This document shows positions 1 through 64,000 of a stretch of 64,000 bases of DNA, one piece after another. The notes under the pieces were generated by a model. It was not told the origin of the DNA, ran no database searches, and saw nothing but the letters and a program-made list of their open reading frames with translations. The stretch is from the IMG/VR virus record IMGVR_UViG_3300005264_000001, positions 1-64,000 of that record; one strand, written 5' to 3'. A program made the translations under genes and the position numbers. Positions within the stretch are counted from its first letter, which is position 1. Every line of letters starts with the position of its first letter. The stretch comes from a virus.

Positions 1-2
1 AA

Positions 3-1028
3 GACGGAAAGATTATTGTAGGGATTATTGAAAGAGACCAACATTTAGGAATTGGTAAATCAACTATCAACAAAGTCTGGAAGAATCTAGTTGTTAAACC
101 ACCTTATTCACGTTGTACCGTTGGCTCAAAGAAGAATTTAGATAAATTAAACTTTAAAGAAGGTGTATTTGTTCAACAAAAGATGGACGGAACTTACAGG
201 TCAGCTCTAGTACAAAATGGAAAAGTTACATTTACATCACGTTCAGGACAAGTTCAATCATTTCCATTATTAGAAGAACAATTATTAGAATTAGATTATA
301 TTACTGATAAAGATTATGTACTACTAGGTGAATTAACTCTTAGAGGAGAAAAAGATAGACAAATTGGAAATGGTAATATTAACTCATCTACTCCAGACCA
401 TGAAAACATTATATTTACAGTTTGGGACATTTTAGACCTTGAAGAATACAGAATGAAGAACGGTGATTCAGATTATGAGTGTAGATTTAACTATTTAAAA
501 GGAGTCTTAAATTCATCTCCCTCAACTATTATTGATTTAGTTCCAACAAAAATGGTTTATTCCTTAAAAGAAGCATATGAATTTTTTACTTACATGACAC
601 AACAAGGATTTGAAGGAGCTGTAGCAAAATCTAGAACTATGAAATGGAAAGATGGAAACTCAGTAGAACAACTTAAACTTAAATTGATTATTGATTTAGA
701 AATGAGATTCACAGGATTCACTCAAGGTTCAGGAAAGAATAAAGATTACTTTGGAGCAATGACATTTGAGAATGATGACAAAACTATTGTTGGTAAAGTA
801 GGTGTAAGTTCCTTTGGGGATAAATTAAGAAATTACATTCACGAAAATAGAGAAGAATATTTAGGTAAAGTATTTACAATTCAATGTAATGATATTACAA
901 AAGCTAAAAGTAATACAACATATGCTTTATCACACCCACGATTTATTGAATTAAGAAACGATAAAGATACAACAGACACTCTTGAAAGAGCCTTTGAATT
1001 AAAAGAAATGGCTATGGAGAATAAATAA
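3..1028 (+). CDS. lig: ATP-dependent DNA ligase (5' truncated by window edge)
   Basis: Frame is open from base 3. Motif I QQKMDG, LLGEL, GFEGAVAK, LKLK and a C-terminal OB fold ending SHPRFIELRNDK. Confidence 0.93.
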   Translation, partial: DGKIIVGIIERDQHLGIGKSTINKVWKNLVVKPPYSRCTVGSKKNLDKLNFKEGVFVQQKMDGTYRSALVQNGKVTFTSRSGQVQSFPLLEEQLLELDYITDKDYVLLGELTLRGEKDRQIGNGNINSSTPDHENIIFTVWDILDLEEYRMKNGDSDYECRFNYLKGVLNSSPSTIIDLVPTKMVYSLKEAYEFFTYMTQQGFEGAVAKSRTMKWKDGNSVEQLKLKLIIDLEMRFTGFTQGSGKNKDYFGAMTFENDDKTIVGKVGVSSFGDKLRNYIHENREEYLGKVFTIQCNDITKAKSNTTYALSHPRFIELRNDKDTTDTLERAFELKEMAMENK

Positions 1029-1029
1029 A

Positions 1030-1446
1030 ATGAACGAAAAAATAAATTTTAGAAAAGCAAAGTTAGGAGATAAATATATACATATCCCTACAGGAAAGGT
1101 TTGTGAACTTATTTCACATTATGAAGAAAAGGTTTTTAGTTTAAGACCTGTAGATTATGATGGATTTATGACTTACTCAGTAGTGAGTGGTTGTTTAAAT
1201 GAACAAAATCAATGGGAAAAAGTAGAAGATACTTGGAATATTAAGAATTGTGACTTATTAAACTACCGATACCTAGATAAACAAACAGTTTTGTGTAGAA
1301 AAGATGTAGATGTTAGAACTCTTAAAAAAAAGATAATTGAAGATATCTACAATGACTCAAAATCAAGACTATCAAAGGATGAAAATCTGTATATCTTTAG
1401 GCAGGATATGTGTAAAATTTTAGAAGCTAGGTTTGAAAATGATTGA
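1030..1446 (+). CDS. hypothetical protein
   Basis: ORF coupled to the ligase by TAAAATG. Confidence 0.7.
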   Translation: MNEKINFRKAKLGDKYIHIPTGKVCELISHYEEKVFSLRPVDYDGFMTYSVVSGCLNEQNQWEKVEDTWNIKNCDLLNYRYLDKQTVLCRKDVDVRTLKKKIIEDIYNDSKSRLSKDENLYIFRQDMCKILEARFEND

Positions 1447-1627
1447 TACAATTATACTTTCATATTTATCTTGTAGTACTTTAGTTATGACTTTCTATAA
1501 AAGTCTTTACATTGGAATGACACCAAAAGAAACAATTAACACATTTTTTGTAGGTTTCTTTTTTGCTCCTTTAATATTATCATACGTATTTTATATAATG
1601 TTAAAGAGAAAACTTATAAAGGATTAA
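1439..1627 (+). CDS. small membrane protein
   Basis: Two hydrophobic segments; start overlaps the upstream stop. Confidence 0.55.
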   Translation: MIDTIILSYLSCSTLVMTFYKSLYIGMTPKETINTFFVGFFFAPLILSYVFYIMLKRKLIKD

Positions 1628-1649
1628 GTATTATTTATATTAGAGAAGG

Positions 1650-3656
1650 ATGGATAAAGAAAAAATAAAGAAAAGAGTTGAAAAATTCAAAACTAAAGCA
1701 AGTGTTCGTAAGGAAATTAATAATTTATACGATGATTTATACTCTAACACAATGATGTTAACTGATGAGGATAAAAGTGAAATTAATTATGAAATATCTT
1801 TATTAGAAAAGAGACTTATCAAGATTAAAGGTAGTAAAACTACAGGTATTTCTCAAATTAAAAAAGAAGTAGAAAACAAAGAAGTAGAATTTAATGAAGA
1901 AGCTAAACAAATATTAGATAACTTTGATAAAATTGATTATTCTATTGGATTAGAAATAAAAGAGTTGAGAGAATGTCCTTTACATGACTTCTTACGACAA
2001 AATAAATTGTATCAACACTTTTATTCATTATTTAGAATTAGATTCAGAGGAAATTATACATGGATTGCTCCATTATTCATACTGTTTATTCAATCATATT
2101 CTACAAGTGTAGGAAAGTTTAAGATGAATGATACAGATGAATACTCAAAAAGAATTAATATCTATGGTTACAAAGCATCAGGTGGAGGAAAAACAGCATT
2201 ATGTAAATTTGTTGTTAATCTATTGGAATTTTTAGATGTTCCAGCTATCTCAACTGTAAATCCAGGAACTGAAGCAAATTTGAGAGGTACTGTAATGACA
2301 TCAAATGATAATGTTACAGTTACAGCTGGAGCAATGGGTTGCTCACTTGTTGCATTTGAAGAATTAAAGACAATTCTAGCAGCTGTATCAAAAGATGATA
2401 AGTTACAAGGTTTCCTACTAGGATTATTAGAAAATACTTGGGTTGATTCAGGAACAGCCTCAGCAAACTCATTAGTAGCAAGATATAGAGAACAATGTGA
2501 AGATGAGAAAAAAGAAAAAATATCTGAACAAGTTGAACAGGTTGAACAATTAGAAACAAAGTCACTTACTACTCTTGATGATGGTATGAATTTACCTGAT
2601 GTTGAGATAAAGAAGAAACCAAAATATAATGGTAGACCAAAAGATAAAATAAAATTAGAGTTAGAAACTGACACGTATAAAGTGTCAACTTATAAAGGAG
2701 AAGTAACTGCTCAAAGTAAAATGTTTTTTAAAAACAATGCTAATTGTATTATTATGAGTCAACCAATCTTTGCTTCTTCTAGTAGATTAGAAAGAGAAAT
2801 GCAACAAAAGTTTATGTGGGAAACAGGAGCTCAATATAGAGGAATTTTCTTACATGATGTTGATAGAGTTACAAAAGAAAAAGAAACTGAGTATAAAATT
2901 CAAAGAACAACTTTCATTAATCAACTTAAAAATATATTTGATGTAGAAACAGGAAAAGATGCTGCAAAAATACTTCGTGAGAAAATGAAAACATTACTTG
3001 AAGAATTACCAGAGATGCCAATGTATATTAAATATGATGAAGTTATCGATGCTATGTCAAGTAATTTTGATAAGTGGTCTCCAACTTGGAAAACTATAAC
3101 TGACGATTTGTCAACAGCTGTTGAAAATGGTGTTGATAGTGGTGAAATTAAATATATGACATCTTACAAACAACGTACTGAATTTGTAAATATCCCAGTT
3201 ATGACTGATATCTTAGCATACATAAAAGGTGTTACATCTCCAGATTCTGAAATGTGGAAAGTAGCAACAATGTATTGTGCAAAAACTTTACAAAGTTTTA
3301 AAGATTATCTAGCAAATACAGGTGAATCAACTGTATTCTCAAAAGAGGCCCAAATGAAGAACTATTCACCAATCATACTTAAAACATTAACTAGTTTAAT
3401 AAATAAAAGTAGAAGAAACAATAAAGATATTGTGGATGAATATTATCATTACCCAAGTTTGACATTGTTTAATAAAAAAGCAGAAACGGAAATTAAATTA
3501 AAAGTTAGTGATAAATTTGATAAAGGATTATATACAAAAACTATAAATACTTTAATTGAAGCAGAGAAGATTGACGTTACGAATACAAATCCATCAAATG
3601 GAGATAAATTTAGACATAACACAAAAAAGGTAATATACAAAGGAGTATTAAAATGA
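1650..3656 (+). CDS. divergent MCM-like AAA+ ATPase, putative replicative helicase
   Basis: Walker A GYKASGGGKT. TEANLRGTV...TAGAMGCSLVAFEEL resembles MCM SAAGLTAAV...EAGALVLAD.GVCCIDE. Sensor-1-like IIMSQP. Confidence 0.65.
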   Translation: MDKEKIKKRVEKFKTKASVRKEINNLYDDLYSNTMMLTDEDKSEINYEISLLEKRLIKIKGSKTTGISQIKKEVENKEVEFNEEAKQILDNFDKIDYSIGLEIKELRECPLHDFLRQNKLYQHFYSLFRIRFRGNYTWIAPLFILFIQSYSTSVGKFKMNDTDEYSKRINIYGYKASGGGKTALCKFVVNLLEFLDVPAISTVNPGTEANLRGTVMTSNDNVTVTAGAMGCSLVAFEELKTILAAVSKDDKLQGFLLGLLENTWVDSGTASANSLVARYREQCEDEKKEKISEQVEQVEQLETKSLTTLDDGMNLPDVEIKKKPKYNGRPKDKIKLELETDTYKVSTYKGEVTAQSKMFFKNNANCIIMSQPIFASSSRLEREMQQKFMWETGAQYRGIFLHDVDRVTKEKETEYKIQRTTFINQLKNIFDVETGKDAAKILREKMKTLLEELPEMPMYIKYDEVIDAMSSNFDKWSPTWKTITDDLSTAVENGVDSGEIKYMTSYKQRTEFVNIPVMTDILAYIKGVTSPDSEMWKVATMYCAKTLQSFKDYLANTGESTVFSKEAQMKNYSPIILKTLTSLINKSRRNNKDIVDEYYHYPSLTLFNKKAETEIKLKVSDKFDKGLYTKTINTLIEAEKIDVTNTNPSNGDKFRHNTKKVIYKGVLK

Positions 3657-3838
3657 AAACAAAAGAACAAGTAAGAAAGGATAACGTGAGTAATGCATCA
3701 AAGTATCAAAAGAAGAAAAACGATACTTTCAACGCTTTACCAAAAGAAGAGAAAACAGAGATAATGAACAATTATGCTCTAGAGATGTTACAAAATATGA
3801 GAGAAGGTAACATAGAAACACCTGAGAGGAGAATTTAG
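3653..3838 (+). CDS. hypothetical protein
   Basis: Start overlaps the upstream stop (ATGA). Confidence 0.6.
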   Translation: MKTKEQVRKDNVSNASKYQKKKNDTFNALPKEEKTEIMNNYALEMLQNMREGNIETPERRI

Positions 3839-3839
3839 A

Positions 3840-4571
3840 ATGAAATTACAAGTTGTTACAAAAGAAGAAAAACCTAGATTAGATAATAACGATGAATTAA
3901 TATGTCATAAGTGTGCTAATTGGCCTGATATGGCTGAGGACCATAATTTAGATAAAAAAGATGGAAGAATGTTTAGAGATAAAATGTTTCATAATATATT
4001 GGAAATGAAAGGCTCTTATGAAGAGGATTACTTATCATCACAAGACTTTTTTAGAACTATAGAGATACCAGAACACAGAAAAATTAAATTAAGTGGTGAA
4101 CGTGGGTGTGTATTATGTAATATTGATTTAGTTGAACCTGTATTTCACTATGCACTAATTAAATCATTATGTGATAATAAAACGGCTCAATATTATTTAT
4201 TTAGTAAAGGTGTATTTGTAAAATCATGGTATATAGAAGAACACTTAAAACACATAAAGGTTGTTGAGAATGAGGAAATTATGAAAGTTAAAACACCAAT
4301 TCAAATTGTAAATACAAGAATAGCTGATATTGAATACAGATTGAGAGAGTTAAAAGATACAGGAGATTCATTTAGTATTGACAAAGCAGAAACTTCCTTA
4401 ACTAAATATATTGCTATAAAAGCAACATTAGAAGCTGATATGCCAAAAGATACAAACAAAGGAACATCATATAGTAAAATGTTTGAGAAGATACAAGCCA
4501 AAAGATTACAAATCGAAGAATCAAAATCGAATATTGAAGAATCGAATATTGAAGAATCGAAAGATTTATAA
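3840..4571 (+). CDS. hypothetical protein with two CxxC pairs and a C-terminal coiled coil
   Basis: CHKC and CVLC; in the operon. Confidence 0.7.
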   Translation: MKLQVVTKEEKPRLDNNDELICHKCANWPDMAEDHNLDKKDGRMFRDKMFHNILEMKGSYEEDYLSSQDFFRTIEIPEHRKIKLSGERGCVLCNIDLVEPVFHYALIKSLCDNKTAQYYLFSKGVFVKSWYIEEHLKHIKVVENEEIMKVKTPIQIVNTRIADIEYRLRELKDTGDSFSIDKAETSLTKYIAIKATLEADMPKDTNKGTSYSKMFEKIQAKRLQIEESKSNIEESNIEESKDL

Positions 4572-4594
4572 ATAGATAATCATTCTTATATATT

Positions 4595-4725
4595 AGAGGT
4601 AGAGATACTTCTGGATAGATAACACATTGAGATTATTTTTATATAAGCTTATTTGTTTTCTCATACGATTTTTACACACTTGATAAATTCTTAGTGTGTT
4701 ATCGAGGATTGAAATATCCTCAAAA
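4595..4725 (+). ncRNA. candidate structured small RNA
   Basis: TATA at 4565-4572 with no ATG at the expected position. 5' GAGA-loop hairpin 4595-4612, 15-bp stem 4618-4632/4689-4703 with two G-U pairs, 3' hairpin 4704-4721. Confidence 0.55.
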
Positions 4726-4748
4726 ATTCTAACAAATTTTAATTCTAA

Positions 4749-4786
4749 ATACAAAGACTTATAAACAATAGAACATTAATAATATT
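4749..4786 (+). promoter_or_regulatory. early-type archaeal BRE/TATA promoter (AAAGACTTATAAA), leaderless
   Basis: TTATAAA ends 21 nt before the ATG. The same spacing occurs before ATGs at 7695, 12102, 17530, 19282, 20948, 24488, 24750, 33802, 35732, 36793, 43204, 54958(-) and 55533(-). Confidence 0.85.
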
Positions 4787-4924
4787 ATGGTAAGAGAAAT
4801 CATAAAAAATAAGTTAACATACACTTTAGAAAGTGGGTACGTAATAAAAGTAGATAGAGGGAACATAGTTCTAGGTAAAGACATCAAAGAAGTCATAAAA
4901 GTCTTAAAGAGGTTAGAAGAATAA
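4787..4924 (+). CDS. small hypothetical protein (45 aa, MVREII...)
   Basis: Leaderless ATG at canonical spacing; below the ORF track size cutoff. Confidence 0.65.
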   Translation: MVREIIKNKLTYTLESGYVIKVDRGNIVLGKDIKEVIKVLKRLEE

Positions 4925-4925
4925 A

Positions 4926-5132
4926 ATGGGAGTAATGGGATGTAATAGAAAAGGTTGTAATAATGTCATGTGTGATAAATATTCAACAACTTTTGGATAT
5001 ATTTGTTATGAATGTTACTATGAAGGAATTGGACAAGATTTATCTGTATTGGAATTTATGAAAACAGATAAAAACACTTTTAAACAAACAAGAGAAACAG
5101 AATTTGAACACTATTTTGTAGAGGGAAACTAA
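4926..5132 (+). CDS. small Cys-rich protein
   Basis: CNRKGC...C...CYEC; TAAAATG coupling. Confidence 0.65.
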   Translation: MGVMGCNRKGCNNVMCDKYSTTFGYICYECYYEGIGQDLSVLEFMKTDKNTFKQTRETEFEHYFVEGN

Positions 5133-5375
5133 ATGGAAGGTAAAAGAGAAACTGTGAAAATGACTAAGAAAAGATTTCTTAGAGAAGTAGAGAAGAATAA
5201 AGAAGGTAAGTTTATTAAAGCAGTTTGTTTTTATTGGTATACAATTAAATATAATGATGTACTAGTAAAGAAATTATTTAAACCTGTTTATGAAACATTT
5301 GATGAGTTCAAAGAACGTGCAAAACAAGAGTTAATTAAATTTAAGAATTATAAAGAGGAATATTTAAATGAATAA
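5133..5375 (+). CDS. hypothetical protein
   Basis: Abutting ORF. Confidence 0.6.
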   Translation: MEGKRETVKMTKKRFLREVEKNKEGKFIKAVCFYWYTIKYNDVLVKKLFKPVYETFDEFKERAKQELIKFKNYKEEYLNE

Positions 5376-5580
5376 GGAAATAAAAGAAAATATGATTTAT
5401 CTATTAAAAAGATTAAATGAAGATTATGAAGGATTGTTTACATTAGATTACAATAACTATATCTTTGTATTAAAATATAATGGTCTTGAACTTGTTAAGT
5501 TTACACCTTGTGTTGCACGAGATAGAGTTTGGTGTGATAATATTTATTGGAGAATTAAAGGTGAACGAGATAGAGTTTAG
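5368..5580 (+). CDS. hypothetical protein
   Basis: Overlapping ORF in the operon. Confidence 0.55.
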   Translation: MNKEIKENMIYLLKRLNEDYEGLFTLDYNNYIFVLKYNGLELVKFTPCVARDRVWCDNIYWRIKGERDRV

Positions 5581-5779
5581 AAAAGTAGGAGATATACAAT
5601 ACGATGGTTTTAATTCAATAGATAAACTTACACCTCCTAAAGAAAAACAAACCTTACTAAAAGGTTATTACAAAGGAGAATATTATATATTTGTAAATCA
5701 TAAGTTAGTGGAGATTTCACATTTGGAATCTGATGAATTTGAAAGAGTTCATAGAATAAATAGATTAGAAAAATGTTAA
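5561..5779 (+). CDS. hypothetical protein (probable GTG start)
   Basis: 3' part of ORF 5480..5779; GTG near the upstream stop. Confidence 0.45.
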   Translation: MNEIEFRKVGDIQYDGFNSIDKLTPPKEKQTLLKGYYKGEYYIFVNHKLVEISHLESDEFERVHRINRLEKC

Positions 5780-5961
5780 AAGATAAAGCAATAGAAAAAG
5801 CAATAACAAATTCATATGGTGTAAAAACTAAGGGATTTTATTATGCAGACGTAAAGAAAGCAGTTAATAAACTAAGAGACTTATTTGATATAGATGGTGG
5901 TGGTTCTGAAGGATATACAGCAAAAAAAATTGATGAGATATTTGGAGACTTTAAAAAATGA
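5773..5961 (+). CDS. hypothetical protein
   Basis: Coupled ORF. Confidence 0.55.
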   Translation: MLKDKAIEKAITNSYGVKTKGFYYADVKKAVNKLRDLFDIDGGGSEGYTAKKIDEIFGDFKK

Positions 5962-7664
5962 AAGTATTAACAGCTGAAAAAATTAGAATTGAAATAGAAG
6001 GAGAGGTTTTCTTTTGTACATCGAATTTGAGTGTATTAGAAGTATATTGTTTCATGAAAACTAGAATTGAAGACGTGACATATTCAGACGGAATGTGGAA
6101 AGTACTTACAAATGAAGACAATATAAAGACGTTACAAGAACTTTTATCTTTTAGTATAGAATATATGAAATGGTCAGAAAAGTTTCTAGATTCACTTAAA
6201 AACAAGGATAAAAAAGAAGTAAGTGCTCGTGTGTTGTATCTAAGAAAGAAGTATCAAATGATTAGTAAGAGATTTCCCTTTTTATATGATTTTCAAAAGA
6301 AAGCAGTATTGAAAACAGCTTATAATAAACATGGTGGTCTGTTACTCGGAATGTCAATGGGTACAGGAAAAACAATTACAAGTATTGCTGCTGCTCTTTG
6401 TTTATCTGAAAATATCTTTATTGTGTCACCTGCTCCGTTAATGGAACAATGGCAAGCAGAATTATCAAAATGGTTTGATAAAGATAGTGTTATCTTTAAA
6501 GGTACAAAAGGTAAAAGAGAAAAATTGTATAAAGAGAACGAGAAATCTATAAAAATTATATCATATGATACATTTAAGAATGATAAAGATAATCTTGATT
6601 TACGTAAACAATTTAGACATAGTATATTAATTTGTGATGAAGCAACGAAACTAAAAAATAAGAAATCACAAAGATATTTAGCAATAAGTAAAAATAAGAA
6701 TTTCTTTAATTGGAAGATATTTTTGAGTGGGACACCTGTAACAAAAGCATTACGTGACATTCATACATTAATACAATTAATTAATAGGGGATTAGCTGGG
6801 TCTATAAAAGATTTTGAAATTTACGAAATGATTACAAGTGGTTGGGGATATAATCAAAAGACATTTCCAAAATTAGTAGGATATAAAGATTTAGATGTTT
6901 ATGTTAAAAGAATTAAACCTGTATATGAACGTAAGACATTGGAAGATATTGGAAAACAAATGCCTAAGAAAACTATAATAAGAGTTGATATTGAGCAAGA
7001 TAAACCACATCATAAATTAGCTGATTTGATATTAGAGGAACACACAGCATTTACAGGTTTCTCTTTATTATGTATGTTAGATAGTGGAATTACAAATATT
7101 GTAAATTCAGAATCAGAGAGTGTTCAATTAATAGAAGATGAACTACCAACTAAATATACAGAAAATAAGTTAGCTGTCTTAAAAGAACTAGTTGAAGAGA
7201 TAGACGATAAGACTTTAATATTTACACGATTTATTCAAACAACTAAAATGTTGAAAAAAGAATTACAAAAAGAATTTAAAAATAAGAAAATTGTAATTGT
7301 AGATGCATCAACACCTAATAAAGAAATGATTAAAAATCAATTCAATACAGGAGATATTGATATTGTAATAGCTACTGAAACATGGACTGAGGGTGTTAGT
7401 CTTGGTGAAGTGGATTATCTTATCAATTATGATGTCACACCATCTGTAGATAAATATTTACAGAAAAATGATAGAATCTATCGTTTAAACTCAACTAGAC
7501 CTAAGTTTATATATAATCTTGTTGGAAATGTTGTAGAACAACACATTATGGATATATTAGAGAAGAAACTTATCCTTATATCTGCTGTGACTGATGGGCA
7601 GGCAGGAATTATGTCTGATTCAGATATTAAAGAGGAAGTAATGAAAAAACTAGGAAAAAGATAG
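5958..7664 (+). CDS. SNF2-family (SF2) helicase/translocase
   Basis: LYDFQ, MGTGKT, ICDEAT, LSGTP, TEGVSL, QKNDRIYR. Confidence 0.92.
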   Translation: MKVLTAEKIRIEIEGEVFFCTSNLSVLEVYCFMKTRIEDVTYSDGMWKVLTNEDNIKTLQELLSFSIEYMKWSEKFLDSLKNKDKKEVSARVLYLRKKYQMISKRFPFLYDFQKKAVLKTAYNKHGGLLLGMSMGTGKTITSIAAALCLSENIFIVSPAPLMEQWQAELSKWFDKDSVIFKGTKGKREKLYKENEKSIKIISYDTFKNDKDNLDLRKQFRHSILICDEATKLKNKKSQRYLAISKNKNFFNWKIFLSGTPVTKALRDIHTLIQLINRGLAGSIKDFEIYEMITSGWGYNQKTFPKLVGYKDLDVYVKRIKPVYERKTLEDIGKQMPKKTIIRVDIEQDKPHHKLADLILEEHTAFTGFSLLCMLDSGITNIVNSESESVQLIEDELPTKYTENKLAVLKELVEEIDDKTLIFTRFIQTTKMLKKELQKEFKNKKIVIVDASTPNKEMIKNQFNTGDIDIVIATETWTEGVSLGEVDYLINYDVTPSVDKYLQKNDRIYRLNSTRPKFIYNLVGNVVEQHIMDILEKKLILISAVTDGQAGIMSDSDIKEEVMKKLGKR

Positions 7665-7694
7665 TTTTATAAAGACAAAACTATTTCTATTACT

Positions 7695-8639
7695 ATGAAT
7701 AATAAATCAGTAGTATGGTGGAGTGGTGGTAAAGATTCAACAGCAGTAATTTTAAAATTACTTGAACTTGGTTATAGAGATTTTAATGTCGTATTTATAG
7801 ATACTGGAATTGAATTCGATGAAATGTATACATACATAGAGAGAAGTAAGAAATATTTCTTAAAGTTTGGTATAAAAGTAAAAACATATAAGTCAAAAAA
7901 ATATACTTGGGAAAATATGTTTTATTCTATAAAACAAAAAGGAAAGAACAAAGGGGATAATTACGGTTTTCCTTATACTTGTGGTGCCTGGTGTAATGCT
8001 AGGTTGAAAGTAGACCCGATGAATGAAGCAAAAAAAGATTTTAAAGACTATATAGAAATAATAGGATATGCGATAGATGAAAAATCAAAAATAAGACAAT
8101 TAAAGATAAAAAATAAACTTAATGGGATAGATAAATTCAAAACAGTTAAATATGTTAAAGATAAAAAAACAAAAGAGATAAGAGAAGTTACATTAGAACA
8201 TGACATTTCAAATGAAAGATATTTATTAGCAGAACATAATATGAAAGAATCTGATTGTTTAGAATTATGTAAAAAACATAATCTATATAATCCATTATAT
8301 GATTTGTTTGGAAGAACTGGATGTTGGTGTTGCCCTAAACAACCATTAGCAAGTTTAAGAATCATTTATTTAAAAATGCCTGAAAAATGGAATCAACTAC
8401 GAGTGTGGCAAAAAAATAGTAAGAATTCATTTAGACCTAAAGAATCAATTTTTGATTTACAAGAACGATTTGAATCTGAGATTATCGAATCTAAGATTAA
8501 GCTTTTAAAAAAAACAGTATTAAAACATTATTTAATTTTTAAAACAACAATTTTTCATTACTCAACAATAACAATAATTCTATCATTACTCAACAATCAA
8601 CAACTTTATAAACACGTAATCATTCTTATATTATACTGA
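7695..8639 (+). CDS. PAPS-reductase-family (DndC-like) enzyme; true C-terminus may be in the -1 frame ending at 8542
   Basis: PP-loop SGGKDS, FIDTG, WCNARLK, RTGCWCCP. Confidence 0.85.
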   Translation: MNNKSVVWWSGGKDSTAVILKLLELGYRDFNVVFIDTGIEFDEMYTYIERSKKYFLKFGIKVKTYKSKKYTWENMFYSIKQKGKNKGDNYGFPYTCGAWCNARLKVDPMNEAKKDFKDYIEIIGYAIDEKSKIRQLKIKNKLNGIDKFKTVKYVKDKKTKEIREVTLEHDISNERYLLAEHNMKESDCLELCKKHNLYNPLYDLFGRTGCWCCPKQPLASLRIIYLKMPEKWNQLRVWQKNSKNSFRPKESIFDLQERFESEIIESKIKLLKKTVLKHYLIFKTTIFHYSTITIILSLLNNQQLYKHVIILILY

Positions 8640-8725
8640 CCACAGAGTCAGACTTAGTAAACTTACAAAACTTACATTTAATTATTAGAGATTATTACCT
8701 CACAATTTTTATATTTATTCTAACG
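8635..8725 (+). ncRNA. candidate small RNA
   Basis: TATA at 8605-8612 with the same TAATCATTCTTATAT spacer as the 4565 promoter. 5' hairpin CTGAC-cacaga-GTCAG; no ORF before the next promoter at 8731. Confidence 0.4.
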
Positions 8726-8793
8726 AAAACAAAAGACTTATAAAGAGTTAATCATTATTATATATTATGAGTTGAAAAACTCGAGAAAATAAA

Positions 8794-10104
8794 ATGGAAA
8801 ACACATTAAAATATTTGGATTCAACAATGGTTGAAAAATTAGAAGTTAAAGGTTACTCTAAAGAGAGTTTGATTGAATTAGAAGCAAGAGAAATTAAATT
8901 ATACGAAAAAAGATTTAAAGGTACTGCTTACACTGAGGAAAAATACGTAGGAAATAGAATGAAGTCTTTAGCTAAGACTAGATTAGCTGATAAAAGAGAT
9001 TTTGTAACAGGTATATTATCACTTGAATCAAAACACATTATTGTAAAGATTAATGGTGAAATGACTTTAAAAGGTTTAGGATTCTCAAAAGACTTTCCAA
9101 AAGATAACTTTAAAGCAAAAACAGGAGATAAAATTAGATTCTTAGCTTATCCTGATAACTTAGATAAATACCCTACAATTTGGTTTAATGAATTACCAGA
9201 AGTAATTGGAAGTGTAGACGTCTCAAAGATTGATGATATTTTATTAAAAGGTGGATTTAAAGATTTAGATGTTGTAATTGTTGGAAGTACTAAACTTGAA
9301 AATAGCTTAGGTGATTGGAGAAAATTCTCTGAGAAAAATGCAGGTAAAACAAGAATTGATAAAAACACAAAGGTAGAATATAAAGTAGAAGCTGGTAGAA
9401 TGCCTTGGTCTTGTGGTGACATACCATTTGGTTCAAAGATTCCTGAAGGAAATGATTATCGATGTAACGCATTGGCTTTAATTAAGAGTGATGATAATAC
9501 AATAATGAAGTCTTTAGTATTAAAAGGTGATTGGTTAGAAAATGCAGACTTATCAACAGGAAGTGTTATTAAATATAAATCAACATTAGCAACTGTTGCA
9601 GCTCTTAAAAACGTTTGGATTACAAATGAACCTGTATTTGATAAAGAAAAACAAGTAATTACAAAAGATGAAATCTTAGAACAAGGTAAAGAATTTGTAA
9701 GAACTATTGAAGAATTAAACAAAGAAGATTACAAAGGTTTAGCTATTGTAACAGGAAACATTGCAAACTATAGTGTTAAAGGTAGTGCTGTTGAAGTTTC
9801 ATTCTCTGATGATTCAGAAGGAGATGGATTAAATGATATTGTTGATAAAAACTATATTGTAGATTGTCCATTTGTTGACGGTTCAATGGATGTTACATTT
9901 ATTGGATTAATTTCAAGAGATGTTAACACAAATTTATACTCATTTGGTAATAGTGTATTTACAACATTCTTTGATGAAATATTTGCTGTTCCAAAAGCTG
10001 AGGAAGATTTAGCTGACGAAACATTTGAAAGTGAAGATTTTGCTAGTGATGATGAAGACATCGAAAGTGATGAAGAAATTGATATTGAGGACGATTTATT
10101 ATAA
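8794..10104 (+). CDS. putative ssDNA-binding protein (RPA/SSB-like)
   Basis: Beta-rich sequence with a very acidic C-terminal tail, next to a recombination ATPase. Inferred from composition and context. Confidence 0.5.
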   Translation: MENTLKYLDSTMVEKLEVKGYSKESLIELEAREIKLYEKRFKGTAYTEEKYVGNRMKSLAKTRLADKRDFVTGILSLESKHIIVKINGEMTLKGLGFSKDFPKDNFKAKTGDKIRFLAYPDNLDKYPTIWFNELPEVIGSVDVSKIDDILLKGGFKDLDVVIVGSTKLENSLGDWRKFSEKNAGKTRIDKNTKVEYKVEAGRMPWSCGDIPFGSKIPEGNDYRCNALALIKSDDNTIMKSLVLKGDWLENADLSTGSVIKYKSTLATVAALKNVWITNEPVFDKEKQVITKDEILEQGKEFVRTIEELNKEDYKGLAIVTGNIANYSVKGSAVEVSFSDDSEGDGLNDIVDKNYIVDCPFVDGSMDVTFIGLISRDVNTNLYSFGNSVFTTFFDEIFAVPKAEEDLADETFESEDFASDDEDIESDEEIDIEDDLL

Positions 10105-10105
10105 A

Positions 10106-10573
10106 ATGGCAGGAGCTAATATAGTTGATGTACAAAGAATCGTTACAGAAAAAATTAGATTTACTGGAGGGGATTATATCCTCAACACTAACGATAAAAC
10201 ATTATTTAAGATGTTTCATAAGATTAAAGATTACGGAGACGAATTAAAGAAGAGTGTAATTGAAGCATTTTTACAAGATAAGTTTAAAAATGTTAATAAA
10301 GAATACAGACACGAAATATTTGTAAGAGATATGGAAGTATTCACAAAAACAATCTTGAAATACTTCGATGAGTTTGTGGAAAATATGACTGAAGCTGATA
10401 CATTGGAAACAATCGACCAATTAAAAGCATATGATATTGAACTTGAATCAGATGACGAAGATGAAGAGGAAGATGAAGAGGAATCTCGTGAAATGACTTA
10501 TGAAGAAAAACAAGCAGCTTTAAGAAATAACAATACAAATGTAAATGATGTAAACAATGAGGCTAGTGCGTGA
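10106..10573 (+). CDS. acidic hypothetical protein
   Basis: Start MAGANI at a TAAAATGG junction; poly-D/E tract. Confidence 0.65.
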   Translation: MAGANIVDVQRIVTEKIRFTGGDYILNTNDKTLFKMFHKIKDYGDELKKSVIEAFLQDKFKNVNKEYRHEIFVRDMEVFTKTILKYFDEFVENMTEADTLETIDQLKAYDIELESDDEDEEEDEEESREMTYEEKQAALRNNNTNVNDVNNEASA

Positions 10574-11418
10574 TGGCAACACCTGTTAAAAAAGAAGTAA
10601 CTGAAACTCTTGAACAAAGAAGAGCAAAATGGTATACTAAAGTTAAAGAACTTGAAAGTAAAAAATTTTGTATTGTTGTTGGAACTTCTGATAAAAATGG
10701 AATGTCTGATGGAACAGGTAAAACTGCTTTAACTGTAAGTTATGGTATTGATTACTTAAAAAAGAATCCTACCAAAAACATCTTCATAATTGATATTGAT
10801 TGTAGTGTTGATTATATTGCTAAGTACTATACTGAATATACAGATAGAATTTTAGTATTTCAACCTAACTTTGTTAAAGAAGATAATACAGCTGATTTTA
10901 CAAGATGTATTAAAGAGATTAATGCTGTTTGTGGTGATATTGCTAAAAATTATGAAGAGTTAAATATTGGAATGATTATCTTTGATGGATTAACACCTTT
11001 TAAAAAGATGTGTGAGATGCAGATGAGAATGGATAAATTTATTACAACTGAAGGAAAAGTTAATACTTTGTTTTGGCAGACTAGAAACAATCATTTTTTC
11101 AAGTCATTGAATACATTAAGAAGAGTACCAATTCATAAGTTTTTCATTGCTCAAGATGATTTCTTAGCATTTAATCAAACTATTGACATGGGTGGGACTG
11201 TTGTAAAAGTAGGAGCACTTCAAAAATCAGTAAGTGAAATGTGTTTACAAAGAATCCTTTGTTCAAAGAAAGAAAACTCAAATGGTGATTATGTTTTAAC
11301 AGCTAAGATTGATAAAGCAAAAGATGCACCCGAGAAACTCAACAAAGAGTACAAATTTATGATTGTAAATGATAAAGGAGTACGATTTAATACTGATAAA
11401 GTGTTTGAAGGATTATAA
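10570..11418 (+). CDS. RecA-superfamily AAA_24/Sak4-like ATPase
   Basis: DGTGKT, IIDID, IIFDGLT. Confidence 0.75.
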   Translation: MMATPVKKEVTETLEQRRAKWYTKVKELESKKFCIVVGTSDKNGMSDGTGKTALTVSYGIDYLKKNPTKNIFIIDIDCSVDYIAKYYTEYTDRILVFQPNFVKEDNTADFTRCIKEINAVCGDIAKNYEELNIGMIIFDGLTPFKKMCEMQMRMDKFITTEGKVNTLFWQTRNNHFFKSLNTLRRVPIHKFFIAQDDFLAFNQTIDMGGTVVKVGALQKSVSEMCLQRILCSKKENSNGDYVLTAKIDKAKDAPEKLNKEYKFMIVNDKGVRFNTDKVFEGL

Positions 11419-11459
11419 ATAATTTTAAAAACACTTATAGATTTATATTATTACAAAAA

Positions 11460-11867
11460 ATGGTTAAAAAAGAAAAAATTAACGAAAAAGTTGCTAAAGT
11501 ATTAGCAGACAAGGATATTTACAAAGGTAGTTTACCTGGAAAAGAAGAAGGATTTATAAAAGCAACAGAAGTTGAGGGTGAAACATTTTATGAAGAAATT
11601 TCAAAAGAAGATGTCACTAAAATAGTTAAGGAAGATGTTAAATTGAAAGAAGTAATTACTGAATCAATTACAGAAGCTGAACCTAAAACACCTGTAAGTA
11701 ACAAGTCAAAGTTTGATACTATTGTAAAATTGTTAAAAACAGGAAGTCTTGTACAAGATACAAGTGTAGGAAGATTACACATTCTAGATTACGATGAAAA
11801 GACAGGAAAGTCAAATGCATATCTTGGAGACAAGAAAATGAACGTTGAATTAAAGAGTATTCTTTAA
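11460..11867 (+). CDS. hypothetical protein
   Basis: ORF with AAAATGG start. Confidence 0.7.
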   Translation: MVKKEKINEKVAKVLADKDIYKGSLPGKEEGFIKATEVEGETFYEEISKEDVTKIVKEDVKLKEVITESITEAEPKTPVSNKSKFDTIVKLLKTGSLVQDTSVGRLHILDYDEKTGKSNAYLGDKKMNVELKSIL

Positions 11868-11922
11868 TTTATTTTTAATTCTAAATACAAACATTTATAA
11901 ACTAATCACTATTTTTATTATT

Positions 11923-12087
11923 ATGAAGAAAAAAGAAACAACAAATTTAAAGGAAGCTAAAGGTAGATTTATTTGTTATAATTGTAAATTAGGATTTAAT
12001 AAGTTAAGATGTATAGGAGTGGGACAAGGTTACTGTGAAAAGTGTTGGAAACTAGAACCTTGGAACAAAAGACTTATAAATGATTAA
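11923..12087 (+). CDS. small zinc-finger protein
   Basis: Leaderless ATG after CATTTATAAA; CYNC...CEKC. Confidence 0.55.
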   Translation: MKKKETTNLKEAKGRFICYNCKLGFNKLRCIGVGQGYCEKCWKLEPWNKRLIND

Positions 12088-12130
12088 TCATTATTTATTA
12101 TATGGTTGAGAAGCCAAAAAGATAAAAAAA

Positions 12131-12844
12131 ATGATTAAAATAGAAAATACAAAATTTGAAAAGTTTCTGAAATATATTTCAGTAGAAAAAGTTAATGAAC
12201 AATTAGTAATTGAATTTACTGAAAATGGTATTGAAGCAAACGTTTTCTCAATAGACCACACGTTAGCAGTAATTGCTACACTTAAAAAAGAAGACTTTAT
12301 TGAATATGAAAATATTAATAAAAAAGTTGGAATTAAAAATGTAGAAAGTTTAATTAATATTATGAAAGTTCTTTCAAATGATGTTGAATTAAACGTAATA
12401 GAAGAAAACAATACAGAATTCTTATCAGTAGTTAGTGATAAAACAAAAGCAACTGTATCAGTAGCAGATATTGATAGTATTGAAACTAAATTAGACCCTA
12501 AATTTAAAACAATGATTCTAGAAAAAGACACAAATTTTGTATCTTTAGATAGAAGCACAATAAATAAGTTATCTTCTATTATTGGGAGTGTTGAAAAATT
12601 AACTAAGTTAACTATTAAAGATAATGTATTAAATGTATTAATGGGTAGTTCAAGTATAGTTACAATTAATAATACTATTGAAAACTTTGAACATGTAGAT
12701 GAAAAAGGAACTTATGGAGTTAAAATTAGTAATGTTTTAAAAACTATTAAAGATGAAGATGTAAGTTTATGTGTAATTGAAGGAAATTTAATTCTTAGAG
12801 TAGAAAAGTACAACTCATTAGTTTTACTAGCATCGGAGGAATAA
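12131..12844 (+). CDS. pcn: PCNA-type DNA sliding clamp
   Basis: 237 aa; IEFTENGIEANVFSIDHTLAV and DFIEYE..KKVGI match the PCNA N-terminus; adjacent to RFC. Confidence 0.8.
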   Translation: MIKIENTKFEKFLKYISVEKVNEQLVIEFTENGIEANVFSIDHTLAVIATLKKEDFIEYENINKKVGIKNVESLINIMKVLSNDVELNVIEENNTEFLSVVSDKTKATVSVADIDSIETKLDPKFKTMILEKDTNFVSLDRSTINKLSSIIGSVEKLTKLTIKDNVLNVLMGSSSIVTINNTIENFEHVDEKGTYGVKISNVLKTIKDEDVSLCVIEGNLILRVEKYNSLVLLASEE

Positions 12845-12847
12845 ATA

Positions 12848-13747
12848 ATGGAGTTATGGACTGAAAAATACAGACCAAAGAAATTTGAAGACGTAATTGG
12901 AATTCCAAAATCTATTGTGAATTCCATTAAAGAAGGTGGAATTCCACATCTTTTATTATCCTCAAATAGTCCTGGTACAGGAAAATCTTCGAGTATGAGA
13001 ATTATCATTGAACAAAATAAAGCTGAGTGTTTACAATTAAATGCAAGTACTGAAAATGGTGTAGATGTTGTAAGAAATGAAATTAAAAACTTCGCTATGT
13101 CAAAATCTATTAACGGGACACCACGTATTATTGCACTAGAAGAAGCACAACAACTTACAAATCAAGCACAAAGAGCTTTATTAGATGTTATGGAAAGATA
13201 TGAGAAAAATTGTAGATTTATTTTAACTTGTAATAATTATAAGAAGTTAGATGATGCATTAATTTCAAGATGTCAGCATCACAAATACGAGAAACCAAAG
13301 AAAGAAGATATTTGGGATTTAGTACAAAAGATTTGTGAAAAAGAATCTTTATCAGTGAGTGAGAAATTAGTTCAATTACTTGTTGATAGATATTATCCGG
13401 ATATGAGAACTATTGTAAATAAATTACAAGAATTCAAAGAACTAAATATCAAAATTACAGAAGATTTAATTTTAAGTGATGTTAGAGTCTCAGAAAAACT
13501 ATTTGAATTATTACAGAATAAAACACCATTCACAAAAATAAGACAATGGGTATTAAATGAGAATATCAATTATGAATCAGCACTTGTGGAAATGTATATT
13601 TATTTATTAGATAATAAAGACAAGTTTAAAGGTAAAGTTTCTAAGATTTTAGAAAAGATTGTAATTTGTAATAGGTATATGAAGTCTTGTATATCACAAG
13701 AAATTGAATTTGAACATATGTTGAAATCAATTTTAACAATAATTTAA
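12848..13747 (+). CDS. rfcS: replication factor C small subunit (clamp loader)
   Basis: LWTEKYRPK, PGTGKS, LNAS, EEA, SRC motif. Confidence 0.95.
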   Translation: MELWTEKYRPKKFEDVIGIPKSIVNSIKEGGIPHLLLSSNSPGTGKSSSMRIIIEQNKAECLQLNASTENGVDVVRNEIKNFAMSKSINGTPRIIALEEAQQLTNQAQRALLDVMERYEKNCRFILTCNNYKKLDDALISRCQHHKYEKPKKEDIWDLVQKICEKESLSVSEKLVQLLVDRYYPDMRTIVNKLQEFKELNIKITEDLILSDVRVSEKLFELLQNKTPFTKIRQWVLNENINYESALVEMYIYLLDNKDKFKGKVSKILEKIVICNRYMKSCISQEIEFEHMLKSILTII

Positions 13748-13753
13748 ATTAAA

Positions 13754-14215
13754 ATGGTATTAATGAGTATGCAAGCAATATTTGAAAGAAGATACAAAGA
13801 TGTAGATGTAAATCTACTAGTACCTTTGAATCGTTGGAGTAACTTCTGTATACAAAATGAGAACGTTACAGTCGATATCAATAGACATTTCTTTGTTGGT
13901 AATAAGAATATACTACTGGGTCAATTATACTATTGGAATCGTTCCCCTAAGTTTATTAAATATCACAAAACCGAGAAATTTAATAAAGATAGATTTGATT
14001 TTGTATCACAACTCTTACAAAGAAAATACAAATACGGCACAAATGAGATTGAGTCAATGAAAAGACTTATTGAGATTATGATTAAGCGTTCTGATGAAAT
14101 GGAAAAATTAGCAGGTTATTTTGGTCTAGAATTAAAAGACAGAAAGAAATTAGGTTTAAAAGTGTTGAAACCAAAGATTGAAAAATCAACTAAAAAGATT
14201 AGAACACTATTTTAA
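13754..14215 (+). CDS. putative clamp-loader A subunit (T4 gp62/RFC-L analogue)
   Basis: Position after RFC, size, PKFIKY segment and a C-terminal IRTLF PIP-like motif. Confidence 0.55.
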   Translation: MVLMSMQAIFERRYKDVDVNLLVPLNRWSNFCIQNENVTVDINRHFFVGNKNILLGQLYYWNRSPKFIKYHKTEKFNKDRFDFVSQLLQRKYKYGTNEIESMKRLIEIMIKRSDEMEKLAGYFGLELKDRKKLGLKVLKPKIEKSTKKIRTLF

Positions 14216-14218
14216 AAA

Positions 14219-15430
14219 ATGAAAGAAGAAATTTTAAAAACAAGAAAATTAAAAGTATTTGAGATGTTTGCTGGTTATGGTGGGGCATCTTTTGGTTTAC
14301 AAAATGCAGGAATAGAGCACGAATCAGTAGGTTTTAGTGAGATAGAACCTTGTAGTATTAAATGTTATGCACAAAACCATATTGGAGTAAAAAATTCCGG
14401 TGATTGTTATAAAATAAAAACTGAAGATTTACCTGATTTTGACATATTAACAGGGGGATTTCCATGTCAGTCCTTTTCAATAGCTGGAAAAAGAGAAGGA
14501 TTTAAAGCAAAGAAAAAAGGACAACTATTTTTTGAAATTATAAGAATAGCAAAAGATAAAAAGCCTAAATATATGTTACTTGAAAATGTACAGGGTTTAA
14601 TAAGTCACGATAATGGTAACACTTTAAGTGTAGTACTACAAGAATTAAGGGTTTTGGGTTATGGTGTAGAACATAAACTACTTTATACTAAAGATTATGG
14701 AATACCTCAAAATAGACCTAGAATTTGGTTTGCTTGTAAACTTGGTGGTTGGGAATTAGGAGAATTTAGTTGGCCTAAAAAAGAAAAAACTTGTGAAAGT
14801 ATTTGGAATATTCTTGAAAAAGAAGTAGACCATAAATATTACCTAAAAAAAGATTTGTTAGAAACACTCAATAGAATAGAAGTTGAGAAAGGTAGAACAA
14901 AAATATTACAATCAGATGGATTATTTCAATTTAGGTATGATAAGGGTTTGGTTAAAGCAGATACATTTACTTTAATGGCAAACTTTAAACCTAATGATTT
15001 GTCTAATATGTTATTTATTAGACAACCACAAAAAAGTTTTATCGGAGGTTATAGATATGACAAAGGTATAGAGATATTAAGTGATAAAAATGTATGTTCA
15101 ACATTAACAGCAGCAAAGAATCAAATAATTATTGGTGATTTTAGGTATGATGAAGGAATAAGAGTTAGAGAAGATGAGATATCACCAACATTAACTACTA
15201 ACAACAATACAATAACAAACTTTTCTATAACAACATTTAGAAGTATAACACCAAAAGAATGTTGGCGATTAATGGGATTTAAGGATGGTCAAATTAATGT
15301 TGAAGGTATGACAGATAGACAACAGTATTTCATGTCTGGTAATGGTTGGGATATTAATGTTGCAAGTTTAATTTGGAAACAAATGTTAACTAATAAATTT
15401 GAGAAAAGAGGATTATTTAAATTACTTTAA
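14219..15430 (+). CDS. C5-cytosine DNA methyltransferase
   Basis: FAGYGG, GFPCQ, ENV, QNRPR, GNGW. Confidence 0.95.
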   Translation: MKEEILKTRKLKVFEMFAGYGGASFGLQNAGIEHESVGFSEIEPCSIKCYAQNHIGVKNSGDCYKIKTEDLPDFDILTGGFPCQSFSIAGKREGFKAKKKGQLFFEIIRIAKDKKPKYMLLENVQGLISHDNGNTLSVVLQELRVLGYGVEHKLLYTKDYGIPQNRPRIWFACKLGGWELGEFSWPKKEKTCESIWNILEKEVDHKYYLKKDLLETLNRIEVEKGRTKILQSDGLFQFRYDKGLVKADTFTLMANFKPNDLSNMLFIRQPQKSFIGGYRYDKGIEILSDKNVCSTLTAAKNQIIIGDFRYDEGIRVREDEISPTLTTNNNTITNFSITTFRSITPKECWRLMGFKDGQINVEGMTDRQQYFMSGNGWDINVASLIWKQMLTNKFEKRGLFKLL

Positions 15431-15631
15431 ATGGAACTTATTGATAAAATTATTAAACTTGTTAGTAGATTAAAATTACAAAATAAATGCCCAACTAGAG
15501 TTTATATAAAAGAAAAGTATTTAAAAGAAACAACGGTATTTAATCCAGTTAAATACTATTCTGTTAGTGAAAAAGATGAAGAGATGTTTATGAAAGATAA
15601 TTTTATAAATAGAGACTTCTTTATAATTTAA
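15431..15631 (+). CDS. hypothetical protein
   Basis: Coupled ORF. Confidence 0.6.
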   Translation: MELIDKIIKLVSRLKLQNKCPTRVYIKEKYLKETTVFNPVKYYSVSEKDEEMFMKDNFINRDFFII

Positions 15632-15632
15632 A

Positions 15633-17495
15633 ATGGGAAAATATATACAAAAATTAGTAAAAACAGAGAAAGAGTGGCAACAACTAGTTGAATTATCAAA
15701 ACAACATAAAGTGATGAGTTTTGATACTGAAAATGGAGGTGTTGATAAACTACATGCTGTAAATGTTAAACATTGTAATCCTGCTGGATTTAGTGTCTCG
15801 TTTGATGGTATTACAGGTTTTTATGTACCTATTAATCATACAGATATTAAAACAGAATTTCACAAGAGATTTAACGAGTTATTAGAAACTGTAATTGTAT
15901 TACCTATGTGGAATGCTCCATACGATGGTGGTATAGTTCAATATAGATACAACGTAGACATTGAAGACAAATATTGGTGGGATTGTATGGTTGCTCAACA
16001 TCTAATTGATGAGACAGATAAGAAAGGATTAAAATATAATTCAGAAAAATACTTTGGTTATACACAGGACCACTTTGATTTTGGTGATTGTAGTAAAGTA
16101 TCAAGTGAAGCTATTTTCAAATATGCTTGTGATGATGCTATTATGACCTTTAAACATTATGAAAGATTACAACCTCAACTAAAAAAAGAAGGGTTATCAA
16201 GACTATTTAGAGAAAGAGAAATACCTTTACAACCTGTATTGGCTCACATGAAGTGGCACGGTGTTACGTTTGATACTGAAAGAAGTATTGAGATTGAAGA
16301 AAAAGCTAAGAATAGATTAGATGAAATAATTCCTGAGATTTGTGCTGTAACTCCTGAGATTAGAATGCAAAAAACATTATTTGGTGGCCCTAGTATTCCA
16401 ATCACTGATGTGAATAAACCTAATCAATTAAAGAAACTTTTATTTGATGATTTAAACTTAACAATTACAGAAAAAACTGAAACAGGTTTACCTAAAGTTG
16501 ATAAGAGAGCATTAAAAAATATTAAAGATGAACATCCTATTATTCCATTATTAATAGAAAATTCAGTTGTTAAAAAGATTTACTCAACTTACACGTACAG
16601 TTTACGAACTAAAGTTATGAAGGATAATAAGATATTTATGAACTTAAATGATGTAGGCACAAAAACCGGACGTTTCGCGTCAAACTCGCCGAATCTACAA
16701 AATTTACCATCTAATGATGACTATCCTATTAGAGAATGTTTCATTGCTCCTAAAGGTTATAAAATGATAGCAATTGATTATTCACAACAAGAATATAGAT
16801 TTTGTGGGCATTTGTGTGATTGTAAAAACTTTAAAGAGTTGTATAAGAAAGGTAAAGATTTACATCTAACAACAGCTAATGATTGTTATAATCTAGGAAT
16901 TCCAGAGGAAGGCTTAATTAAGTCAAGTCCAAAATATAAAGAGTATGAAGAGAAGTTTCATAAACACAGAAAATTAGCTAAATCAATTAATTTTGGTATT
17001 CTATATGGTATGGGTGCAAAAAGTTTAGGTGAACTACTTGGAGTAGATGAATCAGAAGGGCAAAGAATTATTGATGCTTATTCAATAGCAAACCCTGAAA
17101 TTATTACTAAAATGAAGCACATACACAAACTTGTAGATGCACAAGGTTTTGTGAGAAATTATTATGGGAGAAAAAGAAGATTTACAAAAAGACATGGGAG
17201 ATTTTATTCAAATGGAGATAAAAGAGAAGCCTTTAATCATCAAATACAATCATCATGTGCGGACATGTTAAGAGGAGTGTTCATAGAGATTTACAAATAT
17301 GTAAAGACTACAAATGATGAAGTCATAATAAATTTTACAGTTCATGATGAACTTGTTTTTTCTGTGAAGGATAATGAAAGAAAAAACTCGCATCTTAAAA
17401 AATTAATTAACATTATGGAAACCACAGAGAAGTTTAGTATATATATGACAGCCGATTGTGGTGGTTTTTATAATAATTATGCAGATGCGAAATAG
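15633..17495 (+). CDS. polA: family A DNA polymerase with 3'-5' exonuclease
   Basis: Exo motifs FDTE, NAPYD, YACDD; TGRFAS..PNLQN; motif A DYSQQEYR, motif B RKLAKSINFGILYG, motif C VHDEL. Confidence 0.96.
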   Translation: MGKYIQKLVKTEKEWQQLVELSKQHKVMSFDTENGGVDKLHAVNVKHCNPAGFSVSFDGITGFYVPINHTDIKTEFHKRFNELLETVIVLPMWNAPYDGGIVQYRYNVDIEDKYWWDCMVAQHLIDETDKKGLKYNSEKYFGYTQDHFDFGDCSKVSSEAIFKYACDDAIMTFKHYERLQPQLKKEGLSRLFREREIPLQPVLAHMKWHGVTFDTERSIEIEEKAKNRLDEIIPEICAVTPEIRMQKTLFGGPSIPITDVNKPNQLKKLLFDDLNLTITEKTETGLPKVDKRALKNIKDEHPIIPLLIENSVVKKIYSTYTYSLRTKVMKDNKIFMNLNDVGTKTGRFASNSPNLQNLPSNDDYPIRECFIAPKGYKMIAIDYSQQEYRFCGHLCDCKNFKELYKKGKDLHLTTANDCYNLGIPEEGLIKSSPKYKEYEEKFHKHRKLAKSINFGILYGMGAKSLGELLGVDESEGQRIIDAYSIANPEIITKMKHIHKLVDAQGFVRNYYGRKRRFTKRHGRFYSNGDKREAFNHQIQSSCADMLRGVFIEIYKYVKTTNDEVIINFTVHDELVFSVKDNERKNSHLKKLINIMETTEKFSIYMTADCGGFYNNYADAK

Positions 17496-17529
17496 AAAGA
17501 TTTATAAATAATATTTAATTATTTATTAT

Positions 17530-19173
17530 ATGATTGAGAAAAACTTAATAAAACAATTAAAAGAGAACGACGAAGATTACAATTTCTATCCTACATCAAA
17601 AAGTATGATTAAAACAATATTTAATCATATAAATAATAATTATGTAGATATTTTAGACATAGGTTGTGGTACCTGTAACTTTAAAAATTATTTTAATGAA
17701 TTATCAGAAGAAAAATATAATTATGAACAACAAAACAATATTCTAAGTGAATATCAAAGAGAAATTCCAAAGAAAAAAATAAATAATTATTTTGTAATTG
17801 AGAAATCAAAAATCTTAATAAATAAATTAGATAAAGATTCTATGATTCTAGGTACTGATTTTTATGAGACTAATTTAATAGATAAACCTGTAGGAACTAT
17901 CTTTTGTAATCCACCTTACGATGATTTTAAAAATTGGATGTATAAAATTATAGATGAAGGTAATTGCTATGATATGTATTTAATAGTTCCTCAAAGATGG
18001 AAAGAAGATACTAGAATAAATGACTTAATTACAAAAAGAAAATTTACTTATGAAGTATTAGATAGTACAGATTTTTTAAATGCTGAAAGACAAGCAAGAG
18101 CTAAAGTTGATATTCTACACATAACTAAAAAAGTTAAAAATTATAGAAATGATAGTTTAGATAGTATTGAAAAAGATTCATTTAGTGAATGGTTCAATGA
18201 AGAATTTCCTATGAGTAGAGAAGAGATAGAAACAACACCTGAAGAAACTATTAAGAATGAATTAGTTAATGGAGAAGATAAAACAGAGATTCTTGTTAAC
18301 CTGTATAATAGTGAAATTACAATATTTAATAATCATTTTAAATCTATATGTTCACTTGATTTAAGTATTTTAGAAACAATAGGAATTGATAAATCTAAAG
18401 TTATGAAAACAATACAACAAAAAACAAAAAGTTTAAAAATACTTTATTGGAAAATGGTTTTTGAACAATTAGACGAAATAACAACCAGATTAACAACTGA
18501 AACAAGAAGAGAATTGTTTGAGAAGTTTACAGAATGTCATGCAATAGACTTTAATAAAAGAAACATTTACGCTATAATTGTATGGGTTATAAAGAACTCT
18601 AATGACTATTACAATAAACAATTAATTAGTTTCTATAAAGAACTATCTGATAAAACTAATGTTACCCCGTTTAAGTCTAATCAAAAGTTATTTGAAAATG
18701 ATGAGTGGAGATGGAATAGTTTTAGTACAAAAGCAACACATTACACACTAGATTATAGAATTATTTGTAATAATAGATTAATAAACGTAAAGCAAAACTG
18801 GAACGGAGGAGGACTAGAAACAGGTTATGACTATGACGAGAAAATTTCTGATATCAAAGTAGTGTTTAAAAATATAGGATTTGAAATAAAAAATATTGAA
18901 AAACCAACGAGTTTCGGAGAGAAATGTTATGCATACGATAATGAAGGAATCCAAATGTTCGAATTTAAATGTCATAAAAATGGTAATTTACATTTAAAAC
19001 TAAATGTTGAATTTACAAAAGCAATGAATGTAGAAGTAGCAAGATTACTTGGTTGGATTAAAAATAAAGAAGATATTAAAAGAGAATTTTCAAAAGAAAT
19101 GGCAAAAGGTGCAGAGAAATACTTTAAATCAAATCAATGTATAGGTTTTTCTGATATTAAGTTGTTACAATAA
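17530..19173 (+). CDS. N6-adenine/N4-cytosine DNA methyltransferase with DUF4942-like C-terminus
   Basis: FYPT, LDIGCGT, NPPY, FLNAERQAR, KNGNLHLK. Confidence 0.85.
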   Translation: MIEKNLIKQLKENDEDYNFYPTSKSMIKTIFNHINNNYVDILDIGCGTCNFKNYFNELSEEKYNYEQQNNILSEYQREIPKKKINNYFVIEKSKILINKLDKDSMILGTDFYETNLIDKPVGTIFCNPPYDDFKNWMYKIIDEGNCYDMYLIVPQRWKEDTRINDLITKRKFTYEVLDSTDFLNAERQARAKVDILHITKKVKNYRNDSLDSIEKDSFSEWFNEEFPMSREEIETTPEETIKNELVNGEDKTEILVNLYNSEITIFNNHFKSICSLDLSILETIGIDKSKVMKTIQQKTKSLKILYWKMVFEQLDEITTRLTTETRRELFEKFTECHAIDFNKRNIYAIIVWVIKNSNDYYNKQLISFYKELSDKTNVTPFKSNQKLFENDEWRWNSFSTKATHYTLDYRIICNNRLINVKQNWNGGGLETGYDYDEKISDIKVVFKNIGFEIKNIEKPTSFGEKCYAYDNEGIQMFEFKCHKNGNLHLKLNVEFTKAMNVEVARLLGWIKNKEDIKREFSKEMAKGAEKYFKSNQCIGFSDIKLLQ

Positions 19174-19281
19174 ATTTAAAATACTCTAATTCTTTTTAAC
19201 TATTATGAATTAATGACAACTACAATACAACAATTCTAAACTAATAGAAACACTTATAAAGAGATAATCATTAATATTATT

Positions 19282-19539
19282 ATGATTAAGAAATCAGAAG
19301 AGATAAAAAAAGAATATGAATATAATGACATATTCTTAAAAGCAAAAAAAGATATAAGTGAGATTATAAGAAAAGCCGATGATGAAGTTTCAAAGATTAT
19401 AGAAGAAAAGAAAGTTGAAACTTTTAGTAACATTACAGAAATGATTAATGTTCAAAATGACTTAAAGTATGCTGAATTAGAAGGAGAAAATTTAGATAAA
19501 TTAAGAAACGCATTTTATAATTGGAGAAATTGTAAATGA
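19282..19539 (+). CDS. hypothetical coiled-coil protein
   Basis: Leaderless ATG with its own TATA. Confidence 0.65.
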   Translation: MIKKSEEIKKEYEYNDIFLKAKKDISEIIRKADDEVSKIIEEKKVETFSNITEMINVQNDLKYAELEGENLDKLRNAFYNWRNCK

Positions 19540-20384
19540 ATGAAGATAATTTAATAATTTATCATTCAGCAGATTTTGACGGGAAATTTTCACGTGATGT
19601 AGTTGAAACATATTTAAACGACAATCAAGAATCATTTAAATCAGTAGGTTGGAATCACAACGAGAAAACTATTGAAATTGATAGATACAAGAATGTATAT
19701 ATTGTAGATTTACCTATCACATGTGCTCAAGATTTTGAAAATAATCTAGGTAAAATTACTTGGATAGACCATCATGCTGCTGTAATTGAACAATACAAAG
19801 ACTTAAAAGTAAAAGGTTTAAGAAGAGTTGGAAGAGGAGCTTGTGAACTATGTTTTAATTATTTGTTCCCTCATGAAGAATTACCTAAATCATTAGAACT
19901 TGTATCAAGTCATGATGTTTGGGATTTAAGTGAAGAAACAGAAAACTTTCAATATGGGTTAAGAACAATCGATGAGAAATATCAAAACTTGTGGGATTCA
20001 AATGGTAAGATTGATGAAATTCTAGATACAGGTAAAACTATTTTAAAGTATCAAGTAGCACAAAATAAAATTCTTATGAAAAATGCACGTTATATTGAAT
20101 TTGAAGGGTATAAAACTATTTGTATGAATAATTCTATAGGTGGTAGTGAAATCTTTGACTCTATCGACCCAGAGACGTATGATATTATGTTAACTTATCA
20201 TAATACAAAAGACAATGAGTGGGCTTATAGTGTATATAGTAAAAAAGAAATTGATGTATCGATAATTGCTAGAAAGTTTAAAGGTGGGGGTCACTATCAC
20301 GCTGCAGGCGCAACTTTACCTTATCTATTACCTGAATTAGATAATATAAATCGAGAATTAAAACTCAAAGGGACATTAGATTAA
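19536..20384 (+). CDS. DHH/DHHA1 phosphoesterase
   Basis: YHSADFDG, IVD, WIDHH, GGGHYHAAG. Confidence 0.92.
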   Translation: MNEDNLIIYHSADFDGKFSRDVVETYLNDNQESFKSVGWNHNEKTIEIDRYKNVYIVDLPITCAQDFENNLGKITWIDHHAAVIEQYKDLKVKGLRRVGRGACELCFNYLFPHEELPKSLELVSSHDVWDLSEETENFQYGLRTIDEKYQNLWDSNGKIDEILDTGKTILKYQVAQNKILMKNARYIEFEGYKTICMNNSIGGSEIFDSIDPETYDIMLTYHNTKDNEWAYSVYSKKEIDVSIIARKFKGGGHYHAAGATLPYLLPELDNINRELKLKGTLD

Positions 20385-20385
20385 A

Positions 20386-20418
20386 ATAGTTGTTACTCAT
20401 CAATAACAACTATCTTTT
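20386..20418 (+). terminator. hairpin followed by a T-tract
   Basis: ATAGTTGTTA-8nt-TAACAACTAT then CTTTT, directly after the DHH stop. Confidence 0.45.
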
Positions 20419-20476
20419 ATAAACAATACATAATTCTTAGAGTATACTTATATAATAAATAATATATAAGTATCTT

Positions 20477-20902
20477 ATGGTTGAAATTAAAATACCTAAG
20501 AAAGTAGAAGATGTTTACAATAAGACTGTTTCTTATTGTAAAGAAGACCCTAAAAGATTTAAAAGAATTTTAGGTTTTATTGTATTACTAATACTAATGA
20601 ATTTCTGGAGTAATACATTAACACATGCAGATATTCTACAATGTGACCAAGGTACATATAGAGTTCCTGGATATATTCAAGATAGAACAAATGTTAATCT
20701 AGATTATATCGAGATAGAAGATTACAAAATATCCTCAGATGGTTGGATATGTAAAATAAATGTGTATGCTGAACCTCAAGCAAATGAGAGATATGGAAAG
20801 AAAGTATATAGTGATAGTATTTCAGAACATGGTATTAAAACAAGAAAGAGTAGAGGATACTCAAGTACAGAAATAGTTCAACAAGCAACTATTTATAATT
20901 AA
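20477..20902 (+). CDS. membrane-anchored hypothetical protein
   Basis: Single TM segment ILGFIVLLILMNFW. Confidence 0.7.
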   Translation: MVEIKIPKKVEDVYNKTVSYCKEDPKRFKRILGFIVLLILMNFWSNTLTHADILQCDQGTYRVPGYIQDRTNVNLDYIEIEDYKISSDGWICKINVYAEPQANERYGKKVYSDSISEHGIKTRKSRGYSSTEIVQQATIYN

Positions 20903-20947
20903 TTCTTTAAAACAAACACTTATAAACACTTAATCATTATTATTATT

Positions 20948-21847
20948 ATGATTGAAAAAAACAAACTAAAGAATAGGTTAAGTAAAAGTAAACTAAAATC
21001 TTTTGCGATTTGTCCCAAAAGATATTGGTTCGATAGAATGGAACCAGCACCATTTTTAGCAAGCACAGCAACTGTCAAAGGAACTCGATTACATAGTATT
21101 TTTGATAATTTGTATAAATCATTTGGTGATATACAAGAATACAGAAGTAAAGAACAACTGTATGATGAGTTAATGAGTCAACTACGTGAAACAAAAGAAG
21201 ATACATATAAAGAGATTGCTAAAACTGATTGGAATCTTCCTAAACATACACCTGAACAAAAACAAATGTTCTTAGACTTATTACCTGAGAATGAAAAAGT
21301 TGAGTATGAAAAACAAGTTAAAATGTTTGTTGATTGGATTGAACAATTAGGATTTACTTATCCTGAAAATTGTGAAGAAAAGATTTATGATGAAGACTTT
21401 GATTTTGTTGCTTTATATGATAGATTAGAATTTGATGGAAAAGTTAGAATTGTAATGGATTACAAGACAGGTAAAGAACATGATTTAAGTGATTATACAG
21501 ATGATGAACTTCCTTGGTATGCTTTCTTTATTGAGAAGAAATATCCAGAGAAAAAGATTGATTACGTATTAATTTATTTCGTTGATTTAGGTAAAGCAAA
21601 ATTAGTAAAATACACTGAAGAAATGTCTATGAATGCCATGAGTAAATTTCAATTTTTAGAAGATGGTGTTGATGAATGTATTAGAAATAATAACTGGCCA
21701 GCTCAATTAAATAATTATTGTGGTTATTGCCCTTATAATGAGAAATGTAAAATGTATCAATGGAAATTAAAAAAGAAAGAACAAGATAAAGTAAAGAAAG
21801 AAGGTGTAAAGAGTGTCACTAAGAAAAACACTCTATTTGGAAAATGA
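20948..21847 (+). CDS. Cas4/RecB-like PD-(D/E)xK exonuclease
   Basis: LSKS...CP, GTRLH, DRL, DYKTG, C-terminal CGYCPYNEKC. Confidence 0.88.
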   Translation: MIEKNKLKNRLSKSKLKSFAICPKRYWFDRMEPAPFLASTATVKGTRLHSIFDNLYKSFGDIQEYRSKEQLYDELMSQLRETKEDTYKEIAKTDWNLPKHTPEQKQMFLDLLPENEKVEYEKQVKMFVDWIEQLGFTYPENCEEKIYDEDFDFVALYDRLEFDGKVRIVMDYKTGKEHDLSDYTDDELPWYAFFIEKKYPEKKIDYVLIYFVDLGKAKLVKYTEEMSMNAMSKFQFLEDGVDECIRNNNWPAQLNNYCGYCPYNEKCKMYQWKLKKKEQDKVKKEGVKSVTKKNTLFGK

Positions 21848-22029
21848 ATCTAACATATATTATAGCAACATTGAATAAACCATCACGTTCAGGTGTGATA
21901 ATAGAGGATAACGAACACACTAGAGAAGAGTTTAAAAAACTCATTGGTACGACTCTCAATAAAATGAAATGTGTTGATATTAAATTTGAAGATAATTTAG
22001 TGTTAGGTGAGTATGAGGTAATAAACTAA
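21844..22029 (+). CDS. hypothetical protein
   Basis: ATGA overlap. Confidence 0.6.
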   Translation: MNLTYIIATLNKPSRSGVIIEDNEHTREEFKKLIGTTLNKMKCVDIKFEDNLVLGEYEVIN

Positions 22030-22030
22030 A

Positions 22031-23098
22031 ATGGTGATTTTAGAATTAGCAATACCAAAAAGAACTGTGATTCATAACAAAGAACAATTTAATAAGTTCT
22101 TAAAAAAATATCATGGGAGAACTAATATATACAAATCTGTATACAAGTTCAAGTATCCAGCAACTGTATATGCTGCTGAGTATGAAACAGCAATATTAAA
22201 TACAATGTTTTTTGATTGTGATTCAAAAGATTCAATTAATGTAATTAATAAGTTTCATAACTATTTGGTAGAAAAGAATCTAAGACATCATATTATACAA
22301 TCAAGTTTCAAGAGATTTCATTTATTTGTAGCTGTAAAACCTAATAATATTTACACGAATAAGAAAGTAGCTTTATTTAATGCTATGGTTCATCTAGCAA
22401 AAGAAGCAGAGATTAGTTATGGGTATGGTGACGTAGAGAATATCGATTTAGACGCCTCTAGCTTTGGTGATTTGGCGAGATTATGTGCGTTAGTTAAAAC
22501 TTATAAGCCCAAGAAAAAGTCGTGGGTAAACTATGTTAAAATCGATGATGTGAATGACGAAGAAAGATTAAAAAAGATTTCATCAAGATTATACAAGACT
22601 AAACCAACATATTATGGAACTAAGTTATTTGATATAACTAAATTTGATGATGGACAACCAACTGAAAATATGGTAAGACCAAATAGAGATTGGAGTGAAT
22701 GTAACTTAGAAGTTACAAATGAGGAAGCAACTAAATTAGCTCAAGCATTTCCACCAATCATTAAAAAGATTTTGTCAAATTACAAACCAGAAGGAAGTAT
22801 AAAAGGTTATTGTGATGACCATAATATGAGATGGTTAGTAGCTATTGTGTGTCGTGATGCTTTTGAGTTTGACCCTAAAGTAACAGAACAAATTTGTAAA
22901 CATTACTTTAGTCAGCATAAGAATTATTCAACTTGTAATGGGTCTTGTACTCAGTGGGATAGATTCGAAGTTTGTCATGGTGTGGATTCAGTTTACACAG
23001 GACATCATGCTCATAGAACAATTAGTTTACATACACTAGAAAAACGTGGTTACGAAGTAACAAAAGAAGATAGAGAGTTTTGGAGTGAAATATATTAA
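22031..23098 (+). CDS. archaeo-eukaryotic primase, PriS fused to a PriL/PriX-like C-terminal domain
   Basis: AEP motifs FFDCD, RFHLF, GDLARL; C-terminal FPPIIKKIL and HNMRWLVA resemble PriL-CTD FPPC and HxxR. Confidence 0.8.
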   Translation: MVILELAIPKRTVIHNKEQFNKFLKKYHGRTNIYKSVYKFKYPATVYAAEYETAILNTMFFDCDSKDSINVINKFHNYLVEKNLRHHIIQSSFKRFHLFVAVKPNNIYTNKKVALFNAMVHLAKEAEISYGYGDVENIDLDASSFGDLARLCALVKTYKPKKKSWVNYVKIDDVNDEERLKKISSRLYKTKPTYYGTKLFDITKFDDGQPTENMVRPNRDWSECNLEVTNEEATKLAQAFPPIIKKILSNYKPEGSIKGYCDDHNMRWLVAIVCRDAFEFDPKVTEQICKHYFSQHKNYSTCNGSCTQWDRFEVCHGVDSVYTGHHAHRTISLHTLEKRGYEVTKEDREFWSEIY

Positions 23099-23099
23099 A

Positions 23100-24029
23100 A
23101 TGGTAGAAAAAAGAAAAGGACCTAAAAAGAAATTCTATAGAAAATGTAGATATTGTGGAAAGAATTTTGTATTACCGTATCGTACGAGTAAACAAATTTT
23201 TTGTAATCAAGAATGTTCAACTGCTTGTGGTAAAAAGAATTTAAAACACTATCAATCATTACCTGAATGTGGAATATGTGGAGCAAAGAAAGAAGCAAAA
23301 CCTGCATTTTGTATTGGTTGTAGTCATAAAAATTATACTGTTGCTTTATTACATGAACATATGACACTAGAACAAGCAAAAGCAGGAAAGTTTTATTGTG
23401 TTAATTGTAAAACTGTATCTGATGACGAACATTGTAAGAAGTGTAAATCATTGTTAAATATTACAGAAGTTACTTGTGTAGATTGTGGTAAATTAACAGG
23501 AGAAAAATATTCACAGTTTGATGATTTTCCAAAAGGTGGATGGAGATGTAGAGAATGTTTAAAGAAAGTTAAAGAGAAGAAACCAAAAGAAACTTTATAT
23601 TGTGCATGTGGTAAGAGATTAGGTTGTAGACAACACACTTATTGTTGTTTAGGTTGTATGATAGACCATAGATATACAGGTCATGAATATGTTAGACCAG
23701 ATACATGTGAGATTTGTGATAAAGATGTCTCAAGAGGTGTCAAAGTTTGTCAAAATTGTAGGACAAAAGGTATGGTTATATATTGTGATAAGAAAGGAAT
23801 AACACCAAAGAAATTACAAAGTTTATTATTTACTCATAAATGGTGTGAGAAACATAAACAACCTTATAAAGTTAAATGTACTCAATGTGTAATTGAGGAG
23901 GATAAGATGTTAAAAGGTAGAAAACGTTGTGATTGTGGAGTAATAATCTCAAAAGGTAAATCAATGTGTATACAATGTCGTATGGCTAAACTAGAGGAAA
24001 AAGCAAAAGAGGGTAAAATAAATGACTGA
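23100..24029 (+). CDS. multi-zinc-finger Cys-rich protein
   Basis: About 35 Cys, mostly in CxxC pairs; start MVEKR at TAAAATGG. Confidence 0.75.
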   Translation: MVEKRKGPKKKFYRKCRYCGKNFVLPYRTSKQIFCNQECSTACGKKNLKHYQSLPECGICGAKKEAKPAFCIGCSHKNYTVALLHEHMTLEQAKAGKFYCVNCKTVSDDEHCKKCKSLLNITEVTCVDCGKLTGEKYSQFDDFPKGGWRCRECLKKVKEKKPKETLYCACGKRLGCRQHTYCCLGCMIDHRYTGHEYVRPDTCEICDKDVSRGVKVCQNCRTKGMVIYCDKKGITPKKLQSLLFTHKWCEKHKQPYKVKCTQCVIEEDKMLKGRKRCDCGVIISKGKSMCIQCRMAKLEEKAKEGKIND

Positions 24030-24453
24030 GATAACCGAGAGTAAATTTAAAACTTGGTGTAAGAAATTTAATTATTACAATCTTAAACTAAATGTAGGTA
24101 CAGCAACAGGTCATTTAATTAATCAACCTGCTGATTTTATAATGTCAATTAAAGGTAAAATGTATTTAGTTGAATGTAAAGAAGTTGAAAAGAATGAAAC
24201 ATTCCCATTTGTAAGATTTACACAAAAGAGAAAAATGAGTTTAGCAAAGAAAACTGACTCTAAACTTAAATGTTATGTATTAGTGTATTTTAAACGATTA
24301 GACACTATTTGTTTATTTGATATCAAATCATATCTAAAAGTAGAAAAGTCTTCTATATTCAAGTCTGGTAAGTCTAAAGAGTCGTTTAACATCAAAGACA
24401 TAGATGATAAGTTTAAATGTAACTGGAAAACGTTACACGAGAAATTAAAATAG
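24022..24453 (+). CDS. Holliday junction resolvase (Hjc/RecU-like)
   Basis: E near the N-terminus, PADF, LVECK (PD-(D/E)xK). Confidence 0.8.
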   Translation: MTEITESKFKTWCKKFNYYNLKLNVGTATGHLINQPADFIMSIKGKMYLVECKEVEKNETFPFVRFTQKRKMSLAKKTDSKLKCYVLVYFKRLDTICLFDIKSYLKVEKSSIFKSGKSKESFNIKDIDDKFKCNWKTLHEKLK

Positions 24454-24487
24454 ATAGTTTTATAAAGAATAGAATATTAATTATTAT

Positions 24488-24589
24488 ATGGAAGAGAAAA
24501 CCATAGAATACTTTAAAAGTATTGGATACACAGAGGAAGAAGCAGTTGCTATGTTAGTAAATAATAATGCAGACATAGAGGAAGAGTAA
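24488..24589 (+). CDS. 33-aa mini-protein, UBA-like
   Basis: Own TATA 21 nt upstream; MEEKTIEYFKSIGYTEEEAVAMLVNNNADIEEE. Confidence 0.55.
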   Translation: MEEKTIEYFKSIGYTEEEAVAMLVNNNADIEEE

Positions 24590-24597
24590 ACGTATTC

Positions 24598-24660
24598 ATT
24601 TTATTCATATTTAACCTCTTATAATAAAGGTTATTATATAAAAGAAAATATGAATAAAAT
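24598..24660. repeat. concentric palindrome (operator or origin candidate)
   Basis: 15-bp perfect arms at 24598-24612/24646-24660 and 8-bp inner arms at 24620-24627/24631-24638 share the centre 24629. Confidence 0.75.
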
Positions 24661-24749
24661 ACATATAATTCTAGTAAATACATAAATGAATATATTTATT
24701 CATACAAAATAATAAATATATTTATAAATAGAAGTCAATTTAAATATAT

Positions 24750-25319
24750 ATGGTAAAGAAAAATACTACTATAAGTATAGATTCCGATATTTTAGCATTA
24801 GCTAAAACTAAAATAGGAAATATGAGTCAAGAATTTGAAAAATTTCTTGTTATGAGAATGAAATCTAAAACTATTGAAGAAACAGCAGAGAAGATAGAAG
24901 AACTTAGTATGAGTTCTATTGATAAAATAATTATTGATAATATTGAAAATAAAAACAAAGGTTATCATAGTATTATAAAGAAATGTGATACAATAAGAAG
25001 TGAGTTTATTAAGGATTATAAGAATTACCCACAAACACAAGGGTTGAAAAGAGCCGAAGAGTTACAGTTGTTATTGAATGATTTTACAAAGAATTTTTCT
25101 AGAACAGTTGAAGATATGTTATTACTAGATAAAATTAAAGAACTTGTAACTTCTATACAAGATAACAACATACCAGAAATTTGGAATTTTATTAAACATA
25201 AATATACATATGATAAAACATTTACACATCTAGCTGCTAAACTAGGTATCAAGAAAGAAAAAATTTATAATTTGCTTAAAGCAACAAAAGATGTTAAGAA
25301 AGGAGAAAATGCAGAATGA
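24750..25319 (+). CDS. ribbon-helix-helix DNA-binding protein
   Basis: N-terminal KKNTTISIDSDILALAK...NMSQEFEKFL. Confidence 0.7.
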   Translation: MVKKNTTISIDSDILALAKTKIGNMSQEFEKFLVMRMKSKTIEETAEKIEELSMSSIDKIIIDNIENKNKGYHSIIKKCDTIRSEFIKDYKNYPQTQGLKRAEELQLLLNDFTKNFSRTVEDMLLLDKIKELVTSIQDNNIPEIWNFIKHKYTYDKTFTHLAAKLGIKKEKIYNLLKATKDVKKGENAE

Positions 25320-25564
25320 ATGAAGAACAAAAAAGATTAGAACAAGAAATGATGATTAGTATTAGTTATGATGATGAAATTGAAGAATTAAAAGAAGAAA
25401 TGGAATTTGATAAACAAATGGAATTATACCATGCAGGTATAATTGGTATTGCTGATGATTTACCGAAAGAGTACGAAATTGAAGATTGGGAAGCAGAAGA
25501 TGAACATATGAAAAGAAATTATATACAATTTTTAAAGAATAATCCTAAATACAAAGACTTATAA
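25316..25564 (+). CDS. acidic hypothetical protein
   Basis: ATGA overlap. Confidence 0.6.
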   Translation: MNEEQKRLEQEMMISISYDDEIEELKEEMEFDKQMELYHAGIIGIADDLPKEYEIEDWEAEDEHMKRNYIQFLKNNPKYKDL

Positions 25565-25615
25565 AGAATAGAAGATTATTATATATTATGAGTTATGAGA
25601 ACTCAAATAAATAAA

Positions 25616-25762
25616 ATGGAACCTGTATATAAATCAGAGAGAAGTAAAAGAATGACTAAGACTGTTGGGAAACAGAAATCTTTTAAAGATGGTTTAACTG
25701 CTTTATTAGAAAAACAACAAGGTAAGAAAGTTAAAAAGTGTTTGAGGGTTGTAAATGAATAA
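25616..25762 (+). CDS. small basic protein (48 aa)
   Basis: AAAATGG start after a promoter and mini-ORF. Confidence 0.5.
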   Translation: MEPVYKSERSKRMTKTVGKQKSFKDGLTALLEKQQGKKVKKCLRVVNE

Positions 25763-25898
25763 TAAATGTGATAACTGTAATAGTAGTTGTGAAGCTACAG
25801 AAAATAGTGAACAAGGTAAATACAGATGTAATAATTGTGGTATTACAAAACACGTAAACTTTGAAACAGGTTACACAACATATATAGAAAATGATTAG
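25755..25898 (+). CDS. small zinc-ribbon protein (47 aa)
   Basis: CDNC...CNNCG. Confidence 0.55.
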   Translation: MNNKCDNCNSSCEATENSEQGKYRCNNCGITKHVNFETGYTTYIEND

Positions 25899-26070
25899 TG
25901 ATGAATTAAAACAAAAGTTAAAAGAGAAATATGGAACTTGTATTGATTACAATGTAGACGAAACAAGAATATTTTATAAAGGTCAATTAGTTTATGATTT
26001 TAAAAGAGCTGAAGTGTTAGGTGATTCTTGTGTATTACCTATATTAGATTTAATTATACAAGATGATTGA
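25891..26070 (+). CDS. small hypothetical protein
   Basis: Coupled open frame. Confidence 0.45.
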   Translation: MISDELKQKLKEKYGTCIDYNVDETRIFYKGQLVYDFKRAEVLGDSCVLPILDLIIQDD

Positions 26071-26242
26071 GTATATATTCTATTCTGAGAACTTAGACAC
26101 GTTATTTGACGTGTTTAAAACAGTTAGTAAACGAGAACTCACAAAACAAGAAACACTTGAAATATCAACTCAAAAGTGTATCATACTTAATTTTAGAAAT
26201 ATAAATGATTTGAATAGTTTTTTAAATTCTTAGAAATAAGAT

Positions 26243-26272
26243 GTTTTATTTTTATTTTTATTTTTTATTTTA
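26243..26272 (+). terminator. T-rich terminator region at the convergence of the replication and virion blocks
   Basis: Repeated TTTTA tracts between convergent genes. Confidence 0.55.
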
Positions 26273-26959
26273 TTTAACATCTTCAAATTGCTTACTTAAA
26301 GCAAAATGCATTGGCATTAATTCATCTGGACAACTTAAATTAAATTCTTTAGCAACATCTAATTTTCCTTTTGATGCATCTAAATAAATTCTTCCATTTG
26401 CTTCTGTACAAATAGTTCTCTCAGGTGTTGCTTTTGCTACGTAACTTCTCACTAAATTTAAACCTTTAATGATTGGTAAGAATGCTAATGCTCCCTTGTA
26501 AACTATTGAGATTCTAGTTACCCATTTCTTCATAAATAATGTTAAAGTTCTTAATAGAATATTTGGTATCATCACAATATCGTAAGTTCTTCCAATTCTT
26601 TCGTTGGCTAGTTTATTTACACCACTTAATACAACTTTAGGTCTTCTAACTTTACAAGTTCCATTATTTACGTAATAATCAAAATCTCTATTTAACATTA
26701 GTTTATTTTGGTATTCCCATTGTTGTTCACCAATGTAAACACCTTCTTTTGTTACTCTTGTAATCATACCAACGTGTGACCATCTTGTAAACTTGTATTT
26801 ATTAGAATCAATTAACTCTTTAATATTATGAGTTCTTGCGTATTCTAGTTTTTGTGTAAAAACTATTCCGTCTCCAAAAATCTTGTTAAAGGAGAGTTTA
26901 TCTCCTTTAGTATCCCATCCAAATAATAGACAGTCTCCGGTTTTATATTTATTAACCAT
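26270..26959 (-). CDS. permuted NlpC/P60 (YiiX/YaeF-like) papain-fold amidase
   Basis: GDCLLF, WSHVGM, IGRTYD, ICTE (His before Cys). Confidence 0.75.
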   Translation of the reverse strand: MVNKYKTGDCLLFGWDTKGDKLSFNKIFGDGIVFTQKLEYARTHNIKELIDSNKYKFTRWSHVGMITRVTKEGVYIGEQQWEYQNKLMLNRDFDYYVNNGTCKVRRPKVVLSGVNKLANERIGRTYDIVMIPNILLRTLTLFMKKWVTRISIVYKGALAFLPIIKGLNLVRSYVAKATPERTICTEANGRIYLDASKGKLDVAKEFNLSCPDELMPMHFALSKQFEDVK

Positions 26960-26997
26960 ATAAATAAAAATAAGTAGTTATTTATAAAACTATTTAT

Positions 26998-27942
26998 TTA
27001 TAATAGATTTTTATCAAAATTTCCTTTTCCAAAACCAATTATGTATTTATATACAGAGTTAGAGACATTTAGTCTGTAAGAAGAACTTGAAGACCAAATA
27101 GTTGCGATAACAGCCTTTCTAATATACATAGTACCATTTTTAACATAATCTTTTATTGGTAAATCTGTAGCATTAGCAATATAATCATTTTGATTGTCTC
27201 TATCACTTAATTTTACAGGGTTTGTCATTACAACATAGGTTTCTGTTGTGAAGTTCCAAACATATACTGTTGCAGAAGCTAAATATGACTCATTTGTAGA
27301 TACTTTATAACCTTTAGTCTCATCTAAAATTCTGATATAATCTTCGTTGTTTGGTGTTGTAATCCCTGTCAATTTAATCATTGAATTTAAATAATTATCA
27401 CCATATTGTACATAAGCTATAGGTACTGATGTTGTGATTGAAACATCTTTTGTTGTTAGTGCTTGATAATCTGTTTCAGGGTTTCCTGTACTAGTAAATG
27501 AATTTAATGTCCAACCATAATTAATAACAGGTGTCAAATTAGTCATTGATTTATACATACAAGTTTTTACGGTAGCTTGTGCTGCTGTAAAAGTCATAGT
27601 GTACACTGGTTTTAATTCATTATTCGCTGACATTGGTGTAGCCATAATATAACCGTCATAACTGTCATTTGTGTTTCTTCTTACGGTTGATGTTACAGAA
27701 CCATTTGTCATACTAAAACCAAAGTCTGGTGTACCATTAGAAGACTCTCCATCACAAAATGAAAGTATCAACGGGTACACTAAAGAAGGAGTTGAAAATT
27801 TCCAAGTTCCTCTATAATAATAACTACCTATATTTGTGCCTCCTAAACAATCCTTAAATGGATGGTCAATATTTGTTAAAGTTATTCCATTCGATGCATT
27901 CTTTCCTGAATTTAATCCTCCTTTTACTATTCCTCTTGCCAT
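26998..27942 (-). CDS. putative tail fibre/receptor-binding protein
   Basis: S/T/N/Y-rich; at the end of the tail operon. Confidence 0.5.
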   Translation of the reverse strand: MARGIVKGGLNSGKNASNGITLTNIDHPFKDCLGGTNIGSYYYRGTWKFSTPSLVYPLILSFCDGESSNGTPDFGFSMTNGSVTSTVRRNTNDSYDGYIMATPMSANNELKPVYTMTFTAAQATVKTCMYKSMTNLTPVINYGWTLNSFTSTGNPETDYQALTTKDVSITTSVPIAYVQYGDNYLNSMIKLTGITTPNNEDYIRILDETKGYKVSTNESYLASATVYVWNFTTETYVVMTNPVKLSDRDNQNDYIANATDLPIKDYVKNGTMYIRKAVIATIWSSSSSYRLNVSNSVYKYIIGFGKGNFDKNLL

Positions 27943-27943
27943 C

Positions 27944-28324
27944 TTAGTTAAATATATAGTATTTGAAGGATATCGCCTTTGTTTCAGTTTCAGTACTTGT
28001 AATTACAAAATTACCGTCGTTACTTTCAACTTCCCATATTCCGTTTGGAACATTTGAATCATCTACACTACTATCAATTATAACCTCAATCAAACTGTCT
28101 TCTTTACAATTTGAGTTTGTAATTGTAGTAATGTTTGTACCTGTTGTAAATACTCCTGAATCTTTTAAAAGACTAGGAATTGCTGTAATTATTCCACCAT
28201 TTGTTTTAGTTTTTAAACTATTGTCTGATGAATCTATAAATAGGTTTTGTGAACCTACTCCAGCATTATTTACACTTGCTGCACTTACTTCTTTAATTTC
28301 TAATGTTGAATTTACTTTTACCAT
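27944..28324 (-). CDS. tail fibre-associated protein
   Basis: N-terminus paralogous to 28360..28959 (GxQNLFIDSxDxxLKTK). Confidence 0.6.
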   Translation of the reverse strand: MVKVNSTLEIKEVSAASVNNAGVGSQNLFIDSSDNSLKTKTNGGIITAIPSLLKDSGVFTTGTNITTITNSNCKEDSLIEVIIDSSVDDSNVPNGIWEVESNDGNFVITSTETETKAISFKYYIFN

Positions 28325-28359
28325 TTTTATTTAATTTTATTGTTTTGTAAACTATTGTT

Positions 28360-28959
28360 TTACTCAATCCAAGATGTATCTTCTGTTTTGTTATTAAATC
28401 CTTCTAATAAACCAGCATAAACATAAGACCAATTCGAAGAACTGTTGGATAGATATAATTCAAATTTATCTCCAATCTCAAAAGGTTCATTAATATATAA
28501 TGAAAATCCATTTTTATATCTTCGTCCTGTGTCCCCAACTACTCCTTTTAATTTGGCAGTCACCCTGTCGTATATAATATAATCACTATTGGATGACGCG
28601 GCACTAGTTGAAATTATTTTGGTTTCACTCAATTTAATACCATTTTTATAAAATTCTAAATAACTCACTCTACTAGCAGCGATACCATTCAAGTCACCAG
28701 AATATTTTATATAATCAACACTCTTAGTGAAAGTAAAGGTTCTAGAAAGTGCTGGTGTAACTCCCAAGTTAGAAGGAACTGATGTATCGAAATAAGCAAA
28801 TGAAGAAGCACCTGCAACTGACACAATCTCTCCTGAACTATTTTTAGTTTTCAAAGTTTTATCTGTTGAATCTATAAATAGATTTTGTGTTCCTGTTGAT
28901 GCTGATGGAACACTACTTCCTTGTATTTCTTGAATATTTTTTGTTTGTACTTTTACCAT
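28360..28959 (-). CDS. tail fibre-associated protein
   Basis: N-terminus paralogous to 27944..28324. Confidence 0.6.
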   Translation of the reverse strand: MVKVQTKNIQEIQGSSVPSASTGTQNLFIDSTDKTLKTKNSSGEIVSVAGASSFAYFDTSVPSNLGVTPALSRTFTFTKSVDYIKYSGDLNGIAASRVSYLEFYKNGIKLSETKIISTSAASSNSDYIIYDRVTAKLKGVVGDTGRRYKNGFSLYINEPFEIGDKFELYLSNSSSNWSYVYAGLLEGFNNKTEDTSWIE

Positions 28960-28964
28960 TTTTT

Positions 28965-30713
28965 TTATTTAACCCTCATAATCCAAGTCATAGATATTGC
29001 TTGGAAAGGTGTACCTGAAGTTTTAGACCCTGTGTTTGAGTATTGAGTTGTTCCATGAACACCACTACTACCTGATGTTTTATAAGTATAACTATGATTA
29101 TGATTTGGTAGATAATCTTCTGTTCTATTTATACCACTAGTTCCTCCTCCATAAATAATTCTAGCGTCTCCATTTAAATTTCTAATTGTTTTTCCATTAA
29201 AAGGACTTTCAATATCATCCAAAACTTGACCATTACACTCTACAAAATTATTGTAGGGTAAAATTCCTGTAGCACTTTTAAAAACTACATCTTGATATGT
29301 AGAATATCCTGTGTAACTTCCTCCTGGGTCACTTTCACCAAATAGTTTAAATGTCGTTGAAGCATCCCAAACACCATTATAATTATAAACAATGTTGTAA
29401 TCATTAGCATCTTCATCTAAATCACAATTTACTAATGTTACTCCATTTATTACTAAAGACCCACTTAAAGATACTTCCTGATTATCTCCTGTCACTAAAA
29501 AAGATATATTTATTGAATTACCAACAGTAAACCCTAAATTTATAAAATCTTGCCCTGTTTTATTTAGCAAATCATGACTACCCTCAGATAAACCTGATGC
29601 TGTTAAAGTGTTAAAAGAATGTTCAACACCTCCCACAAGATTTTTATCCCAAGGTAAAATACAACCAATAGGAACCATAGGACTATATATTTGATTTCTA
29701 TTCATAGTTTCCCAATCATTAGTTCCTTTTACAATAAAATCTCCTTGATTACCATCAGGTAAAGATTCTCCGTATTCATAACCATCTTCAGTTACATTAA
29801 TTTTTACAACTTTTCCAGCATCTCCTTCTACAATTACAGGTAATTTTGTTCCTGAAGAACTAACTCCTCCTACACAAATAATTGAACCACTTTCTACAAG
29901 TCCAAAAGTAACAATAGCAGACTCTTCATCAATTCTTTGTATATCTGTTGGTATAATATCATATCCATTCACATCTAAAACTTGTATTAAAACTTCTTTA
30001 TTTCCTAATTTGTGATTCACTGTTACAGAAATTTCATTCTCAAATGTTGTCTTATGATAACCATTATTCATACCTACACCACCTATTACAATAACTCTTC
30101 CACTTGTTAAAGCACTAAAATGAATATTTACAGAGTTTGCGTCAACACTTGTCACTCTATCAGGTTCAATTAATTCATTGTTACTATCATATACTTGAAT
30201 AATTGGTTGTTCATCTCCTAAATTGTGAGTTACAAGAATAGATGTTTCGTTTGTAAAATCTAATACTTTTCTACCAAATGTACTACCTCCTGAACCTGCT
30301 CCACCAATATTTAATACTCTAATATCTTTTAAAGAACTCGTTATATTTGTTGATGTTGTATTCCAAATTAATAGACCAACACAATAATAATTTGTACTGT
30401 CATATTCAGGTGGTATACCTAAAATACTTAATGTTCCTTGAATGTATGATACAACTCCTGTATTACTTATAAGTAATAAGTCTGTTCTTGCATTTACTCC
30501 ACCATAAATATTATATTCTATTCCTGTTTGTTCCTCTACTTCAACCAACTCCTTCCCGAAGAATAATTGACCAGCTTTTACTTTTAGAGTTCCTCCTGTG
30601 ATTTCTATCTCACAACCATTTAGAACACCAATAGAATTTCCTTTCGCCATATTGTTTAATTCTGGTGAAAATAATTTTTCTTGTTGTCCTCCTTTGAATT
30701 TTAATCCTGTCAT
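28965..30713 (-). CDS. tail fibre with collar domain
   Basis: Two VxHxLG repeats; collar motifs VPIGCILPW and FVECNGQ...NLNG. Confidence 0.75.
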   Translation of the reverse strand: MTGLKFKGGQQEKLFSPELNNMAKGNSIGVLNGCEIEITGGTLKVKAGQLFFGKELVEVEEQTGIEYNIYGGVNARTDLLLISNTGVVSYIQGTLSILGIPPEYDSTNYYCVGLLIWNTTSTNITSSLKDIRVLNIGGAGSGGSTFGRKVLDFTNETSILVTHNLGDEQPIIQVYDSNNELIEPDRVTSVDANSVNIHFSALTSGRVIVIGGVGMNNGYHKTTFENEISVTVNHKLGNKEVLIQVLDVNGYDIIPTDIQRIDEESAIVTFGLVESGSIICVGGVSSSGTKLPVIVEGDAGKVVKINVTEDGYEYGESLPDGNQGDFIVKGTNDWETMNRNQIYSPMVPIGCILPWDKNLVGGVEHSFNTLTASGLSEGSHDLLNKTGQDFINLGFTVGNSINISFLVTGDNQEVSLSGSLVINGVTLVNCDLDEDANDYNIVYNYNGVWDASTTFKLFGESDPGGSYTGYSTYQDVVFKSATGILPYNNFVECNGQVLDDIESPFNGKTIRNLNGDARIIYGGGTSGINRTEDYLPNHNHSYTYKTSGSSGVHGTTQYSNTGSKTSGTPFQAISMTWIMRVK

Positions 30714-30752
30714 ATTAATAAATAATAAAAATTAGTTTTTAAATATATTTTA
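30711..30752 (-). promoter_or_regulatory. late-type promoter (AAATATATTTAAAAAC), identical to 33329-33370
   Basis: 42-bp exact duplicate including the ATG. The motif also occurs near 43150, 45545, 51645, 53325, 53935, 56961 and 58796. Confidence 0.8.
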
Positions 30753-30753
30753 A

Positions 30754-31287
30754 TTAAAGTAAAAAATCTGGTCCATTTACATAACTTAAATTTGATGTAA
30801 CTACTGAGAACTTAGCAAAAAAGTCTACTGTTTTCACAAGAACACCAGCTGCTTTTGTTGAATCAATTATACTCCTTATCTTTACTTCACTTAAATCTAT
30901 TAAAGGAGTGATGTAAATATCTACATTAAACACAAGATTTCTAATCTCATTAAATAAAATATCATCCTCATCAACATCAATCTCTTTTCTAATATTATTC
31001 ATAATGGCTTGTTCTGTACCACTTAATACAGTTTCATTTCCACTTAATGAAAGTAATCTTACTTTATAATCTTCATCTAGTTCATCTTTTTTTCTATCTA
31101 ACCCAAACAATAAACCTAATTTATCTAAATAAATTCCTGTAGAACTCTCAATGAAAACATAATCTAAATCTATCAATGCTAATTCTCTAACATTGTGTAA
31201 AGCTATCTCAATCGCATCAAATAAATATTTATTATTTGAACCCTCTTCTTTATTAAAAGATGTTGGAAAATTATCTAACATTTCCAT
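30754..31287 (-). CDS. baseplate wedge protein (tail I-like)
   Basis: STGIYLDKLGLLFGLDR...DEDYKVR, KAAGV. Confidence 0.8.
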   Translation of the reverse strand: MEMLDNFPTSFNKEEGSNNKYLFDAIEIALHNVRELALIDLDYVFIESSTGIYLDKLGLLFGLDRKKDELDEDYKVRLLSLSGNETVLSGTEQAIMNNIRKEIDVDEDDILFNEIRNLVFNVDIYITPLIDLSEVKIRSIIDSTKAAGVLVKTVDFFAKFSVVTSNLSYVNGPDFLL

Positions 31288-31288
31288 T

Positions 31289-33331
31289 TTAATTCACCAG
31301 TACAATATGAGTTCCATTAACTGCTGCATCCGTATCAGGTATAGATAAATCACTCATAACACCATTAATACTATTAACAACAATATTATCTAGTCCATCT
31401 GTAGACATACCAATCTTGTAAATCTCAGCTAATAAAACATTTTCACCTAATTTTAAGTTTCCTATGTATGTATTAATTCCTGCTATTAAAGAATCTCTAA
31501 CAACTGAAGCCAAATAATTTTCATTAACATCAATATTACAAGATACGACAACACTAATATAAGTAGGTTCTACAACATTATAATACACTCCCAAACTCTT
31601 AACAGTATCAACAACTTCCTTTACTCCTGTTAATTGTACAGGTGATAAAGTTCCAGTGATTCCTATAACATTTAAATTAAACCAACCTATTTTATTTGCT
31701 TCATAATCTACTAAAAAATTATCTCCGTTTGTTGGTTTTGTTCCAGCAATTAACCATACTAATGTATTATTACTTGTTAACTCATAATCTGTATTTTCAA
31801 TGTATGTTGTTGCTCCACTTGTTACAGTTGTAACACCACCTTGAATACTCTCGAATTTAAGTGTATAAGTATCTACTCCTGTATCATACACAAATGTTTC
31901 GTCTACAACATTAATTTTTGGTGTATCAATAATACTTGAACCTAAAACATAAGATAATGAATCAACTCTACTTGTAATAGAATTTATATTATTAATATCA
32001 GAAATATTTTTAGTGTTTACAATTCTAGCTCTATAAATTTCATCTGATTCTAAATCAAGACCATCTTTATATCCTTCATAATTAGATATAAAATCAATCT
32101 CCGGAATACTTGAAACTTTATAAATTACTTTCTCACTTGCTACATTACCATTAATTCCTATTTGAGTTGCTTCTACATTTACATCAACTGATGTTGGAAT
32201 TAGAGTATACTCCATATTAGTCTCATTGTCTGGAAAATTGTTAAAACTTGTAGGTGCTAAATTAATGTATTTTCCATGATATGGTGTTAAATCTCCTTGT
32301 AATAAACCACCAAACATAATTTCTTTTTCTGCAATAATATCAGTAATGTTATTTGTTACAACTTTCATGTAATAATAATTTAATTTTGTCCAGTCAATAG
32401 TTCCATATAGACTTAAATCTTTACTCTCTGATGTTGCTGATAAAAAGTTCCATCCAATTTTTAATGGTTTTGTTAATTCTGCTCTATCACTAACACTTGT
32501 TCCTAAAGATACAGTTAAACTTTTAATTTTATCTAGAGTTGATTGGTCTTTAACTTTAATATAAAATCCTGCTCCTTGTAATTCACTAGTTACTAAAGAA
32601 CCTGTCTTACTGTAACTTATTGTATCTACTGTTGTATTATTCTTTAATAGACTGAATGTATTCTCACTTGTGATACCTTCATCTGTTTCTATGTTCATAT
32701 CTTGTGTATTTGCTCCTGATATCCAAATCCCGTCAGTACAATCATCTAACATATCAAAATTATCAATAAAGTTCATTTCTCCTTCATCTATTTTATACTC
32801 AATATCTTTTGTATACGTTACAGGACTTCCTGCTCTTGTAATACTCATATTATCTAAACCATTAAAGAATCTTTGTCCGGGAGCATAGAATATTTTTCCT
32901 GTTTCATAATTTGCTTCACTTGGTAATGTTGTTGAAAATACAACATCATCTAAAGTTACAAATGAAATCTGTCCATTATCAAGTGTTGGTTGTGTTGATA
33001 CAACTAATCCAGCAGGTAAACTAAAATTTGAAGTTGTTGGTTCATTTCTTAAAAATGTAACTATACCTTTTGACTTCTCACCTTGGATTCTGTTTATTCC
33101 TACATAACTTCCTAACTTGTCTATGTACTCACCTGTTGCTGTGTCAATAAAACATTGATTATTTAAATACTCAGCGTATGTTTGTACGTCTTCAATTCCT
33201 GTTGCAACACTTGTTGAAAAAACATCGATAACACTTCCTGTATTTACGTCGTTTATATCATCAGAATTACTTGAGAAATCCCATTTTATATCAGCTGCAT
33301 ACTCTTCAACTGATTTCTTTATAATTACCAT
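31289..33331 (-). CDS. baseplate J-like protein
   Basis: FIDTATGEYID, GINGNV, GLDLESDEIYRAR. Confidence 0.9.
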   Translation of the reverse strand: MVIIKKSVEEYAADIKWDFSSNSDDINDVNTGSVIDVFSTSVATGIEDVQTYAEYLNNQCFIDTATGEYIDKLGSYVGINRIQGEKSKGIVTFLRNEPTTSNFSLPAGLVVSTQPTLDNGQISFVTLDDVVFSTTLPSEANYETGKIFYAPGQRFFNGLDNMSITRAGSPVTYTKDIEYKIDEGEMNFIDNFDMLDDCTDGIWISGANTQDMNIETDEGITSENTFSLLKNNTTVDTISYSKTGSLVTSELQGAGFYIKVKDQSTLDKIKSLTVSLGTSVSDRAELTKPLKIGWNFLSATSESKDLSLYGTIDWTKLNYYYMKVVTNNITDIIAEKEIMFGGLLQGDLTPYHGKYINLAPTSFNNFPDNETNMEYTLIPTSVDVNVEATQIGINGNVASEKVIYKVSSIPEIDFISNYEGYKDGLDLESDEIYRARIVNTKNISDINNINSITSRVDSLSYVLGSSIIDTPKINVVDETFVYDTGVDTYTLKFESIQGGVTTVTSGATTYIENTDYELTSNNTLVWLIAGTKPTNGDNFLVDYEANKIGWFNLNVIGITGTLSPVQLTGVKEVVDTVKSLGVYYNVVEPTYISVVVSCNIDVNENYLASVVRDSLIAGINTYIGNLKLGENVLLAEIYKIGMSTDGLDNIVVNSINGVMSDLSIPDTDAAVNGTHIVLVN

Positions 33332-33370
33332 ATTAATAAATAATAAAAATTAGTTTTTAAATATATTTTA

Positions 33371-33727
33371 TTATAATGTTATTGTAATCGTATCATTATT
33401 TATTGATATAATGGAAATAACTATATTTAACTTGTCTCCTACTTGTTCAGTTTTAATTGATTCAATAGTTTTAATTCTTGCTTCTTGTCTCAAACTTTCT
33501 GCTATTAAACCTTTTGCTCTTATCTCATTATTCTTACCACCTAATACTTTGTGTAATTCACTACCGTATTGTTGCATAAAATATGAACCTATACTACATA
33601 ACAATCTTAACTTAATTGCTTGTGCTAGATTTTCTTTATCACTAATTGTTGAGATTTCACCTAAACTATTAAAACTAATGTCTCCATCTTCATTTAAAGC
33701 AATATCTGTTCCTAAATCTTCTGTCAT
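33371..33727 (-). CDS. baseplate wedge protein (gp25/W-like)
   Basis: NLAQAIKLRL...YGSEL...EARI. Confidence 0.85.
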   Translation of the reverse strand: MTEDLGTDIALNEDGDISFNSLGEISTISDKENLAQAIKLRLLCSIGSYFMQQYGSELHKVLGGKNNEIRAKGLIAESLRQEARIKTIESIKTEQVGDKLNIVISIISINNDTITITL

Positions 33728-33801
33728 ACTATTAATAATAAAAAATGTTTTTTAAACTTATTTATACAAAGACTTATAAAGACTAGAACATTAATAATAT
33801 T

Positions 33802-34062
33802 ATGGTAAGAGAAAACAACCAAAAGAGACAAGAACTGATAAACTTCTTTACAGAAGAAAACTTATTTACTAAAGAAGAAATCACAAATATTTTAGATTAT
33901 GATAACTTAACACTTGAAAAAATAGAAGAATACAAAGAATTATGTATGACAAGACATTTAAATCATTTAGATGCTGGTAACAAGAAAGAGAGTGAAGCAT
34001 ATTATGATGTATGGTCAAATTTATACACTTTAGATAAAAAGAATTTTGGAGGTAGTGAATAA
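33802..34062 (+). CDS. hypothetical protein (early cassette)
   Basis: Own AAAGACTTATAAA promoter; MVRE start. Confidence 0.7.
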   Translation: MVRENNQKRQELINFFTEENLFTKEEITNILDYDNLTLEKIEEYKELCMTRHLNHLDAGNKKESEAYYDVWSNLYTLDKKNFGGSE

Positions 34063-34063
34063 A

Positions 34064-34456
34064 ATGAAAGCTAAAACAGAATTACAAAAGAAAATTGAAA
34101 AGATGCATAAAAAAGATTTAGACTTATACAAAGAAATAGTAAGTACTTCGTACGAAGCAGCAAAAGAATTTGTAATTGAGAACTACGGTAAGTGGTTTAA
34201 ATCAGGACCAGTATATTTTATGATACCAAAAGAAGGTAGAGGATTAATAACAAGATTCGTTGTAGAAATGAAAGAAGGTAAATACATAGCTAAAATTGTA
34301 ACAGATTGTGATTACAAATTATTTGCTATTATGTTTTATGAAAAATTTAGTTTTGATAAAATGGAAGAGATTTCACAAGAGGAATACTTAGAAGCACAAG
34401 ATATTTTTCAAAACATTAGAAATTTAGAAAAAAGAATGGAGAAATTTAACAAATGA
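34064..34456 (+). CDS. hypothetical protein
   Basis: TAAAATG coupling. Confidence 0.65.
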   Translation: MKAKTELQKKIEKMHKKDLDLYKEIVSTSYEAAKEFVIENYGKWFKSGPVYFMIPKEGRGLITRFVVEMKEGKYIAKIVTDCDYKLFAIMFYEKFSFDKMEEISQEEYLEAQDIFQNIRNLEKRMEKFNK

Positions 34457-34911
34457 ATGAGAAAAAAGATTGTATAATTATGGACATCGATGGATGTTTA
34501 GCAGATAACACAGAAGTTTTTGAAACTTGTTGTAAAGAAGATGGTTCATTTGATTATAAGAAACATATAGAATTGTTACCAAATATGAAAGTAAACGATT
34601 GGTGTGTAGAATTAAATCAAATCTACTATCATAAACATACAAGTATAATTGTTACAGCACGTAAGGAAAGTCGTCGAGAATTGACCGAGAAGTGGCTTAA
34701 AGATAATTGTATTTGTTATGATAGACTTGTAATGCATCCCGGCCGTGATATGAAAGATGAGGATTACAAAGTAAGTGCAGTTAATAAATTAGCTGAACAA
34801 TATAATATTTTACTTTGTGTTGAAGATTCACCTAAAAATGTTGATGCTTTAAGAAGTAATGGTTATTTAGTTTTACAACCTAATCACTTATATGAGGTAA
34901 ATAAAGAATGA
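34453..34911 (+). CDS. HAD-family phosphatase (polynucleotide 3'-phosphatase-like)
   Basis: DIDGCLAD, VTAR, K, VEDS. Confidence 0.88.
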   Translation: MNEKKDCIIMDIDGCLADNTEVFETCCKEDGSFDYKKHIELLPNMKVNDWCVELNQIYYHKHTSIIVTARKESRRELTEKWLKDNCICYDRLVMHPGRDMKDEDYKVSAVNKLAEQYNILLCVEDSPKNVDALRSNGYLVLQPNHLYEVNKE

Positions 34912-35105
34912 AACCAACTTTAACAAAATCAATGATAGTACCTTATCTTATTATATTTTATTCTATGATGACTATATTTTTTGTTGATGTAACAGTGTTT
35001 ATTAAGATACTTTGGGGTGTTGTAATCGCATTAAATATTCACACAATCTTAAAAGAATATGAACACTTAGAAATAATGAACAATATAAGAAATGGTAAGT
35101 TTTAA
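34908..35105 (+). CDS. small membrane protein
   Basis: Two TM segments. Confidence 0.6.
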   Translation: MKPTLTKSMIVPYLIIFYSMMTIFFVDVTVFIKILWGVVIALNIHTILKEYEHLEIMNNIRNGKF

Positions 35106-35112
35106 AGAATGA

Positions 35113-35637
35113 TTATTTAGAATCATTAATAGTGATTCTTGCTTCGTGGTCTGCTAGTGTGGCTTCAATTTGTTCTAATTTAGTTTTACTAAATGAAGGA
35201 CTTCCGTCCATATTAATAAATCTATAATCACTACATCTAAAAGTAATAGAATTATCGTCTTTTAGATGCATATAAGTACCATTTTCTTTTGCTGATACAA
35301 TATATTCACCTTGTTTTATAGGGAGAACATTATCCGGTGAGCTTGTAAAGTCATCATACAAATTACCTAATACAATCGGAGTTGTATTATCTACAAATCC
35401 AACTAATACAATATCATTAATTTTAGGTAACATAATTTGACCTTTTAAATTACCCATACCTAATCCAGCACATTGTACATTATCATATTGTAAATTAAAA
35501 TTAAGTCTTTTGATATTGACATTTCCTGTTGTAACATTAACACCTGTAACTACATATTTATCTAAAGATTTAGTTGATTTGATTTCTTCTTTAATTAGTT
35601 CTTTTAGAACTTCTTTAAATGATTTAATAAATTTCAT
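35113..35637 (-). CDS. baseplate spike (gpV/Gp5 OB-fold)
   Basis: LPKINDIVLVGF...PIVLG. Confidence 0.85.
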   Translation of the reverse strand: MKFIKSFKEVLKELIKEEIKSTKSLDKYVVTGVNVTTGNVNIKRLNFNLQYDNVQCAGLGMGNLKGQIMLPKINDIVLVGFVDNTTPIVLGNLYDDFTSSPDNVLPIKQGEYIVSAKENGTYMHLKDDNSITFRCSDYRFINMDGSPSFSKTKLEQIEATLADHEARITINDSK

Positions 35638-35731
35638 AATAAGATTAATAAAAAATGTTTTTTAAACTTATTTATAAGTCTTTGTATTGAGAAAAGCAAA
35701 GACTTATAAAGGTTCAATCATTACTATTAGT

Positions 35732-36118
35732 ATGGTAAGAGAAAATCACTTTAAGAGTCAAAAAGTAAGCGAGAGAACAATAAAAATGATGAAAGAATTG
35801 TTAAATACAGATATGATTTGGTATGATACAAAAGTTCCAACATACACACAAATCTTTGCATGGATTACAGAATTCAGAAAAGATATCGAATTACAATCAT
35901 TTAGTAAATTTAGAGCAGAACACGATACTCATAATGCATCAGGTAAGATAATAATGAAAACAACTAGATGTGATGCTTTTAGATTCACTTTACATATGGG
36001 AAATAGATTATTTGTAGAATTTAATAGTGATAAGTGTGATGATGTAACTAGAGCACTCGTTAGTTTTTTAGCTGGACATAAATCTATGTCTAATTGTTAT
36101 GAAAAGAGACAATACTAA
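35732..36118 (+). CDS. hypothetical protein (early cassette, MVRE start)
   Basis: ATG 21 nt after AAAGACTTATAAA. Confidence 0.7.
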   Translation: MVRENHFKSQKVSERTIKMMKELLNTDMIWYDTKVPTYTQIFAWITEFRKDIELQSFSKFRAEHDTHNASGKIIMKTTRCDAFRFTLHMGNRLFVEFNSDKCDDVTRALVSFLAGHKSMSNCYEKRQY

Positions 36119-36155
36119 ATAAATTTATAAATGATTACAAATTAATAATATTAAA

Positions 36156-36722
36156 ATGGTTAAATTAATAAAAACATATAAAGGTTTTGAGGTGTATGCA
36201 TCTCGAGTAGAACAAGATGAAGGAGAGAAAGGTAATGTGTACTTTTTATCGAGCATAAGTATACCTAAGAAGCACCCTAGGTATAACACTAAGAATCCAT
36301 ATTTTACAGATGCTGATTTTAATAATGAAGAATATGAGATTGATACATATAGAATTGGGGATGTTTGGGGACAAGCAAAGAAATACATTAATAAATTCTT
36401 ATTAACAAATAAAACAACTACTAAAGAAAGATTGGAAATGTTAAGTGAGAGATTAAATTCAAATGATTTTAAATTTAAACTTGAATTATCAAGAGAAGGA
36501 AAAGATATCTTAAATAAAAAGATTAGTGCTGTTAAAGAACCTGAAGTATTTAAAAAGATATCAAATATGAGTAAAGCTATATTTAAAGATGAAGAATCAA
36601 TCAAGAAGATACCAAATCTAGTATCAGCTTATTTGAAAGGTTCTAGAAAAATGATTGTATTAGAATTTTTCACAAAAGACAAGAAAAGATATCCAATAAC
36701 TTATAATATTAAAGAATTATAA
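36156..36722 (+). CDS. hypothetical protein
   Basis: Own TATA at 36124-36131. Confidence 0.7.
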   Translation: MVKLIKTYKGFEVYASRVEQDEGEKGNVYFLSSISIPKKHPRYNTKNPYFTDADFNNEEYEIDTYRIGDVWGQAKKYINKFLLTNKTTTKERLEMLSERLNSNDFKFKLELSREGKDILNKKISAVKEPEVFKKISNMSKAIFKDEESIKKIPNLVSAYLKGSRKMIVLEFFTKDKKRYPITYNIKEL

Positions 36723-36730
36723 TTTATAAA

Positions 36731-36794
36731 TCTTTATAAACAACAACTAATTTTATCGAAAGACTTATAAAGGAGTAAGTATTACTATTATTAT
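36731..36794 (+). repeat. 64-bp promoter cassette, exact inverted copy at 57469-57532
   Basis: TCTTTATAAACAACAACTAATTTTATCGAAAGACTTATAAAGGAGTAAGTATTACTATTATTAT. Confidence 0.9.
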
Positions 36795-37155
36795 GGTAAA
36801 AAGACAATTAAAAATAAATGACAGTAATAACAAGGAAAACCCAAATCAAAATGTTTGTGCTATGATGGTAGCTAAAAGAATCGGTGTTGCTGACCATTCA
36901 AGATATTTACATACAATTCAAGATTTAGTGAAAGCATCAAGAAAATTTTTCACTGTTAGAAGTAGATTGAGTTCTTTAAAAGTTAAGTCTGTTGGTGGTA
37001 GTAGAAAACATTGTAAAGCAATCGGAGCAAGATTATACATAGCACATGTTAAAGGTCACGTTTTACTATTAAATAATGAAGGTAAAACTATTGTTGATAC
37101 AGCTCCTAGAAAAATTGATAAAAGAAAATTAATTAGCTTTTATGCTATTTTCTAA
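36793..37155 (+). CDS. basic hypothetical protein (possible Cys-His papain-like fold)
   Basis: N.CA...GHVLL...D pattern; own promoter. Confidence 0.65.
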   Translation: MVKRQLKINDSNNKENPNQNVCAMMVAKRIGVADHSRYLHTIQDLVKASRKFFTVRSRLSSLKVKSVGGSRKHCKAIGARLYIAHVKGHVLLLNNEGKTIVDTAPRKIDKRKLISFYAIF

Positions 37156-38321
37156 AACTCATAAGCTAATTGAGTTTTTTCTTCACCAGCTAATAATTCT
37201 GTATTCCACACTCCGTTCTCATCATCGAGTAAAACGTCTTCTGGAAAGTCATTTGCTGAGTTACTATATCCTGTAATACTACAAGTTACAGCATCACTAC
37301 CACTTATTTTTATATCTAAAGTTTTGATAATCCAAACTTGACTAGCTGAAATTTTTGGATGGTCGTGTACTACAAATGTATCACCAACTTGAAAGTTCTT
37401 GTCAAAATTGTTTACATCGAACGATACAGTATAATTTTTAGCCATTTCTAACAGCTTAGCACGTGCTATTTCACGACATTCCTCCTCTGAGAATACATCT
37501 CTTCTAAAGATTGGTAATATGTGTAATCTCTCGATGATTGGTTTAAATCCACCAATTAATTCAGATTCACGAGCTCCATTTTTAAGTTGATACGCTATTG
37601 GGTCAAATGCCAAACCTGTACAATTATTTCCTATAACTTGCACAGCATCATAACTATTTGATAAATTTCCTGTGTTTATTTTTTCAATATTTGTATAAGG
37701 ACTAAATACCCAAGCATCGACACTCTCAGCATTTAAATATTTTGGAAATTGTATCTTTAGGACACCTTCTCCTGTTTGAAATATTTGTATTGCGTACTTC
37801 TCTTTAATGTTATTTAGTACTTCTCCAAAGTTATCATTATCATCAATCTTTAATTCAACGTTAGGTGAGATATTATCATCTATTGTATATTTTGGAATGA
37901 ATCCTTTTAAATCAATATCCTTTTCAGCTTTAGACATTATTGTATCAATACTTCCTGTAACATATTCAACAGGTGCTGGTCTTTCAAAACAAATACCACT
38001 TGTAGATTTACAATTAATTGAGTAATGATAACCACTATTATCTTGCCTTAACTCAGGATATTCAACATAACCATAAAATACAACTGGCATATTTCTTTCA
38101 TTATACAACGCCAAATTAGTTTCGTCTATTGTTGTATCAAAATATAATTTAACTAAATCATATTTTTGTATGTTAGTTGTATCTACTTTTCCTTGTTTAA
38201 AGAAAGGTAAACTAAAAGATAATGTGTTGATTACATTATTCAAATCAAAACTTGCTGTGAAGTCATCACCAAAGTTAAAAACTTGGTCACCGATTTGTAT
38301 TAAATGTTTCGTATATCTCAT
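37152..38321 (-). CDS. baseplate hub/tail protein (gpD/gp27-like)
   Basis: Position, size and C-terminal VGDTFVV...IIKTL. Confidence 0.7.
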   Translation of the reverse strand: MRYTKHLIQIGDQVFNFGDDFTASFDLNNVINTLSFSLPFFKQGKVDTTNIQKYDLVKLYFDTTIDETNLALYNERNMPVVFYGYVEYPELRQDNSGYHYSINCKSTSGICFERPAPVEYVTGSIDTIMSKAEKDIDLKGFIPKYTIDDNISPNVELKIDDNDNFGEVLNNIKEKYAIQIFQTGEGVLKIQFPKYLNAESVDAWVFSPYTNIEKINTGNLSNSYDAVQVIGNNCTGLAFDPIAYQLKNGARESELIGGFKPIIERLHILPIFRRDVFSEEECREIARAKLLEMAKNYTVSFDVNNFDKNFQVGDTFVVHDHPKISASQVWIIKTLDIKISGSDAVTCSITGYSNSANDFPEDVLLDDENGVWNTELLAGEEKTQLAYEF

Positions 38322-38929
38322 TTGTTAACTCTCTCATCTTGTTCAGTAAAACTCTTATATGCGTTTGTAAAGAATCCTGTTACACTTGAAATTAATCCTG
38401 ATTTCTCAGCTCCACCTGTTTGTTCAATTAAATTACCTGTTCTATTATTATAAGTATTCAAGAATGCTCTTTTACTTGCGAAGTTAATTAAATTAATTGT
38501 CAGTATTTTACTTACAACATCTTTTGCTTCGATAAGTGTTAAACTTCCTATTTTCTCATAAGGATTAGGTTGATTAGTCACAAATACAGGTTTACTAATA
38601 AAGTACCTATTTGACGACGTGGGATTGTTATACGGTGATAAAAACTCTACAGTTTCTCCACTTTTAACTAAGTCAAATAAAAGATTTTTCTTTCTTTCTA
38701 AATCGTCAATATCATCACCAATTAATTTTACATCGATTGGTATTTGTATTGTTTCGATTCCATTGTTGTAAACTACAGATGAGTTCCCACTTGCAGCTTC
38801 TCTTATGATTATTCTATTATTTACAGACTCTGTAAAAGATTGAACATATCCCATTTCAATAAATTCATCATCTTTCTTAGTATTTATATCATGTGTTCTC
38901 ACTAATTTAAATTTACTTTCTACTACCAT
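38318..38929 (-). CDS. tail tube initiator/baseplate protein
   Basis: Synteny between tape measure and hub. Confidence 0.55.
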   Translation of the reverse strand: MVVESKFKLVRTHDINTKKDDEFIEMGYVQSFTESVNNRIIIREAASGNSSVVYNNGIETIQIPIDVKLIGDDIDDLERKKNLLFDLVKSGETVEFLSPYNNPTSSNRYFISKPVFVTNQPNPYEKIGSLTLIEAKDVVSKILTINLINFASKRAFLNTYNNRTGNLIEQTGGAEKSGLISSVTGFFTNAYKSFTEQDERVNK

Positions 38930-40176
38930 TATCTAACACCACTTAAATCTCTAGCCATTACATCAGCAAATCCTGCTGCTCCTGCTCCACTTATTTCTCT
39001 TGAAGTGTGAACATTCACATTATTTACGTGTGAGACAGCTTGTCTCTCTCTTGCTGAACTTCTAAGACTACTCTTTGAATCTTCATCCACGTTTTTCTCT
39101 TCTCTTACAGTTATCGTTTTATCATCACTTCCACCAAATATTTTATCAAACCACTCCCCTACTTGTTTAATAGGTTCCCATAGAGCCCAAACAATAGCCA
39201 CAAGTGCTGCAACTCCCATAATTACCATTCCTAAAGGATTAGCATTTAAAGCAAAGTTTAACAACCATTGAGCAGCTGTCCAAGCATGAGTCATAGCAAT
39301 TATTCCTAAACCTACAGTTTTGTAAATTGCTAATGGAACTAATACAACACCTAAGATTTTTCCGAAGTTTTTCATTACATCTATTCCATTTTTAGTTGTT
39401 CCAAATAAGTCTTGTAACACTTCACCAACTGCTTGACCGATGTCTAAGATTGGACCTAATCCTATCATGAATCCTTCAGCAATTCCTGAAGCTAAATCTA
39501 CAATTCCATTTAGTATACTAAATATTGGTCGTAATACAATATCAATTAATGGACTTATCTTTCTTAATGCTTTTGACATTATCGTCCCAAATCTCGACAT
39601 ACTACCTTTTAAATTACCCATGAACCCGTTCCATTTAGTTTGAATTCCTCCAACATTGACGTCCCAAGCTTTCTTTAATGATTTAAAAGCAATAACTCCA
39701 ACAGCTGCAATTCCTGCAATCACTGTTCCCATCATTAAAAGTTTTGGTAAAACTGTTTTTACTTTTAAAAGTAGACTTGAAAAATTCATATTTACAAGTC
39801 TAGAACCGTCATCAGCAATTATGAAAGCATCAGCTGCCCCTGCTAAACTAGTAGCAAAACCTACTCCATTTTCTCTCATAGCTTTAAAATTTTCAGAAGC
39901 ATTTTTACTTCTATCACTAACACTAGATAAAAATCCTTTTGTGTCTTTATTTAGTAATGTATTCAATGCTGTTACTTTTGCTCCCATACTTTCTAATTTA
40001 TATATAATATTAGAAGCAGGCGATGATAAATCGGATAATGCACTTTTAGTTTTATCTAAATTCTTTGTAAAATCTGAATTTTGTCTTGCTTGTGATATTT
40101 TATCATTTAAACTACCAACTTTACTAGACAAAGCTCCAAATCCTTTTTCTCCAAATACTATTTCAAACATTCCCAT
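38929..40176 (-). CDS. tape measure protein
   Basis: AWTAAQWLLNFALNANPLG motif; A/G-rich helices. Confidence 0.88.
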   Translation of the reverse strand: MGMFEIVFGEKGFGALSSKVGSLNDKISQARQNSDFTKNLDKTKSALSDLSSPASNIIYKLESMGAKVTALNTLLNKDTKGFLSSVSDRSKNASENFKAMRENGVGFATSLAGAADAFIIADDGSRLVNMNFSSLLLKVKTVLPKLLMMGTVIAGIAAVGVIAFKSLKKAWDVNVGGIQTKWNGFMGNLKGSMSRFGTIMSKALRKISPLIDIVLRPIFSILNGIVDLASGIAEGFMIGLGPILDIGQAVGEVLQDLFGTTKNGIDVMKNFGKILGVVLVPLAIYKTVGLGIIAMTHAWTAAQWLLNFALNANPLGMVIMGVAALVAIVWALWEPIKQVGEWFDKIFGGSDDKTITVREEKNVDEDSKSSLRSSARERQAVSHVNNVNVHTSREISGAGAAGFADVMARDLSGVR

Positions 40177-40177
40177 T

Positions 40178-40683
40178 TTATTCTTTATTTTCCTCCCTTT
40201 GTATCAATAACCAATCTGCAAATAATTCGTATATTTCTGACCACGTATGATTTTCTAAAATTTCAAAACGTGTTTTTTGATATGCTATTGCAACTCTAGC
40301 TAAGATATATTCTTTGTAACTTCTCCTTTTATCTAAATGTGGTTGAAAAGTTTTGAGGATGTCAACATCCCCTGAACCACTTAATCTAAAAAATCTATAT
40401 CCTCAGTAACTACATTATAAGCTAATGCTAATCTACTAATGATACCTTCACCTAATTCATAAAATTCATCTTCTTTTAATGTTGAATCTTTAAGTGCCCA
40501 AAATAATTTAACTAACTCTGGTGATTCTTTAATTTCAGCTGCTCTTGTTTTTACTTGAGCTGCTAATTTTCCTGATAATTCTTTAAGAGTATATTCTACT
40601 CCTCTAATAGTCGCTGTAACACTTCCATCACTATTTACTTTTGTAAATTCTTTAACCTTTGATTTTAAATTTGTAACTTCCAT
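40178..40683 (-). CDS. tail assembly chaperone (100 aa, stop at 40381) with -1 frameshift extension to 40178
   Basis: Slippery T TTT TTA at 40387-40393, downstream stem-loop, and a -1 frame open up to the TAA abutting the tape measure ATG. Confidence 0.85.
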
Positions 40684-40688
40684 TTTAT

Positions 40689-41105
40689 TTATTCTGTTTC
40701 TCTAAAGTCTAATGCATCAAATGGCATACTTGACTTTGCTTCATCTGCTAATCCTACGGACCATGTATAGTTCTTAAATACTGCTGATTTAATACTAATT
40801 CTTACAGGTCTTCCATTCTTTGAAACTACTCCCATTAAATTAAATTCTGGATTATCTCCTTCATCTAAATCTAGTAAATGTTTTACTGGTTCTAAGTCTA
40901 AACTTGAAATATCACAACTTCCACTTACTGACATTACACCTTTATTATGTGCTACGTTTTTCTTACTTCCTGCTTCTCCGATAAGTTTATTATCCCAAGC
41001 AACTTCACAAGAAAGAGAATTAATTCCTCCTACTCTTATGTCTCCTTTATCTTTTGTTTCAAAAGTGATAGTCATGTCTGTTAAATTATATGCTTTTTTA
41101 CTCAT
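40689..41105 (-). CDS. tail tube protein
   Basis: 138 aa, directly after the sheath. Confidence 0.8.
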   Translation of the reverse strand: MSKKAYNLTDMTITFETKDKGDIRVGGINSLSCEVAWDNKLIGEAGSKKNVAHNKGVMSVSGSCDISSLDLEPVKHLLDLDEGDNPEFNLMGVVSKNGRPVRISIKSAVFKNYTWSVGLADEAKSSMPFDALDFRETE

Positions 41106-41106
41106 T

Positions 41107-42453
41107 TTAGTTTACCTCCAATGTAATATATGATTTGTTTACAGCGTAAAATGGTGCAATCTTTACAATCCATTTAACTGCGTCTGCTCCGTCAACATCT
41201 TCTGATTGTGTTGGTAAGAACGCTTTTAGTAATTCGTTACTAACTAAACCACTTAGAATGTTATCCATTGACATAGCGTGTTTAATTCTATTTTTTGTAC
41301 TATCAGGACTTCCTAAGATTTGTTCATCTGAATAATTTTGTAATAGTTGTTTAACTGAATATACAATATCTGTAATTACTTGTTCAAATGCTGGACTTGT
41401 CTTATCACTAAAACTTGTTATAGCTCTTGATACTTTAAATACATTTTGATATTTTCCAAATGGGATTAATCCAATACTTAAATAATTATCTTGTTCTAAC
41501 TTAGTTAATGATTTTTCAATTCCTTCATTTTTAAATTCTTTCATTGTTGTACTTACACCTAAACCATAAAATGTTACCATTCCAGCGTAACCACAAGCAG
41601 AATATGAAGCATCTAAATGTTCAACAGCATTTGAGTTACTTTTATTTGTGTAATCACACCCAAGTGCTAATCTTGAAATCATTTCACCATTAGCTGTTCT
41701 TGCTTCAGATACTGAAAAGTCTTCTGCTAATGTAATTCCTGTATAGTATTGTGAAAATTTCTTCTCTAAATCAGCTCTCACTATTAATTTTCCTACGATT
41801 GTATTATGAAAGGCATCTGTTGTTTGTCCTGGAATCAATAATACATCATAATCAACTAAATTTAAACTATCAACTGCTGTTAAAATTTCAGTTTCTGATG
41901 GTGCTCTATCTGTTCCTCCTGCTAATTGAGTAGTTGTGAAAGGTCTTACAAGATTATCTACTGCACCACTTCTCACAGTTACATTAACCCATTTACTAAC
42001 ACTTAATTTAGTTACAAGGTCTGAATTTTTAACAACTCCTGTATAAATTTCAACTGAATTTCCAAACTTCACTGTTACGATTCCACTTACTGCGTCAATC
42101 TCAACTGTATATTTATTTCCTAATGTTCCCTCAGTAATTGCATCAAATACAACATCTCCGGATTCCACTGATAATGTAGCTTTTGTACTTCCTGAACCGG
42201 CTACTCTTTTAAATTGTAATCCTGAACCAAAGTTACTAAAGAATTGTTTCACAGCTTTTACTCCTGTTAAACCTCCTGTATTATCATCACTTCCAAATTT
42301 ATTAGCAAAATCACTTTCTCCAGTGATTGGTGTTAATTCATCTATAATTCCTGAATTAGCAGTTCCTAACATAATTGTTTTTCTTGTACTAACTCCTTGC
42401 GCCAGACTTTGTAAAAAGACTGTACTTATTTTTGTTTCTGGTAAATATTCCAT
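41107..42453 (-). CDS. tail sheath protein
   Basis: FANKFG, FKRV, GTLGN, LAGGTD, LLIPG. Confidence 0.88.
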   Translation of the reverse strand: MEYLPETKISTVFLQSLAQGVSTRKTIMLGTANSGIIDELTPITGESDFANKFGSDDNTGGLTGVKAVKQFFSNFGSGLQFKRVAGSGSTKATLSVESGDVVFDAITEGTLGNKYTVEIDAVSGIVTVKFGNSVEIYTGVVKNSDLVTKLSVSKWVNVTVRSGAVDNLVRPFTTTQLAGGTDRAPSETEILTAVDSLNLVDYDVLLIPGQTTDAFHNTIVGKLIVRADLEKKFSQYYTGITLAEDFSVSEARTANGEMISRLALGCDYTNKSNSNAVEHLDASYSACGYAGMVTFYGLGVSTTMKEFKNEGIEKSLTKLEQDNYLSIGLIPFGKYQNVFKVSRAITSFSDKTSPAFEQVITDIVYSVKQLLQNYSDEQILGSPDSTKNRIKHAMSMDNILSGLVSNELLKAFLPTQSEDVDGADAVKWIVKIAPFYAVNKSYITLEVN

Positions 42454-42456
42454 TTT

Positions 42457-43068
42457 TTAATTTTCTGTTTTTACTTCGATTCTAGAATCTGTTATTAGTT
42501 TTCCAGCAATTCCTGTAATAGGGTCTGCTTTTCCGTAAACTCTTTTCCACGTTTCCATGTATTCAACTCTATATTGTAATCTTGATGTCCAAAAATATTT
42601 CCCGTCATCAAATGATTTCTCTTCATTAATTAAATCAAAATCATAAAAGATATCTTTCCACTCATCTAATGTTGAATTTACAAGATAACTTACAATTCCT
42701 TTTACATATTCATTTGCTGCTTTTCCGTATATTGTGTGAACACTTTCATCTGGTAGAGTTACAGTAACAACTTTATCTTTATTTCTATGAGTATATACCC
42801 ATAGATTCATTTTTGTTCTATATCTACGTCCGTATGTTTCTTCTATGGTACCGTCTGTATTGTGTACAATACATAAAAAATTATCATCACCTACTGGAAC
42901 ATACTCTCCATCTTCTGAAAGTTCATATGTTACTTGTGGTAAGTTTGCCTTAGTCTCTGGATATGTCGGATAAAACCATCTAGACCCTATATTAAAAGGG
43001 TTTGCATATTCTTTTACTAAGTCTTCCATCTTGAAGACTACATCTACATTTGTTATTCCTGTTTCCAT
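42457..43068 (-). CDS. tail terminator/neck protein
   Basis: Synteny; YPETKANLPQVT. Confidence 0.55.
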   Translation of the reverse strand: METGITNVDVVFKMEDLVKEYANPFNIGSRWFYPTYPETKANLPQVTYELSEDGEYVPVGDDNFLCIVHNTDGTIEETYGRRYRTKMNLWVYTHRNKDKVVTVTLPDESVHTIYGKAANEYVKGIVSYLVNSTLDEWKDIFYDFDLINEEKSFDDGKYFWTSRLQYRVEYMETWKRVYGKADPITGIAGKLITDSRIEVKTEN

Positions 43069-43203
43069 TTTTTCCAGAGACTGAGTTGTTACAATCTAAA
43101 ATCAAAGTAAGGTAGTAATTAACCTTAATATTAATAAATTAATTTTCTTTTTTAAATATATTTTAAAAGATAGATTTATAAAGACGTATCTATTCTTTTT
43201 AAT

Positions 43204-43635
43204 ATGTTAAATAAAAAACTACTTAAATCACAAAAAGTCACATTGAAGAATGTGAAAAAGATAGAGGAACATATGGAGACATCTAAAGATTTGATGTTAA
43301 AGATAAATGAAGGACTATACACTATGAGTGATAATTCAATATTGGAGTATATTGTAGATACTTGGAAATTAAATGAAAGAATAATACAAAACTTATGGAA
43401 TTTTGAATCTAATGAATTGTATGTTGTTCATAAACTTATATCGTCGATTGAACACGATATCACTCATTCTAAGATGAGATTATTACTAGGTAATAACATT
43501 TATCACAAAGTAATAGAAACACCTCAAATGATGGCTAATACGTGTACAATGATAAATGGAGAAATAGCAATATATCCTTGTGATATTAAGAATGCTATAA
43601 ATGGTTTGTTAGGTAATTATACTTATTTTGATTAA
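43204..43635 (+). CDS. hypothetical protein (inserted cassette)
   Basis: Own TATA 21 nt upstream; antisense to the virion block. Confidence 0.65.
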   Translation: MLNKKLLKSQKVTLKNVKKIEEHMETSKDLMLKINEGLYTMSDNSILEYIVDTWKLNERIIQNLWNFESNELYVVHKLISSIEHDITHSKMRLLLGNNIYHKVIETPQMMANTCTMINGEIAIYPCDIKNAINGLLGNYTYFD

Positions 43636-43693
43636 AATGGATGATTCACAAGTATTTGTAATTATAATGATTATTTTATGGTTATTATTCTAA

Positions 43694-44119
43694 TTATTTA
43701 ACATTGAAAAATTCATATTTCTTGTATAGTATTTTCATAAATTCTATATCGATTAAATTATCAAATCCTTTTTCTAGATTTTTATCGTTTAATATCTTAT
43801 CAATAAATTTAAGTGCTTTTGTTCCGGGATGATTTACTTCCGTAGCAAAACCTGTTTGACCGTTTCCAGCATTCCAAGCTAATACTCCACCCGGTTTAGC
43901 TTTAATCTTGTGAGCCTTGGTTCCATCATTTAAAAATGTTATAATATCTCCAAACGGATTTTGTAATATTACATCGTTTCCAACTATATTAACTTCCCAA
44001 CCGTCTGCTGTATCTCCTGTCTTGTGTGGTGTCTTCTCAATAAATACAGGTAAATAAATTCTACTAACAGCTATCATAATTGCTTTGTTTATCTCATCTT
44101 TACTTACTTCATATGCCAT
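43694..44119 (-). CDS. HK97 gp10-like neck protein
   Basis: TPHKTG, GTKAH.I, VNHPGTK. Confidence 0.8.
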   Translation of the reverse strand: MAYEVSKDEINKAIMIAVSRIYLPVFIEKTPHKTGDTADGWEVNIVGNDVILQNPFGDIITFLNDGTKAHKIKAKPGGVLAWNAGNGQTGFATEVNHPGTKALKFIDKILNDKNLEKGFDNLIDIEFMKILYKKYEFFNVK

Positions 44120-44120
44120 T

Positions 44121-44546
44121 TTATTCTTTACTTGTTGATATAATATCAAATCTTACAAATGAGTCATCATAACCCAACTGTGATTGGTCAATGTCAGCAA
44201 CTCTAAATCTTTTTCCATTAGTAAACTCTATTGTATTGTCTTTCATTAAATTTACTCCTACTTTCATTATTGCACTATAAAGTACTTCACCTGCTTGGAT
44301 ATATCCTTCTTTTTCTAATTTCCATCTATTCTTTTTACTAGAATGAATACTAATCTCAATCTCAGTTCTATTTTCTACTTCTTTACTTTCATCTGTTGTT
44401 TTCCAACCTGTGTATGTCCCAGGTGCTTGTACTTGATTTGGAATTCTAATTAATACAGCATTAACTTTATTCGAGTTAAATAAATATTCAAATTCTTTAT
44501 TAAAAAGATTAATTGAAAATTCCTTATCTTCTCCGAATAATCCCAT
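44121..44546 (-). CDS. head closure protein
   Basis: Synteny; C-terminal IEF.NGKRFRV. Confidence 0.55.
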   Translation of the reverse strand: MGLFGEDKEFSINLFNKEFEYLFNSNKVNAVLIRIPNQVQAPGTYTGWKTTDESKEVENRTEIEISIHSSKKNRWKLEKEGYIQAGEVLYSAIMKVGVNLMKDNTIEFTNGKRFRVADIDQSQLGYDDSFVRFDIISTSKE

Positions 44547-45213
44547 TGTGACCTCCGTTTGAGTAATCATGATTAATATTTACATCCATTACATCTACTC
44601 CCTTAATATTTATAGATTTTATTGAGATATCATCTTCTGTTTCATTTATGTATTCGTCAACACTTTGTTTATCGAATACAATATCAATTCCATTAATTTG
44701 TTTAGTTGTCATTCCTTGTTGTAATTTGAATGGTGATAATGTTCTGAATAAATAAATAATAACATACAACTCTTCAATTTCTTTAACAAGTAAATCTAAC
44801 TTAGAAAAATCCTCAATCATATATTTGTATTGAATACTCAGTGTATGATTTGAAGGAATTACAAATTCAGGTTTAAATGTTAAGTAACTTTTACCATTAG
44901 GATGCCCAGGTAAAAAACTTTGTATGTTAGTAACAGGTACATTATTTACAGTAAAGGGTGGTTCACTCATATAAGTAGTTATATTTATATCATCAATGTC
45001 TATTAATTTATCAAAATTAACATCCGCAATGTATTGTTTTAATTCATAATATTCTTTAACTGTTGTTGATTTGATTTCATCAGGTAAAAATATTGTCTCT
45101 AATAATCTTTTTCTAGAATAATTTAAAGCATCAATCATAATTGTATCATTATAGATAAAATCATATTTTGTTTTAATTTCTAGTACTCTTGTTGTATCAT
45201 CTAATACTCCCAT
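44524..45213 (-). CDS. head-tail adaptor
   Basis: Synteny; late-type promoter upstream. Confidence 0.55.
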   Translation of the reverse strand: MGVLDDTTRVLEIKTKYDFIYNDTIMIDALNYSRKRLLETIFLPDEIKSTTVKEYYELKQYIADVNFDKLIDIDDINITTYMSEPPFTVNNVPVTNIQSFLPGHPNGKSYLTFKPEFVIPSNHTLSIQYKYMIEDFSKLDLLVKEIEELYVIIYLFRTLSPFKLQQGMTTKQINGIDIVFDKQSVDEYINETEDDISIKSINIKGVDVMDVNINHDYSNGGHNGIIRRR

Positions 45214-45244
45214 AATAATAAATAATAAAAATTAGTTTTTAAAC

Positions 45245-45499
45245 TTATTTTAAATAAGCAATATACCCGATTAAACTTCCTACCATTGTTAGTAAGGTTG
45301 TTATAAATAACCACATTAATGTATTTAATCTAGTTTCTGTTGTTTTACTAGCATATTTATTAGGTAAATTTTCTAAAGCTAGGAGTACTTTTGCTTCAAA
45401 TCCTTTCCTTTCTTCTCTATCTTTTTCCTGCGACTCCTTCATATATTCTATGTCCTTTTTCATTATAGTCACATCCTCTTCTAGTTTATCCATTTTCAT
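45245..45499 (-). CDS. coiled-coil protein with C-terminal TM (XhlA/holin-like)
   Basis: Coiled coil followed by a hydrophobic tail. Confidence 0.55.
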   Translation of the reverse strand: MKMDKLEEDVTIMKKDIEYMKESQEKDREERKGFEAKVLLALENLPNKYASKTTETRLNTLMWLFITTLLTMVGSLIGYIAYLK

Positions 45500-45555
45500 T
45501 TTGTTTTATCTTTTAGTCTAATAAAGTCTAAAAATATATTGTTTTTAAATATATT

Positions 45556-46083
45556 TTAAACATTTATTTCTTGAATCTCTTCTTTTTTTATTTGATTGTG
45601 ATATTCTGACTTAGTAAGAACCTTATCTACTCCAAAGTAATTAATCCATTGTCTCAATTCTTCATCAGATAAAACAGAATGTCTGTTCCCGTTTGAATCT
45701 CTTGCTCCAATACTTAATAAGATATTTCTATCTTCTGAGTCATGAGAAATACTATATTCACTCCATGATTTTTGTTCAGTAATAACATCCCCTTCTTTAT
45801 CTAGACTAGGAATCATTCTATAAGCATCGACTTCAATTTCGTTACCATCTTTGTCAATGCCAGGAACTTTATACCTTTCTTGAATCATTATAGGTTTACT
45901 TGAATTGATAAAATCTACAGGTACGAGACTGTTGAGCTTCTTGTTATCTATTTTAACTGCACCAATAAATCCAATAATTGCTACTTCGCTTCTATAAGCG
46001 TCTATAAATTCTTGATGAGAAATAGAAGGTTTGATTATCTCTATTCTCTCTTTTGTTAAATCTATTATATTTGTTTCTTCCAT
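45556..46083 (-). CDS. hypothetical virion-block protein
   Basis: ORF in the late operon. Confidence 0.6.
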   Translation of the reverse strand: MEETNIIDLTKERIEIIKPSISHQEFIDAYRSEVAIIGFIGAVKIDNKKLNSLVPVDFINSSKPIMIQERYKVPGIDKDGNEIEVDAYRMIPSLDKEGDVITEQKSWSEYSISHDSEDRNILLSIGARDSNGNRHSVLSDEELRQWINYFGVDKVLTKSEYHNQIKKEEIQEINV

Positions 46084-46085
46084 TT

Positions 46086-47447
46086 TTAAGGTCTCCAAAA
46101 GTAACCATCTACTTTCACGTTTGTAATAACAGCACTTCCTGATAAAGTGTCTTCTGGGTCGTTACCTAGTCTATAAAAACTTATTATAATTTCTTCTCCA
46201 GGAACTAATGTGTTAACGGGAATTAAAAAACTTGCTGTCCTTCTTGTATTTTGATTTCCTGCTTCAAATGTATCTATAGCGGTACTTGTAAAGTCAGGAG
46301 TGTTTGACGTCGAGTAAACAAAACCATCTTTAACATGAATTGCATCTATTCCAAACTTGACAGCACCAGCATTATCTGATGTTGGGTAACCAGTAATATT
46401 TAAGGTCATGGGGATACTTGTATCTAATCCCTCAGGAATGGTTATCGGAATAATAAAGCCATCTTCGGTATTATCTACGAATTTATTGTCATTAATATCT
46501 CCAACCATACCATTAGCATAGTTTATGTTTTGACTTCCTGGGTTTTTTGATATGTTTTGTAATGTGTTACTCACTCCTGCAAATAATGTTTTTTGGTATC
46601 TACTTTTCCCAAAATATTCTGTTGAACCATCTGCATTAATTTCAAATCTATTAGTATGCATTTTTAATTGTTCTATAGTTATATCGGTTGTGATGTCAGA
46701 TGTTATTAAAAATCTTGCCCAATATTTAGTATAATCTGTTCCATTAATATTTAAAGTAACCTTGTTCCATGGAACTGGTAGGTTTGACGGATTGAATCCA
46801 AATCTCCATTGTTCAGAAGAACTATTCAAAGCACCAAGAACGTTTCCTCGTTGTGTATAAGGATAATTTGCATCAGTAGCCATAAAATTTGCAGTTGCCC
46901 AGGTCGTGTCGTTTTCTAAATATTCACCAATAACATTTTCTGGTTCAACATCACCTGCAATGTCAATCTTAGCCTTAACACCACTAAATGTATAATCACT
47001 TCCAACAAGAACATATTTTCCAGTAGTTGTCCCATTAAATAATCCGACTGTAGAACCTGTATCGCTTGACAATTCGGTAGTTACATCTGTTGCTCCTGTT
47101 ATGGTTAATCCAGTAGTGTTTGATATGTCACAATGCCACGCACTACCAACCTTAGGAACACCTTCTGGTGTAGTGTCTTCCTTTCCAACACCATATGAAT
47201 CCCCTTCTCCAAATACTGATTCTTTTGAATTACTAGGTTTTCCAACTGAAAATTGTTCAGTACAAATAATTCCTTTATCGTCTCCTATATTAACTGCTTC
47301 TAAATAAGGAACAGCTGTTCCCTCTCCAAGATAAGTTTTCATAGCAGAGTTAGGAACTGTAACTGAGTTCCCTTCTTCACTTACTCCACGTGTAAAATCG
47401 TTATCATCTACACTTGTTTTTATTGTTAAATTTTTTTCTTTTACCAT
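46086..47447 (-). CDS. putative virion structural/decoration protein
   Basis: T/G/S-rich beta protein in the late operon. Confidence 0.6.
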   Translation of the reverse strand: MVKEKNLTIKTSVDDNDFTRGVSEEGNSVTVPNSAMKTYLGEGTAVPYLEAVNIGDDKGIICTEQFSVGKPSNSKESVFGEGDSYGVGKEDTTPEGVPKVGSAWHCDISNTTGLTITGATDVTTELSSDTGSTVGLFNGTTTGKYVLVGSDYTFSGVKAKIDIAGDVEPENVIGEYLENDTTWATANFMATDANYPYTQRGNVLGALNSSSEQWRFGFNPSNLPVPWNKVTLNINGTDYTKYWARFLITSDITTDITIEQLKMHTNRFEINADGSTEYFGKSRYQKTLFAGVSNTLQNISKNPGSQNINYANGMVGDINDNKFVDNTEDGFIIPITIPEGLDTSIPMTLNITGYPTSDNAGAVKFGIDAIHVKDGFVYSTSNTPDFTSTAIDTFEAGNQNTRRTASFLIPVNTLVPGEEIIISFYRLGNDPEDTLSGSAVITNVKVDGYFWRP

Positions 47448-47449
47448 TT

Positions 47450-50400
47450 TTAATTGTTTAATATATAATCTCCATTTTCATCTAATATAAAGTCATAGTT
47501 TTCATCTTTTAAATAAGGGTCATTAATAAATTTAAGAACCTTGTCAGTTTCATCATCTGTTAATGTATCTTCATAAACTAAAAAGTTCTTGATTTGTTGT
47601 TGCTCAGCCTTTGATACATCCATAAATATATTATGATTGTTATAAACATCTCCCAATGAGTCTTGCATATTTTTGAATGAAATCTTGTTTGGAACTTCTG
47701 CTGTATATAAAAAGTCAAGTCCCGCATCAGCCTTAATCAGTGCAGGTGCTACTGGTTCTTGAATTAATGTTTCAGCGTTGTTGTGAAACTTCCCGCTAGG
47801 GTTACTTAAGGTGTTTCCTAAAGCGTCAAGCCCTGTATTGCCTAGTTGTGCTGGAATGCATAAAGTATCACAACCATAAATAATTCCATTCTCTCCATCA
47901 ACGGTATCAATATATTTATTCCCATTAACTCTTCTCCAATCACCTAATACTACACCTGTAGGTCCTCTTGCACTTAATGTATGGACAATACCTTTTACAT
48001 ATCCACCAGCTTGAAGACCTAAAGTAGGATTAACTGAACTTAAATTAGGAGTAACTGACGGAATAGTTCCTATAAAAGTTAAAGTCTGAGTAACTCCATT
48101 AATACTTAATTGCAACCTGTTTGCATTGCTTGTTTCATTACCTTGGAATACTAAAGTTGCTTTAATTCTTCCTGTATCACTGAACTCAACATAACCGTAG
48201 CTTAGTGAGTCATCTCTAATAACCGCGTAAATTCTACCATTGGTATGCCATAATAATTGAATATAAGAATCATTATCTAAAAACTGTTGAAAACAAACAC
48301 TGTCAGTTGTGTTGTGTTTTTCTATATCCATACTGATATGAAGATATGATGAATTACTTATATCAATTGTAGGGAACTCCACATAATCATCAACTCCGTC
48401 AAACATTAAAGATGTACTAAATCCATCAAGTAAATTATGAGGTCTTTGATTATCTTTAGCATGAAATGTACTTAAATCAGCATCAATAATAGTACCATTA
48501 GCAGTTTTTGATATTATTTCGTTTATGGTAATATTATCTATAACTCCATCAAAATAACCTCTAGTTGTAAATTGTATATAAACATCTCCAGAATCATCTA
48601 ACTCAAAATCAACAGAAATTTTTCCAGTTGTTTCTGTATTTGTTATCAATTTTAAAAATGTTCCACCAAGTGTTCTTCTTAAGGAAATATCCCAGTCATC
48701 AGTTCCAGAGTTTTTTATAACATCAGCCTCAAATCTATATTTTTTTGAGTGGTCTATATAAAACGGCATTGATGTCCCACCATATTTATTAGAAACATTA
48801 TCACCAGTAATATGTAATTTTCCATTATCTATTTCAAATGTATTCAAATCATTATTAACCCAACCATTTAATTCATTGTCAAAATTACCATTAGTGACTA
48901 ATTCATCACCAAAGTTAATCGGAACTGTATCATAAACTGTATCTCCAGCACCTTCTGCAAAGTTCCAGTTGTTAATAATTGCTCCAGCTCTGTTTCTTCT
49001 AGTTACATTATACATCTTACCATCTGAAACTAAAGAACTAAGTTTACCAATTCTGAACTCTTGTGCAAATCCTGGCATTGTTGCTGGAAAATCTCCTGAA
49101 TAATCAAGAGACACTTCTGAATCATTGATATATAATTTTACTCTATCATTACCAGTTAATGTTCCGTCATAGACTGCTCTAATACTAGCTGGGTTATCGT
49201 ATTCGTTAAAGAAATATGACGCACTACTTGTAGTGTCATATTTTGCATACACTGAAATATATCCATTTGAGTACCACATAATTCCTGCTGAATTAGTAGC
49301 ACCACCGTATTGTGAAAGATTTATAATACCAGAAGAATCTTTCATAGCCTTCATTTCGAAATCAAAATAATCCACTCTACTTAAATCTATATTTTCTTTA
49401 TCGAATCTAATATATGAAGAACCATCGAACTGCGTACAATTACTTTCAACTAAGTCAGCATTATATCTGACAAGTCCTTTGTATGTTGGTGTGTTACCTA
49501 ATACGTCTTTACCATCTGTTCTGATTGGTATGTTTAATATTTCACATCCATCAATAATTCCATTATTGTTATTATTACTTGAATCAGGTAATGTTGAACT
49601 AGTTACATTTTTAAAGTCAGCATTATATAATAAATCAGCATCACTTACTTTTATATTATTAGTTAAGTGTTCAACTTCTATTTGTGTTAATGCTCTACCC
49701 CACAATTTACTATCAAGTAGTAAACCTGACATAAATCCTACATCTGTGTTAGCTCCTAATGTTACAATAGATGTTTCAACACTTATACTTCCAGTAGAAC
49801 CTCCTGATTGGTTTAATATTCCATCAACATATAATTTTCCAATTGTACCATCGTATGTAGCAACAATATCATGAACTTTTCCATCAGCAATATTGATACT
49901 CCCAAGATGAGTCACTAAATCCCAAATGTTACCATCACCAGAAACACTAAAATCTATTACGTTATTATTAGTTTCTAATGCCCAGCATCTACCTCCTTTG
50001 AACTTTATAGCTAAGCTTCTATAACCAGTACCAAAATCTTCTGATTTTACTCTAGAGTAAATAGTAAGTGCATTAGTTGCATCTAGTGAAGTATCATTTC
50101 CTAAATTTACATAATCATTATATCCATTAAATTTTAAAGATGTAGTATATCCTTCTTCATTTTGGAATGAATCAAAACTGTTATCAGTAGCGTGGAACGT
50201 AGATAAATCAGCGTTCTTGATTTCTCCATTAACTGGGATTGTACTACATTTATAATTTTTATAAGTTGCTGTTTCTGCTCCTGTTGAACCCAATACTAGA
50301 TATGTTGTTGGTGATGTCGCAGTAAATTCAAAACTTTGAAATCCTGTGATGTCGTCACTTTGTAATAAAGTGCTTCCATAATTTGAACCATTGGGTGGTG

Positions 50401-51403
50401 CATTTCCCCAACCTGATTTAAATATACCAGCACCTGAATCTATTGCTTCATATGTGATTTTATATTTAGTTCCAATTACTGTACTAATTGATGTATAAGT
50501 AGAAGAGAAATCTCCATCATCTGTAACTAGTAGCTCATTATCAACAGTACTAATTAGAGCATTTACAATATTCCAATCATCTGTATTATTAAACTCGCTA
50601 TTTGATACATAATTAACAGGTGTTACACTATCATAAGTGATGTCTCCAACTCCTTCGTCCATTTTCCATTGATGAACTAAATTCTCATTTTCATCATAAA
50701 ATTCTAAATTATTCATACTAAATGAATCCGAATACTCTGGTGTTGGATTTCTAGCAAAAAGTCTATTAACATATAATACAGCATTGTGTGTAAGTGTTTG
50801 TGTTTCTATGTCTACTCCATCTATAACCAACGTAACACTAGTATTGACTCTGACGAACTCATATGTATGAATCTTATCATCAGGAGTGTACGTAAAAGAA
50901 ACAGCTGAACCTGATATGTTTTGGTAAGCAATTCTTGGAATACTTGGTTGTATTCTTATTGCTGAATATATTTCTCCAGTATCTGCTGTAATAACACAAT
51001 CAGAGGTTAATGGTATTTTCGCATTGAATTTAATTCTATGGCTTGAACCTAATGATATTCTTTCAAAATCAATAATATCGTTTGCTCCATCGGTTTTATA
51101 ACATCTACCTGGTTGAACAGGTCCGTTTCTAGCACCTACACTATCTACAAGTTCATACTTTCCTGTAACACTATTAAGTGTAGTATTCATCTTTAAGAAT
51201 TGAATCATATCTAATTGAGGTATGTTTATTCCCTCTCTAAGTTTACCTAATATTTTATCATAGTAAACACCATTCATGATATTATTTTTATCTAGATTAC
51301 TATCTGTATCTCTTGTCTCTTCTAGAATAATGTCATATTTTGCTCCATAGGATTCAGATGTTTCTGAATCTCTTACATTGTCTAAAAATTTATCTACTTT
51401 CAT
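47450..51403 (-). CDS. large LamG/ConA-repeat adhesin (probable head fibre)
   Basis: SLKFNGYNDYV and SLMFDGVDDYV, HDIVATYDG...LYVDG, WKMDEG.G; CBM-like inserts. Confidence 0.8.
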   Translation of the reverse strand: MKVDKFLDNVRDSETSESYGAKYDIILEETRDTDSNLDKNNIMNGVYYDKILGKLREGINIPQLDMIQFLKMNTTLNSVTGKYELVDSVGARNGPVQPGRCYKTDGANDIIDFERISLGSSHRIKFNAKIPLTSDCVITADTGEIYSAIRIQPSIPRIAYQNISGSAVSFTYTPDDKIHTYEFVRVNTSVTLVIDGVDIETQTLTHNAVLYVNRLFARNPTPEYSDSFSMNNLEFYDENENLVHQWKMDEGVGDITYDSVTPVNYVSNSEFNNTDDWNIVNALISTVDNELLVTDDGDFSSTYTSISTVIGTKYKITYEAIDSGAGIFKSGWGNAPPNGSNYGSTLLQSDDITGFQSFEFTATSPTTYLVLGSTGAETATYKNYKCSTIPVNGEIKNADLSTFHATDNSFDSFQNEEGYTTSLKFNGYNDYVNLGNDTSLDATNALTIYSRVKSEDFGTGYRSLAIKFKGGRCWALETNNNVIDFSVSGDGNIWDLVTHLGSINIADGKVHDIVATYDGTIGKLYVDGILNQSGGSTGSISVETSIVTLGANTDVGFMSGLLLDSKLWGRALTQIEVEHLTNNIKVSDADLLYNADFKNVTSSTLPDSSNNNNNGIIDGCEILNIPIRTDGKDVLGNTPTYKGLVRYNADLVESNCTQFDGSSYIRFDKENIDLSRVDYFDFEMKAMKDSSGIINLSQYGGATNSAGIMWYSNGYISVYAKYDTTSSASYFFNEYDNPASIRAVYDGTLTGNDRVKLYINDSEVSLDYSGDFPATMPGFAQEFRIGKLSSLVSDGKMYNVTRRNRAGAIINNWNFAEGAGDTVYDTVPINFGDELVTNGNFDNELNGWVNNDLNTFEIDNGKLHITGDNVSNKYGGTSMPFYIDHSKKYRFEADVIKNSGTDDWDISLRRTLGGTFLKLITNTETTGKISVDFELDDSGDVYIQFTTRGYFDGVIDNITINEIISKTANGTIIDADLSTFHAKDNQRPHNLLDGFSTSLMFDGVDDYVEFPTIDISNSSYLHISMDIEKHNTTDSVCFQQFLDNDSYIQLLWHTNGRIYAVIRDDSLSYGYVEFSDTGRIKATLVFQGNETSNANRLQLSINGVTQTLTFIGTIPSVTPNLSSVNPTLGLQAGGYVKGIVHTLSARGPTGVVLGDWRRVNGNKYIDTVDGENGIIYGCDTLCIPAQLGNTGLDALGNTLSNPSGKFHNNAETLIQEPVAPALIKADAGLDFLYTAEVPNKISFKNMQDSLGDVYNNHNIFMDVSKAEQQQIKNFLVYEDTLTDDETDKVLKFINDPYLKDENYDFILDENGDYILNN

Positions 51404-51414
51404 TTGATAAACCT

Positions 51415-51621
51415 CTATTTATATTCTAATGTTGCTTTATCATCCCAAACGGAGTAAATAACATTATCGATTCCCTTTACAGATTCTATTTTAGTTTCAT
51501 CTGAACTAACTTCTGTAATTCTTTTTATAACCCATATTTTGGCACTAGTTAACTTTGATGAGTTAAGTTTAGCTTCTCCAATATATGTAACAGTTCCAAT
51601 TTTTTCAATTAATCTTGTCAT
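51415..51621 (-). CDS. small virion-associated protein
   Basis: YIGEA...W.IKRI...WDDKATLEY, a pattern common in phage small proteins. Confidence 0.65.
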   Translation of the reverse strand: MTRLIEKIGTVTYIGEAKLNSSKLTSAKIWVIKRITEVSSDETKIESVKGIDNVIYSVWDDKATLEYK

Positions 51622-51724
51622 AATAAAATAATATTAACTTTTGTTTTTAAATATATTTTAAGAATTGTACCTACGTACTTGAGAATTAGTTTATTTGTGT
51701 ATAAAAATATAATATTAATTATAT

Positions 51725-52717
51725 TTATGCTGCTGTAATAATTACACCGGCTGTGTCAGCTGCGATAGCCATTCCAACATCGATTGCGAAAATGTGTTCG
51801 TAATCTCCTGCTGTTTGAGGTAATCTACCTGAGTAAATATCCATTCCACCTTCTTGTACAATTTGTAAGAAGTATCTGTTATCAACAGCGATTGCATGAA
51901 TCGCTTTTGCGTTTGAAACTTTTCCTTCTAAGATATCCCATTCAGTAATTGCTGTTCCATTAAAGTTTACCATTTCTGTGTTAACATTTTGTAAACTTCC
52001 AATGTTGTAAGCAGCCATTGCTCTAAATTGTTCATCTAATTGTAGAGTTTCCCAACCTGTAGGTGACATTGCTACGTTAGTACATTTGAATGTTTGTAAT
52101 ACACCGTTAGTATCTTTTTGACCCTTGAAGTATTTTTTAGCTTTTACTAAGTTAGCCCAAGTTAATCCACCAGTAATATCTGTTGCAGATTTTACACCAG
52201 CAATCATTTTATCAATTACAGCATCGAACTTAGCTCTATGAATAGCAGCTGAATTTTCTTCCATAATTTGTTTAACTACACCAGGAGCTCCTGTTTTAGC
52301 CAATCTTCTATTAACTCTTAATGCTGAGTAATATGTAAAACAACTTACAGTCATTTCTGTTACAGTAGCTGTTTGGTAAGTTACAGTGTTATCGTTATCG
52401 TTATCAAACTTAGCACCAGTCATACCAGCTACTTTAGGAACTTTATATACTCCTGCTCCATCGATTCCACCTAACTCTGCTGGAGTCCATGTTCTAATTG
52501 CTGCAGCGTAATTTGAAAAATCTTTTTCTGCAAATGCAAATACACTTCTTGCAATTTTTGTTGTTAGAGCTGAACCTGTATTACCTACATTTTGTCCTGC
52601 TTCTGTAAACGCTTCATTAAATTTTGCGTTTTCCTTTACTTCTTTTTCGAAAGCTTCAGTTAAGTAGTCTCCTACAATACTTCTTGCTCCATCCATTGTT
52701 TTTACTTCAAATGCCAT
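51725..52717 (-). CDS. major capsid protein (HK97 fold)
   Basis: Follows protease and scaffold; 330 aa; YKVPK, AMSPTGW; strongly biased codon use. Confidence 0.8.
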   Translation of the reverse strand: MAFEVKTMDGARSIVGDYLTEAFEKEVKENAKFNEAFTEAGQNVGNTGSALTTKIARSVFAFAEKDFSNYAAAIRTWTPAELGGIDGAGVYKVPKVAGMTGAKFDNDNDNTVTYQTATVTEMTVSCFTYYSALRVNRRLAKTGAPGVVKQIMEENSAAIHRAKFDAVIDKMIAGVKSATDITGGLTWANLVKAKKYFKGQKDTNGVLQTFKCTNVAMSPTGWETLQLDEQFRAMAAYNIGSLQNVNTEMVNFNGTAITEWDILEGKVSNAKAIHAIAVDNRYFLQIVQEGGMDIYSGRLPQTAGDYEHIFAIDVGMAIAADTAGVIITAA

Positions 52718-52720
52718 TTT

Positions 52721-53287
52721 TTAGTTAAATGAGTTTCTCAACATTTCAGCCAAGTTTAATTTTTTTTCAACTTTTGTTTCAACCTTAGTTTCTACAAATG
52801 TTCCAGCTCCAGTTACTTCCTTTGCTTCTTTTTTCTCTTTTTCGTCCTCTTTACTAGAGTCCTTAGATTTAGACGTATCTTCATCTTCTGAATCATTAGC
52901 TGCTGCATCCTCTTCTTTTTCAGTAATTTCTTCTTCCTTTTTAGGAACTTCTTTTACTTCAGATTTAGCTTCAGTACTAACTTCCTCTTTTTCATCTTCT
53001 GATTCAACGGATTCTTTAGTTTCCTTTGATTCATCTTCTGATTCAGATTCTTTAGCTTCTTGTAATGTATTCAGTTTCTCTTTTAATTCTGCGTTTTCAT
53101 TAGATAATTCTTCTAACTTAACAGTCATTGCTTCAAGTGATGAAGTAACTAATACTAAGTTTTCTTTATTTTCTTCTACAGACTTAACGGAGTTTTCTAA
53201 TGTTTCATTCATTTCAGAAAACTTATTAGCGTTTCCTTCAGTAAATTCATTCATTTTTGTTTCAAAATTTTCAATAATTTTTTCCAT
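52721..53287 (-). CDS. scaffolding protein
   Basis: Coiled coil with an E/K-rich linker, between protease and capsid. Confidence 0.7.
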   Translation of the reverse strand: MEKIIENFETKMNEFTEGNANKFSEMNETLENSVKSVEENKENLVLVTSSLEAMTVKLEELSNENAELKEKLNTLQEAKESESEDESKETKESVESEDEKEEVSTEAKSEVKEVPKKEEEITEKEEDAAANDSEDEDTSKSKDSSKEDEKEKKEAKEVTGAGTFVETKVETKVEKKLNLAEMLRNSFN

Positions 53288-53324
53288 TTTTTAACTGATA
53301 ATAAACAATAAAATATATTTGTTT

Positions 53325-53912
53325 TTAAATATATTTAATATTGTTAATAATTTCGTTCATTTTTTCCATGAACTCTTCTTTTTTCTTAGATTCTTCTGTG
53401 TTTAATTGCTCAACTGCTGACCCCTCAAAACTTTCTGCGAATACAACTTTAGCTTCTTCAAATCCTTCACATGAGACTATCGAACATTCATTCCACGACT
53501 TTACAGTTGCTTCTCTATATGATTCTCCAGACTCTGTTTGTTTATTTAATGCTTGACCGTTAATGTTAAGACTAACTCTTAACTCACTTGCGTTTCTTAA
53601 ATACTCAATTAAACTCTCGTTATATTTTGTATCATAAATCTTTGCTGTACCATATAATCCGTCTTCCTTACCCTCAACAGATAACCAATGCCCTACTGGT
53701 AATGAATGGTCTGAAGTTTTGTGATTGTACATAACATTCTTACCGATTAACTCATTAGCTTTTTCTAAGATTGACTCTTTATTATACAATACACCGTTTC
53801 TTGAAGTTTTATGAAAAGGAACAATCATACCTGAGATTGTCTTATCTTTTGCTTCATTAGCTTCAGAAAATACTGTATCTATACTAAGGTTTTTGTTTTT
53901 AATATCAACCAT
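53325..53912 (-). CDS. prohead protease
   Basis: SRNGVLY, YNH...PVG, VSL, ECSIV. Confidence 0.85.
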   Translation of the reverse strand: MVDIKNKNLSIDTVFSEANEAKDKTISGMIVPFHKTSRNGVLYNKESILEKANELIGKNVMYNHKTSDHSLPVGHWLSVEGKEDGLYGTAKIYDTKYNESLIEYLRNASELRVSLNINGQALNKQTESGESYREATVKSWNECSIVSCEGFEEAKVVFAESFEGSAVEQLNTEESKKKEEFMEKMNEIINNIKYI

Positions 53913-53953
53913 AGAATAATATTATTATTATTTGTTTTTAAATATATTTAGAA

Positions 53954-54958
53954 TTAGTAAATGACCTTCTGGTCATCATTTATAATTACAAATCCACAAT
54001 TAAGTTCTTTAATTATATTATTCATTCTTATTTCATCTTTCTTCATTTGCTTCTCACTACTTCTGTGATAACACTCATTAACTTCATATACAACATTATT
54101 AACTTCATCATAACCATCTACGAAATATCGTAATACTTGATATTGTCTTGTAATGTTTATATCTAGTTTATATTCAATCATATCTAAAGCAGCTGTTTCG
54201 TTCCTACCAATCATTGGAGAAAAAGAAACACTCTTTAAACCATACTTTCTTATATGTTCAGTAATAGCTTTACTTCTCCTTAAAGAAGTCAATTCTTTTT
54301 GTTCTTTAGTTCTGTTTTTTAAAGTTTCTTTAAACTTTCTAACTCTAGATAATTCTTGTTTTATAGTTAAACTTTTTCTATGCTGTCTCATAAATATACT
54401 TTGTCTTTTAGACATTTGTTGTCTTGTCTCATCAGACATATTCTCATTGACTTTCTTTCTAGCCTCACTTTGATTTTTAAAAACATCAGCTTTCTTTTCA
54501 TCACTCCAATTTTTCATAGTTTCTTTTCTTTTATTAGCAATTTCTTTCTTTTGTTCAGGAGTTAAACTGTTAAGCCAAGCATTATGTGTTACTCTATATC
54601 TTTCCCTCATTTCTTTAGTATGTACTCTATTCCTTAATAATTCACTTCTATCAGCACTCATCTTTTCCTTAGCTTCGTGTGACATATTTTCAAGACCTAC
54701 AAACAATCTATCTATTTTTGCTTGTCTTTCCTCATCAGAAATAGTTTTATTATAGGCTGTCATACCTTTACTTTGACTACTTTTGAATTCTTTTGAGTTA
54801 CAGAATGCTCTTCTTTTTTCACTCATTATATCTATGTTTGGAAAATTAATTATATACTCTGGTACACTTGTATTATGTGTTTTTAGGTGTCTAGTAGTAA
54901 TTTGTTTAAATTCTCTATTACAAATCTCACATGTAACTTTATCTTTTAACTCTTTCAT
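53954..54958 (-). CDS. homing-type endonuclease (Zn finger, NUMOD3-like repeats, Vsr/DUF559-like nuclease)
   Basis: CEIC..HLKTH, basic helical repeats, YFVDGYD...YEVNECYH. Confidence 0.78.
   Translation of the reverse strand: MKELKDKVTCEICNREFKQITTRHLKTHNTSVPEYIINFPNIDIMSEKRRAFCNSKEFKSSQSKGMTAYNKTISDEERQAKIDRLFVGLENMSHEAKEKMSADRSELLRNRVHTKEMRERYRVTHNAWLNSLTPEQKKEIANKRKETMKNWSDEKKADVFKNQSEARKKVNENMSDETRQQMSKRQSIFMRQHRKSLTIKQELSRVRKFKETLKNRTKEQKELTSLRRSKAITEHIRKYGLKSVSFSPMIGRNETAALDMIEYKLDINITRQYQVLRYFVDGYDEVNNVVYEVNECYHRSSEKQMKKDEIRMNNIIKELNCGFVIINDDQKVIY
53958..54046. repeat. 89-bp exact direct repeat with 57827-57915
   Basis: Identical 3' ends of the two endonuclease genes. Confidence 0.92.
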
Positions 54959-55020
54959 ATAATTAAAAATAGATATAAGTTTATAAATCTTTTTATATTT
55001 TAAAAAATTAGTTTGTTTAA

Positions 55021-55533
55021 TTAAAAAGGTAATGTGTAAGGTTTATCTAAGTTAATAGATAAAAATAATTCAAATGCTCTTTTTTGAAATGTAAAATGTT
55101 TACCATTAAATAATTTAATCATTTCATCTTTAATAGGTTTAGATAAACAATTAATCATTAATTGAATAAATTCTTCTTTTGATTTTTTAATACCCTCATG
55201 AAACTCGCTGTCTATTGTGTACTCATAACCACCTTTAACATGAAAGATTTTACTTCTTTTTTCATGAACTAGTTTTAAATATGTTGTGTGGTCTTCTGTA
55301 CTCATATTGTAAGCTTCACTTGGTTCTGTAATTCTCAAATGTTCTTCACCTTCAAATGCAGACATATAAACATTATCTTTTAGAATTTGTAATTTGTATT
55401 CATTCTCTCTTTCAACTATAGCATCTCTGACACTTGATTGATTAAGATAAGAATCTCTTGCGTTTCTTAATTTTATACTTGCTGTTTGAACTCCTTCTTT
55501 TAATTGGCTTATCATTTCGTTTTTAGTTACCAT
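55021..55533 (-). CDS. hypothetical protein (early cassette)
   Basis: Own CGAAAGACTTATAAA promoter. Confidence 0.7.
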   Translation of the reverse strand: MVTKNEMISQLKEGVQTASIKLRNARDSYLNQSSVRDAIVERENEYKLQILKDNVYMSAFEGEEHLRITEPSEAYNMSTEDHTTYLKLVHEKRSKIFHVKGGYEYTIDSEFHEGIKKSKEEFIQLMINCLSKPIKDEMIKLFNGKHFTFQKRAFELFLSINLDKPYTLPF

Positions 55534-55599
55534 ACTAATAGTAATACTCTTTAGTTTATAAGTCTTTCGATAATTTAGAATAGTGTTTATAAAGATAAA

Positions 55600-56649
55600 T
55601 TATTTTATTAATACTAAGAACTCTTTTCTTACATTAATACTAAATTCTTCTCCTTTTTCCAAAGAGTCAAACTTTGATTCATATTTTGAGAATACTTTTT
55701 CGACTGAGCGTTTGATATCTCTCAATTTATAATCCTTTTGAAATTCTTGGGCTAAACTTTGATAACATACAGCGACTAGTTCAGATAAAGATTTGCTATG
55801 CATAGCAAATCCAGAGTACTTAAAAAAATATTTCTTACCTGGTGCATCTTTTCTTTTTATAGACACAGTATTTATAGTAGATAATTTTTCTTTAAATCCA
55901 TCTTGTAATCTTTCGATTAAATTTTTAAGTCTTTCGTTTGTTTCTTTATAACTCAAATTATGTTGGTCAAATACAGATTTTAATTTCTTATCAAATCCTT
56001 TAACTTTAACATTATTTCTCTTTTTCCATAATCCGTTTAATACACCTGCTCTCTTAGTCTTTTTTAAACTTCCTATATGTTTGTTTAGTGACTTAAAGAA
56101 GAGTCTTATAAACGTCTTAGAAACGGGTCTAAATGAACTATTAGCACCATTACTAACGAATGTAGCAAAGTCTGCAATATCTTTTGTTAATTCTTTCTTT
56201 TGTTTGTCATTTAGTTCAGCACCTGGGACTGGTTTATATAAATAATCATGTGATAGTTCATAAGCCACAGTATGTAAGAATGTTCTTACTTGTACTTCTA
56301 CTTGTCCTAAATTGTGTTGAACAACTCCTGCGTAGTCAGGTCTAGGATTTACAATGTAATCTGATGTAGTTGTAATTAAGTCTTTGAATATCTCTTTAAT
56401 TCGACCGGCAATCACTTTATATCTACTCATGTTATCAATGTGAATTCTAAATCCAAATAAATCTCCTAAATCTTCTAATTTTCTATATTTATCAGGTTTG
56501 GTTTTAATTTTGTTTAATGCTGAGTTTAAATCTTTTGCTCTATAAGTATAAGTAGTACCGTCTAATTTTCCTAATCTTTTTCTAATCTCTGGAATAATTG
56601 TAGAGTTTAGATTTTTCATCAATTTATCATAATCCTTCTTATTCGCCAT
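55600..56649 (-). CDS. RelA/SpoT-type small alarmone synthetase (toxSAS-like)
   Basis: YRAKDLNSALNK, DLFGFRI, DYIVNP..DY, EVQVRT, ELSHDYLYK. Confidence 0.85.
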   Translation of the reverse strand: MANKKDYDKLMKNLNSTIIPEIRKRLGKLDGTTYTYRAKDLNSALNKIKTKPDKYRKLEDLGDLFGFRIHIDNMSRYKVIAGRIKEIFKDLITTTSDYIVNPRPDYAGVVQHNLGQVEVQVRTFLHTVAYELSHDYLYKPVPGAELNDKQKKELTKDIADFATFVSNGANSSFRPVSKTFIRLFFKSLNKHIGSLKKTKRAGVLNGLWKKRNNVKVKGFDKKLKSVFDQHNLSYKETNERLKNLIERLQDGFKEKLSTINTVSIKRKDAPGKKYFFKYSGFAMHSKSLSELVAVCYQSLAQEFQKDYKLRDIKRSVEKVFSKYESKFDSLEKGEEFSINVRKEFLVLIK

Positions 56650-56926
56650 CTTTACAACATTCTATATATTCTTTTATTAACTCTTGACTATCACTAGCAA
56701 ATTCTGGGTAGATTGTACTAATAGTAGCAATAGCTTCCTCTTTTGTAAATGCTGAAGTAGTTAATACTTCACTATTACAATCATCTTTGTTTTCCAAAGT
56801 TTCTTTAAACACACCAGCGTTATTGTAATCCATTGCTTCCTCAAATGAGTCGAATGATTCACAACTTACTAATTCTCCTGTTTTCATATTCTTAGTGAAT
56901 ACAAAACTAAATTCTTTCTTTTCCAT
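56639..56926 (-). CDS. putative antitoxin of the SAS (CapRel antitoxin-like)
   Basis: Overlaps the SAS start. Pattern FVF...TGEL...F.S.EEAM.Y...EVL..SA......TIYPEF resembles the CapRel antitoxin domain by eye. Confidence 0.5.
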   Translation of the reverse strand: MEKKEFSFVFTKNMKTGELVSCESFDSFEEAMDYNNAGVFKETLENKDDCNSEVLTTSAFTKEEAIATISTIYPEFASDSQELIKEYIECCKDGE

Positions 56927-57005
56927 TTTATTTAATATAGTAAAGTAATATAAATATTACTTTTTAAATATATTTTACATACTTAATCGTTTCTTGTTGA
57001 AATAC

Positions 57006-57266
57006 TTAACAAAACTTTAAAGCTTGTTCATAGTATTTATCTCCTTTACAAATTTTAAGTCTATCTTTTTCAAAGTAATCTGTCATCATATCAGACTCAT
57101 TTGTATAATTTAGTTCTTTAGGGAAGTGTTCATACTCTCTATTATATACAGTAATTGTATCTTCACTTAGTCCACTTTCTTTTGTATAGTTACCAATACT
57201 ATAAAATACTTTCCATTTCTTGTCACCTTGCTTAATACAACTTTTTAAAAATCTTACTTCTGACAT
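57006..57266 (-). CDS. hypothetical protein
   Basis: NESDMMTDYFEKD motif, common in small phage proteins. Confidence 0.7.
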   Translation of the reverse strand: MSEVRFLKSCIKQGDKKWKVFYSIGNYTKESGLSEDTITVYNREYEHFPKELNYTNESDMMTDYFEKDRLKICKGDKYYEQALKFC

Positions 57267-57267
57267 T

Positions 57268-57465
57268 TTAGTATTCCTCCATAATTTTTATATGTTCTTT
57301 TGATTTTAAAATTGAGATTTTATTTTCTTTAATAACCCATTCATATTCTTTAATTTCCCATTGTTGACAAACTTCAATTTGTTCTTCACAATATTTAATT
57401 GAATTATTAAATGATTCTATTTCTTCCTTAACTTCTTCTATCTTGTTTTTTATTTGGCTTTCCAT
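57268..57465 (-). CDS. small coiled-coil protein
   Basis: Downstream of the duplicated promoter cassette. Confidence 0.6.
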   Translation of the reverse strand: MESQIKNKIEEVKEEIESFNNSIKYCEEQIEVCQQWEIKEYEWVIKENKISILKSKEHIKIMEEY

Positions 57466-57533
57466 CTTATAATAATAGTAATACTTACTCCTTTATAAGT
57501 CTTTCGATAAAATTAGTTGTTGTTTATAAAGAG

Positions 57534-57815
57534 TTATAAATTTCTTTCGAATTCTATCTCTTCCAATGTAGATTGTTTTGTTTTATATTCGAGTGCTCGT
57601 GCTGTTAAGCCTCTTCCTTTTCTTGTTTCTACATCACTGTAATATGTTTTTAATAGTTTTGCAGCATTTGCTGACATTTGAGAAGTTAAATTAAAGTGTT
57701 TTGCTATATCCTCTCTTCTTGTCCAATCTTTACAGAATAGAAGTAAATTATTTATACTTCCAATTCTTTCAGTCCATGACCCACCCTCAGGATTAGGTTG
57801 TTTTATCTTTTCCAT
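57534..57815 (-). CDS. putative winged-helix protein
   Basis: TRREDIAKHFNLTSQ HTH-like segment; start at AAAATGG. Confidence 0.5.
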   Translation of the reverse strand: MEKIKQPNPEGGSWTERIGSINNLLLFCKDWTRREDIAKHFNLTSQMSANAAKLLKTYYSDVETRKGRGLTARALEYKTKQSTLEEIEFERNL

Positions 57816-57819
57816 TTTA

Positions 57820-58773
57820 TTATTCATAAATGACCTTCTGGTCATCATTTATAATTACAAATCCACAATTAAGTTCTTTAATTATATTATTCATTCTTAT
57901 TTCATCTTTCTTCATATTCTTAGGTCTCCTATGATGATTTTCATATACTTCATATACAACATTGTTAATCTCATCATAGCCATCTACAAAATACTGTAAA
58001 ATAGGAAATTGTCTTGTAATGTTTATATTAAGTTTACTTTCCATCATATCTAAAGCTTTTGTTTCATTCTTACCAATATTTGGCAAGAACTCTTTTCCAT
58101 TTATTTTTCTATGTTTTTTAAAATATTCTATTGCAGATTTTCTAATTTTTTCTTTCCATTCACTTTTTACTTCTGGTGTCATCTGATTGTGAACATTTTT
58201 TGAATGTTCTGAAAAATCAAAAGTAGACTTAGCCAATGCTTCTTTTGTTTGTTTAGCCAACTCTCTTCTTCTTTCTACTGGTGTGTTTTCCCAAGCTTTC
58301 TTTTGTGACTTACTCAACTTTTTCAAAGACTCTTCACTCCACTCATATCCCATGTGTACTTTAGACATATGTTCTCTATGCCCTGGTCTTTTCCATACCT
58401 CTAATTGTCCTTTTGACATAGACTTTTTCCATGCTCCAATATCTTTTGGTTTATTCCATATACCTTTCATAGTTATACTTTTCTTCTCACCGGCTATTCT
58501 GAGACTTTCACAAGTCTCTTTAGTTAGTCCTTTATGCCAAGCACACTTCTTTTTTAGTTCCTTGGCTTTTTTCTTTCCATGTATTTCTTCAAAAGTTTTA
58601 CCCTTAATGGTGTTTCCATAACAATTTTCGGATAATAATTTTCTAGTGTTATCACTAAGTAAATTAGAGTTTGGAAATTTTTCTTTATAATATTCTATTG
58701 TAGTGTTGTGTCTTTTTAAGTGAGTATTTGTAATACTCTTAAATTCTTTACCACAAATTTTACATTCTACCAT
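57820..58773 (-). CDS. homing-type endonuclease, paralog of 53954..54958
   Basis: CKIC..HLKRH, NUMOD3-like SEESLKKLSKS, YFVDGYD...YEVYENHH. Confidence 0.78.
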   Translation of the reverse strand: MVECKICGKEFKSITNTHLKRHNTTIEYYKEKFPNSNLLSDNTRKLLSENCYGNTIKGKTFEEIHGKKKAKELKKKCAWHKGLTKETCESLRIAGEKKSITMKGIWNKPKDIGAWKKSMSKGQLEVWKRPGHREHMSKVHMGYEWSEESLKKLSKSQKKAWENTPVERRRELAKQTKEALAKSTFDFSEHSKNVHNQMTPEVKSEWKEKIRKSAIEYFKKHRKINGKEFLPNIGKNETKALDMMESKLNINITRQFPILQYFVDGYDEINNVVYEVYENHHRRPKNMKKDEIRMNNIIKELNCGFVIINDDQKVIYE

Positions 58774-58832
58774 ATTAATTATAAAGTTTATCCATTTTTA
58801 AATATATTGTGTTTCTCTTACTCTTTAGTCAA

Positions 58833-61277
58833 TCACTCATAAGGAATCCAAGAACACCTACATCCCCACTCATCAGTGATTAAAGGTTTTTTACCACTTA
58901 ATAAGTCATCAATTAAAAACACATGTTTGTTAAGTTTCCTGTGGGAATTCCTAACTTTTTCGTCACGCCTCGTTCTGAGCTGTGCTCGAGTTAAGCCCAA
59001 ATTTTTCCACTTTCTAAGTTTAATGATTGAACCAGCTGTTCTTGCTCCTTTCTTTATTACAACATCAAATCTATTTACAATTCCACTCTTGTAATCATAC
59101 TTTGTTCTAATCTGGTTTTTAATATCTTTAACATCAACACCACGTCCAACCATATCAGCTATATCAGACATTACCATCTGTGAAACATTGTTTTTTGTTT
59201 GTTCTACACTTTGTAGTATAACGTCTTGCATGAGTCTCTGCTTGTCTGAGATGGTCTTTTCTCCTTTCTTGATAACTTTGTCGTGAGCTTCATTATCTAC
59301 TCTAGGAATCGTTCCTACTTCGTTATTTACTATGATGTTGTGTTTAGTTAAGGCTCTCCCAACACTTCTGTTTATTCTACTACCAAATATATTAAATTTC
59401 TTCTTTAATCCAGGGAAAAATGTATCACTCAAAAATCCTTCAGTTAAACATACAGGTATTTCTGTATTTAGACTTTCTTTTATTTTCTCTTTTTTATCTA
59501 ACATAGAAATTATATCATCAATAAGAGTATTCCAATCTTTTTCAACATCATCTCCTACTCCATCTAAAAGTTTGTCCTCTTCTGATTCTTCATCATCAAA
59601 GATTTCTTGTTCATCTAAAAGATGTTTAATTAAAGCATCATAAGTTTCTTTAGCTTGACTTACACCTTCATCTACTCTTTCTACTTTATGTAATAGTAGG
59701 GATTGAAAAATTAAATAAGAATTTTCATCTTTAATTAATCTAACTACTATTCCTCCAATGTCCCTCTTACTGAGTTCTTTTGACTTGGAGGATAAACTAA
59801 AACCTGTTTTGTTATTTAGTTTATTTACTCTTTTACTAAATTCTTCATATGATTCATTACCACCTAAACTTTCTGAAAATCCTTTTAAACTTTCTGTTTC
59901 ATTAGTTTCTTTAGGAAGGTTTTTAGTATCTAATTCGATACCTTCAAACACTCCTAATTTATTATAATAATCTACAATTTGCTCTCTTGTAATTACTCCT
60001 TGATTAATTAAACTATCAACTAAACTTGTATAGTCTTGAACGTTTCCACTTAATTGAGGTGTGTCAAATACAAATGTAGCATTAAATGGTACATTTTCTT
60101 TACCAAAATCTTTTCTTAATCTAGATAAGATAATTTCATTTAGATATTTTACAAGTGCTCCTTGTCTACTTTTCAATCTTAACATAAAAGCCGGCATTGC
60201 TTGTTCACTTCCCATTGTTGTAGCACTATCTGACCAAGGTGTTAAGTGTTGTGGTAATAAACTCATAACAAGCATTCTTCTAACTAAATCAAACACTCCT
60301 TCCAATGTATCATAATTTCCACTTACTTTAATATCTTGTTCTAACATCTTTAGTGGGTAAGGTAAAATCTTAAAGGAACTTCCAGTATCAGCTAATTTGT
60401 CTTCAATATCTTCTTGAACTGGTTTACTCATTTGAAAACCTTTTCCATCTTTATCAAGTGTCATAATCTTTTGGTCAATAGCTTTATTTCTTGCGATTGT
60501 ATCCCATGCTCCTATAATAGATGAATATACATTGAATGCATCAATTCCTGAAGCTAAAATACTTCTACCATAAACATTATCACTTGAAAATCCTGTTGTT
60601 CTTAAATCCATTTCACCGTCTGAGATGTATACACCATATATTGTAAATCTCATAAATACATTATTCTTAATATATCCTACTTGTATTTGTGTTGGTGTTT
60701 TAACTTTACCAGCGAACTTAAAACTAGTTTGTCCTTGTGGTGTCATTAAAATATATTTTTTTGAACCATCTTCATCTTCTAAATTTACAAATATACGAGA
60801 CATATCATTATATGTTCCAATACCATTAAAGTATGTTTTACCATCATCTCCTTTCTTATAGAAGAATTGAACAGGTGCATTTCCAAAAATAGTGTTAGCT
60901 GTTTCCATTTGTTTAACTTCCTCAAGTAACCAACCTCTAGCATCTAACCAATCATTGATAAAATCTTCTGCCTTATCATTACCCTCAACAACAACTCTTA
61001 AATTATCATTTGAAATCAACATATCATTATACTGATTGATACCAGTTGATACAAGTGGACAAGTATTATACATTTCTAATTGTCTAATAAACTCATAATG
61101 AGGTGTTCTATCTTCTCCTTTATCTGTAACTCCTGGAGAGAATGTAAACGCACCTAAATCTGCTAGGTTTGTTATTTTAGTCTCCATGTTATTATTTTCC
61201 TTTATTGCTTCACTTATAAATACATCTCTATAAGTTAACGGTGCGGATTCTTTTATATCTTCTTTTATTGTTTCCAT
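58833..61277 (-). CDS. portal protein fused to a MuF (gp7-like) head morphogenesis domain
   Basis: IFGNA and YGRSIL portal motifs; C-terminal DEKVRNSH...WGCRC. Confidence 0.85.
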   Translation of the reverse strand: METIKEDIKESAPLTYRDVFISEAIKENNNMETKITNLADLGAFTFSPGVTDKGEDRTPHYEFIRQLEMYNTCPLVSTGINQYNDMLISNDNLRVVVEGNDKAEDFINDWLDARGWLLEEVKQMETANTIFGNAPVQFFYKKGDDGKTYFNGIGTYNDMSRIFVNLEDEDGSKKYILMTPQGQTSFKFAGKVKTPTQIQVGYIKNNVFMRFTIYGVYISDGEMDLRTTGFSSDNVYGRSILASGIDAFNVYSSIIGAWDTIARNKAIDQKIMTLDKDGKGFQMSKPVQEDIEDKLADTGSSFKILPYPLKMLEQDIKVSGNYDTLEGVFDLVRRMLVMSLLPQHLTPWSDSATTMGSEQAMPAFMLRLKSRQGALVKYLNEIILSRLRKDFGKENVPFNATFVFDTPQLSGNVQDYTSLVDSLINQGVITREQIVDYYNKLGVFEGIELDTKNLPKETNETESLKGFSESLGGNESYEEFSKRVNKLNNKTGFSLSSKSKELSKRDIGGIVVRLIKDENSYLIFQSLLLHKVERVDEGVSQAKETYDALIKHLLDEQEIFDDEESEEDKLLDGVGDDVEKDWNTLIDDIISMLDKKEKIKESLNTEIPVCLTEGFLSDTFFPGLKKKFNIFGSRINRSVGRALTKHNIIVNNEVGTIPRVDNEAHDKVIKKGEKTISDKQRLMQDVILQSVEQTKNNVSQMVMSDIADMVGRGVDVKDIKNQIRTKYDYKSGIVNRFDVVIKKGARTAGSIIKLRKWKNLGLTRAQLRTRRDEKVRNSHRKLNKHVFLIDDLLSGKKPLITDEWGCRCSWIPYE

Positions 61278-61278
61278 T

Positions 61279-61674
61279 TTATTTTATCTTGTTTTTTATA
61301 TCTTTAAGGTAGTCTGGTAACTCTCTTAATAAGAGAACTATTCCAACACAACACAAAAAGTTCCATATGTCAAAAATTCCTACTCTAAGGTTAAGTACAC
61401 CAAGTAAAGCAAGACTTAATAATAAATCATATGTTATCTTTAATAAATATATTTTAAATATTTTCTTTAATTTATCAGTTTTATCATTTTTAAAGTTTCT
61501 TAAATATAATTGAAACCAATATTTTTTATTAAAAATATATCTACTGCTTAGTTCTTTCCAAAATGCTTTCGTATTTAGAAAGGATATCTGTATCTCTTGT
61601 AAGCTGTTTTTTGAACGGAGCAACCATTTCTTTGATTCTCTTTTCAAAAGCTTCTTTAAATTTATCTTCACCAT
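61279..61674 (-). CDS. membrane protein
   Basis: Two TM segments; start uncertain. Confidence 0.5.
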   Translation of the reverse strand: MVKINLKKLLKRESKKWLLRSKNSLQEIQISFLNTKAFWKELSSRYIFNKKYWFQLYLRNFKNDKTDKLKKIFKIYLLKITYDLLLSLALLGVLNLRVGIFDIWNFLCCVGIVLLLRELPDYLKDIKNKIK

Positions 61675-62059
61675 TTTTTTCAATAACTTCAATATTTTTT
61701 TTAACAGTTTCAATCATTGCTTGAATCTCTGTTACTTCTTTAAAAAAGAATTCCTCAACTTGCTCATTAACACTTAAATTATACAAATCTTTCATTTCTT
61801 GTTCTTGTTTTTCTAGTTCAATTATTTGATTTTTGTATTCTTCTTTTTGTTGTTCAAATGCTTCAGAAGTATATTCTAATTCATAACCTTTAATACTATT
61901 TTGTAAACTCTCAATTTGTGCTTTTACAATTTTAGCATACTTCTTTAATTGTGTTCTACTTGTGAATTGTTTAAATCCATTTGTTAACTCAATGTTACCT
62001 TCTTTATCTACTTTTAATTCGTAGATGTCTTCATGTTTAATATCTCTTTCAGTTTTCAT
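61541..62059 (-). CDS. coiled-coil hypothetical protein
   Basis: E/K/Q-rich ORF. Confidence 0.65.
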   Translation of the reverse strand: MKTERDIKHEDIYELKVDKEGNIELTNGFKQFTSRTQLKKYAKIVKAQIESLQNSIKGYELEYTSEAFEQQKEEYKNQIIELEKQEQEMKDLYNLSVNEQVEEFFFKEVTEIQAMIETVKKNIEVIEKNGEDKFKEAFEKRIKEMVAPFKKQLTRDTDILSKYESILERTKQ

Positions 62060-62376
62060 TTTTCATCTGCTCCGTGATTACAAACCACTGTATAGTATCT
62101 TCCACACTCTTTACAAGTATACATACCATAATCTTTACTGTATAATGAGTTCTTCATTACAATACCATAATAAGAAACCTTATCTACAACTACAAATTCA
62201 TCAGATTCTAATACATTAATTGCATCTTTAAGTTTATTAACTTGTATATTCAACTTATCTTTAGAAGCTAATTGTATTTTAGTATTCTTTATTCTGTTGT
62301 ACTTTTCTTCGAATGAATACAACTCTTCTTTTAATTTGGAGACAGTCTTGTCCCACTCAGAAATATCTTTCTTCAT
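62056..62376 (-). CDS. hypothetical protein with C-terminal zinc ribbon
   Basis: CKEC...CNH; TATA about 21 nt upstream of the MKKD start. Confidence 0.6.
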   Translation of the reverse strand: MKKDISEWDKTVSKLKEELYSFEEKYNRIKNTKIQLASKDKLNIQVNKLKDAINVLESDEFVVVDKVSYYGIVMKNSLYSKDYGMYTCKECGRYYTVVCNHGADEK

Positions 62377-62412
62377 AAAATTAATATACACTAATCCTTT
62401 ATAAACTTTTGC

Positions 62413-62453
62413 AAAAATTTCTAGAAATCCCTCTCATAGGACGTGTTCAAACT
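62413..62453 (-). ncRNA. candidate small RNA resembling a solitary CRISPR repeat
   Basis: TATA at 62475-62482; predicted transcript GTTTGAACACGTCCTATGAGAGGGATTTCTAGAAAT followed by a T-tract. Confidence 0.35.
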
Positions 62454-62525
62454 GATAATAAGAATTAATTTGTATTTATAAAGTTATTGATTCAAGAAAA
62501 GAAAGACTTATAAATAGATTCTAAT

Positions 62526-63998
62526 TCATCTATTCTTACGAAAGAATTTTATTCTTTCTCTAATGTTTTCAGGTTTGTTGAACTCTTTAATCTTTTCAAC
62601 AGCTTGTTCTTCTGTGTCCTCTTCTTTCTTCTTGTATTTTCTAGCTATTGTAATCTCACCAGCGTGTTTTAAATCTTCAGGTAACAAAGCATACATTGTA
62701 GCCATACAACTATCTCCGTGACCGTTACTTGTTTTAAGTGGTTGAAAATCTCTTCCTGAAATTGCCTGAAAGTGTTCTAAGTGAATCATGTCCTCAATAA
62801 GATTTAATTGTGTTCCTCTATCATCTAAACCATTTAACATTAACATTGTTAAAGTGTGACCATATTCGTTTAATTTATACTTTAATCCACTATACGTTTC
62901 TATCGTATTCCCACCTTGAATTCCTCTAATGTGTTCAGTTCCATAGGTTGCTTCAAAATATTGTGTCATTTGCCTTCCTATAGGTGTTGCATCGAATGTT
63001 GCTCTCCAATTAGAGTTACAAGAATCAATGTAATCAAACATAGGTTGTAATTTAGTTTGCATCTCAGGTAATGGCATATTCTTGACATTCATTAAAAACA
63101 ATTCATCTTTAATATTTCCATAGTGGCCAATCACACTCATGGAGAAAAAGTCTGATACAGTTGCTGGGTCTAATCCGATAGTTATTTTATCGTATTTCTC
63201 AAACTCAATGTATTTAAATTGTTCCTCTTCAACAAATTCTCTTATCATTCTTTCAATCATCAATGGTGTTTTATAGAACTGGTAATCATCATCAACTTGA
63301 ATTCCCATCATCTCTTCCATGAACTTTTCAGGAGAAATACAAAAAGCTGTCCACAACATATCTTTTTTATGCCATGGTACAATAGAGATTAAATCATCTC
63401 TATCTTGAAATGGTATTTTACAATCTCCACTTCTATATTCTTCAAATAAATCACGTCTAAATACAGGCCAATCGAATATCTTAAAACCTTTATTACCTTT
63501 CTTTATGTTGTCTCTAATCTTACCTAACCAAGAAGCAAATACAGTATTACCTTTTAGTGTAGTACCAATTTCAAATTGTTTATAATCTCTTCCTTTAGAA
63601 TCTGCTCCTTTATACGCTTTATCTAATGCTTCGAATAAATCCTCAAATGTTCTCATGAAGTTTGCCTCATCTAACATTCCCATATTACCTTGGATTCTCA
63701 ATCCTCTCACATTCTCAGCTGCTGATGCTCCAGCAGGATATGCTTCCCAAATTACACCATTAGGAAATATAATTTTTGACTCAGCTTTCATATCACATTC
63801 AGCTGGATTAAACGGATAATATTCTAGTTTCTCGAATCTCTCAACTAAACCCTTATTCTCTAAACTTGTAATATCTCCTTCAAAATTATCTAAAGAACAT
63901 TCTTTACCTGTTACTAAATCTCTTACATAGATTTCTTTTTCTATAATTGGATTCATGTGTTTAATAATATCTTTAGCCTGTTTTAATAACTTATTTGC
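62526..63998 (-). CDS. terL: terminase large subunit (5' truncated by window edge)
   Basis: VRG...LDEANF Walker B, FMEEM, IGLDPA, HGDSCMA; frame open to the window end. Confidence 0.9.
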   Translation of the reverse strand, partial: ANKLLKQAKDIIKHMNPIIEKEIYVRDLVTGKECSLDNFEGDITSLENKGLVERFEKLEYYPFNPAECDMKAESKIIFPNGVIWEAYPAGASAAENVRGLRIQGNMGMLDEANFMRTFEDLFEALDKAYKGADSKGRDYKQFEIGTTLKGNTVFASWLGKIRDNIKKGNKGFKIFDWPVFRRDLFEEYRSGDCKIPFQDRDDLISIVPWHKKDMLWTAFCISPEKFMEEMMGIQVDDDYQFYKTPLMIERMIREFVEEEQFKYIEFEKYDKITIGLDPATVSDFFSMSVIGHYGNIKDELFLMNVKNMPLPEMQTKLQPMFDYIDSCNSNWRATFDATPIGRQMTQYFEATYGTEHIRGIQGGNTIETYSGLKYKLNEYGHTLTMLMLNGLDDRGTQLNLIEDMIHLEHFQAISGRDFQPLKTSNGHGDSCMATMYALLPEDLKHAGEITIARKYKKKEEDTEEQAVEKIKEFNKPENIRERIKFFRKNR

Positions 63999-64000
63999 TC

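Follow-up and report, generated by a model that had tools for sequence, protein, structure and literature searches.

In a 64,000-nt stretch of DNA from an uncultured virus (hereafter the window; positions 1 to 64,000 of IMG/VR record IMGVR_UViG_3300005264_000001), the spacer at 4572-4786 carries the marks of a small RNA unit: a promoter without an open reading frame (ORF), a hairpin at the predicted start and a 15-bp stem enclosing three U-tracts. With confidence that is evenly balanced, we read this spacer as the boundary of two transcription units that also holds a small ORF-less transcription unit, in an archaeal-type tailed virus. Judged from its sequence, the element is probably a small viral non-coding RNA unit lying on a multi-U-tract terminator. 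The sequence elements, their non-randomness and their recurrence within the genome are direct observations. To our knowledge, almost nothing is known about the non-coding RNAs of archaeal viruses, and less about those of tailed viruses of uncultured AT-rich archaea.

The viral genome and its likely host

The complete IMG/VR record is 92,961 bp long with 28% GC and a 104-bp terminal repeat, and the window is its first 64 kb; positions above 64,000 refer to the record. About 91% of the genome is coding and spacers are few. The virus is contractile-tailed (it encodes a tail sheath, baseplate J and a portal/MuF-like protein), and its replication module comprises an ATP-dependent ligase, an SNF2 helicase, a clamp loader, a weak PCNA-like clamp, a C5 methylase, a family A polymerase (PolA) and a PD-(D/E)XK nuclease. 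The nearest named PolA homologue (47% identity) is binned as Candidatus Woesearchaeota. This one homologue and the promoter grammar described below form the whole basis for regarding the host as likely, though not proven, to be archaeal. Searches of the viral genome for the TFB/TFIIB, integrase and LSM families gave no match; neither did a search for the T7-type RNA polymerase family, for which the search control was also blank.

The viral DNA originates from marine sediment, and the sequencing runs listed for the virus were three marine-sediment DNA runs from one study, with no RNA run among those listed. Contigs from the DNA runs of that source study had zero sequence variants across the element, and near the element the source assembly breaks solely at a repeated promoter.

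Two long non-coding regions lie beyond the window. The first (86576-87515; L010:8576-9515) is 940 nt of 15-22% GC between divergent genes, and has perfect 23-26-bp inverted repeats and repeated units of TTTTTAAATTTAAAAACGTAATCC (iterons). On either strand no other locus of the genome is as structured, and this region is a probable replication origin. The second (66991-67355; L009:2991-3355) is 365 nt of almost pure A/T with several U-tract clusters on the minus strand and a 23-bp perfect inverted repeat (67180-67202 with 67251-67273).

A regular promoter family

An archaeal-looking promoter motif, AAAGAYTTATAAA, occurs in about 50 copies across the genome, oriented with the genes. In most copies an ATG stands exactly 34 nt from the first base of the motif, which implies leaderless mRNAs, and in these leaderless copies the edge of the TATA box is 21-22 nt from the ATG. 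[quoted passage not shown] The viral promoter geometry agrees with this mapped archaeal layout. Because the grammar (BRE/TATA, ATG at +34) is so regular, starts can be predicted to the nucleotide. Two partial relatives, L063 and L011 (PolA 44-48% identical), have the same promoter consensus, AAAGRTTTATAAA.

One copy of the motif, AAAGACTTATAAA (4753-4789, + strand), places the ATG of the following gene (4787-4924) at +34, and by this register it appears to mark the start of the next leaderless transcription unit. That gene is also one of five unrelated genes (4787, 33802, 35732, 69711(-) and 92560) with near-identical promoters and the common start ATGGTAAGAGAAA (MVRE...), a repeat long enough that the source assembly breaks there.

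The promoter at 4560 belongs to a variant found at tRNA genes

The promoter core of the ORF-less unit, AAAGATTTATAAA (4560-4572, + strand), is composed of an A-rich BRE-like pentamer, AAAGA, and the TATA box TTTATAAA; as in archaeal promoters, the TATA box is 8 nt long and the BRE lies directly upstream of it. The core matches AAAGAYTTATAAA at 13/13 positions, and the match runs on for 35 nt, through the proximal element to T4594/A4595. The TATA promoter that the initial annotation had assigned to this RNA is thus a full member of the genome-wide BRE/TATA-like family. The proximal element, tagaTAATCATTCTTATatatt (4573-4594, + strand), is 82% A+T and contains the box ATTCTTAT at 4582-4589. The start was predicted at A4595 by register with the 48 promoter copies that have an ATG at +33 to +39, and T4594 precedes it, in line with archaeal spacing and initiator preference. 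No ORF lies behind this promoter, the core of which overlaps the last codons and TAA stop (4569-4571) of the upstream ORF (3840-4571). Just before the promoter, at 4526-4558 (+), two exact tandem copies of a 15-nt unit (AATCGAATATTGAAG) and part of a third give the 243-aa orphan protein a C-terminal repeat of the motif IEESN.

The box ATTCTTAT occurs in exact form at eight promoters, seven of them ORF-less and one driving a 75-aa ORF. Three stand before tRNA genes (77738(-), 91245 and 92051), and the others without an ORF are those at 4560, 8600, 62487(-) and 66677; where the C of ATTCTTAT is replaced by A or T, the sister promoters all drive proteins. The association between box and ORF-less units gives a crude Fisher p = 0.036, to be read as a post hoc value from eight promoters. 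If the 4560 unit is transcribed, the virus would have four or more small ORF-less units, this one among them, that are capped by a hairpin and use the same promoter variant as its tRNA genes, which would point to a dedicated "RNA gene" expression class.

The remaining ORF-less units differ in detail. At 8600-8712 (+), where the ATTCTTAT-type promoter overlaps the end of a PAPS-reductase-like gene, the layout resembles that at 4560: after a hairpin (CTGAC-cacaga-GTCAG) at +2 come a direct repeat of the ACTTA type, then GAGATTATT...TTTTTATAT and, at 8732, the next promoter. The minus-strand unit at 62410-62487, also behind a ATTCTTAT-type promoter, would give a GC-richer RNA of ~36 nt (GTTTGAAC...CTAGAAAT), similar to a CRISPR repeat and with T5 at its end. 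The fourth unit (66677-66756; L009:2677-2756, +) has a promoter nearly identical to those at 4560 and 92051 and a small hairpin followed by T5 at +40-44, and lies antisense to neighbouring minus-strand genes.

The viral tRNA genes are found at 76949-77598 (-), 91462-91533 (+) and 92168-92251 (+), with ARAGORN calling Thr, Gln and Leu tRNAs and intron-bearing Ile- and His-like ones, and Rfam giving five tRNA matches. Each tRNA group stands behind a ATTCTTAT-type promoter and a structured leader of 80-180 nt; that of tRNA-Leu contains the T-arm-like GGGTTCAAGTCTC.

RNA structure

The predicted start, A4595, is the first base of a GAGA-capped hairpin (A4595-U4612, + strand) of 7 bp, with its loop at 4602-4605 and one G-U pair (G4598-U4609), just as the initial annotation had it in describing a GNRA hairpin exactly at the start. 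This position follows a rule within the genome: transcripts predicted to lack a translated ATG at their start all open with a hairpin, usually within 1-3 nt of +1. Folds of the first 30 nt averaged -4.2 kcal/mol for the 11 non-leaderless transcripts against -1.0 for 27 leaderless mRNAs (Mann-Whitney p = 3e-6). The hairpin at 4595 is the strongest of the 11 (-6.5), and two of the others also have GNRA loops. L063 and L011, both distant relatives, likewise have leadered transcripts with a hairpin at +1 to +3 (L063:14294-14360 and L011:2265-2330), for example ATGGAATTAAGATTCC with a 7-codon mini-ORF. Recurrence of the 5' hairpin within and between genomes supports the predicted start and stands in for covariation. 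Such hairpins are likely to protect the 5' end and to exclude the transcripts from leaderless initiation.

Further along, GATAACACATTGAGA (4618-4632, + strand), which is unique in the genome, can pair with TCTTAGTGTGTTATC (4689-4703, + strand) over 15 contiguous pairs, the only non-Watson-Crick ones being U4627-G4694 and G4629-U4692; both the length of this stem and its two G-U deviations were as first described. The 3' arm would pair only in transcripts that read through the U-tracts. Directly stacked on the long stem is a 6-bp 3' hairpin, GAGGAT-tgaaat-ATCCTC (4704-4721, + strand), present as annotated, in single copy in the genome and followed by A5.

The RNA of the + strand (4596-4725) folds at -34.3 kcal/mol (z = -4.5, with 0/200 shuffles as good), compared with -21.6 (z = -2.8) for the minus strand of the same segment. 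Among 12,378 sliding 130-nt windows of the genome (both strands, GC-corrected), the element ranks 22nd, or about 7th when distinct loci are counted. We also looked for stems of 15 bp or more that close a loop no longer than 100 nt and include three or more G-C pairs and no more than two G-U pairs. There were none in 12 locally shuffled genomes and six on the real + strand: four in the AT-rich non-coding region near 87.2 kb, one divergent-promoter palindrome and the stem at 4618-4703, which is therefore far beyond chance. All three non-Watson-Crick pairs of the 5' hairpin and the long stem are G-U on the + strand. By our own estimate, which is not a computed value, this would have p ~0.02-0.04 if the mismatches were unselected. 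The G-U pairs favour the + strand, as the initial annotation had suggested for those of the stem, and the + strand is also the one with the deeper fold.

These features bear on whether the element is simply debris, that is, one dispersed promoter copy that lost its ORF, its transcripts being stopped by the boundary terminator and its inverted repeat being the neutral remnant of an inverted duplication at the locus. Near-identical promoter cassettes are indeed numerous and scattered over the genome, and a search of 5.8 billion proteins turned up no homologue of the upstream 243-aa gene, which makes the region evolutionarily young. Yet few spacers persist in a ~91%-coding genome, there is no second copy of an arm that could have been the source of a duplication, the 5' hairpin at +1 obeys the rule of its class, and every deviation in the stem is a G-U pair on the transcribed strand. 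We consider this origin improbable.

The inverted repeat could also act in DNA, its 15-bp arms being regulator or initiator sites that flank an easily melted T-rich stretch, as in a transcription-activated origin or an operator pair. T7 and T4 have promoter-dependent phage origins, and the element recalls them in its position between two promoters of the replication module; the repeat itself is real. On the other side, the arms occur nowhere else in the genome, their centres are 71 bp (~6.8 helical turns) apart, the spacer at ~23% GC (by eye) is little below the 28% of the genome, and for an origin the region at 86.6-87.5 kb is a far better candidate. A DNA-level role of this kind is very unlikely, and an attachment site is unlikely given that no integrase match was found.

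The 3' handle of CRISPR repeats is ATTGAAAG/C, and the initial annotation had likened part of the 3' hairpin, GGATTGAAA, to it, with a Cas decoy among the proposed functions. The comparison finds no support: the likeness is limited to this 9-mer, which occurs five times in the genome, lies inside the hairpin loop and reads ATTGAAAT as an octamer instead of ATTGAAAG/C. A mimic of the host repeat handle, serving as an RNA anti-CRISPR or Cas decoy, would have some precedent in viruses that encode solitary-repeat RNAs with their own promoters (PMC10651486), and another ORF-less unit of this virus, 62410-62487(-), is more repeat-like. The 4560 unit itself contains no repeat-like unit of 28-37 nt, and the hairpin in question lies beyond the three U-tracts. 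Even for the 62.4-kb unit, an 18-mer searched in 185,579 species genomes gave seven single, non-arrayed matches and no array, so that there is no known host array for comparison. CRISPR mimicry at 4560 is extremely unlikely.

U-tracts, termination and transcript length

The loop of the long stem (4633-4688, + strand) is a U-rich segment of 56 nt, close to the ~55 nt first reported, and contains U5 at 4636-4640, U4 at 4656-4659 and U5 at 4669-4673. The three tracts span 38 nt and fall at +42-46, +62-65 and +75-79 from A4595. They have the form of an archaeal termination signal, with at least two tracts of U4 or longer within ~30 nt downstream of a transcription unit (4636-4673). In M. maripaludis, an AT-rich archaeon, two or more U4-tracts give efficient aCPSF1-dependent termination, also of non-coding RNAs (PMC8716108). 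Clusters of three T4+ tracts on the transcribed strand are rare, numbering eight in 84.6 kb of coding sequence and five in spacers behind same-strand genes; among the four other spacer clusters, one is found near 26.2 kb, where the long block of + strand genes ends, and one behind the tRNA operon. Against a strong reading of the tracts, T5 is present within genes as well, at 1.4 per kb of sense strand. The first T5 of the other ORF-less units is at +40-44 (66677), +37-41 (62487(-)) and +72-76 (8600). A module, GAGATTATT...TTTTTATAT, is common to 4633-4688 and the 8600 unit, and that 9-mer is found only five times in the genome.

On this pattern, 4633-4688 is predicted to be a multi-U-tract terminator both of the upstream operon and of the RNA that would start at 4595. 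No bacterial intrinsic terminator (a GC-rich hairpin followed by a U-run) was found in 3500-6000. Beyond the 3' hairpin (~4725) there is likewise no terminator-like signal, the hairpin being adjoined by A5 and no U-tract. The ~130-nt length originally proposed finds no support in this analysis, given three U-tracts inside the loop and no sequence-defined 3' end. Because the U-tracts, an archaeal terminator signature, lie within the "loop", the main products are more likely to be 45-80 nt long, and the ~130-nt stem-closed form, which requires read-through, would be a minor isoform at best. With its 3' arm past the predicted terminators, the stem, the most striking feature of the element, is left unexplained by a short-RNA model.

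This arrangement lends itself to a purely cis-acting reading, in which the U-tracts end the upstream operon, the promoter at 4560 is an additional, perhaps early, promoter serving the downstream cluster through regulated read-through (an attenuator), and the stems are UTR structures (stabilising the 3' end of the upstream mRNA and giving the downstream mRNA a long 5' leader) with no function in trans. The U-tract cluster is at a plausible operon end, the 81-nt form has alternative pairings, and the tandem layout of gene end, ORF-less promoter, U-tract and next promoter recurs at 8600/8732 and at 62487/62410(-). A 21-nt stretch of the loop can also pair with the start of ORF 4787 (76% complementarity), but this is no better than chance. 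Moreover, the downstream gene has a perfect leaderless promoter of its own, and the promoter variant at 4560 is the one used for tRNA genes. We regard punctuation in cis as unlikely overall, while giving it real weight; if the element is an operon boundary only, it is still a clean example of a viral multi-U-tract archaeal terminator.

Coding potential, known families and relatives

The non-coding character claimed for the element holds, as the spacer 4572-4786 contains no ATG and no credible ORF. A 53-aa frame on the minus strand was rejected as a gene (TTG start, no promoter, and a translation like that of random AT-rich DNA).

The initial annotation had suggested a check against Rfam, which returned no family for the element: no match reached the gathering score in the window, and none was found at E <= 10 in 4300-5000. 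ARAGORN gave no match in the window, and 4595-4725 contains neither a TGATGA nor a CTGA box. A blastn search against 50,697 phage records returned only an irrelevant 96-nt match, and the 243-aa protein upstream (ORF 3840-4571) matched only itself in the protein search described above. Relatives of the helicase and of PolA were found, and the loci L011, L063 and L076 share the replication module and end short of the 4560 region; the record of L011 (G001) gave no match when searched for the helicase. Exact-pattern scans of viral contigs for both stem arms and the 5' hairpin found no match, and a single-sequence covariance model run on the viral genome itself and on 277 kb of related DNA from 18 loci recovered only the element and no paralogue.

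A role as antisense guide on viral mRNAs, also among the functions first proposed, finds no support, since complementarity is at the level of shuffled controls. The element has 76 antisense words of at least 10 nt in the virus (74.5 +/- 15 in shuffled controls), the longest being 13 nt, and the best duplex between the loop and the 48 predicted mRNA 5' ends is -15.5 kcal/mol (-15.8 +/- 2.1 in shuffled controls).

Proposed mechanism and function

A BRE/TATA promoter, a predicted start at a hairpin, the lack of an ORF and the G-U pairs of the + strand together make a promoter-driven, structured, ORF-less transcript a reasonable proposal; transcription of the 4560 unit, the ends of its RNA and its function are inferred. 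Host RNA polymerase with TBP/TFB would use the BRE/TATA promoter at 4560-4594 and start at A4595. This promoter is the ATTCTTAT variant that otherwise appears to drive the viral tRNA genes and three other ORF-less units, the 75-aa ORF being the one exception. The RNA would open with the 7-bp GAGA-capped hairpin, which probably protects the 5' end and marks the transcript against leaderless translation. About 25 single-stranded nucleotides would follow and then the three U-tracts, which may also serve as the terminator of the upstream operon, with main products of ~45-80 nt. In the fraction reading through, the 15-bp stem could form with the U-tracts inside it and the 3' hairpin would follow, giving the ~130-nt form, and some read-through transcripts may extend into the next gene.

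As to function, our best guess is that the unit yields a small and stable non-coding RNA that is co-expressed with the viral tRNAs and acts in trans, its U-rich single-stranded part serving as the working surface. A bolder proposal concerns the read-through form. U-tracts are a classic ligand of Sm-like proteins, and a stem-held loop of U-tracts is the minimal ligand described for aCPSF1/FttA, hence the idea of a viral decoy: the 15-bp stem would expose the three U-tracts, and the RNA would titrate aCPSF1/FttA or Sm-like proteins in the course of infection, loosening termination or RNA decay on long viral operons, and the units at 4560, 8600, 62487 and 66677 would form a tool kit of hairpin-capped short RNAs that reprogrammes host RNA metabolism. 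We offer this as a long shot; the Lsm sponge named in the initial annotation found no support.

Comparison with known systems

The species 1 and 2 RNAs of phage T4 are small, stable RNAs encoded within a tRNA cluster, whose transcript is processed in the bacterial host to release them. The 4560 unit would resemble them as a structured RNA of ~100-140 nt of a contractile-tailed virus that has expression signals in common with the viral tRNAs; it differs in having its own promoter and in lying 72 kb from the nearest viral tRNA gene.

Small RNAs from archaeal intergenic regions, driven by BRE/TATA promoters and ended at U-tracts, have been mapped in M. maripaludis (PMC8716108) and Haloferax volcanii (PMC4983044). 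RNAs of this kind are thus already known in archaea, and here one is probably encoded by a virus. Like those chromosomal small RNAs, the 4560 unit lacks an ORF, shows the BRE/TATA geometry, is predicted to start at a purine that follows a T, and has U-tracts as its putative stop signal. Unlike them, it is virus-encoded, has no sequence or Rfam family in common with them, and has an unusual 15-bp stem that brackets the U-tracts.

Like the Racr RNA anti-CRISPRs (PMC10651486), which are solitary repeat units of phages, the unit would encode a small non-coding RNA in a virus and has a promoter of its own. In contrast to Racr, mimicry of a host repeat is not seen, the likeness being limited to a 9-mer. 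Finally, the segment resembles aCPSF1/FttA-dependent terminators (PMC8716108, PMC7515710) in that three tracts of U4-U5 are packed into 38 nt of the transcribed strand behind an operon. It departs from the multi-U-tract terminators of those two studies in having a strong promoter 40 nt upstream and a 15-bp inverted repeat enclosing the tracts, neither of which is described there.

Follow-up and report, generated by a model that had tools for sequence, protein, structure and literature searches.

The window analysed here, the whole 64,000-nt stretch of viral DNA, contains a gene for a PAPS-reductase-family enzyme (7695-8639, + strand) whose annotated reading frame continues past the conserved domain into what scores like non-coding DNA, and a shift of one base at a T4A8 run near its 3′ end uncovers a different, shorter tail, NSIKTLFNF-stop. 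We hold it plausible but unproven that this hidden −1 tail is a clamp tail. That it is the genuine or ancestral C-terminus, with the coding sequence ending in a TLF-class tail at TAA 8540-8542, is a tentative reading to which we give slightly less than an even chance. The functional coding sequence would then end at that TAA in the −1 frame and specify a 282-aa protein, its tail would be classed with the Lys-rich ...TLF C-termini that a 153-aa protein and a nuclease of the same virus carry, and it would probably dock the enzyme on the PCNA-type clamp that the virus itself encodes.

With a G+C content of 28.6%, the window covers the opening 64 kb of a virus record that measures 92,961 bp and has direct terminal repeats; the virus is uncultured, and the same DNA is present in marine-sediment metagenomes. 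TATA-like heptamers form a sharp peak at −28/−29 upstream of 38 of 129 start codons (e.g., at 7666, 17501, 19253, and 20919), and an SD-like 4-mer of any kind was found in just 43 of the 129 genes. The TATA peak implies archaeal-type promoters and largely leaderless mRNAs, features from which the host is judged to be probably archaeal. The enzyme gene itself has a TATA-like box at 7666-7673 (+), 29 nt upstream of ATG 7695, and is probably transcribed from a promoter of its own into a leaderless mRNA.

The gene comes after a SNF2 helicase gene (5958-7664) and is the first in a replication and modification module that also holds a family A polymerase. This module encodes a viral sliding clamp of PCNA fold (12131-12844, +; NCBIfam archaeal sliding clamp, E 1.4e-5; AF2 pLDDT 91.5; Foldseek TM 0.70-0.82 against archaeal and eukaryotic PCNA), a clamp loader resembling the RFC small subunit (12848-13747, +; NCBIfam NF001679, E 1.5e-49; PHROG 168), and, adjoining the loader, a 153-aa orphan protein of no known family that ends in KKIRTLF-stop (13754-14215, +). 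These are followed by a C5 cytosine DNA methyltransferase (14219-15430, +; Pfam PF00145, E 1.5e-72; C-terminus KRGLFKLL-stop) and a PD-(D/E)XK nuclease (20948-21847, +), which carries a 27-aa Lys-rich C-terminal extension with the ending KKNTLFGK-stop. Within the head-morphogenesis module, 55600-56649 encodes a protein with a RelA/SpoT domain (PF04607, E 1e-10).

The conserved coding part of the enzyme gene (7695-8513, +; 273 aa) matches the PAPS_reduct family of PP-loop enzymes (Pfam PF01507) with an E-value of 1.1e-13 and 52 bits, against a curated cut-off of 22.5. According to the alignment and the structural model, the domain ends near residue 259 (the F of ERF) and the last helix extends to about residue 272. 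The PP-loop SGGKDS is invariant in the alignment of relatives and the Cys motif GCWCCPKQ is also present; the AF2 model (pLDDT 92.3) has a Rossmann-like fold of the PAPS/APS-reductase type, with APS/PAPS reductases as the best Foldseek matches (E 1e-6, TM 0.45-0.55). The nearest solved sequence by profile over 7695-8513 was a 270-aa chain named 'PptA' (PDB 21fy, E 2.3e-11).

An earlier sequence-only reading of this DNA had called the enzyme DndC-like, a description that stands as a weak family likeness in the N-terminal PP-loop half and fails at full length. The enzyme shares SGGKDS and the N-terminal half with SspD (E 1e-9), BrxP (3e-8), and DndC (7e-4), which are the DNA phosphorothioation proteins with a PAPS-reductase domain, but these matches are limited to the first ~70-145 residues and are no better than the generic PF01507 match; the PADLOC DndC match (E 7e-4) covers residues 6-144 rather than the full length, and no DndC family was among the matches of an NCBIfam profile search of the enzyme. 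As to the accompanying statement that the other dnd genes are absent, our scan of four other window genes (1650-3656, 5958-7664, 10570-11418, and 17530-19173) found no Dnd/Ssp/Brx NTPase partner among them; the adjacent SNF2 helicase matched helicase models alone, including a weak match to BrxHI. An NTPase partner of the DndD/SspC/BrxC type is held to be essential for phosphorothioate (PT) synthesis (PMC12914056).

The enzyme belongs to the same family, at 25-35% identity, as the stand-alone 'PAPS reductase' genes of phiCD119, Methanobacterium virus PhiF1, and Acidianus tailed spindle virus, and the GCWCCP-type Cys motif is common to it and to such stand-alone phage and archaeal-virus genes. 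It differs, together with its relatives P0002-P0004, in a ~40-aa insert and a post-domain C-terminal tail, of which P0005 shows only the start, whereas most other stand-alone 'PAPS reductases' end a few residues past the domain. The Acidianus tailed spindle virus homologue (L165:1438-2220) has the C-terminus ...CPLCRTLI-stop; in the PhiF1 homologue the tail is absent and a C5 methyltransferase gene adjoins. The safest statement is that the gene product is an ATP-pyrophosphatase-type enzyme within a DNA replication and modification module. Its position in this module beside the SNF2 helicase suggests a nucleic-acid substrate, and the enzyme may act on DNA.

The T4A8 run occupies 8503-8514 (+), with the T run at 8503-8506 and the A run at 8507-8514, and is read from ATG 7695 as the frame-0 codons CTT (8502) TTA AAA AAA ACA. 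It contains two slippery heptamers, T_TTA_AAA (8504-8510) and A_AAA_AAA (8507-8513), both in X_XXY_YYZ phase and suited to tandem −1 slippage. In frame 0 the gene continues for 41 codons (8514-8639, +; TVLKHYLIF...ILY, TGA 8637-8639), giving 314 aa in total. The −1 frame, equivalent to A9, reads ...LLKK NSIKTLFNF-stop (tail and stop 8513-8542, +; TAA 8540-8542) and yields 282 aa with the C-terminus ...LLKKNSIKTLFNF, and the +1 frame, equivalent to A7, ends as KKQY-stop. The run, the heptamers, the −1 reading, and its TAA were all placed correctly to the base by the sequence-only reading.

The same reading had judged the frame-0 tail implausible and noted that it crosses a promoter at 8605, and our analysis bears out both points. 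The last 32 codons of the frame-0 run-on (8541-8636) look non-coding: their codon-usage log-likelihood is −7.65, against a mean of +7.9 (sd 4.7) for true coding windows of 32 codons in this genome, just 0.56% of which score as low, and a mean of −6.3 for stop-free out-of-frame windows. Asp and Glu are absent from the 41-aa run-on, a lack shared by 1.1% of equally long proteome windows. Two T5 runs, possible archaeal-type oligo-T terminators, lie at and just past the −1 stop (8536-8540 and 8551-8555, +); the density of runs of T5 or longer is 1.35 per kb in coding sense versus 3.4 per kb downstream of stops, and within this gene there are none in the first 754 nt (7695-8448) and three in the last 190 nt. 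The run-on also contains two copies of a 14-nt direct repeat, CATTACTCAACAAT (8556-8569 and 8584-8597, +), and a full copy of a recurrent TATA-type promoter element (8605-8636, +), through which frame 0 stays open to 8639. This element has the form YTTATAAA..TAATCATT..TTATAT and recurs at 4565, 8737, 12073, 19282, 20948, and 25558, the copies at 19282 and 20948 standing before genes. Relatives of the enzyme end 11-29 aa past the conserved Phe F259, a distance that is 23 aa in the −1 product, 16 aa in the +1 product, and 55 aa in frame 0.

The tail ending resembles others encoded by the same virus. TLF within five residues before a stop was found at 17 of 14,211 six-frame stops of the whole genome, and a Lys-Lys context was combined with TLF and a stop in three of these 17 cases: two are real C-termini, those of the 153-aa neighbour of the clamp loader (KKIRTLF) and of the PD-(D/E)XK nuclease (KKNTLFGK), and the third is the hidden −1 tail, in which the KK, as a caution, is supplied by the A8 run itself. 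The IKTLF of the hidden tail closely resembles the IRTLF-stop of the 153-aa protein. Across the proteome, the TLF tripeptide occurs 10 times in 28,303 residues, with two occurrences at C-terminal ends in the replication module against ~0.3 expected. The 27-aa extension of the nuclease is absent from its relatives, the nearest of which ends in PLFGGEEK, and a search of IMG/VR recovered no relative of the nuclease. These counts have to be read in the light of how the tail was picked, by a scan of the whole 64-kb window, in which the G+C content of 28.6% fills all frames with K, N, I, L, and F.

The likeness to clamp-docking peptides had been described as a close match to the QxTLFDF form of the PIP box; the −1 tail has the spacing and resembles two viral replication-module C-termini, and it lacks the Gln. 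Archaeal PCNA-client PIP peptides, such as those of the P. furiosus RFC large subunit (PDB 1ISQ) and A. fulgidus FEN-1 (1RXM), have the same C-terminal placing and share a short hydrophobic or aromatic motif after a basic linker, and the virus encodes both a PCNA-fold clamp and an RFC-like loader. KNSIKTLF spaces its hydrophobic residues (h4 and 7-8) as Qxx[LIM]xx[FY][FY] does and has no Gln at position 1; frame-0 KTVLKHYL has PIP-like spacing too, likewise without Gln. The RFC-L PIP peptide is QATLFDFL, to which the TLF(N)F of the hidden tail is similar. The viral tails KKIRTLF and KKNTLFGK differ from the canonical PIP box in being truncated, and the hidden motif differs in being reachable only via a −1 shift. 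A complex prediction for the clamp trimer with the last 45 residues of the nuclease scored 0.08 against a mark of 0.32, which counts neither for nor against binding. TLF tails of this kind would be candidate clamp ligands, as their sequences suggest.

The closest relatives of the enzyme, P0002-P0004 at 55-62% identity and P0005 at 44%, are proteins from contigs of 1-6 kb. None of these four has a TLF ending, an outcome that, taken to the letter, removes the clamp link as the sequence-only reading had framed it. What the relatives do share is a brief hydrophobic motif at the C-terminus, h-[KRS]-G-x-h-I, seen as LKGYFI-stop (P0004), ISGSLI-stop, and LRGNGI; P0002 and P0004, both 274 aa long, stop directly after the matching Ile, and P0003 runs 19 aa past LRGNGI. 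The comparison does show that the clade carries a hydrophobic C-terminal peptide past the catalytic domain and that more distant homologues lack it. When scored for this motif, frame-0 TVLKHYLI reached 27 (conditional P ~0.045) and −1 KLLKKNSI reached 30 (conditional P ~0.02) in another register, the latter once the shared prefix ESKIKLLKK was included; scoring without the prefix favoured frame 0. Both frames thus match the motif about equally, and tail-motif scoring is indecisive. The C-termini of P0003 and P0005 have the form G[IL]xPKx[IL]-stop (VGILPKII and RGLQPKHL), which resembles the KRGLFKLL-stop tail of the C5 methyltransferase (15407-15430).

Wider searches returned few further relatives. 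No match was obtained by blastn against phages for close relatives, the best relative of the enzyme in IMG/VR, searched by protein and by alignment, had 36% identity, and a metagenome scan for close relatives gave 40% identity as the best among the matches listed. Clade-specific degenerate DNA patterns were found in neither IMG/VR nor GTDB genomes. PCNA was encoded in none of the loci examined, and a PAPS homologue was not found in two loci of clamp-loader relatives (L161 and L162).

The length of the A run was examined in assembled contigs from two samples. A 25,971-bp contig of X1, the probable source run of the record, has A8, with no differences or gaps over 7600-9100 at a depth of 13.7 (Logan), and a 288-bp contig of X2, a run from another sample of the same study, covers 8310-8597 at a depth of 25 and also has A8 (Logan). 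A8 is therefore the consensus in two samples, as read from contigs, which drop minority variants. An assembly indel, one of three origins suggested for the frame switch, is accordingly unlikely; A8/A9 phase variation finds A8 alone in these contigs, which would hide a minority A9. X3, a marine metagenome run of another study, contains a ~91%-identical relative over 7887-8396 that diverges past 8396 and continues as LLLWQLDSKV..., suggesting a mosaic 3′ end; this relative is uninformative on the tail because the divergence begins before it.

The third suggested origin, a programmed frameshift, has the in-phase heptamers in its favour, yet there is no downstream RNA structure at the slip site (MFE −1.8 kcal/mol, z −0.02 versus shuffles), and no SD-like element was seen by eye upstream of it. 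Four further genes also have sense-strand A8 runs, and their alternative frames read nothing similar, a result that counts against the −1 tail. Given the absence of RNA structure and these other A8 runs, classical stimulated frameshifting is not supported. In total, the 93-kb genome has five A8 runs in the sense strand of genes (1324, 5922, 8507, 52760, and 61695 in the window), each of them in the final third of its gene (relative position at least 0.69). The run at 61695-61702 (− strand) belongs to ORF 62059..61541, in a region between terminase-side genes and the portal/MuF gene, and its +1 (A7) reading joins this ORF with the overlapping ORF 61713..61279 in one long frame. Overall, the interpretation offered by the sequence-only reading survives in its implausible frame-0 tail and in the TLF-tail likeness, and falls short on the frameshift element, the TLF in relatives, and the DndC likeness; its further proposal, that the enzyme acts at the replication fork, is an inference.

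Recoding on A runs has well-known precedents. E. coli dnaX slips on A AAA AAG to yield its gamma and tau isoforms, and Thermus dnaX does so by transcriptional slippage on A9. The viral site shares the in-phase A_AAA_AAA and A8 homopolymer character with these and with fucA1 (A-AAA-AAT), and its −1 frame, as in dnaX gamma, meets an early stop that gives a shorter isoform. It differs from the fucA1 and dnaX cases in having no flanking stem-loop or other stimulator and, in contrast to dnaX tau, which is a functional long isoform, its frame-0 product resembles junk. Archaeal ribosomes perform −1 frameshifting on A-AAA-AAT in S. solfataricus fucA1, at about 10% in vitro (PMC1616953).

If the genome truly carries A8, the 282-aa protein can arise in two ways only. 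RNA polymerase or the ribosome could slip back one base on T4A8, an event that would be unstimulated and low-level, or the A8 allele could have arisen recently from an A9 gene by loss of one base, in which case most molecules would carry a junk hydrophobic tail. Either way, the −1 tail may be made. The −1 ending is favoured by the non-coding run-on, the end distances of the relatives, the KK...TLF recurrence, the nuclease extension, the PCNA fold, and the in-phase heptamers; against it stand the A8 consensus, the lack of RNA structure, the open frame 0, relatives without TLF, and the frame-0 motif match.

Most of these opposing points would be consistent with a gene read as encoded, with 314 aa, in which the −1 TLF tail is a by-product of AT-rich sequence (HYL becoming TLF), the hydrophobic extension is genuine, or else is made and tolerated, and any clamp-like motif is the frame-0 KTVLKHYL. 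We consider this possible and rather unlikely. It accords with an A8 fixed in two samples, with the lack of a stimulatory element past the run, with the A8 runs in four other genes, and with a frame 0 open for 41 codons, as only ~3-9% of random frames would be; TVLKHYLI fits the motif of the relatives, and P0003 likewise extends past it. Adjacent frames are moreover coupled, since moving back by one base turns frame-0 CAT TAT TTA (HYL) into ACA TTA TTT (TLF), and in our simulations each frame largely dictates the other. Starting from a −1 I[KR]TLF tail, a frame-0 peptide as relative-like as that observed arose in ~0.6% of cases. The peptide IKTLFSF occurs within an unrelated 107-aa ORF (genome 80252-80575), so such a peptide can arise by composition; QKTLFGG is internal to the family A polymerase (16368-16382) and QKTLFAG to a 453-aa late protein (46086-47447), and together the three indicate that TLF-type peptides are not restricted to C-termini. 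The forward simulation, with the genome's codon usage, speaks the other way, as h[KR]TLF with a nearby −1 stop arose in just ~0.02% of cases when frame 0 held a family-type motif. Reading the gene as encoded is also difficult to reconcile with a run-on whose codon score is typical of non-coding DNA and which contains a promoter, repeats, and T5 runs, and with the fact that the other two six-frame KK...TLF-stop cases are real C-termini.

A second alternative keeps frame 0 across the A run and ends the protein as ...KKTVLKHYLIF-stop at TAA 8540 through slippage on the T5 run at 8536-8540 or the loss of a base from it, where T6 would read ATT TTT TAA. In that case LKHYLIF would be the clamp-like motif, with LKGYFI-stop of P0004 as its homologue. 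This ending scores 22 against the P0004 tail (P 0.0005 without correction for the shared prefix), stops directly after the matching Ile as P0002 and P0004 do, and leaves outside the protein the later run-on that looks non-coding. It is nevertheless very unlikely: rates of indels and slippage in homopolymers are far lower for a T5 run than for A8, the contigs of X1 and X2 both read T5 at 8536-8540, and HYLIF is without a counterpart among the virus's other C-termini. Still less probable is an A7 ancestor of ~275 aa, ending in ...LLKKQY-stop (TAA 8519-8521) and devoid of a clamp tail, in which an inserted A created the run-on; its length would be near that of the 274-aa relatives and the +1 frame does stop after two codons, but the +1 ending does not match the tail motif of the relatives (best combined score −27) and the KK...TLF coincidence would be left unexplained. 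The least probable alternative, that A9 is the true sequence, A8 a sequencing or assembly artefact, and the PIP-like tail simply in frame, draws on homopolymers being classic sites of single-base assembly errors and runs against the A8 found in both contigs.

Returning to the −1 ending as the true C-terminus, a bolder extension of it would be that an archaeal-type tailed virus sends a PP-loop enzyme to its own PCNA via a peptide made only upon A8 slippage, with recoding setting the ratio of fork-tethered to free enzyme, which would point to a replication-coupled DNA modification without dnd, ssp, or brx partners; we regard this full scenario as decidedly improbable. Phages and archaeal viruses commonly carry a stand-alone 'PAPS reductase' gene; a clamp-docking tail, if true, would mean that the enzyme works on newly replicated DNA and not in sulfur metabolism. 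A tail dependent on A8 slippage would be a rare case of recoding in an archaeal-type system, and would imply that functional C-termini beyond a homopolymer can be hidden by gene callers. If the likeness is instead a coincidence, it would serve as a warning that adjacent frames in DNA of 28% G+C yield look-alike hydrophobic peptides.

What the first reader, a model, noticed from the sequence alone, without database searches (positions are those of the whole stretch)
12131..21847. A shared PIP-like (Q)xTLF motif may tether a family A polymerase and several enzymes to a viral PCNA
Seen: QKTLF in the PolA thumb (16368-16382), roughly where T7 Pol carries its thioredoxin-binding insert. Related motifs are C-terminal IRTLF in the clamp-loader partner (14198-14212), C-terminal KNTLFGK in the Cas4-like nuclease (21824-21844), C-terminal KRGLFKLL in the C5 methylase (15404-15427), DKTLFKMF in ORF 10106, and a hidden IKTLFNF in the PAPS-reductase-like gene. 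Known: archaeal RFC-large PIP boxes have the form QxTLFDF, and PCNA/RFC normally serve family B or D polymerases. Inference: PolA here gains processivity from PCNA, and modification and repair enzymes ride the same clamp.
Basis: partly seen in the sequence, partly recalled or inferred. Interest (0 to 1): 0.85.

Follow-up and report, generated by a model that had tools for sequence, protein, structure and literature searches.

The report
Shared clamp-docking peptides in a virus
A 93-kb tailed virus, probably of an archaeon, encodes its own PCNA ring, and its clamp-loader partner, DNA-modifying enzymes and a nuclease all end in the same short "xLF" peptide; its family A polymerase carries that peptide in a thumb-tip loop, which suggests, without proving, that all of them dock on the viral clamp.

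Summary
The C-terminal ones are more than chance. [STGDN]LF falls in the last 8 residues 11 times against about 2 expected in this genome plus four relatives. The clamp-loader partner keeps such a tail in 11 of 12 homologues. In one relative two unrelated proteins end in the identical KGKSLFNY.

The clamp is a true PCNA by profile and fold. The loader ATPase is closest to archaeal RFC-S. The 153-aa partner is a divergent T4 gp62-type subunit that gained a basic linker plus the LF tail.

QKTLF of PolA lies in a 23-residue insertion between thumb helices H and H1. That is exactly the T7 thioredoxin-binding-domain site, at the tip of a predicted hairpin. All six PCNA-linked PolAs have an L-[F/L]-G loop there. 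Bacterial Pol I and cultured-phage PolAs lack the insertion.

T4 ligase, which binds gp45 through an internal loop resembling the polymerase tail, is a direct precedent. Binding itself was not testable here. The internal TLF of ORF 10106 is unsupported, since TLF is not enriched overall. The motif is a truncated PIP or T4-type clamp peptide, not a canonical PIP box.

It is a new variant of a known kind.

The parts
12131..12844 (+). Viral PCNA (237 aa), the proposed docking hub
   Evidence: A profile of 30 family members hits archaeal PCNAs at 4e-21 to 1e-16 and eukaryotic PCNA at about 1e-12. AF2 gives pLDDT 90 and pTM 0.87 with the two-domain clamp topology. The Foldseek top 50 are all PCNAs. 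It is the only clamp gene in the 92,961-bp genome.
12848..13747 (+). Clamp-loader AAA+ ATPase, RFC small subunit / gp44-like (299 aa)
   Evidence: PDB hits: P. furiosus RFC-S 1e-37, A. fulgidus RFC-S 1.6e-36, T4 gp44 about 4e-25. phrog_168 at 4.7e-58 and Gp44_lid. The SRC motif (S140 R141 C142) and Walker A (GTGK) are invariant in 5 relatives.
13754..14215 (+). Small clamp-loader partner (153 aa), a divergent gp62-type subunit ending in a basic linker plus IRTLF-stop (14198-14212)
   Evidence: It immediately follows the ATPase in all 5 relatives, the same gene order as T4 45-44-62. 11 of 12 homologues end in [STGD]-[LI]-[FL]-(x-[FY]). Its profile hits ~150-aa proteins, some of which pass Pfam PF16790 Phage_clamp_A. 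There is no direct Pfam or hhalign match to gp62.
14219..15430 (+). C5 cytosine DNA methylase (403 aa) with a 14-residue tail beyond the catalytic domain, ending KRGLFKLL (15404-15427)
   Evidence: PF00145 at 1.5e-72 covers residues 12-389. The tail lies outside the domain.
15633..17495 (+). Family A DNA polymerase with 3'-5' exonuclease (620 aa)
   Evidence: PF00476 at 2.7e-73 and PF01612. Klenow at 4e-50. AF2 pLDDT 93.6.
16350..16418 (+). PolA thumb insertion (aa 240-262, TPEIRMQKTLFGGPSIPITDVNK) between helices H and H1; QKTLF at 16368-16382
   Evidence: Absent from bacterial Pol I and cultured-phage PolAs, present in the uncultured clade. It occupies the same gap as the T7 TBD. AF2 predicts a hairpin with strands 245-246 and 255-256; K247-S254 form the tip. 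This is the lowest-confidence part of the model, at about 80. L249 is at least 90% conserved in the 15 closest homologues.
20948..21847 (+). Cas4-like PD-(D/E)XK nuclease (299 aa) with a 31-residue Lys-rich tail ending KNTLFGK (21824-21844)
   Evidence: PF12705 at 1.1e-18 covers residues 10-268. Orthologues in L082 and L162 are 236-237 aa and lack the tail.
7695..8639 (+). PAPS-reductase/DndC-like enzyme; a -1 shift in T4A8 (8503-8514) would end it at ...KKNSIKTLFNF, stop 8540-8542
   Evidence: PF01507 at 1.1e-13. The zero-frame tail is low-complexity. Whether this is a sequencing error or a programmed shift was not tested.
10106..10573 (+). 155-aa acidic-tailed ORF with internal DKTLFKMF (10193-10216); not supported as a clamp partner
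   Evidence: No Pfam or PHROG family and no homologue in any fetched locus. Internal TLF is not enriched.
15431..15631 (+). 66-aa ORF just upstream of PolA ending NRDFFII; a possible further clamp partner (low confidence)
   Evidence: In L002, L082 and L083 a Zn-ribbon mini-protein lies immediately upstream of PolA; in L087 the homologous mini-protein lies further upstream, next to the clamp-loader partner. They end DILKFINV, SLIKEWN, SLEEFINGN and SILEYI. The window ORF is not homologous to them.

Best explanation
The virus carries a T4-style 'clamp, loader ATPase, small loader subunit' operon whose clamp is a PCNA and whose ATPase is RFC-S-like.

A short hydrophobic plug, [S/T/G/D/N]-L-F, often followed by x-[F/Y] and preceded by a Lys/Arg-rich flexible linker, serves as the common docking peptide for the hydrophobic pocket on the front face of that PCNA. 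The small loader subunit uses it to hold the ring during loading, as the RFC-large PIP box does. The C5 methylase, the PAPS-reductase-like enzyme, the Cas4-like nuclease and a D5-type helicase (genome 65326-66624, ending VSDLFK) use it to ride the clamp behind the fork. In relatives the DpdA-like DNA transglycosylase, DUF6884, an N6/N4 methylase and an AAA_24 ATPase do the same. DNA modification and processing would therefore be coupled to replication.

PolA cannot carry a C-terminal tail, because its C-terminus is part of the conserved catalytic core. The polymerase instead presents the same plug (K-T-L-F-G-G) at the tip of a hairpin inserted between thumb helices H and H1. This is the point nearest the exiting duplex and the site where T7 polymerase binds thioredoxin. 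The loop would tether PolA to PCNA for processivity.

Shown: the gene identities, the position of the motifs, their conservation and their co-occurrence with the clamp. Inferred: all binding, and the functional consequences.
For: Clamp is a PCNA. The loader is closest to archaeal RFC-S.

Partner tails are conserved in 11 of 12 homologues: RTLF, KSLF, IDLFSI, IDLFSF, SIFDFGG, KSLFNY, KSLLDF, VGLF, RSLFSFGV, KGLFD, RGLLDY. The wider gp62-like family ends earlier, at KLKLK[VI], so linker plus LF is an add-on of this clade.

C-terminal enrichment is 11 against 1.95 expected.

Tails sit on DNA enzymes. L002 TGT/DpdA-like ends KNLFGFTK and L082 TGT-like ends SISLMGF. L162 TGT ends KSKSLNYY, and L162 DUF6884 ends KGKSLFNY, identical to that virus's loader partner. 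L087 N6/N4 methylase ends RSLFEDYK and L087 AAA_24 ends TPLFKEEP. The window genome's DUF5906/D5 helicase ends VSDLFK.

The tails lie outside the Pfam domain limits.

The PolA insertion is clade-specific and sits at the TBD site, with a hairpin tip of lower pLDDT. All six PolAs linked to a PCNA gene (window, L002, L082, L084, L087, L162) have L-[F/L]-G there.

Within one genome the loop matches the tails: window PolA KTLFG and nuclease NTLFG; L002 PolA DLFG and DpdA NLFG; L087 PolA QQTLFGG.

There are convergent cases. Other PolA lineages have short H-H1 inserts reading QLDLFGN, QMDFFGN and QNTLFGE. These resemble the bacterial beta-clamp consensus QL[SD]LF (own knowledge). One such phage encodes its own beta-clamp homologue.

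Precedent: T4 ligase binds gp45 through an internal loop, EPEGLDFLFD, that mimics the gp43 C-terminus EKASLDFLFG (PMC6212786).
Against: No complex could be modelled or measured.

The PolA loop is predicted as a fairly ordered hairpin (pLDDT about 80). It could be a structural or DNA-contacting element.

The second hydrophobic position varies in the close clade: F, L, I, M, and K in P0005. It is lost in several more distant PolAs (QLSLTG, QYDLCG, QQTFGT) whose genomic context is unknown.

A complete 45-kb relative (L004) has the insertion (DYDLLGN) but no PCNA homologue.

The tails lack the Q and the aromatic pair of a canonical PIP box.

The Cas4 tail is not conserved in orthologues.

The enrichment motif was defined post hoc, and the ORF sets include some spurious small ORFs.

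PCNA might serve other ends, such as late transcription as in T4, or a host polymerase.
Confidence: 0.6

Rival explanations
1. The C-terminal tails are real clamp-binding peptides, but the PolA loop is not. It is a structural or DNA-gripping hairpin that raises intrinsic processivity, like other thumb inserts. PCNA then serves the modification and repair enzymes, a host polymerase, or late transcription, and not PolA.
For: The hairpin is modelled with moderate-to-good confidence. Thumb inserts that grip DNA without a clamp are known: the T7 TBD with thioredoxin, and SP15-like Insert 2 (10.1101/2025.03.26.645540). The F position is not strictly kept, and the insertion occurs in a complete genome without PCNA. 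In T4 the clamp also activates late transcription (PMC2988020, listed).
Against: The polymerase is the virus's only DNA polymerase found, and it lies 2.8 kb from PCNA in a conserved operon in 5 relatives. The loop motif mirrors the same genome's C-terminal tails. QLDLFG-type loops arose separately in other PolA lineages at the same site. An exposed Leu-Phe followed by Gly-Gly at a hairpin tip is unusual for a DNA-binding element, which would be basic.
Confidence: 0.28
2. The tails dock on some other viral or host hub, such as an SSB-like protein, a protease or chaperone, or a packaging or localisation receptor, and not on PCNA.
For: No binding data exist. The tails lack the canonical PIP signature. 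A 114-aa protein with a hydrophobic C-terminus (...SIIGSIVISLFL) also ends in SLFL, which shows the pattern is not fully specific.
Against: The most conserved carrier is the clamp loader's own subunit, whose job is to hold the clamp. The carriers are almost all DNA enzymes. The peptide matches known clamp peptides: T4 gp43 SLDFLFG, and RB69 gp43 and P. furiosus RFC-L TLFDF (own knowledge; PDB 1ISQ is listed).
Confidence: 0.07
3. The resemblance is chance in a low-GC, Lys/Leu/Phe-rich proteome.
For: TLF overall is not enriched: 10 against 6.7 expected. LF alone in tails is only about 2-fold enriched, 15 against 7.2 expected.
Against: The partner tail is conserved in 11 of 12 homologues at 26-42% identity. 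Identical 8-residue tails occur on two unrelated proteins in L162. All three DpdA-like orthologues end in a short hydrophobic tail; only L002's has L-F, while L082 ends SISLMGF and L162 ends KSKSLNYY.
Confidence: 0.05

Closest known systems
T4/RB69 gp45 clamp tool-belt: gp43 C-terminal tail, gp33/gp55 tails, the internal loop of T4 DNA ligase, and the gp44/gp62 loader
   Same: The gene order is clamp, AAA+ loader, small subunit. The loader's small subunit belongs, by transitive profile evidence, to the gp62 family. There are short hydrophobic C-terminal tails after flexible linkers. One enzyme uses an internal loop copy of the tail motif (T4 ligase, PMC6212786).
   Different: The clamp and ATPase are closer in sequence to archaeal PCNA and RFC-S than to gp45 and gp44. 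The polymerase is family A, not B. The internal-loop carrier is the polymerase itself. The clients include DNA-modification enzymes. The small subunit itself carries the tail.
Archaeal and eukaryotic PCNA with PIP-box partners (RFC-large C-terminal PIP, FEN1, ligase, PolB/PolD, DNMT1)
   Same: A PCNA hub. The loader subunit has a C-terminal docking peptide; the TLF(D/N)F core resembles P. furiosus RFC-L (own knowledge; PDB 1ISQ). A cytosine methylase tethered to the clamp parallels eukaryotic DNMT1.
   Different: The canonical Qxx[LIM]xx[FY][FY] is not met: most tails stop after L-F. There is no RFC-large homologue. No family B or D polymerase was found. PolA is not a known PCNA client in archaea or their viruses. 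The papers searched state that PolA occurs only in bacteriophages (PMC3201878) and that archaeal viruses encode PolB (PMC11348598).
T7 DNA polymerase thioredoxin-binding domain
   Same: The insertion site is the same, between thumb helices H and H1 (PMC11339088, PMC10201439), and so is the proposed purpose, recruiting a processivity factor.
   Different: 23 residues against 76. There is no sequence similarity. The proposed partner is a ring clamp, not thioredoxin.
Bacterial beta-clamp binding motif QL[SD]LF, and phages pairing PolA with a beta-clamp homologue (Ma-LMM01, RSL1; PMC3201878)
   Same: A five-residue Q-x-x-L-F plug. PolA co-occurs with a virus-encoded clamp. Loops reading QLDLFGN occur at the same thumb site in other PolA lineages.
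   Different: Here the clamp is a PCNA trimer type. In Ma-LMM01 and RSL1 no motif was described.

Membership tests
PCNA / sliding clamp (two-domain, trimer type) | Sequence-profile similarity to PCNA over both domains | tested here: met
   Profile A2 against the PDB: P. furiosus PCNA 4e-21, covering profile positions 18-230 of 233. The single sequence hits PCNA_N only weakly, E 0.003, below the Pfam cut-off.
PCNA / sliding clamp (two-domain, trimer type) | Two topologically repeated beta-alpha-beta-beta-beta domains (the clamp fold) | tested here: met
   AF2 pLDDT 90 and pTM 0.87. The Foldseek top hits are all PCNA, probability 1.00, TM about 0.7.
PCNA / sliding clamp (two-domain, trimer type) | Homotrimeric ring with a hydrophobic partner-binding pocket under the interdomain connector | not testable with these tools
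   No multimer prediction was available and the model coordinates could not be inspected.
RFC small subunit / gp44 clamp-loader AAA+ ATPase | AAA+ module with Walker A, an SRC arginine-finger motif and a lid domain | tested here: met
   PF00004, DNA_pol3_delta2 and Gp44_lid. GTGK and S140-R141-C142 are invariant in 5 relatives. RFC-S at 1e-37.
T4 gp62 / Pfam PF16790 Phage_clamp_A | Direct profile match to PF16790 | tested here: not met
   No Pfam hit, even at E 10, for any of 5 members. hhalign to a T4-like gp62 gives probability 0.1%.
T4 gp62 / Pfam PF16790 Phage_clamp_A | Transitive homology and position directly downstream of the loader ATPase | tested here: met
   Profile A4 hits 34 proteins of ~150 aa at 1e-8 to about 1e-6 in loci that hold an RFC-S homologue. 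Two of these exceed the PF16790 gathering score, at 31.2 and 36.0 bits against 27. The ESM Atlas lead is a cluster with Phage_clamp_A in 34% of members, score 0.89.
Canonical PIP box Qxx[LIM]xx[FY][FY] | Gln at position 1, an aliphatic residue at 4, two aromatics at 7 and 8 | tested here: not met
   RTLF-stop, NTLFGK-stop and RGLFKLL-stop lack the Q and the aromatic pair. Only the hidden KTLFNF and the relatives' SLFNY, IFDFGG and SLFSFGV have an aromatic at +2 or +3. It works like a PIP or clamp-binding peptide but is a truncated variant.
Family A DNA polymerase | PolA palm/fingers motifs and a 3'-5' exonuclease domain | tested here: met
   PF00476 at 2.7e-73 and PF01612 at 5.8e-8. Klenow aligned over residues 14-611. 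The invariant columns of A3 include the catalytic D382, R446/K450 and HDE 571-573.
T7-type thioredoxin-binding domain | An insert of about 76 residues between helices H and H1 with similarity to the T7 TBD | tested here: not met
   The site is the same but the insert is only 23 residues and shows no similarity.

The most novel reading that the evidence does not exclude
Family A polymerases have repeatedly acquired a five-residue clamp-docking plug at the thumb tip, the T7 thioredoxin site. This turns them into clamp-dependent replicases: with PCNA in this (probably archaeal) virus clade, and with beta clamps in other phage lineages (QLDLFG loops). In the PCNA clade the same plug tethers DNA-hypermodification enzymes (DpdA-type 7-deazaguanine transglycosylase, methylases, a PAPS-reductase-like enzyme) to the ring, so the viral genome is modified as it is copied.
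Probability: 0.4. Interest if true: 0.8.

Novelty: new variant of a known kind. Interest (0 to 1): 0.7.

Why it matters
Sliding-clamp tool-belts and PIP-type peptides are textbook. A family A polymerase working with PCNA is not: the surveys I could read place PolA only in bacteriophages, mostly without clamps, and give archaeal viruses family B enzymes.

If the thumb-tip loop is a clamp tether, it would explain how a polymerase whose C-terminus is buried can still use a ring clamp. It would be a third solution at the same structural site, after T7 thioredoxin and the SP15-type inserts. It would also give a compact, engineerable processivity handle for PolA enzymes.

Clamp-tethered DpdA, methylases and a DndC-like enzyme would be the first indication that viral DNA hypermodification is physically coupled to the replisome. 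This bears on how such viruses achieve complete modification and so escape restriction.

Tried and rejected
The Logan and ENA contigs of most close PolA homologues (P0005-P0016) could not be fetched, so relatives came only from IMG/VR, JGI and GTDB scans.

(2) A single-protein pattern scan for PolA in IMG/VR found nothing. An alignment was needed.

(3) A word-index search with the clamp found only itself. The exhaustive phmmer run gave 28 distant homologues.

(4) The PCNA alignment was too divergent for the search for related loci.

(5) A direct link from the small partner to gp62 failed by Pfam, PDB profile and hhalign. Only the transitive route worked.

(6) I looked for a clamp motif in the viral ATP-dependent ligase, by analogy with T4. 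There is no LF anywhere in it.

(7) I considered that the clamp is gp45-like rather than PCNA. This was rejected, because archaeal PCNAs score best and no gp45 chain is among the 60 best matches listed (all E <= 3.1e-10).

(8) I considered a bacterial host, because one relative is binned as 'Bacilli bacterium' and the CCA-adding enzyme is of the bacterial class. It is not excluded. However, TTATAAA starts exactly 28 nt before the ATG of 22 genes with no Shine-Dalgarno sequence. That fits archaeal TATA/BRE promoters with leaderless mRNAs, and one PolA homologue is labelled Woesearchaeota.

(9) Solvent exposure of L249/F250 could not be computed, because model coordinates are not exposed to scripts.

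Full report
**What the window is.** The window is the first 64 kb of a 92,961-bp IMG/VR virus record. The first 30 nt recur at 92,858, which indicates terminal repeats of about 100 bp. GC is about 28%. The virus has a contractile-tail module with sheath, baseplate wedge and tape measure. A plus-strand replication block runs from about 1 to 25 kb. It holds:
- an ATP-dependent ligase and an SF2 helicase;
- a PAPS-reductase-like enzyme;
- PCNA, an RFC-S-like ATPase and a 153-aa partner;
- a C5 methylase and PolA;
- a DUF4942 protein, a DHH phosphoesterase, a Cas4-like nuclease and a RecU-like resolvase.

**The observation.** Every motif is at the stated coordinates. The tripeptide TLF is not enriched in the proteome: 10 seen against 6.7 expected. 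Internal copies such as DKTLFKMF in ORF 10106 therefore carry no weight, and that ORF has no homologues to test.

Position is what stands out. [TSG]LF lies in the last eight residues of 4 of 140 ORFs against 0.55 expected. Pooled with four related loci, [STGDN]LF gives 11 against 1.95 expected, P about 6.5e-6. The motif was chosen after looking.

In this genome five of the six such tails, counting the -1-frame KTLFNF tail of the PAPS-reductase-like gene, are on DNA enzymes:
- the loader partner;
- the C5 methylase;
- the Cas4-like nuclease;
- a DUF5906/D5-type helicase outside the window (genome 65326-66624, VSDLFK);
- the PAPS-reductase-like enzyme, if a -1 shift in a T4A8 run is allowed, which gives KKNSIKTLFNF followed by a stop.

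The methylase and nuclease tails lie beyond the Pfam domain limits.

**The hub.** Taken alone, the 237-aa protein barely touches PCNA_N and has no near relatives. An exhaustive search found 28 distant homologues. Their profile hits archaeal PCNAs at 4e-21. The AF2 model (pLDDT 90) has the clamp fold, and Foldseek returns only PCNAs.

The ATPase is closest to archaeal RFC-S (1e-37), ahead of T4 gp44 (about 4e-25). It keeps the Walker A and SRC motifs.

The 153-aa partner has no direct family match. Its profile does find ~150-aa proteins next to RFC-S-like genes in 34 of 80 IMG/VR loci. Some of these pass Pfam PF16790, the T4 gp62 family. The operon therefore has the T4 45-44-62 layout, with PCNA/RFC-like sequences.

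Those wider gp62-like proteins end at KLKLK[VI]. The window clade adds a basic linker plus the LF plug.

**Conservation.** Five relatives carry the same module: L002, L082, L087, L162, and L084 with PCNA only.
- The partner ends in [STGD]-[LI]-[FL]-(x-[FY]) in 11 of 12 homologues at 26-42% identity.
- Tails of this kind recur on other DNA enzymes. The TGT/DpdA-like transglycosylases end KNLFGFTK, SISLMGF and KSKSLNYY.
- In L162, DUF6884 ends KGKSLFNY, identical to the tail of that virus's loader partner.
- An N6/N4 methylase ends RSLFEDYK and an AAA_24 ATPase ends TPLFKEEP.
- L162, L002 and L082 hold 7-deazaguanine modification genes: QueC, FolE and a DpdA-like TGT.
- The Cas4-like tail is not conserved. 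The orthologues are 60 residues shorter.

**PolA.** PolA aligns with Klenow throughout, apart from about 14 extra residues around QKTLF.

The insertion is present in the uncultured clade P0002-P0034. It is absent from bacterial Pol I and from the cultured Bacillus, Listeria, Acinetobacter and Yersinia phage PolAs.

An alignment with T7 gp5 puts the T7 thioredoxin-binding domain in exactly the same gap between helices H and H1. This agrees with published descriptions (PMC11339088, PMC10201439).

The AF2 model has helix H at 215-239, a hairpin with K247-S254 at its tip, and helix H1 at 263-273. The hairpin is the least confident part of the model, at about 80.

L249 is at least 90% conserved among the 15 closest homologues. 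The next residue is F, L, I or M in 14 of the 15, and K once. All six PolAs that sit beside a PCNA gene have L-[F/L]-G. The loop resembles the tails of the same genome: KTLFG and NTLFG here, DLFG and NLFG in L002.

Other PolA lineages carry separate short H-H1 inserts reading QLDLFGN, QMDFFGN and QNTLFGE. These resemble the bacterial beta-clamp consensus. One of those phages encodes a beta-clamp homologue.

Against the idea: a complete 45-kb relative with DYDLLGN has no PCNA, and several distant members have lost the hydrophobic pair.

**Precedent and novelty.** T4 DNA ligase binds gp45 through an internal loop (EPEGLDFLFD) that copies the gp43 C-terminal tail (EKASLDFLFG) (PMC6212786). An internal-loop copy of a virus's clamp peptide is therefore an established mechanism.

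Surveys state that PolA occurs only in bacteriophages, usually without clamps. The exceptions are Ma-LMM01 and RSL1, which have beta homologues (PMC3201878). Archaeal viruses are said to encode PolB (PMC11348598). I found no paper linking DpdA to a clamp.

**Host.** TTATAAA begins exactly 28 nt before the ATG of 22 genes. It is preceded by a purine-rich stretch and has no Shine-Dalgarno sequence. This pattern fits archaeal TATA/BRE promoters with leaderless mRNAs. One PolA homologue is labelled Woesearchaeota, and another contig is binned as Bacilli. The host is probably archaeal but unproven.

**Verdict.** The C-terminal peptides are very likely clamp-docking tails (about 0.75). The PolA loop as a PCNA tether is plausible and testable (about 0.45-0.5). 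No binding was or could be tested here.

Noticed in passing
whole genome, e.g. window 4760-4786, 8731-8745, 11890-11922, 20915-20947: A near-identical promoter-like block (aaagaCTTATAAA) has TTATAAA starting exactly 28 nt upstream of the ATG in 22 genes, with no Shine-Dalgarno sequence. This fits archaeal TATA/BRE promoters with leaderless mRNAs. A second A/T-rich type (aaatatatttaaaaa) precedes structural genes.
   Followed up: partly
L002:7234-7392, L082:6168-6314, L083:744-911, L087:6290-6451, L162:9814-9975; window 15431-15631: A ~50-aa Zn-ribbon protein (CxxC...GYGxTC) lies just upstream of PolA in L002, L082, L083 and L162, and next to the clamp-loader partner in L087. It ends in PIP-like tails (DILKFINV, SLIKEWN, SLEEFINGN, SILEYI). 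The window has an unrelated 66-aa ORF at that place, ending NRDFFII. This may be a further clamp partner or a PolA accessory protein.
   Followed up: partly
L162:6099-9812, L002:6101-7237, L082:5104-6165: Relatives carry a 7-deazaguanine DNA-modification cluster (QueC, GTP cyclohydrolase I, DUF6884, TGT/DpdA-like) between the clamp loader and PolA. The window genome lacks it and has a C5 methylase and a PAPS-reductase-like gene instead.
   Followed up: partly
L135, L109, L101 (QLDLFGN / QMDFFGN) and L071, L027 (QNTLFGE); L247:1501-2649: Unrelated PolA lineages have short inserts at the same H-H1 site matching the bacterial beta-clamp motif. The record holding L027 encodes a 383-aa beta-clamp homologue (PF02767, 30.4 bits).
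   Followed up: partly
L084:1982-2725 and neighbours: A more distant PolA virus has a PCNA homologue but no RFC in 15.8 kb. Several of its proteins end in GLL or LLF (KEGLL, KGLL, IEGLL, SRLLF), and its PolA loop reads QKDLLGN. This may be a shifted flavour of the same docking peptide.
   Followed up: no
L082:207-1016, L162:2664-3473: The PCNA homologues of two relatives are about 30 residues longer and end in strongly acidic tails (DDLVDDKSDELL, DELVDEGDDLL).
   Followed up: no
genome 68381-69499(-), 71656-73050(-), 76949-77598(-), 91462-92251(+): There is an RtcB RNA ligase, a class-II CCA-adding enzyme with an HD domain, and five tRNA calls. Two of the five are found only when introns are allowed (Ile with an 11-nt intron, His with a 168-nt intron).
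   Followed up: partly
L087:9473-12787: The PolA of this relative is 1104 aa, presumably interrupted by an intein. L084 has Hint/intein hits in a radical-SAM-like gene.
   Followed up: no
window 10570-11418: A 282-aa P-loop protein ends TDKVFEGL. The AAA_24 ATPase at a similar place in L087 ends KTPLFKEEP. Homology between the two was not detected.
   Followed up: no
window 24750-25319: A 189-aa ORF has an N-terminal CcdA antitoxin-like match (PF07362, 25.7 bits).
   Followed up: no

Follow-up and report, generated by a model that had tools for sequence, protein, structure and literature searches.

What would a virus of a probably archaeal host gain from a RelA/SpoT-type synthetase, encoded amid its head genes and overlapped by a small acidic partner? 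RelA/SpoT-fold toxins are familiar as effectors of bacterial toxin-antitoxin (TA) systems, as secretion-system effectors and as cargo of temperate-phage head proteins. Archaea mostly lack a stringent response, and no archaeal targets of (p)ppGpp are known; no archaeal virus with a RelA/SpoT-fold enzyme was described in the literature that we searched. The locus lies on the minus strand of a 64,000-nt window (the whole stretch of DNA analysed, i.e., positions 1 to 64,000 of the 93-kb IMG/VR record IMGVR_UViG_3300005264_000001), where a first-pass annotation made from the letters alone had seen a split CapRel-like toxSAS and antitoxin pair of an archaeal-type virus. As to the host, archaeal-style promoter geometry, a PCNA-like clamp and the A1:U72 pair of a tRNA-Gln uphold that description as far as making an archaeal host likely. 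Because neither an integrase nor a resolvase was detected in the virus, a lytic lifestyle fits.

The second gene of the pair (55600..56649, minus strand, ORF call) encodes a 349-aa protein, here called SAS, of which residues 1-172 (56134..56649, minus strand) form a RelA/SpoT-type nucleotide pyrophosphokinase (SYNTH) domain. Residues 37-139 match Pfam RelA_SpoT (PF04607) with an E value of 1e-10 and 42.3 bits against a cut-off of 27, and in a six-frame scan of the virus genome SAS scores 44.1 bits against RelA_SpoT. The protein has the SAS-type nucleotidyltransferase fold, with RelQ and RelP as its best structural matches, and begins about 30 residues ahead of the first catalytic strand, with no N-terminal domain. 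In alignments with RelSeq and CapRel, its R37, K47, D63, R68, Y106, E118, Q120, R122, H134 and Y138-K139 fall on residues of the catalytic and ATP sites; R37, R68, D63, E118-V-Q-V-R-T and Y106 correspond to RelSeq R241, R269, D264, E323 and Y308, and in the alignment with CapRel, R37, R68 and Y106 correspond to R79, R116 and Y155. Judged by these alignments, the ATP-donor and catalytic site of SAS is intact.

All RelA/SpoT synthetase motifs had been reported as present. This holds for the catalytic and ATP-site residues but not for the guanine part of motif 3: the guanine-recognising Y-x-S-x-H, a mark of (p)ppGpp specificity, is absent, and the acceptor-site G-loop (56320..56334, minus strand, located through the alignments) reads Y106-A-G-V-V, compared with Y-Q-S-L-H in long RSH, Y-S-G-I-H in CapRel and Y-R-S-x-H in portal-fused relatives. 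Since the guanine-recognising residues are missing from the G-loop, SAS is a RelA/SpoT family member whose acceptor probably differs. The sole close relative of SAS, a metagenomic fragment carried on a 1.5-kb ENA contig (P0003, 52% identical), has the G-loop Y-A-G-V-T; as the deviant loop and the motifs downstream of it are kept at this degree of divergence, the active site looks selected and not decayed.

Alarmone-type host manipulation has been proposed for phage RelA/SpoT domains by Iyer et al. (PMC5512222), and an intact catalytic site speaks for a comparable reading here, in which SAS would be a non-toxic viral alarmone synthetase whose late nucleotide signal retunes host metabolism or transcription, or jams nucleotide-based defence signalling, the 95-aa product of the first gene would be unrelated or a mild regulator, and an early hydrolase would form the opposite arm. 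That a matching hydrolase is expressed from another temporal class, and that ordinary synthetases (RelQ, RelP) are the best structural matches, is consistent with this. Yet the acceptor loop has other residues in place of those that recognise guanine, the +30 charge of SAS and its basic residues 151-230 suggest a nucleic-acid partner, the tight overlap and charge complementarity of the two genes are left unexplained and (p)ppGpp has no known targets in archaea; we consider this reading unlikely. Compared with the housekeeping enzymes RelQ and RelP themselves (PDB 5DEC, 6EWZ), SAS has ~16-19% identity and has lost the guanine-recognition S-x-H; unlike them, it is strongly basic, bears a long C-terminal extension and is encoded beside a partner ORF in a late operon of a virus.

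That extension (residues 173-349 plus stop; 55600..56133, minus strand) is modelled at pLDDT 62-90 as helices, then a meander of three strands, then further helices. Residues 151-230 of SAS are very basic (+15), and residues 173-237 are kept in P0003. The extension matches no Pfam, PHROG or PADLOC family and no Atlas structure with TM>0.5, and neither the CapRel C-terminus nor the 95-aa protein resembles it in sequence; the C-terminus without known counterpart, already remarked upon from the letters, is thus confirmed for residues ~175-349 at the level of both family and fold. Together with the deviant acceptor loop, it may indicate a new substrate or capsid-targeting mode.

The proteins that SAS matches next best after P0003 are phage portal or polyvalent proteins with a fused SAS domain. 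The SAS domain is C-terminal on the portal proteins P0009 and P0012 and on the InPase-containing long protein P0015, and among predicted viral structures large polyvalent-type proteins match SAS too. SAS scores 46-52 bits against this phage SAS family, portal fusions included, versus 37 bits for ordinary long Rel. With the portal-associated phage SAS it shares the motifs KPD-x-Y-[RK]-K-L and HD-x-x-Y-K-P and a post-domain helix motif; it is without the N-terminal linker motif GPRGG-x-YY that is common to those relatives. A word-indexed search with SAS returned the self match alone, and no further relatives came from IMG/VR, JGI metagenomes or GTDB genomes when these were scanned with SAS or a two-sequence alignment. 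Scans with the relatives P0004 and P0009 for genomic context gave no match, and searches for relatives of the virus by capsid protein, portal and terminase gave none in IMG/VR or 50,697 phage records.

The description of the synthetase as CapRel-like is not supported. Against CapRel SJ46, SAS reaches 20.8 bits in BLASTP (pairwise E 0.047), compared with the 46-52 bits against the family that contains the portal fusions, and hhalign to a 12-sequence CapRel profile gives an E value of 0.06; by sequence, SAS is no CapRel-subfamily enzyme. It is like CapRel in having Gly after the Y-x of the G-loop.

The first gene of the pair (56639..56926, minus strand, ORF call) encodes an acidic orphan protein of 95 aa, a candidate inhibitor or antitoxin of SAS. 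Its 3' end contains the SAS start codon, the two minus-strand ORFs sharing the 11 nt ATGGCGAATAA (56639..56649, minus strand, by direct reading of the sequence), and the overlapping two-gene operon is accordingly as first described. Because no Shine-Dalgarno motif is read before the SAS ATG, the arrangement suggests that translation of SAS is coupled to that of the 95-aa gene. The products differ sharply in charge, with pI 4.2 and net charge -13.5 for the 95-aa protein versus pI 9.8 and +30 for SAS. Co-folding of SAS (alignment A1) with the 95-aa protein gave a median ipSAE of 0.36 (runs 0.36, 0.43 and 0.00), with contact agreement of at least 67% and a pLDDT of at least 58 for the 95-aa partner, and the best of three controls reached an ipSAE of 0.02. 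This outcome is graded 'weak support', and we let it weigh on neither side. Of 80 solved complexes, 58 reach the mark applied, as do 2 of 110 mismatched pairs; at values of 0.60 or less it is reached by just 7 of the 80 complexes along with both passing mismatches.

Is the small protein an antitoxin of the kind found with toxSAS? It has no homologue except itself, no match in Pfam, PHROG, PADLOC or NCBIfam and no Atlas feature match, and against the PDB neither Foldseek (E<0.001) nor phmmer (E<=10) returned anything. Its single-sequence AF2 model (pLDDT 72, beta-beta-alpha-beta-alpha-alpha) presents a predicted fold that is confident for a prediction of this type, namely an antiparallel three-stranded sheet, strands 2 and 3 of which are linked by a helix, and two C-terminal helices. 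The same layout is found in the CapRel pseudo-ZFD (pZFD), with a YXXY hinge, Y352-P-N-Y355, that is the neutralisation motif (PMC9712102), and pZFD antitoxins accompany tRNA-targeting toxSAS (PMC11782079). At the hinge of its own last two predicted helices, the 95-aa protein has Y73-P-E-F76 (codons at 56699..56710, minus strand, from the alignment to CapRel SJ46), which BLASTP, Smith-Waterman and hhalign all set against Y352-P-N-Y355 in one register with weak scores; in the pairwise BLASTP, likewise weak in score, NKDD..EVL..YPEF is aligned with NKDD..EVL..YPNY.

In a specificity control, the CapRel C-terminus also reached a Smith-Waterman score of at least 44 against 2 of the 127 other ORF products of the virus and, because these attain an equal score, the CapRel match to the 95-aa sequence is not specific when taken alone. 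In the structural comparison of the model with 48,161 chains, two pZFD antitoxin structures fell within the top 50 at noise-level scores, the GIY-YIG fold slightly outscored them, and the Tas1-Tis1 complex 6ox6 was absent among the matches listed. The likeness to the CapRel antitoxin domain, first noticed by eye, thus finds some backing in the model topology and the Y-P-E-F register, with weak scores. The gene order is reversed: in fused CapRel the antitoxin domain is C-terminal, whereas here the 95-aa gene precedes and overlaps the start of SAS. That topology, motif register and the two pZFD structures agree is an observation in favour of a toxin and its inhibitor; that the pZFD assignment is at noise level, with GIY-YIG slightly higher, is one against. 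The 95-aa protein has the look of an inhibitor of SAS.

When the pair would be expressed is indicated by AAATATATTTAAAAA (56961..56975, minus strand), a putative late-class promoter motif situated 34 nt 5' of the start codon of the 95-aa ORF. In the 93-kb record the 13-nt core of the motif has 12 minus-strand copies and one plus-strand copy, and the minus-strand copies lie mostly 5' of packaging, head or tail-region genes; TerL, the protease, the scaffold, the gene before the capsid gene and a baseplate gene are among those so preceded. Since the core repeats, mostly ahead of such genes, AAATATATTTAAAAA is a recurring signal and no chance AT-rich string, in keeping with the late-type promoter proposed at first sight, and from the set of genes behind the copies we infer late expression of the SAS pair.

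The genomic position given at the outset, between portal-MuF and prohead protease, is likewise corroborated. On one side lies the prohead serine protease (53325..53912, minus strand; Peptidase_S78, 23.7 bits against a Pfam cut-off of 21), with a late motif of its own 22 nt 5' of the ATG; on the other lies an 814-aa protein (58833..61277, minus strand; PHROG and Pfam) with a C-terminal MuF domain. The latter matches PHROG 324, head morphogenesis, at 7.9e-8, and Pfam Phage_Mu_F (PF04233) at 1.6e-5 and 26 bits, under the cut-off of 29.6, while support for a portal in its N-terminal part is faint (portal PHROG 0.0045; no sequence match for that part in the PDB or the phage database). Because the interval between portal-MuF and protease also holds six other genes, the SAS pair is within the head module, yet MuF is not adjacent; the SAS and MuF genes are five genes apart, and the MuF-bearing protein is encoded 2.2 kb upstream. 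The accessory block is bracketed upstream by the gene for a 317-aa zinc-finger protein that may have an endonuclease domain (57820..58773, minus strand; weak ROS_MUCR and DUF559 matches) and downstream by that for its 334-aa paralogue (53954..54958, minus strand, assigned by paralogy). The 3' ends of these two genes are 94% identical over 106 nt, and the next 167 nt are 78% identical.

Bracketing of this sort, by paralogous endonuclease-like genes with near-identical ends, has the style of a mobile accessory island and would suit a classical TA or superinfection-exclusion module of the CapRel, PhRel or FaRel2 kind, whereby the small pZFD-like partner would restrain SAS until a protein of a competing virus freed it and the doubly infected cell would be shut down, nothing being packaged. 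Known toxSAS modules with pZFD antitoxins comprise fused and split CapRel, PhRel (Phrann gp29/gp30) and FaRel2-ATfaRel2 (PMC7229694, PMC9712102, PMC11782079), of which Phrann gp29/gp30 and the CapRel of phage SJ46 are phage-borne precedents (PMC7229694, PMC9712102). Our pair resembles them as a virus-borne bicistron in which a small acidic partner overlaps a basic enzyme, and the predicted topology and YXXY-like Y-P-E-F hinge of the 95-aa protein resemble their pZFDs, though statistics do not establish homology. Unlike them, SAS has an extra C-terminal domain of ~175 residues, and the pair, which is late, belongs to the head module of a virus that appears lytic. A sensor under the late structural-gene motif would be made alongside the capsid proteins of the virus itself, no sooner than the close of the cycle; without a detected integrase or resolvase there is no lysogen needing protection; and the SYNTH domain is closer to portal-fused SAS than to CapRel. 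We regard such a module as possible, if doubtful.

Two functional ideas had been put forward with the locus, and of these the evidence favours a late or packaged effector over a virus-versus-virus sensor. Among MuF polymorphic toxins, the RelA/SpoT-fold toxin domain Apk2 has its immunity provided by IapK, a binder, and Aph1, a (p)ppApp hydrolase, and RelA/SpoT domains fused to MuF and polyvalent proteins are thought to be injected (PMC5576092, PMC12226406, PMC5512222). Like MuF-Apk2 systems, SAS is encoded in a head/packaging module with portal-MuF, and a candidate small binder and a separate HD-type hydrolase are found in one genome. The hydrolase is an intact 145-aa HD_4 small alarmone hydrolase (SAH; genome 82445-82882) with all HD motifs, which lies in an early-promoter operon 26 kb from the SAS pair and matches the (p)ppApp hydrolase 7smg in the PDB at 4.9e-8. 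The nearest SYNTH relatives, in that they include portal fusions and an InPase-containing long protein, are a further likeness to the MuF- and portal-fused systems.

There are differences from MuF-Apk2 as well. SAS is stand-alone, without MuF or portal fusion, the candidate binder is pZFD-like, and the hydrolase gene is distant and early. The Apk2 motifs RYT (syn2), GxN (syn3) and YH (syn4; PMC12226406) read G-F-R, A-G-V and V-R in SAS, an overlap limited to the syn3 Gly. Immunity genes lie downstream of the toxin gene in the MuF-Apk2 locus (PMC12226406), whereas the small gene here lies upstream, and MuF toxins are reported only in temperate phages, whereas this virus is without detected integrase and its host is probably archaeal.

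The reading that we favour, with a probability of roughly 40%, is that the first gene encodes a cognate inhibitor and the second a toxic RelA/SpoT-type pyrophosphokinase, both produced late in infection; SAS would be guarded by binder and hydrolase and probably be associated with the virion. The 95-aa inhibitor would be translated first and SAS only by coupling, such that the inhibitor would never be limiting. It would bind SAS and may insert its Y-P-E-F hinge into the ATP-donor pocket in the manner of pseudo-ZFD antitoxins; together with SAH, it would preserve the producing cell until assembly is complete, a logic akin to that of Apk2-IapK-Aph1. Free SAS would act outside this protection, most likely by entering the next cell with the virion, as such delivery has been proposed for its nearest relatives, the portal-, MuF- and polyvalent-fused SAS domains. 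Early SAH would then stop the action of SAS in the newly infected cell. The acceptor is probably other than GDP or GTP.

Observations on the virion link fall on both sides. Packaging, head and tail-region genes carry the late motif as well, the pair is located in the interval from portal-MuF to protease, the relatives P0009, P0012 and P0015 are portal- or InPase-fused, and polyvalent-type structures are matched. Conversely, SAS has no MuF or portal fusion, is five genes from MuF and lacks GPRGG-x-YY, and its similarity to portal-associated relatives (46-52 versus 37 bits for long Rel) is modest. The upstream small gene, as against downstream Apk2 immunity genes, and the restriction of MuF toxins to temperate phages also run counter to the favoured reading, and early SAH might instead be aimed at a toxSAS of the host, as a counter-defence.

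Several tRNA-like genes, and genes for an RNA ligase, RtcB and a CCA-enzyme-like protein bearing an HD domain, are also present in this genome. In a more far-reaching form of the favoured reading, which we put forward as speculative and think unlikely as a whole, this would be the first toxSAS-type system of an archaeal virus: a pyrophosphokinase brought in by the virion would, at entry, block the 3' CCA ends of host tRNAs (or use up ATP by turning it into (p)ppApp), restraint in the producer would come from a pZFD-like inhibitor, and the early hydrolase along with viral tRNAs and tRNA-repair enzymes would reverse its effects. If true, the virus would possess a timed 'strike, then repair' take-over of the host without need for a stringent response. 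These tRNA and tRNA-enzyme genes could instead be seen as a viral toolkit of which SAS is a part and no toxin, modifying tRNA 3' ends to the benefit of the virus by capping CCA against host defence nucleases or CCA-trimming. The highly basic SAS and its G-loop Gly at the position of CapRel's Gly would suit this role as well; the argument is purely contextual, however, with the toolkit genes in the early region tens of kb off, and precedent was not found in the literature searched. Moreover, 3'-pyrophosphorylated tRNA is not aminoacylatable (10.1101/2024.07.05.602228; 10.1101/2021.04.30.441581), such that translation would be blocked too, and we hold this last proposal to be very improbable.

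Should the host and toxin readings both hold, the locus would add archaeal viruses to the bacteria and phages in which this toxin system is known, with a weapon whose targets (tRNA ends or the ATP pool) every cell has, and a lytic virus would have rebuilt binder-plus-hydrolase immunity in a form divided over time, with the hydrolase early and the toxin late. SAS, the 95-aa partner and SAH would in that case make up a compact three-protein set that is directly testable. As a side observation from the database searches, of six phage-database matches, the two inspected are bacterial chromosome fragments wrongly labelled as phage, in which a long Rel lies with SecDF, RecJ and Apt, and they were set aside.

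The pair of overlapping genes studied here is best fitted by a late-made toxic pyrophosphokinase that is guarded in the cell producing it and, most likely, active in the next. The RelA/SpoT-type synthetase of the pair (SAS) would be a toxic pyrophosphokinase produced late; from binding onward, we infer that the producing cell would be spared by a co-translated binder together with a hydrolase already present, and that SAS would act where these guards are absent, most likely in the next cell once the virion has delivered it there. We favour this reading because of the late motif ahead of the pair, its head-module position, and the portal- or polyvalent-fused relatives of the enzyme. The timing of an early hydrolase gene and a parallel with the Apk2-IapK-Aph1 system also argue for it; Apk2 proteins are MuF toxins of RelA/SpoT fold, i.e., toxic (p)ppApp synthetases, and are guarded by the binder IapK and the hydrolase Aph1 (PMC5576092, PMC12226406). 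By analogy, a binder plus a hydrolase beside a pyrophosphokinase would have candidate counterparts in the virus under study.

The 92,961-bp IMG/VR virus record, of which the window is the first 64 kb, carries direct terminal repeats. On the minus strand, a 95-aa ORF (56639-56926) is the first gene of the pair and the 349-aa SAS ORF (55600-56649) the second, with the start codon of the latter lying inside the last codons of the former (overlap string ATGGCGAATAA). The sequence upstream of that ATG has no Shine-Dalgarno motif, and the pair's interval holds no plus-strand ORF longer than 54 aa. Upstream is an 814-aa protein with a C-terminal MuF domain (PHROG 7.9e-8; Pfam 1.6e-5, slightly below the cut-off) and a portal part that is matched only faintly; downstream is a 195-aa Peptidase_S78 prohead protease, which exceeds the Pfam cut-off. 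Eight genes separate the two: a 317-aa zinc-finger protein that may carry an endonuclease domain, then ORFs of 104, 65, and 86 aa, the pair itself, a 170-aa ORF carrying its own early-class motif (one of two promoter-like motifs recurring in the record), and, last before the protease, a 334-aa paralogue of the 317-aa gene, likewise coding for a zinc-finger protein with a candidate endonuclease domain. The 86-aa ORF (57006-57266), two genes upstream of the pair, hits a family of unknown function, PHROG 18717 (E 1.6e-5), and is preceded by the 65-aa ORF, which is coiled-coil-like and lies behind an early-class motif. At the DNA level, the 317- and 334-aa paralogues are 94% identical over their last 106 nt and 78% identical over the next 167 nt; these similar ends (53947-54217 and 57816-58083) form direct repeats 3.87 kb apart that bracket the SAS block. 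The block thus bracketed looks like an accessory island within the head module and may be a recombination-prone or mobile cassette.

Across the whole record, a survey of the 70-nt stretches ahead of 126 non-overlapping ORFs revealed two motif classes, AAAGACTTATAAA and ATATATTTAAAAA. The former (early-class) stands ahead of replication genes, small genes, and right-arm genes, with examples at window positions 55553-55565, 57490-57502, and 12070-12082. Its spacing is tight: among 48 [TC]TTATAAA motifs with the ATG of an ORF of at least 40 aa within 60 nt, the distance to that ATG is exactly 21 nt in 26 and 20-24 nt in 36. The latter (late-class) has 12 minus-strand copies and 1 plus-strand copy. 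Genes with a minus-strand copy ahead of them include the terminase, an endonuclease-like gene, the 95-aa ORF (AAATATATTTAAAAA at 56975-56961, 34 nt ahead of its ATG), the protease, the scaffold, the gene preceding the capsid gene, the baseplate-J gene, and further tail-region genes. Operon-internal genes carry GGAGG-like ribosome sites in place of the two motifs. The late-type promoter reported in the first-pass annotation is thus a real signal, since ATATATTTAAAAA recurs ahead of terminase, head, and tail-region genes; that its timing would be late is suggested by the identity of the genes it precedes.

Pfam RelA_SpoT matches SAS residues 37-139 at 42.3 bits (cut-off 27), and an AlphaFold2 model built from an 18-sequence input has a mean pLDDT of 82, rising to ~90 over residues 1-190. 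In alignments with RelSeq, CapRel SJ46, and the nearest relatives, R37, K47, D63, R68, Y106, E118-V-Q-V-R-T, H134, and Y138-K139 fall on ATP-site or catalytic positions, and the ATP-donor side is, by these residues, intact. The acceptor G-loop deviates, reading Y-A-G-V-V versus Y-Q-S-L-H in long RSH proteins, Y-R-S-x-H in the nearest relatives, and Y-S-G-I-H in CapRel. Work on Apk2 toxins regards S-x-H as the guanosine-recognition element and finds G-x-N in (p)ppApp synthetases (PMC12226406); because that element is replaced in SAS, the acceptor is probably something other than GDP or GTP. The enzyme is strongly basic (pI 9.8, net charge +30, with +15 in residues 151-230 alone). Its C-terminal 175 residues are modelled as helices, a three-strand meander (262-285), and further helices (pLDDT 62-90), for which searches gave neither a family nor a noteworthy PADLOC or PHROG match; no Atlas structure exceeds TM 0.5, and the sequence resembles neither the CapRel C-terminus nor the 95-aa protein. 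[quoted passage not shown] Less probably, SAS may instead be a non-toxic signalling enzyme.

An exhaustive HMMER search of 1.84 billion representatives returned 30 proteins at E<=0.001. The sole close relative, P0003, a 148-aa fragment on a 1.5-kb ENA contig, shares 52% identity with SAS over residues 92-237. Its loop deviates likewise (Y-A-G-V-T), and the catalytic motifs, the basic helices that follow the domain, and SAS residues 173-237 are conserved in it. Next, at 46-52 bits, come ~280-aa proteins whose N-terminal region carries the linker motif GPRGG-x-YY. The matches further include an HK97-type portal of 704 aa that ends in a SAS domain, two longer proteins in which SAS is joined to a portal (1238 aa) or to InPase (1030 aa), and, at 37 bits, an ordinary long Rel. 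Both stand-alone phage RelA/SpoT proteins and large proteins of polyvalent type are among the predicted viral structures that match. These portal- and polyvalent-linked relatives agree with the literature, in which RelA/SpoT domains are described as MuF fusions and as parts of polyvalent proteins believed to be packaged and then injected (PMC5512222). For the enzyme, the CapRel label proposed earlier does not hold: CapRel SJ46 scores 20.8 bits against it by pairwise BLAST, and in a multiple alignment the family-specific strings KPD-x-Y-[RK]-K-L-x-D-L-x-D, D-Y-[IV]-x-N-P, H-D-x-x-Y-K-P, and the helix after the domain are common to SAS and the portal-associated group, not CapRel. Among the metagenomic relatives P0004, P0006, P0007, P0014, P0030, and P0009, the phage SAS of ~280 aa have in common the N-terminal motif Y-[IV]-K-N-P-x-E-[AV]-P-x-G ... 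G-P-R-G-G-x-Y-Y, which the SAS studied here lacks; its G-P-R-G-G core also occurs in the linker of a portal-SAS fusion and may thus be a docking or cleavage module. Two gut contigs matching SAS and labelled "UNVERIFIED Bacteriophage sp." (MT835702.1, L002; MT836483.1, L003) were set aside as bacterial chromosome fragments, not phage; the neighbours of their long Rel are SecDF, RecJ, Apt, a D-Tyr-tRNA deacylase, and radical-SAM genes.

The 95-aa protein is an orphan, matching nothing but itself among 5.8 billion clustered proteins and no family in any of four libraries. With a pI of 4.2 and a charge of -13.5, it is acidic. AlphaFold2 models it from the single sequence with fair confidence (pLDDT 72, pTM 0.65), with strands at 4-13 and 19-25, a helix at 28-36, a strand at 50-59, and helices at 62-72 and 80-91 joined by a hinge (73-79) containing Y73-P-E-F76. 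As modelled, this layout agrees with that of the CapRel antitoxin domain, i.e., a three-stranded antiparallel sheet, a helix between two strands, then C-terminal helices whose YXXY hinge (Y352, Y355) plugs the ATP site (Zhang et al., PMC9712102). Against CapRel SJ46, taken from a phage record, residues 46-83 align with the stretch holding Y-P-N-Y (BLASTP, pairwise E 0.012); Smith-Waterman extends that alignment as far as the first hairpin (T-K-N-x-K-T-G), its score against the CapRel C-terminal third being matched or exceeded by 11 of 2000 shuffles, and hhalign with a profile of 12 CapRel sequences reproduces this register, but at E 0.2. Foldseek with the model returned nothing at E<0.001 and phmmer against the PDB nothing at E<=10, and the CapRel C-terminus scores equally well against 2 of 127 other ORF products of the virus. 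The likeness to the CapRel antitoxin noted in the first-pass annotation is real and consistent across methods, but homology falls short of established, and we give it roughly even odds. This pZFD hint, like the island-like bracket around the SAS block, would suit a toxin-antitoxin sensor module, a rival that is hard to reconcile with late expression in a virus whose record yielded no detectable integrase or resolvase.

For the late-made, guarded toxin, a candidate hydrolase lies outside the window. A scan of the whole record for a RelA/SpoT hydrolase domain found a 145-aa HD_4 small alarmone hydrolase on the minus strand (genome 82445-82882; L008:1357-1794; 46 bits, cut-off 27.2), with all HD motifs intact (H-x-G-Q-x-R, H-D-x-x-E-D, and D-R-x-x-N-L) and matches to the Thermus Rel hydrolase domain (1.3e-15) and the (p)ppApp hydrolase 7smg (4.9e-8). 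Its gene, the second of an operon that an early-class motif precedes, lies 26 kb from the late SAS. Small alarmone hydrolases are toxSAS antitoxins, and some undo tRNA pyrophosphorylation (PMC7229694; 10.1101/2021.04.30.441581).

The early-class motif is BRE-TATA-like and sits at a fixed distance, its centre ~25 nt ahead of a leaderless ATG, a geometry that matches archaeal BRE-TATA promoters. The tRNA-Gln of the record has A1:U72 as its first pair, which we take to be archaeal-type (tRNA-Gln identity), and 50,697 phage records hold no match to its capsid, portal, or terminase protein. Because of these features and a PCNA-like clamp, we consider an archaeal host probable; the polymerase and CCA enzyme, of bacterial or phage type, count against it. 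Replication genes in the record comprise a family-A polymerase, clamp loader, PCNA-like clamp, ATP-dependent ligase, and SNF2 helicase. The 237-aa sliding-clamp candidate (window 12131-12844) matches PRK01115 (1.4e-5) and PCNA_N (0.003), both below cut-offs and, for PRK01115, the archaeal PCNA model, far below; it adjoins the gp44/RFC-like clamp loader and family-A polymerase, an unusual combination.

SAS toxins of phages are already known, as are their antitoxins and head-protein fusions. What is new is a probable archaeal virus, a stand-alone late SAS gene with an upstream pZFD-like partner, a temporal split between toxin and hydrolase, a deviant acceptor loop, and a C-terminal domain without a recognised family. 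The archaeal tailed-virus and Asgard-virus papers searched mention MazG alone with regard to ppGpp (PMC8651126; 10.1101/2021.07.29.453957). Comparative tests are blocked by the near-orphan status of SAS and the 95-aa protein. Outside the window, the record also carries a tRNA toolkit (G000:C1, whole-record coordinates: 68381-69499, 71656-73050, 89923-90867, 76949-77598, and 91462-92251) that includes the ligase RtcB, a class-II protein resembling CCA enzymes and bearing an HD domain, an RNA ligase (PF09414), the tRNA-Gln (A1:U72), a tRNA-Leu, and several tRNA-like genes, with odd inserts in the anticodon arm.
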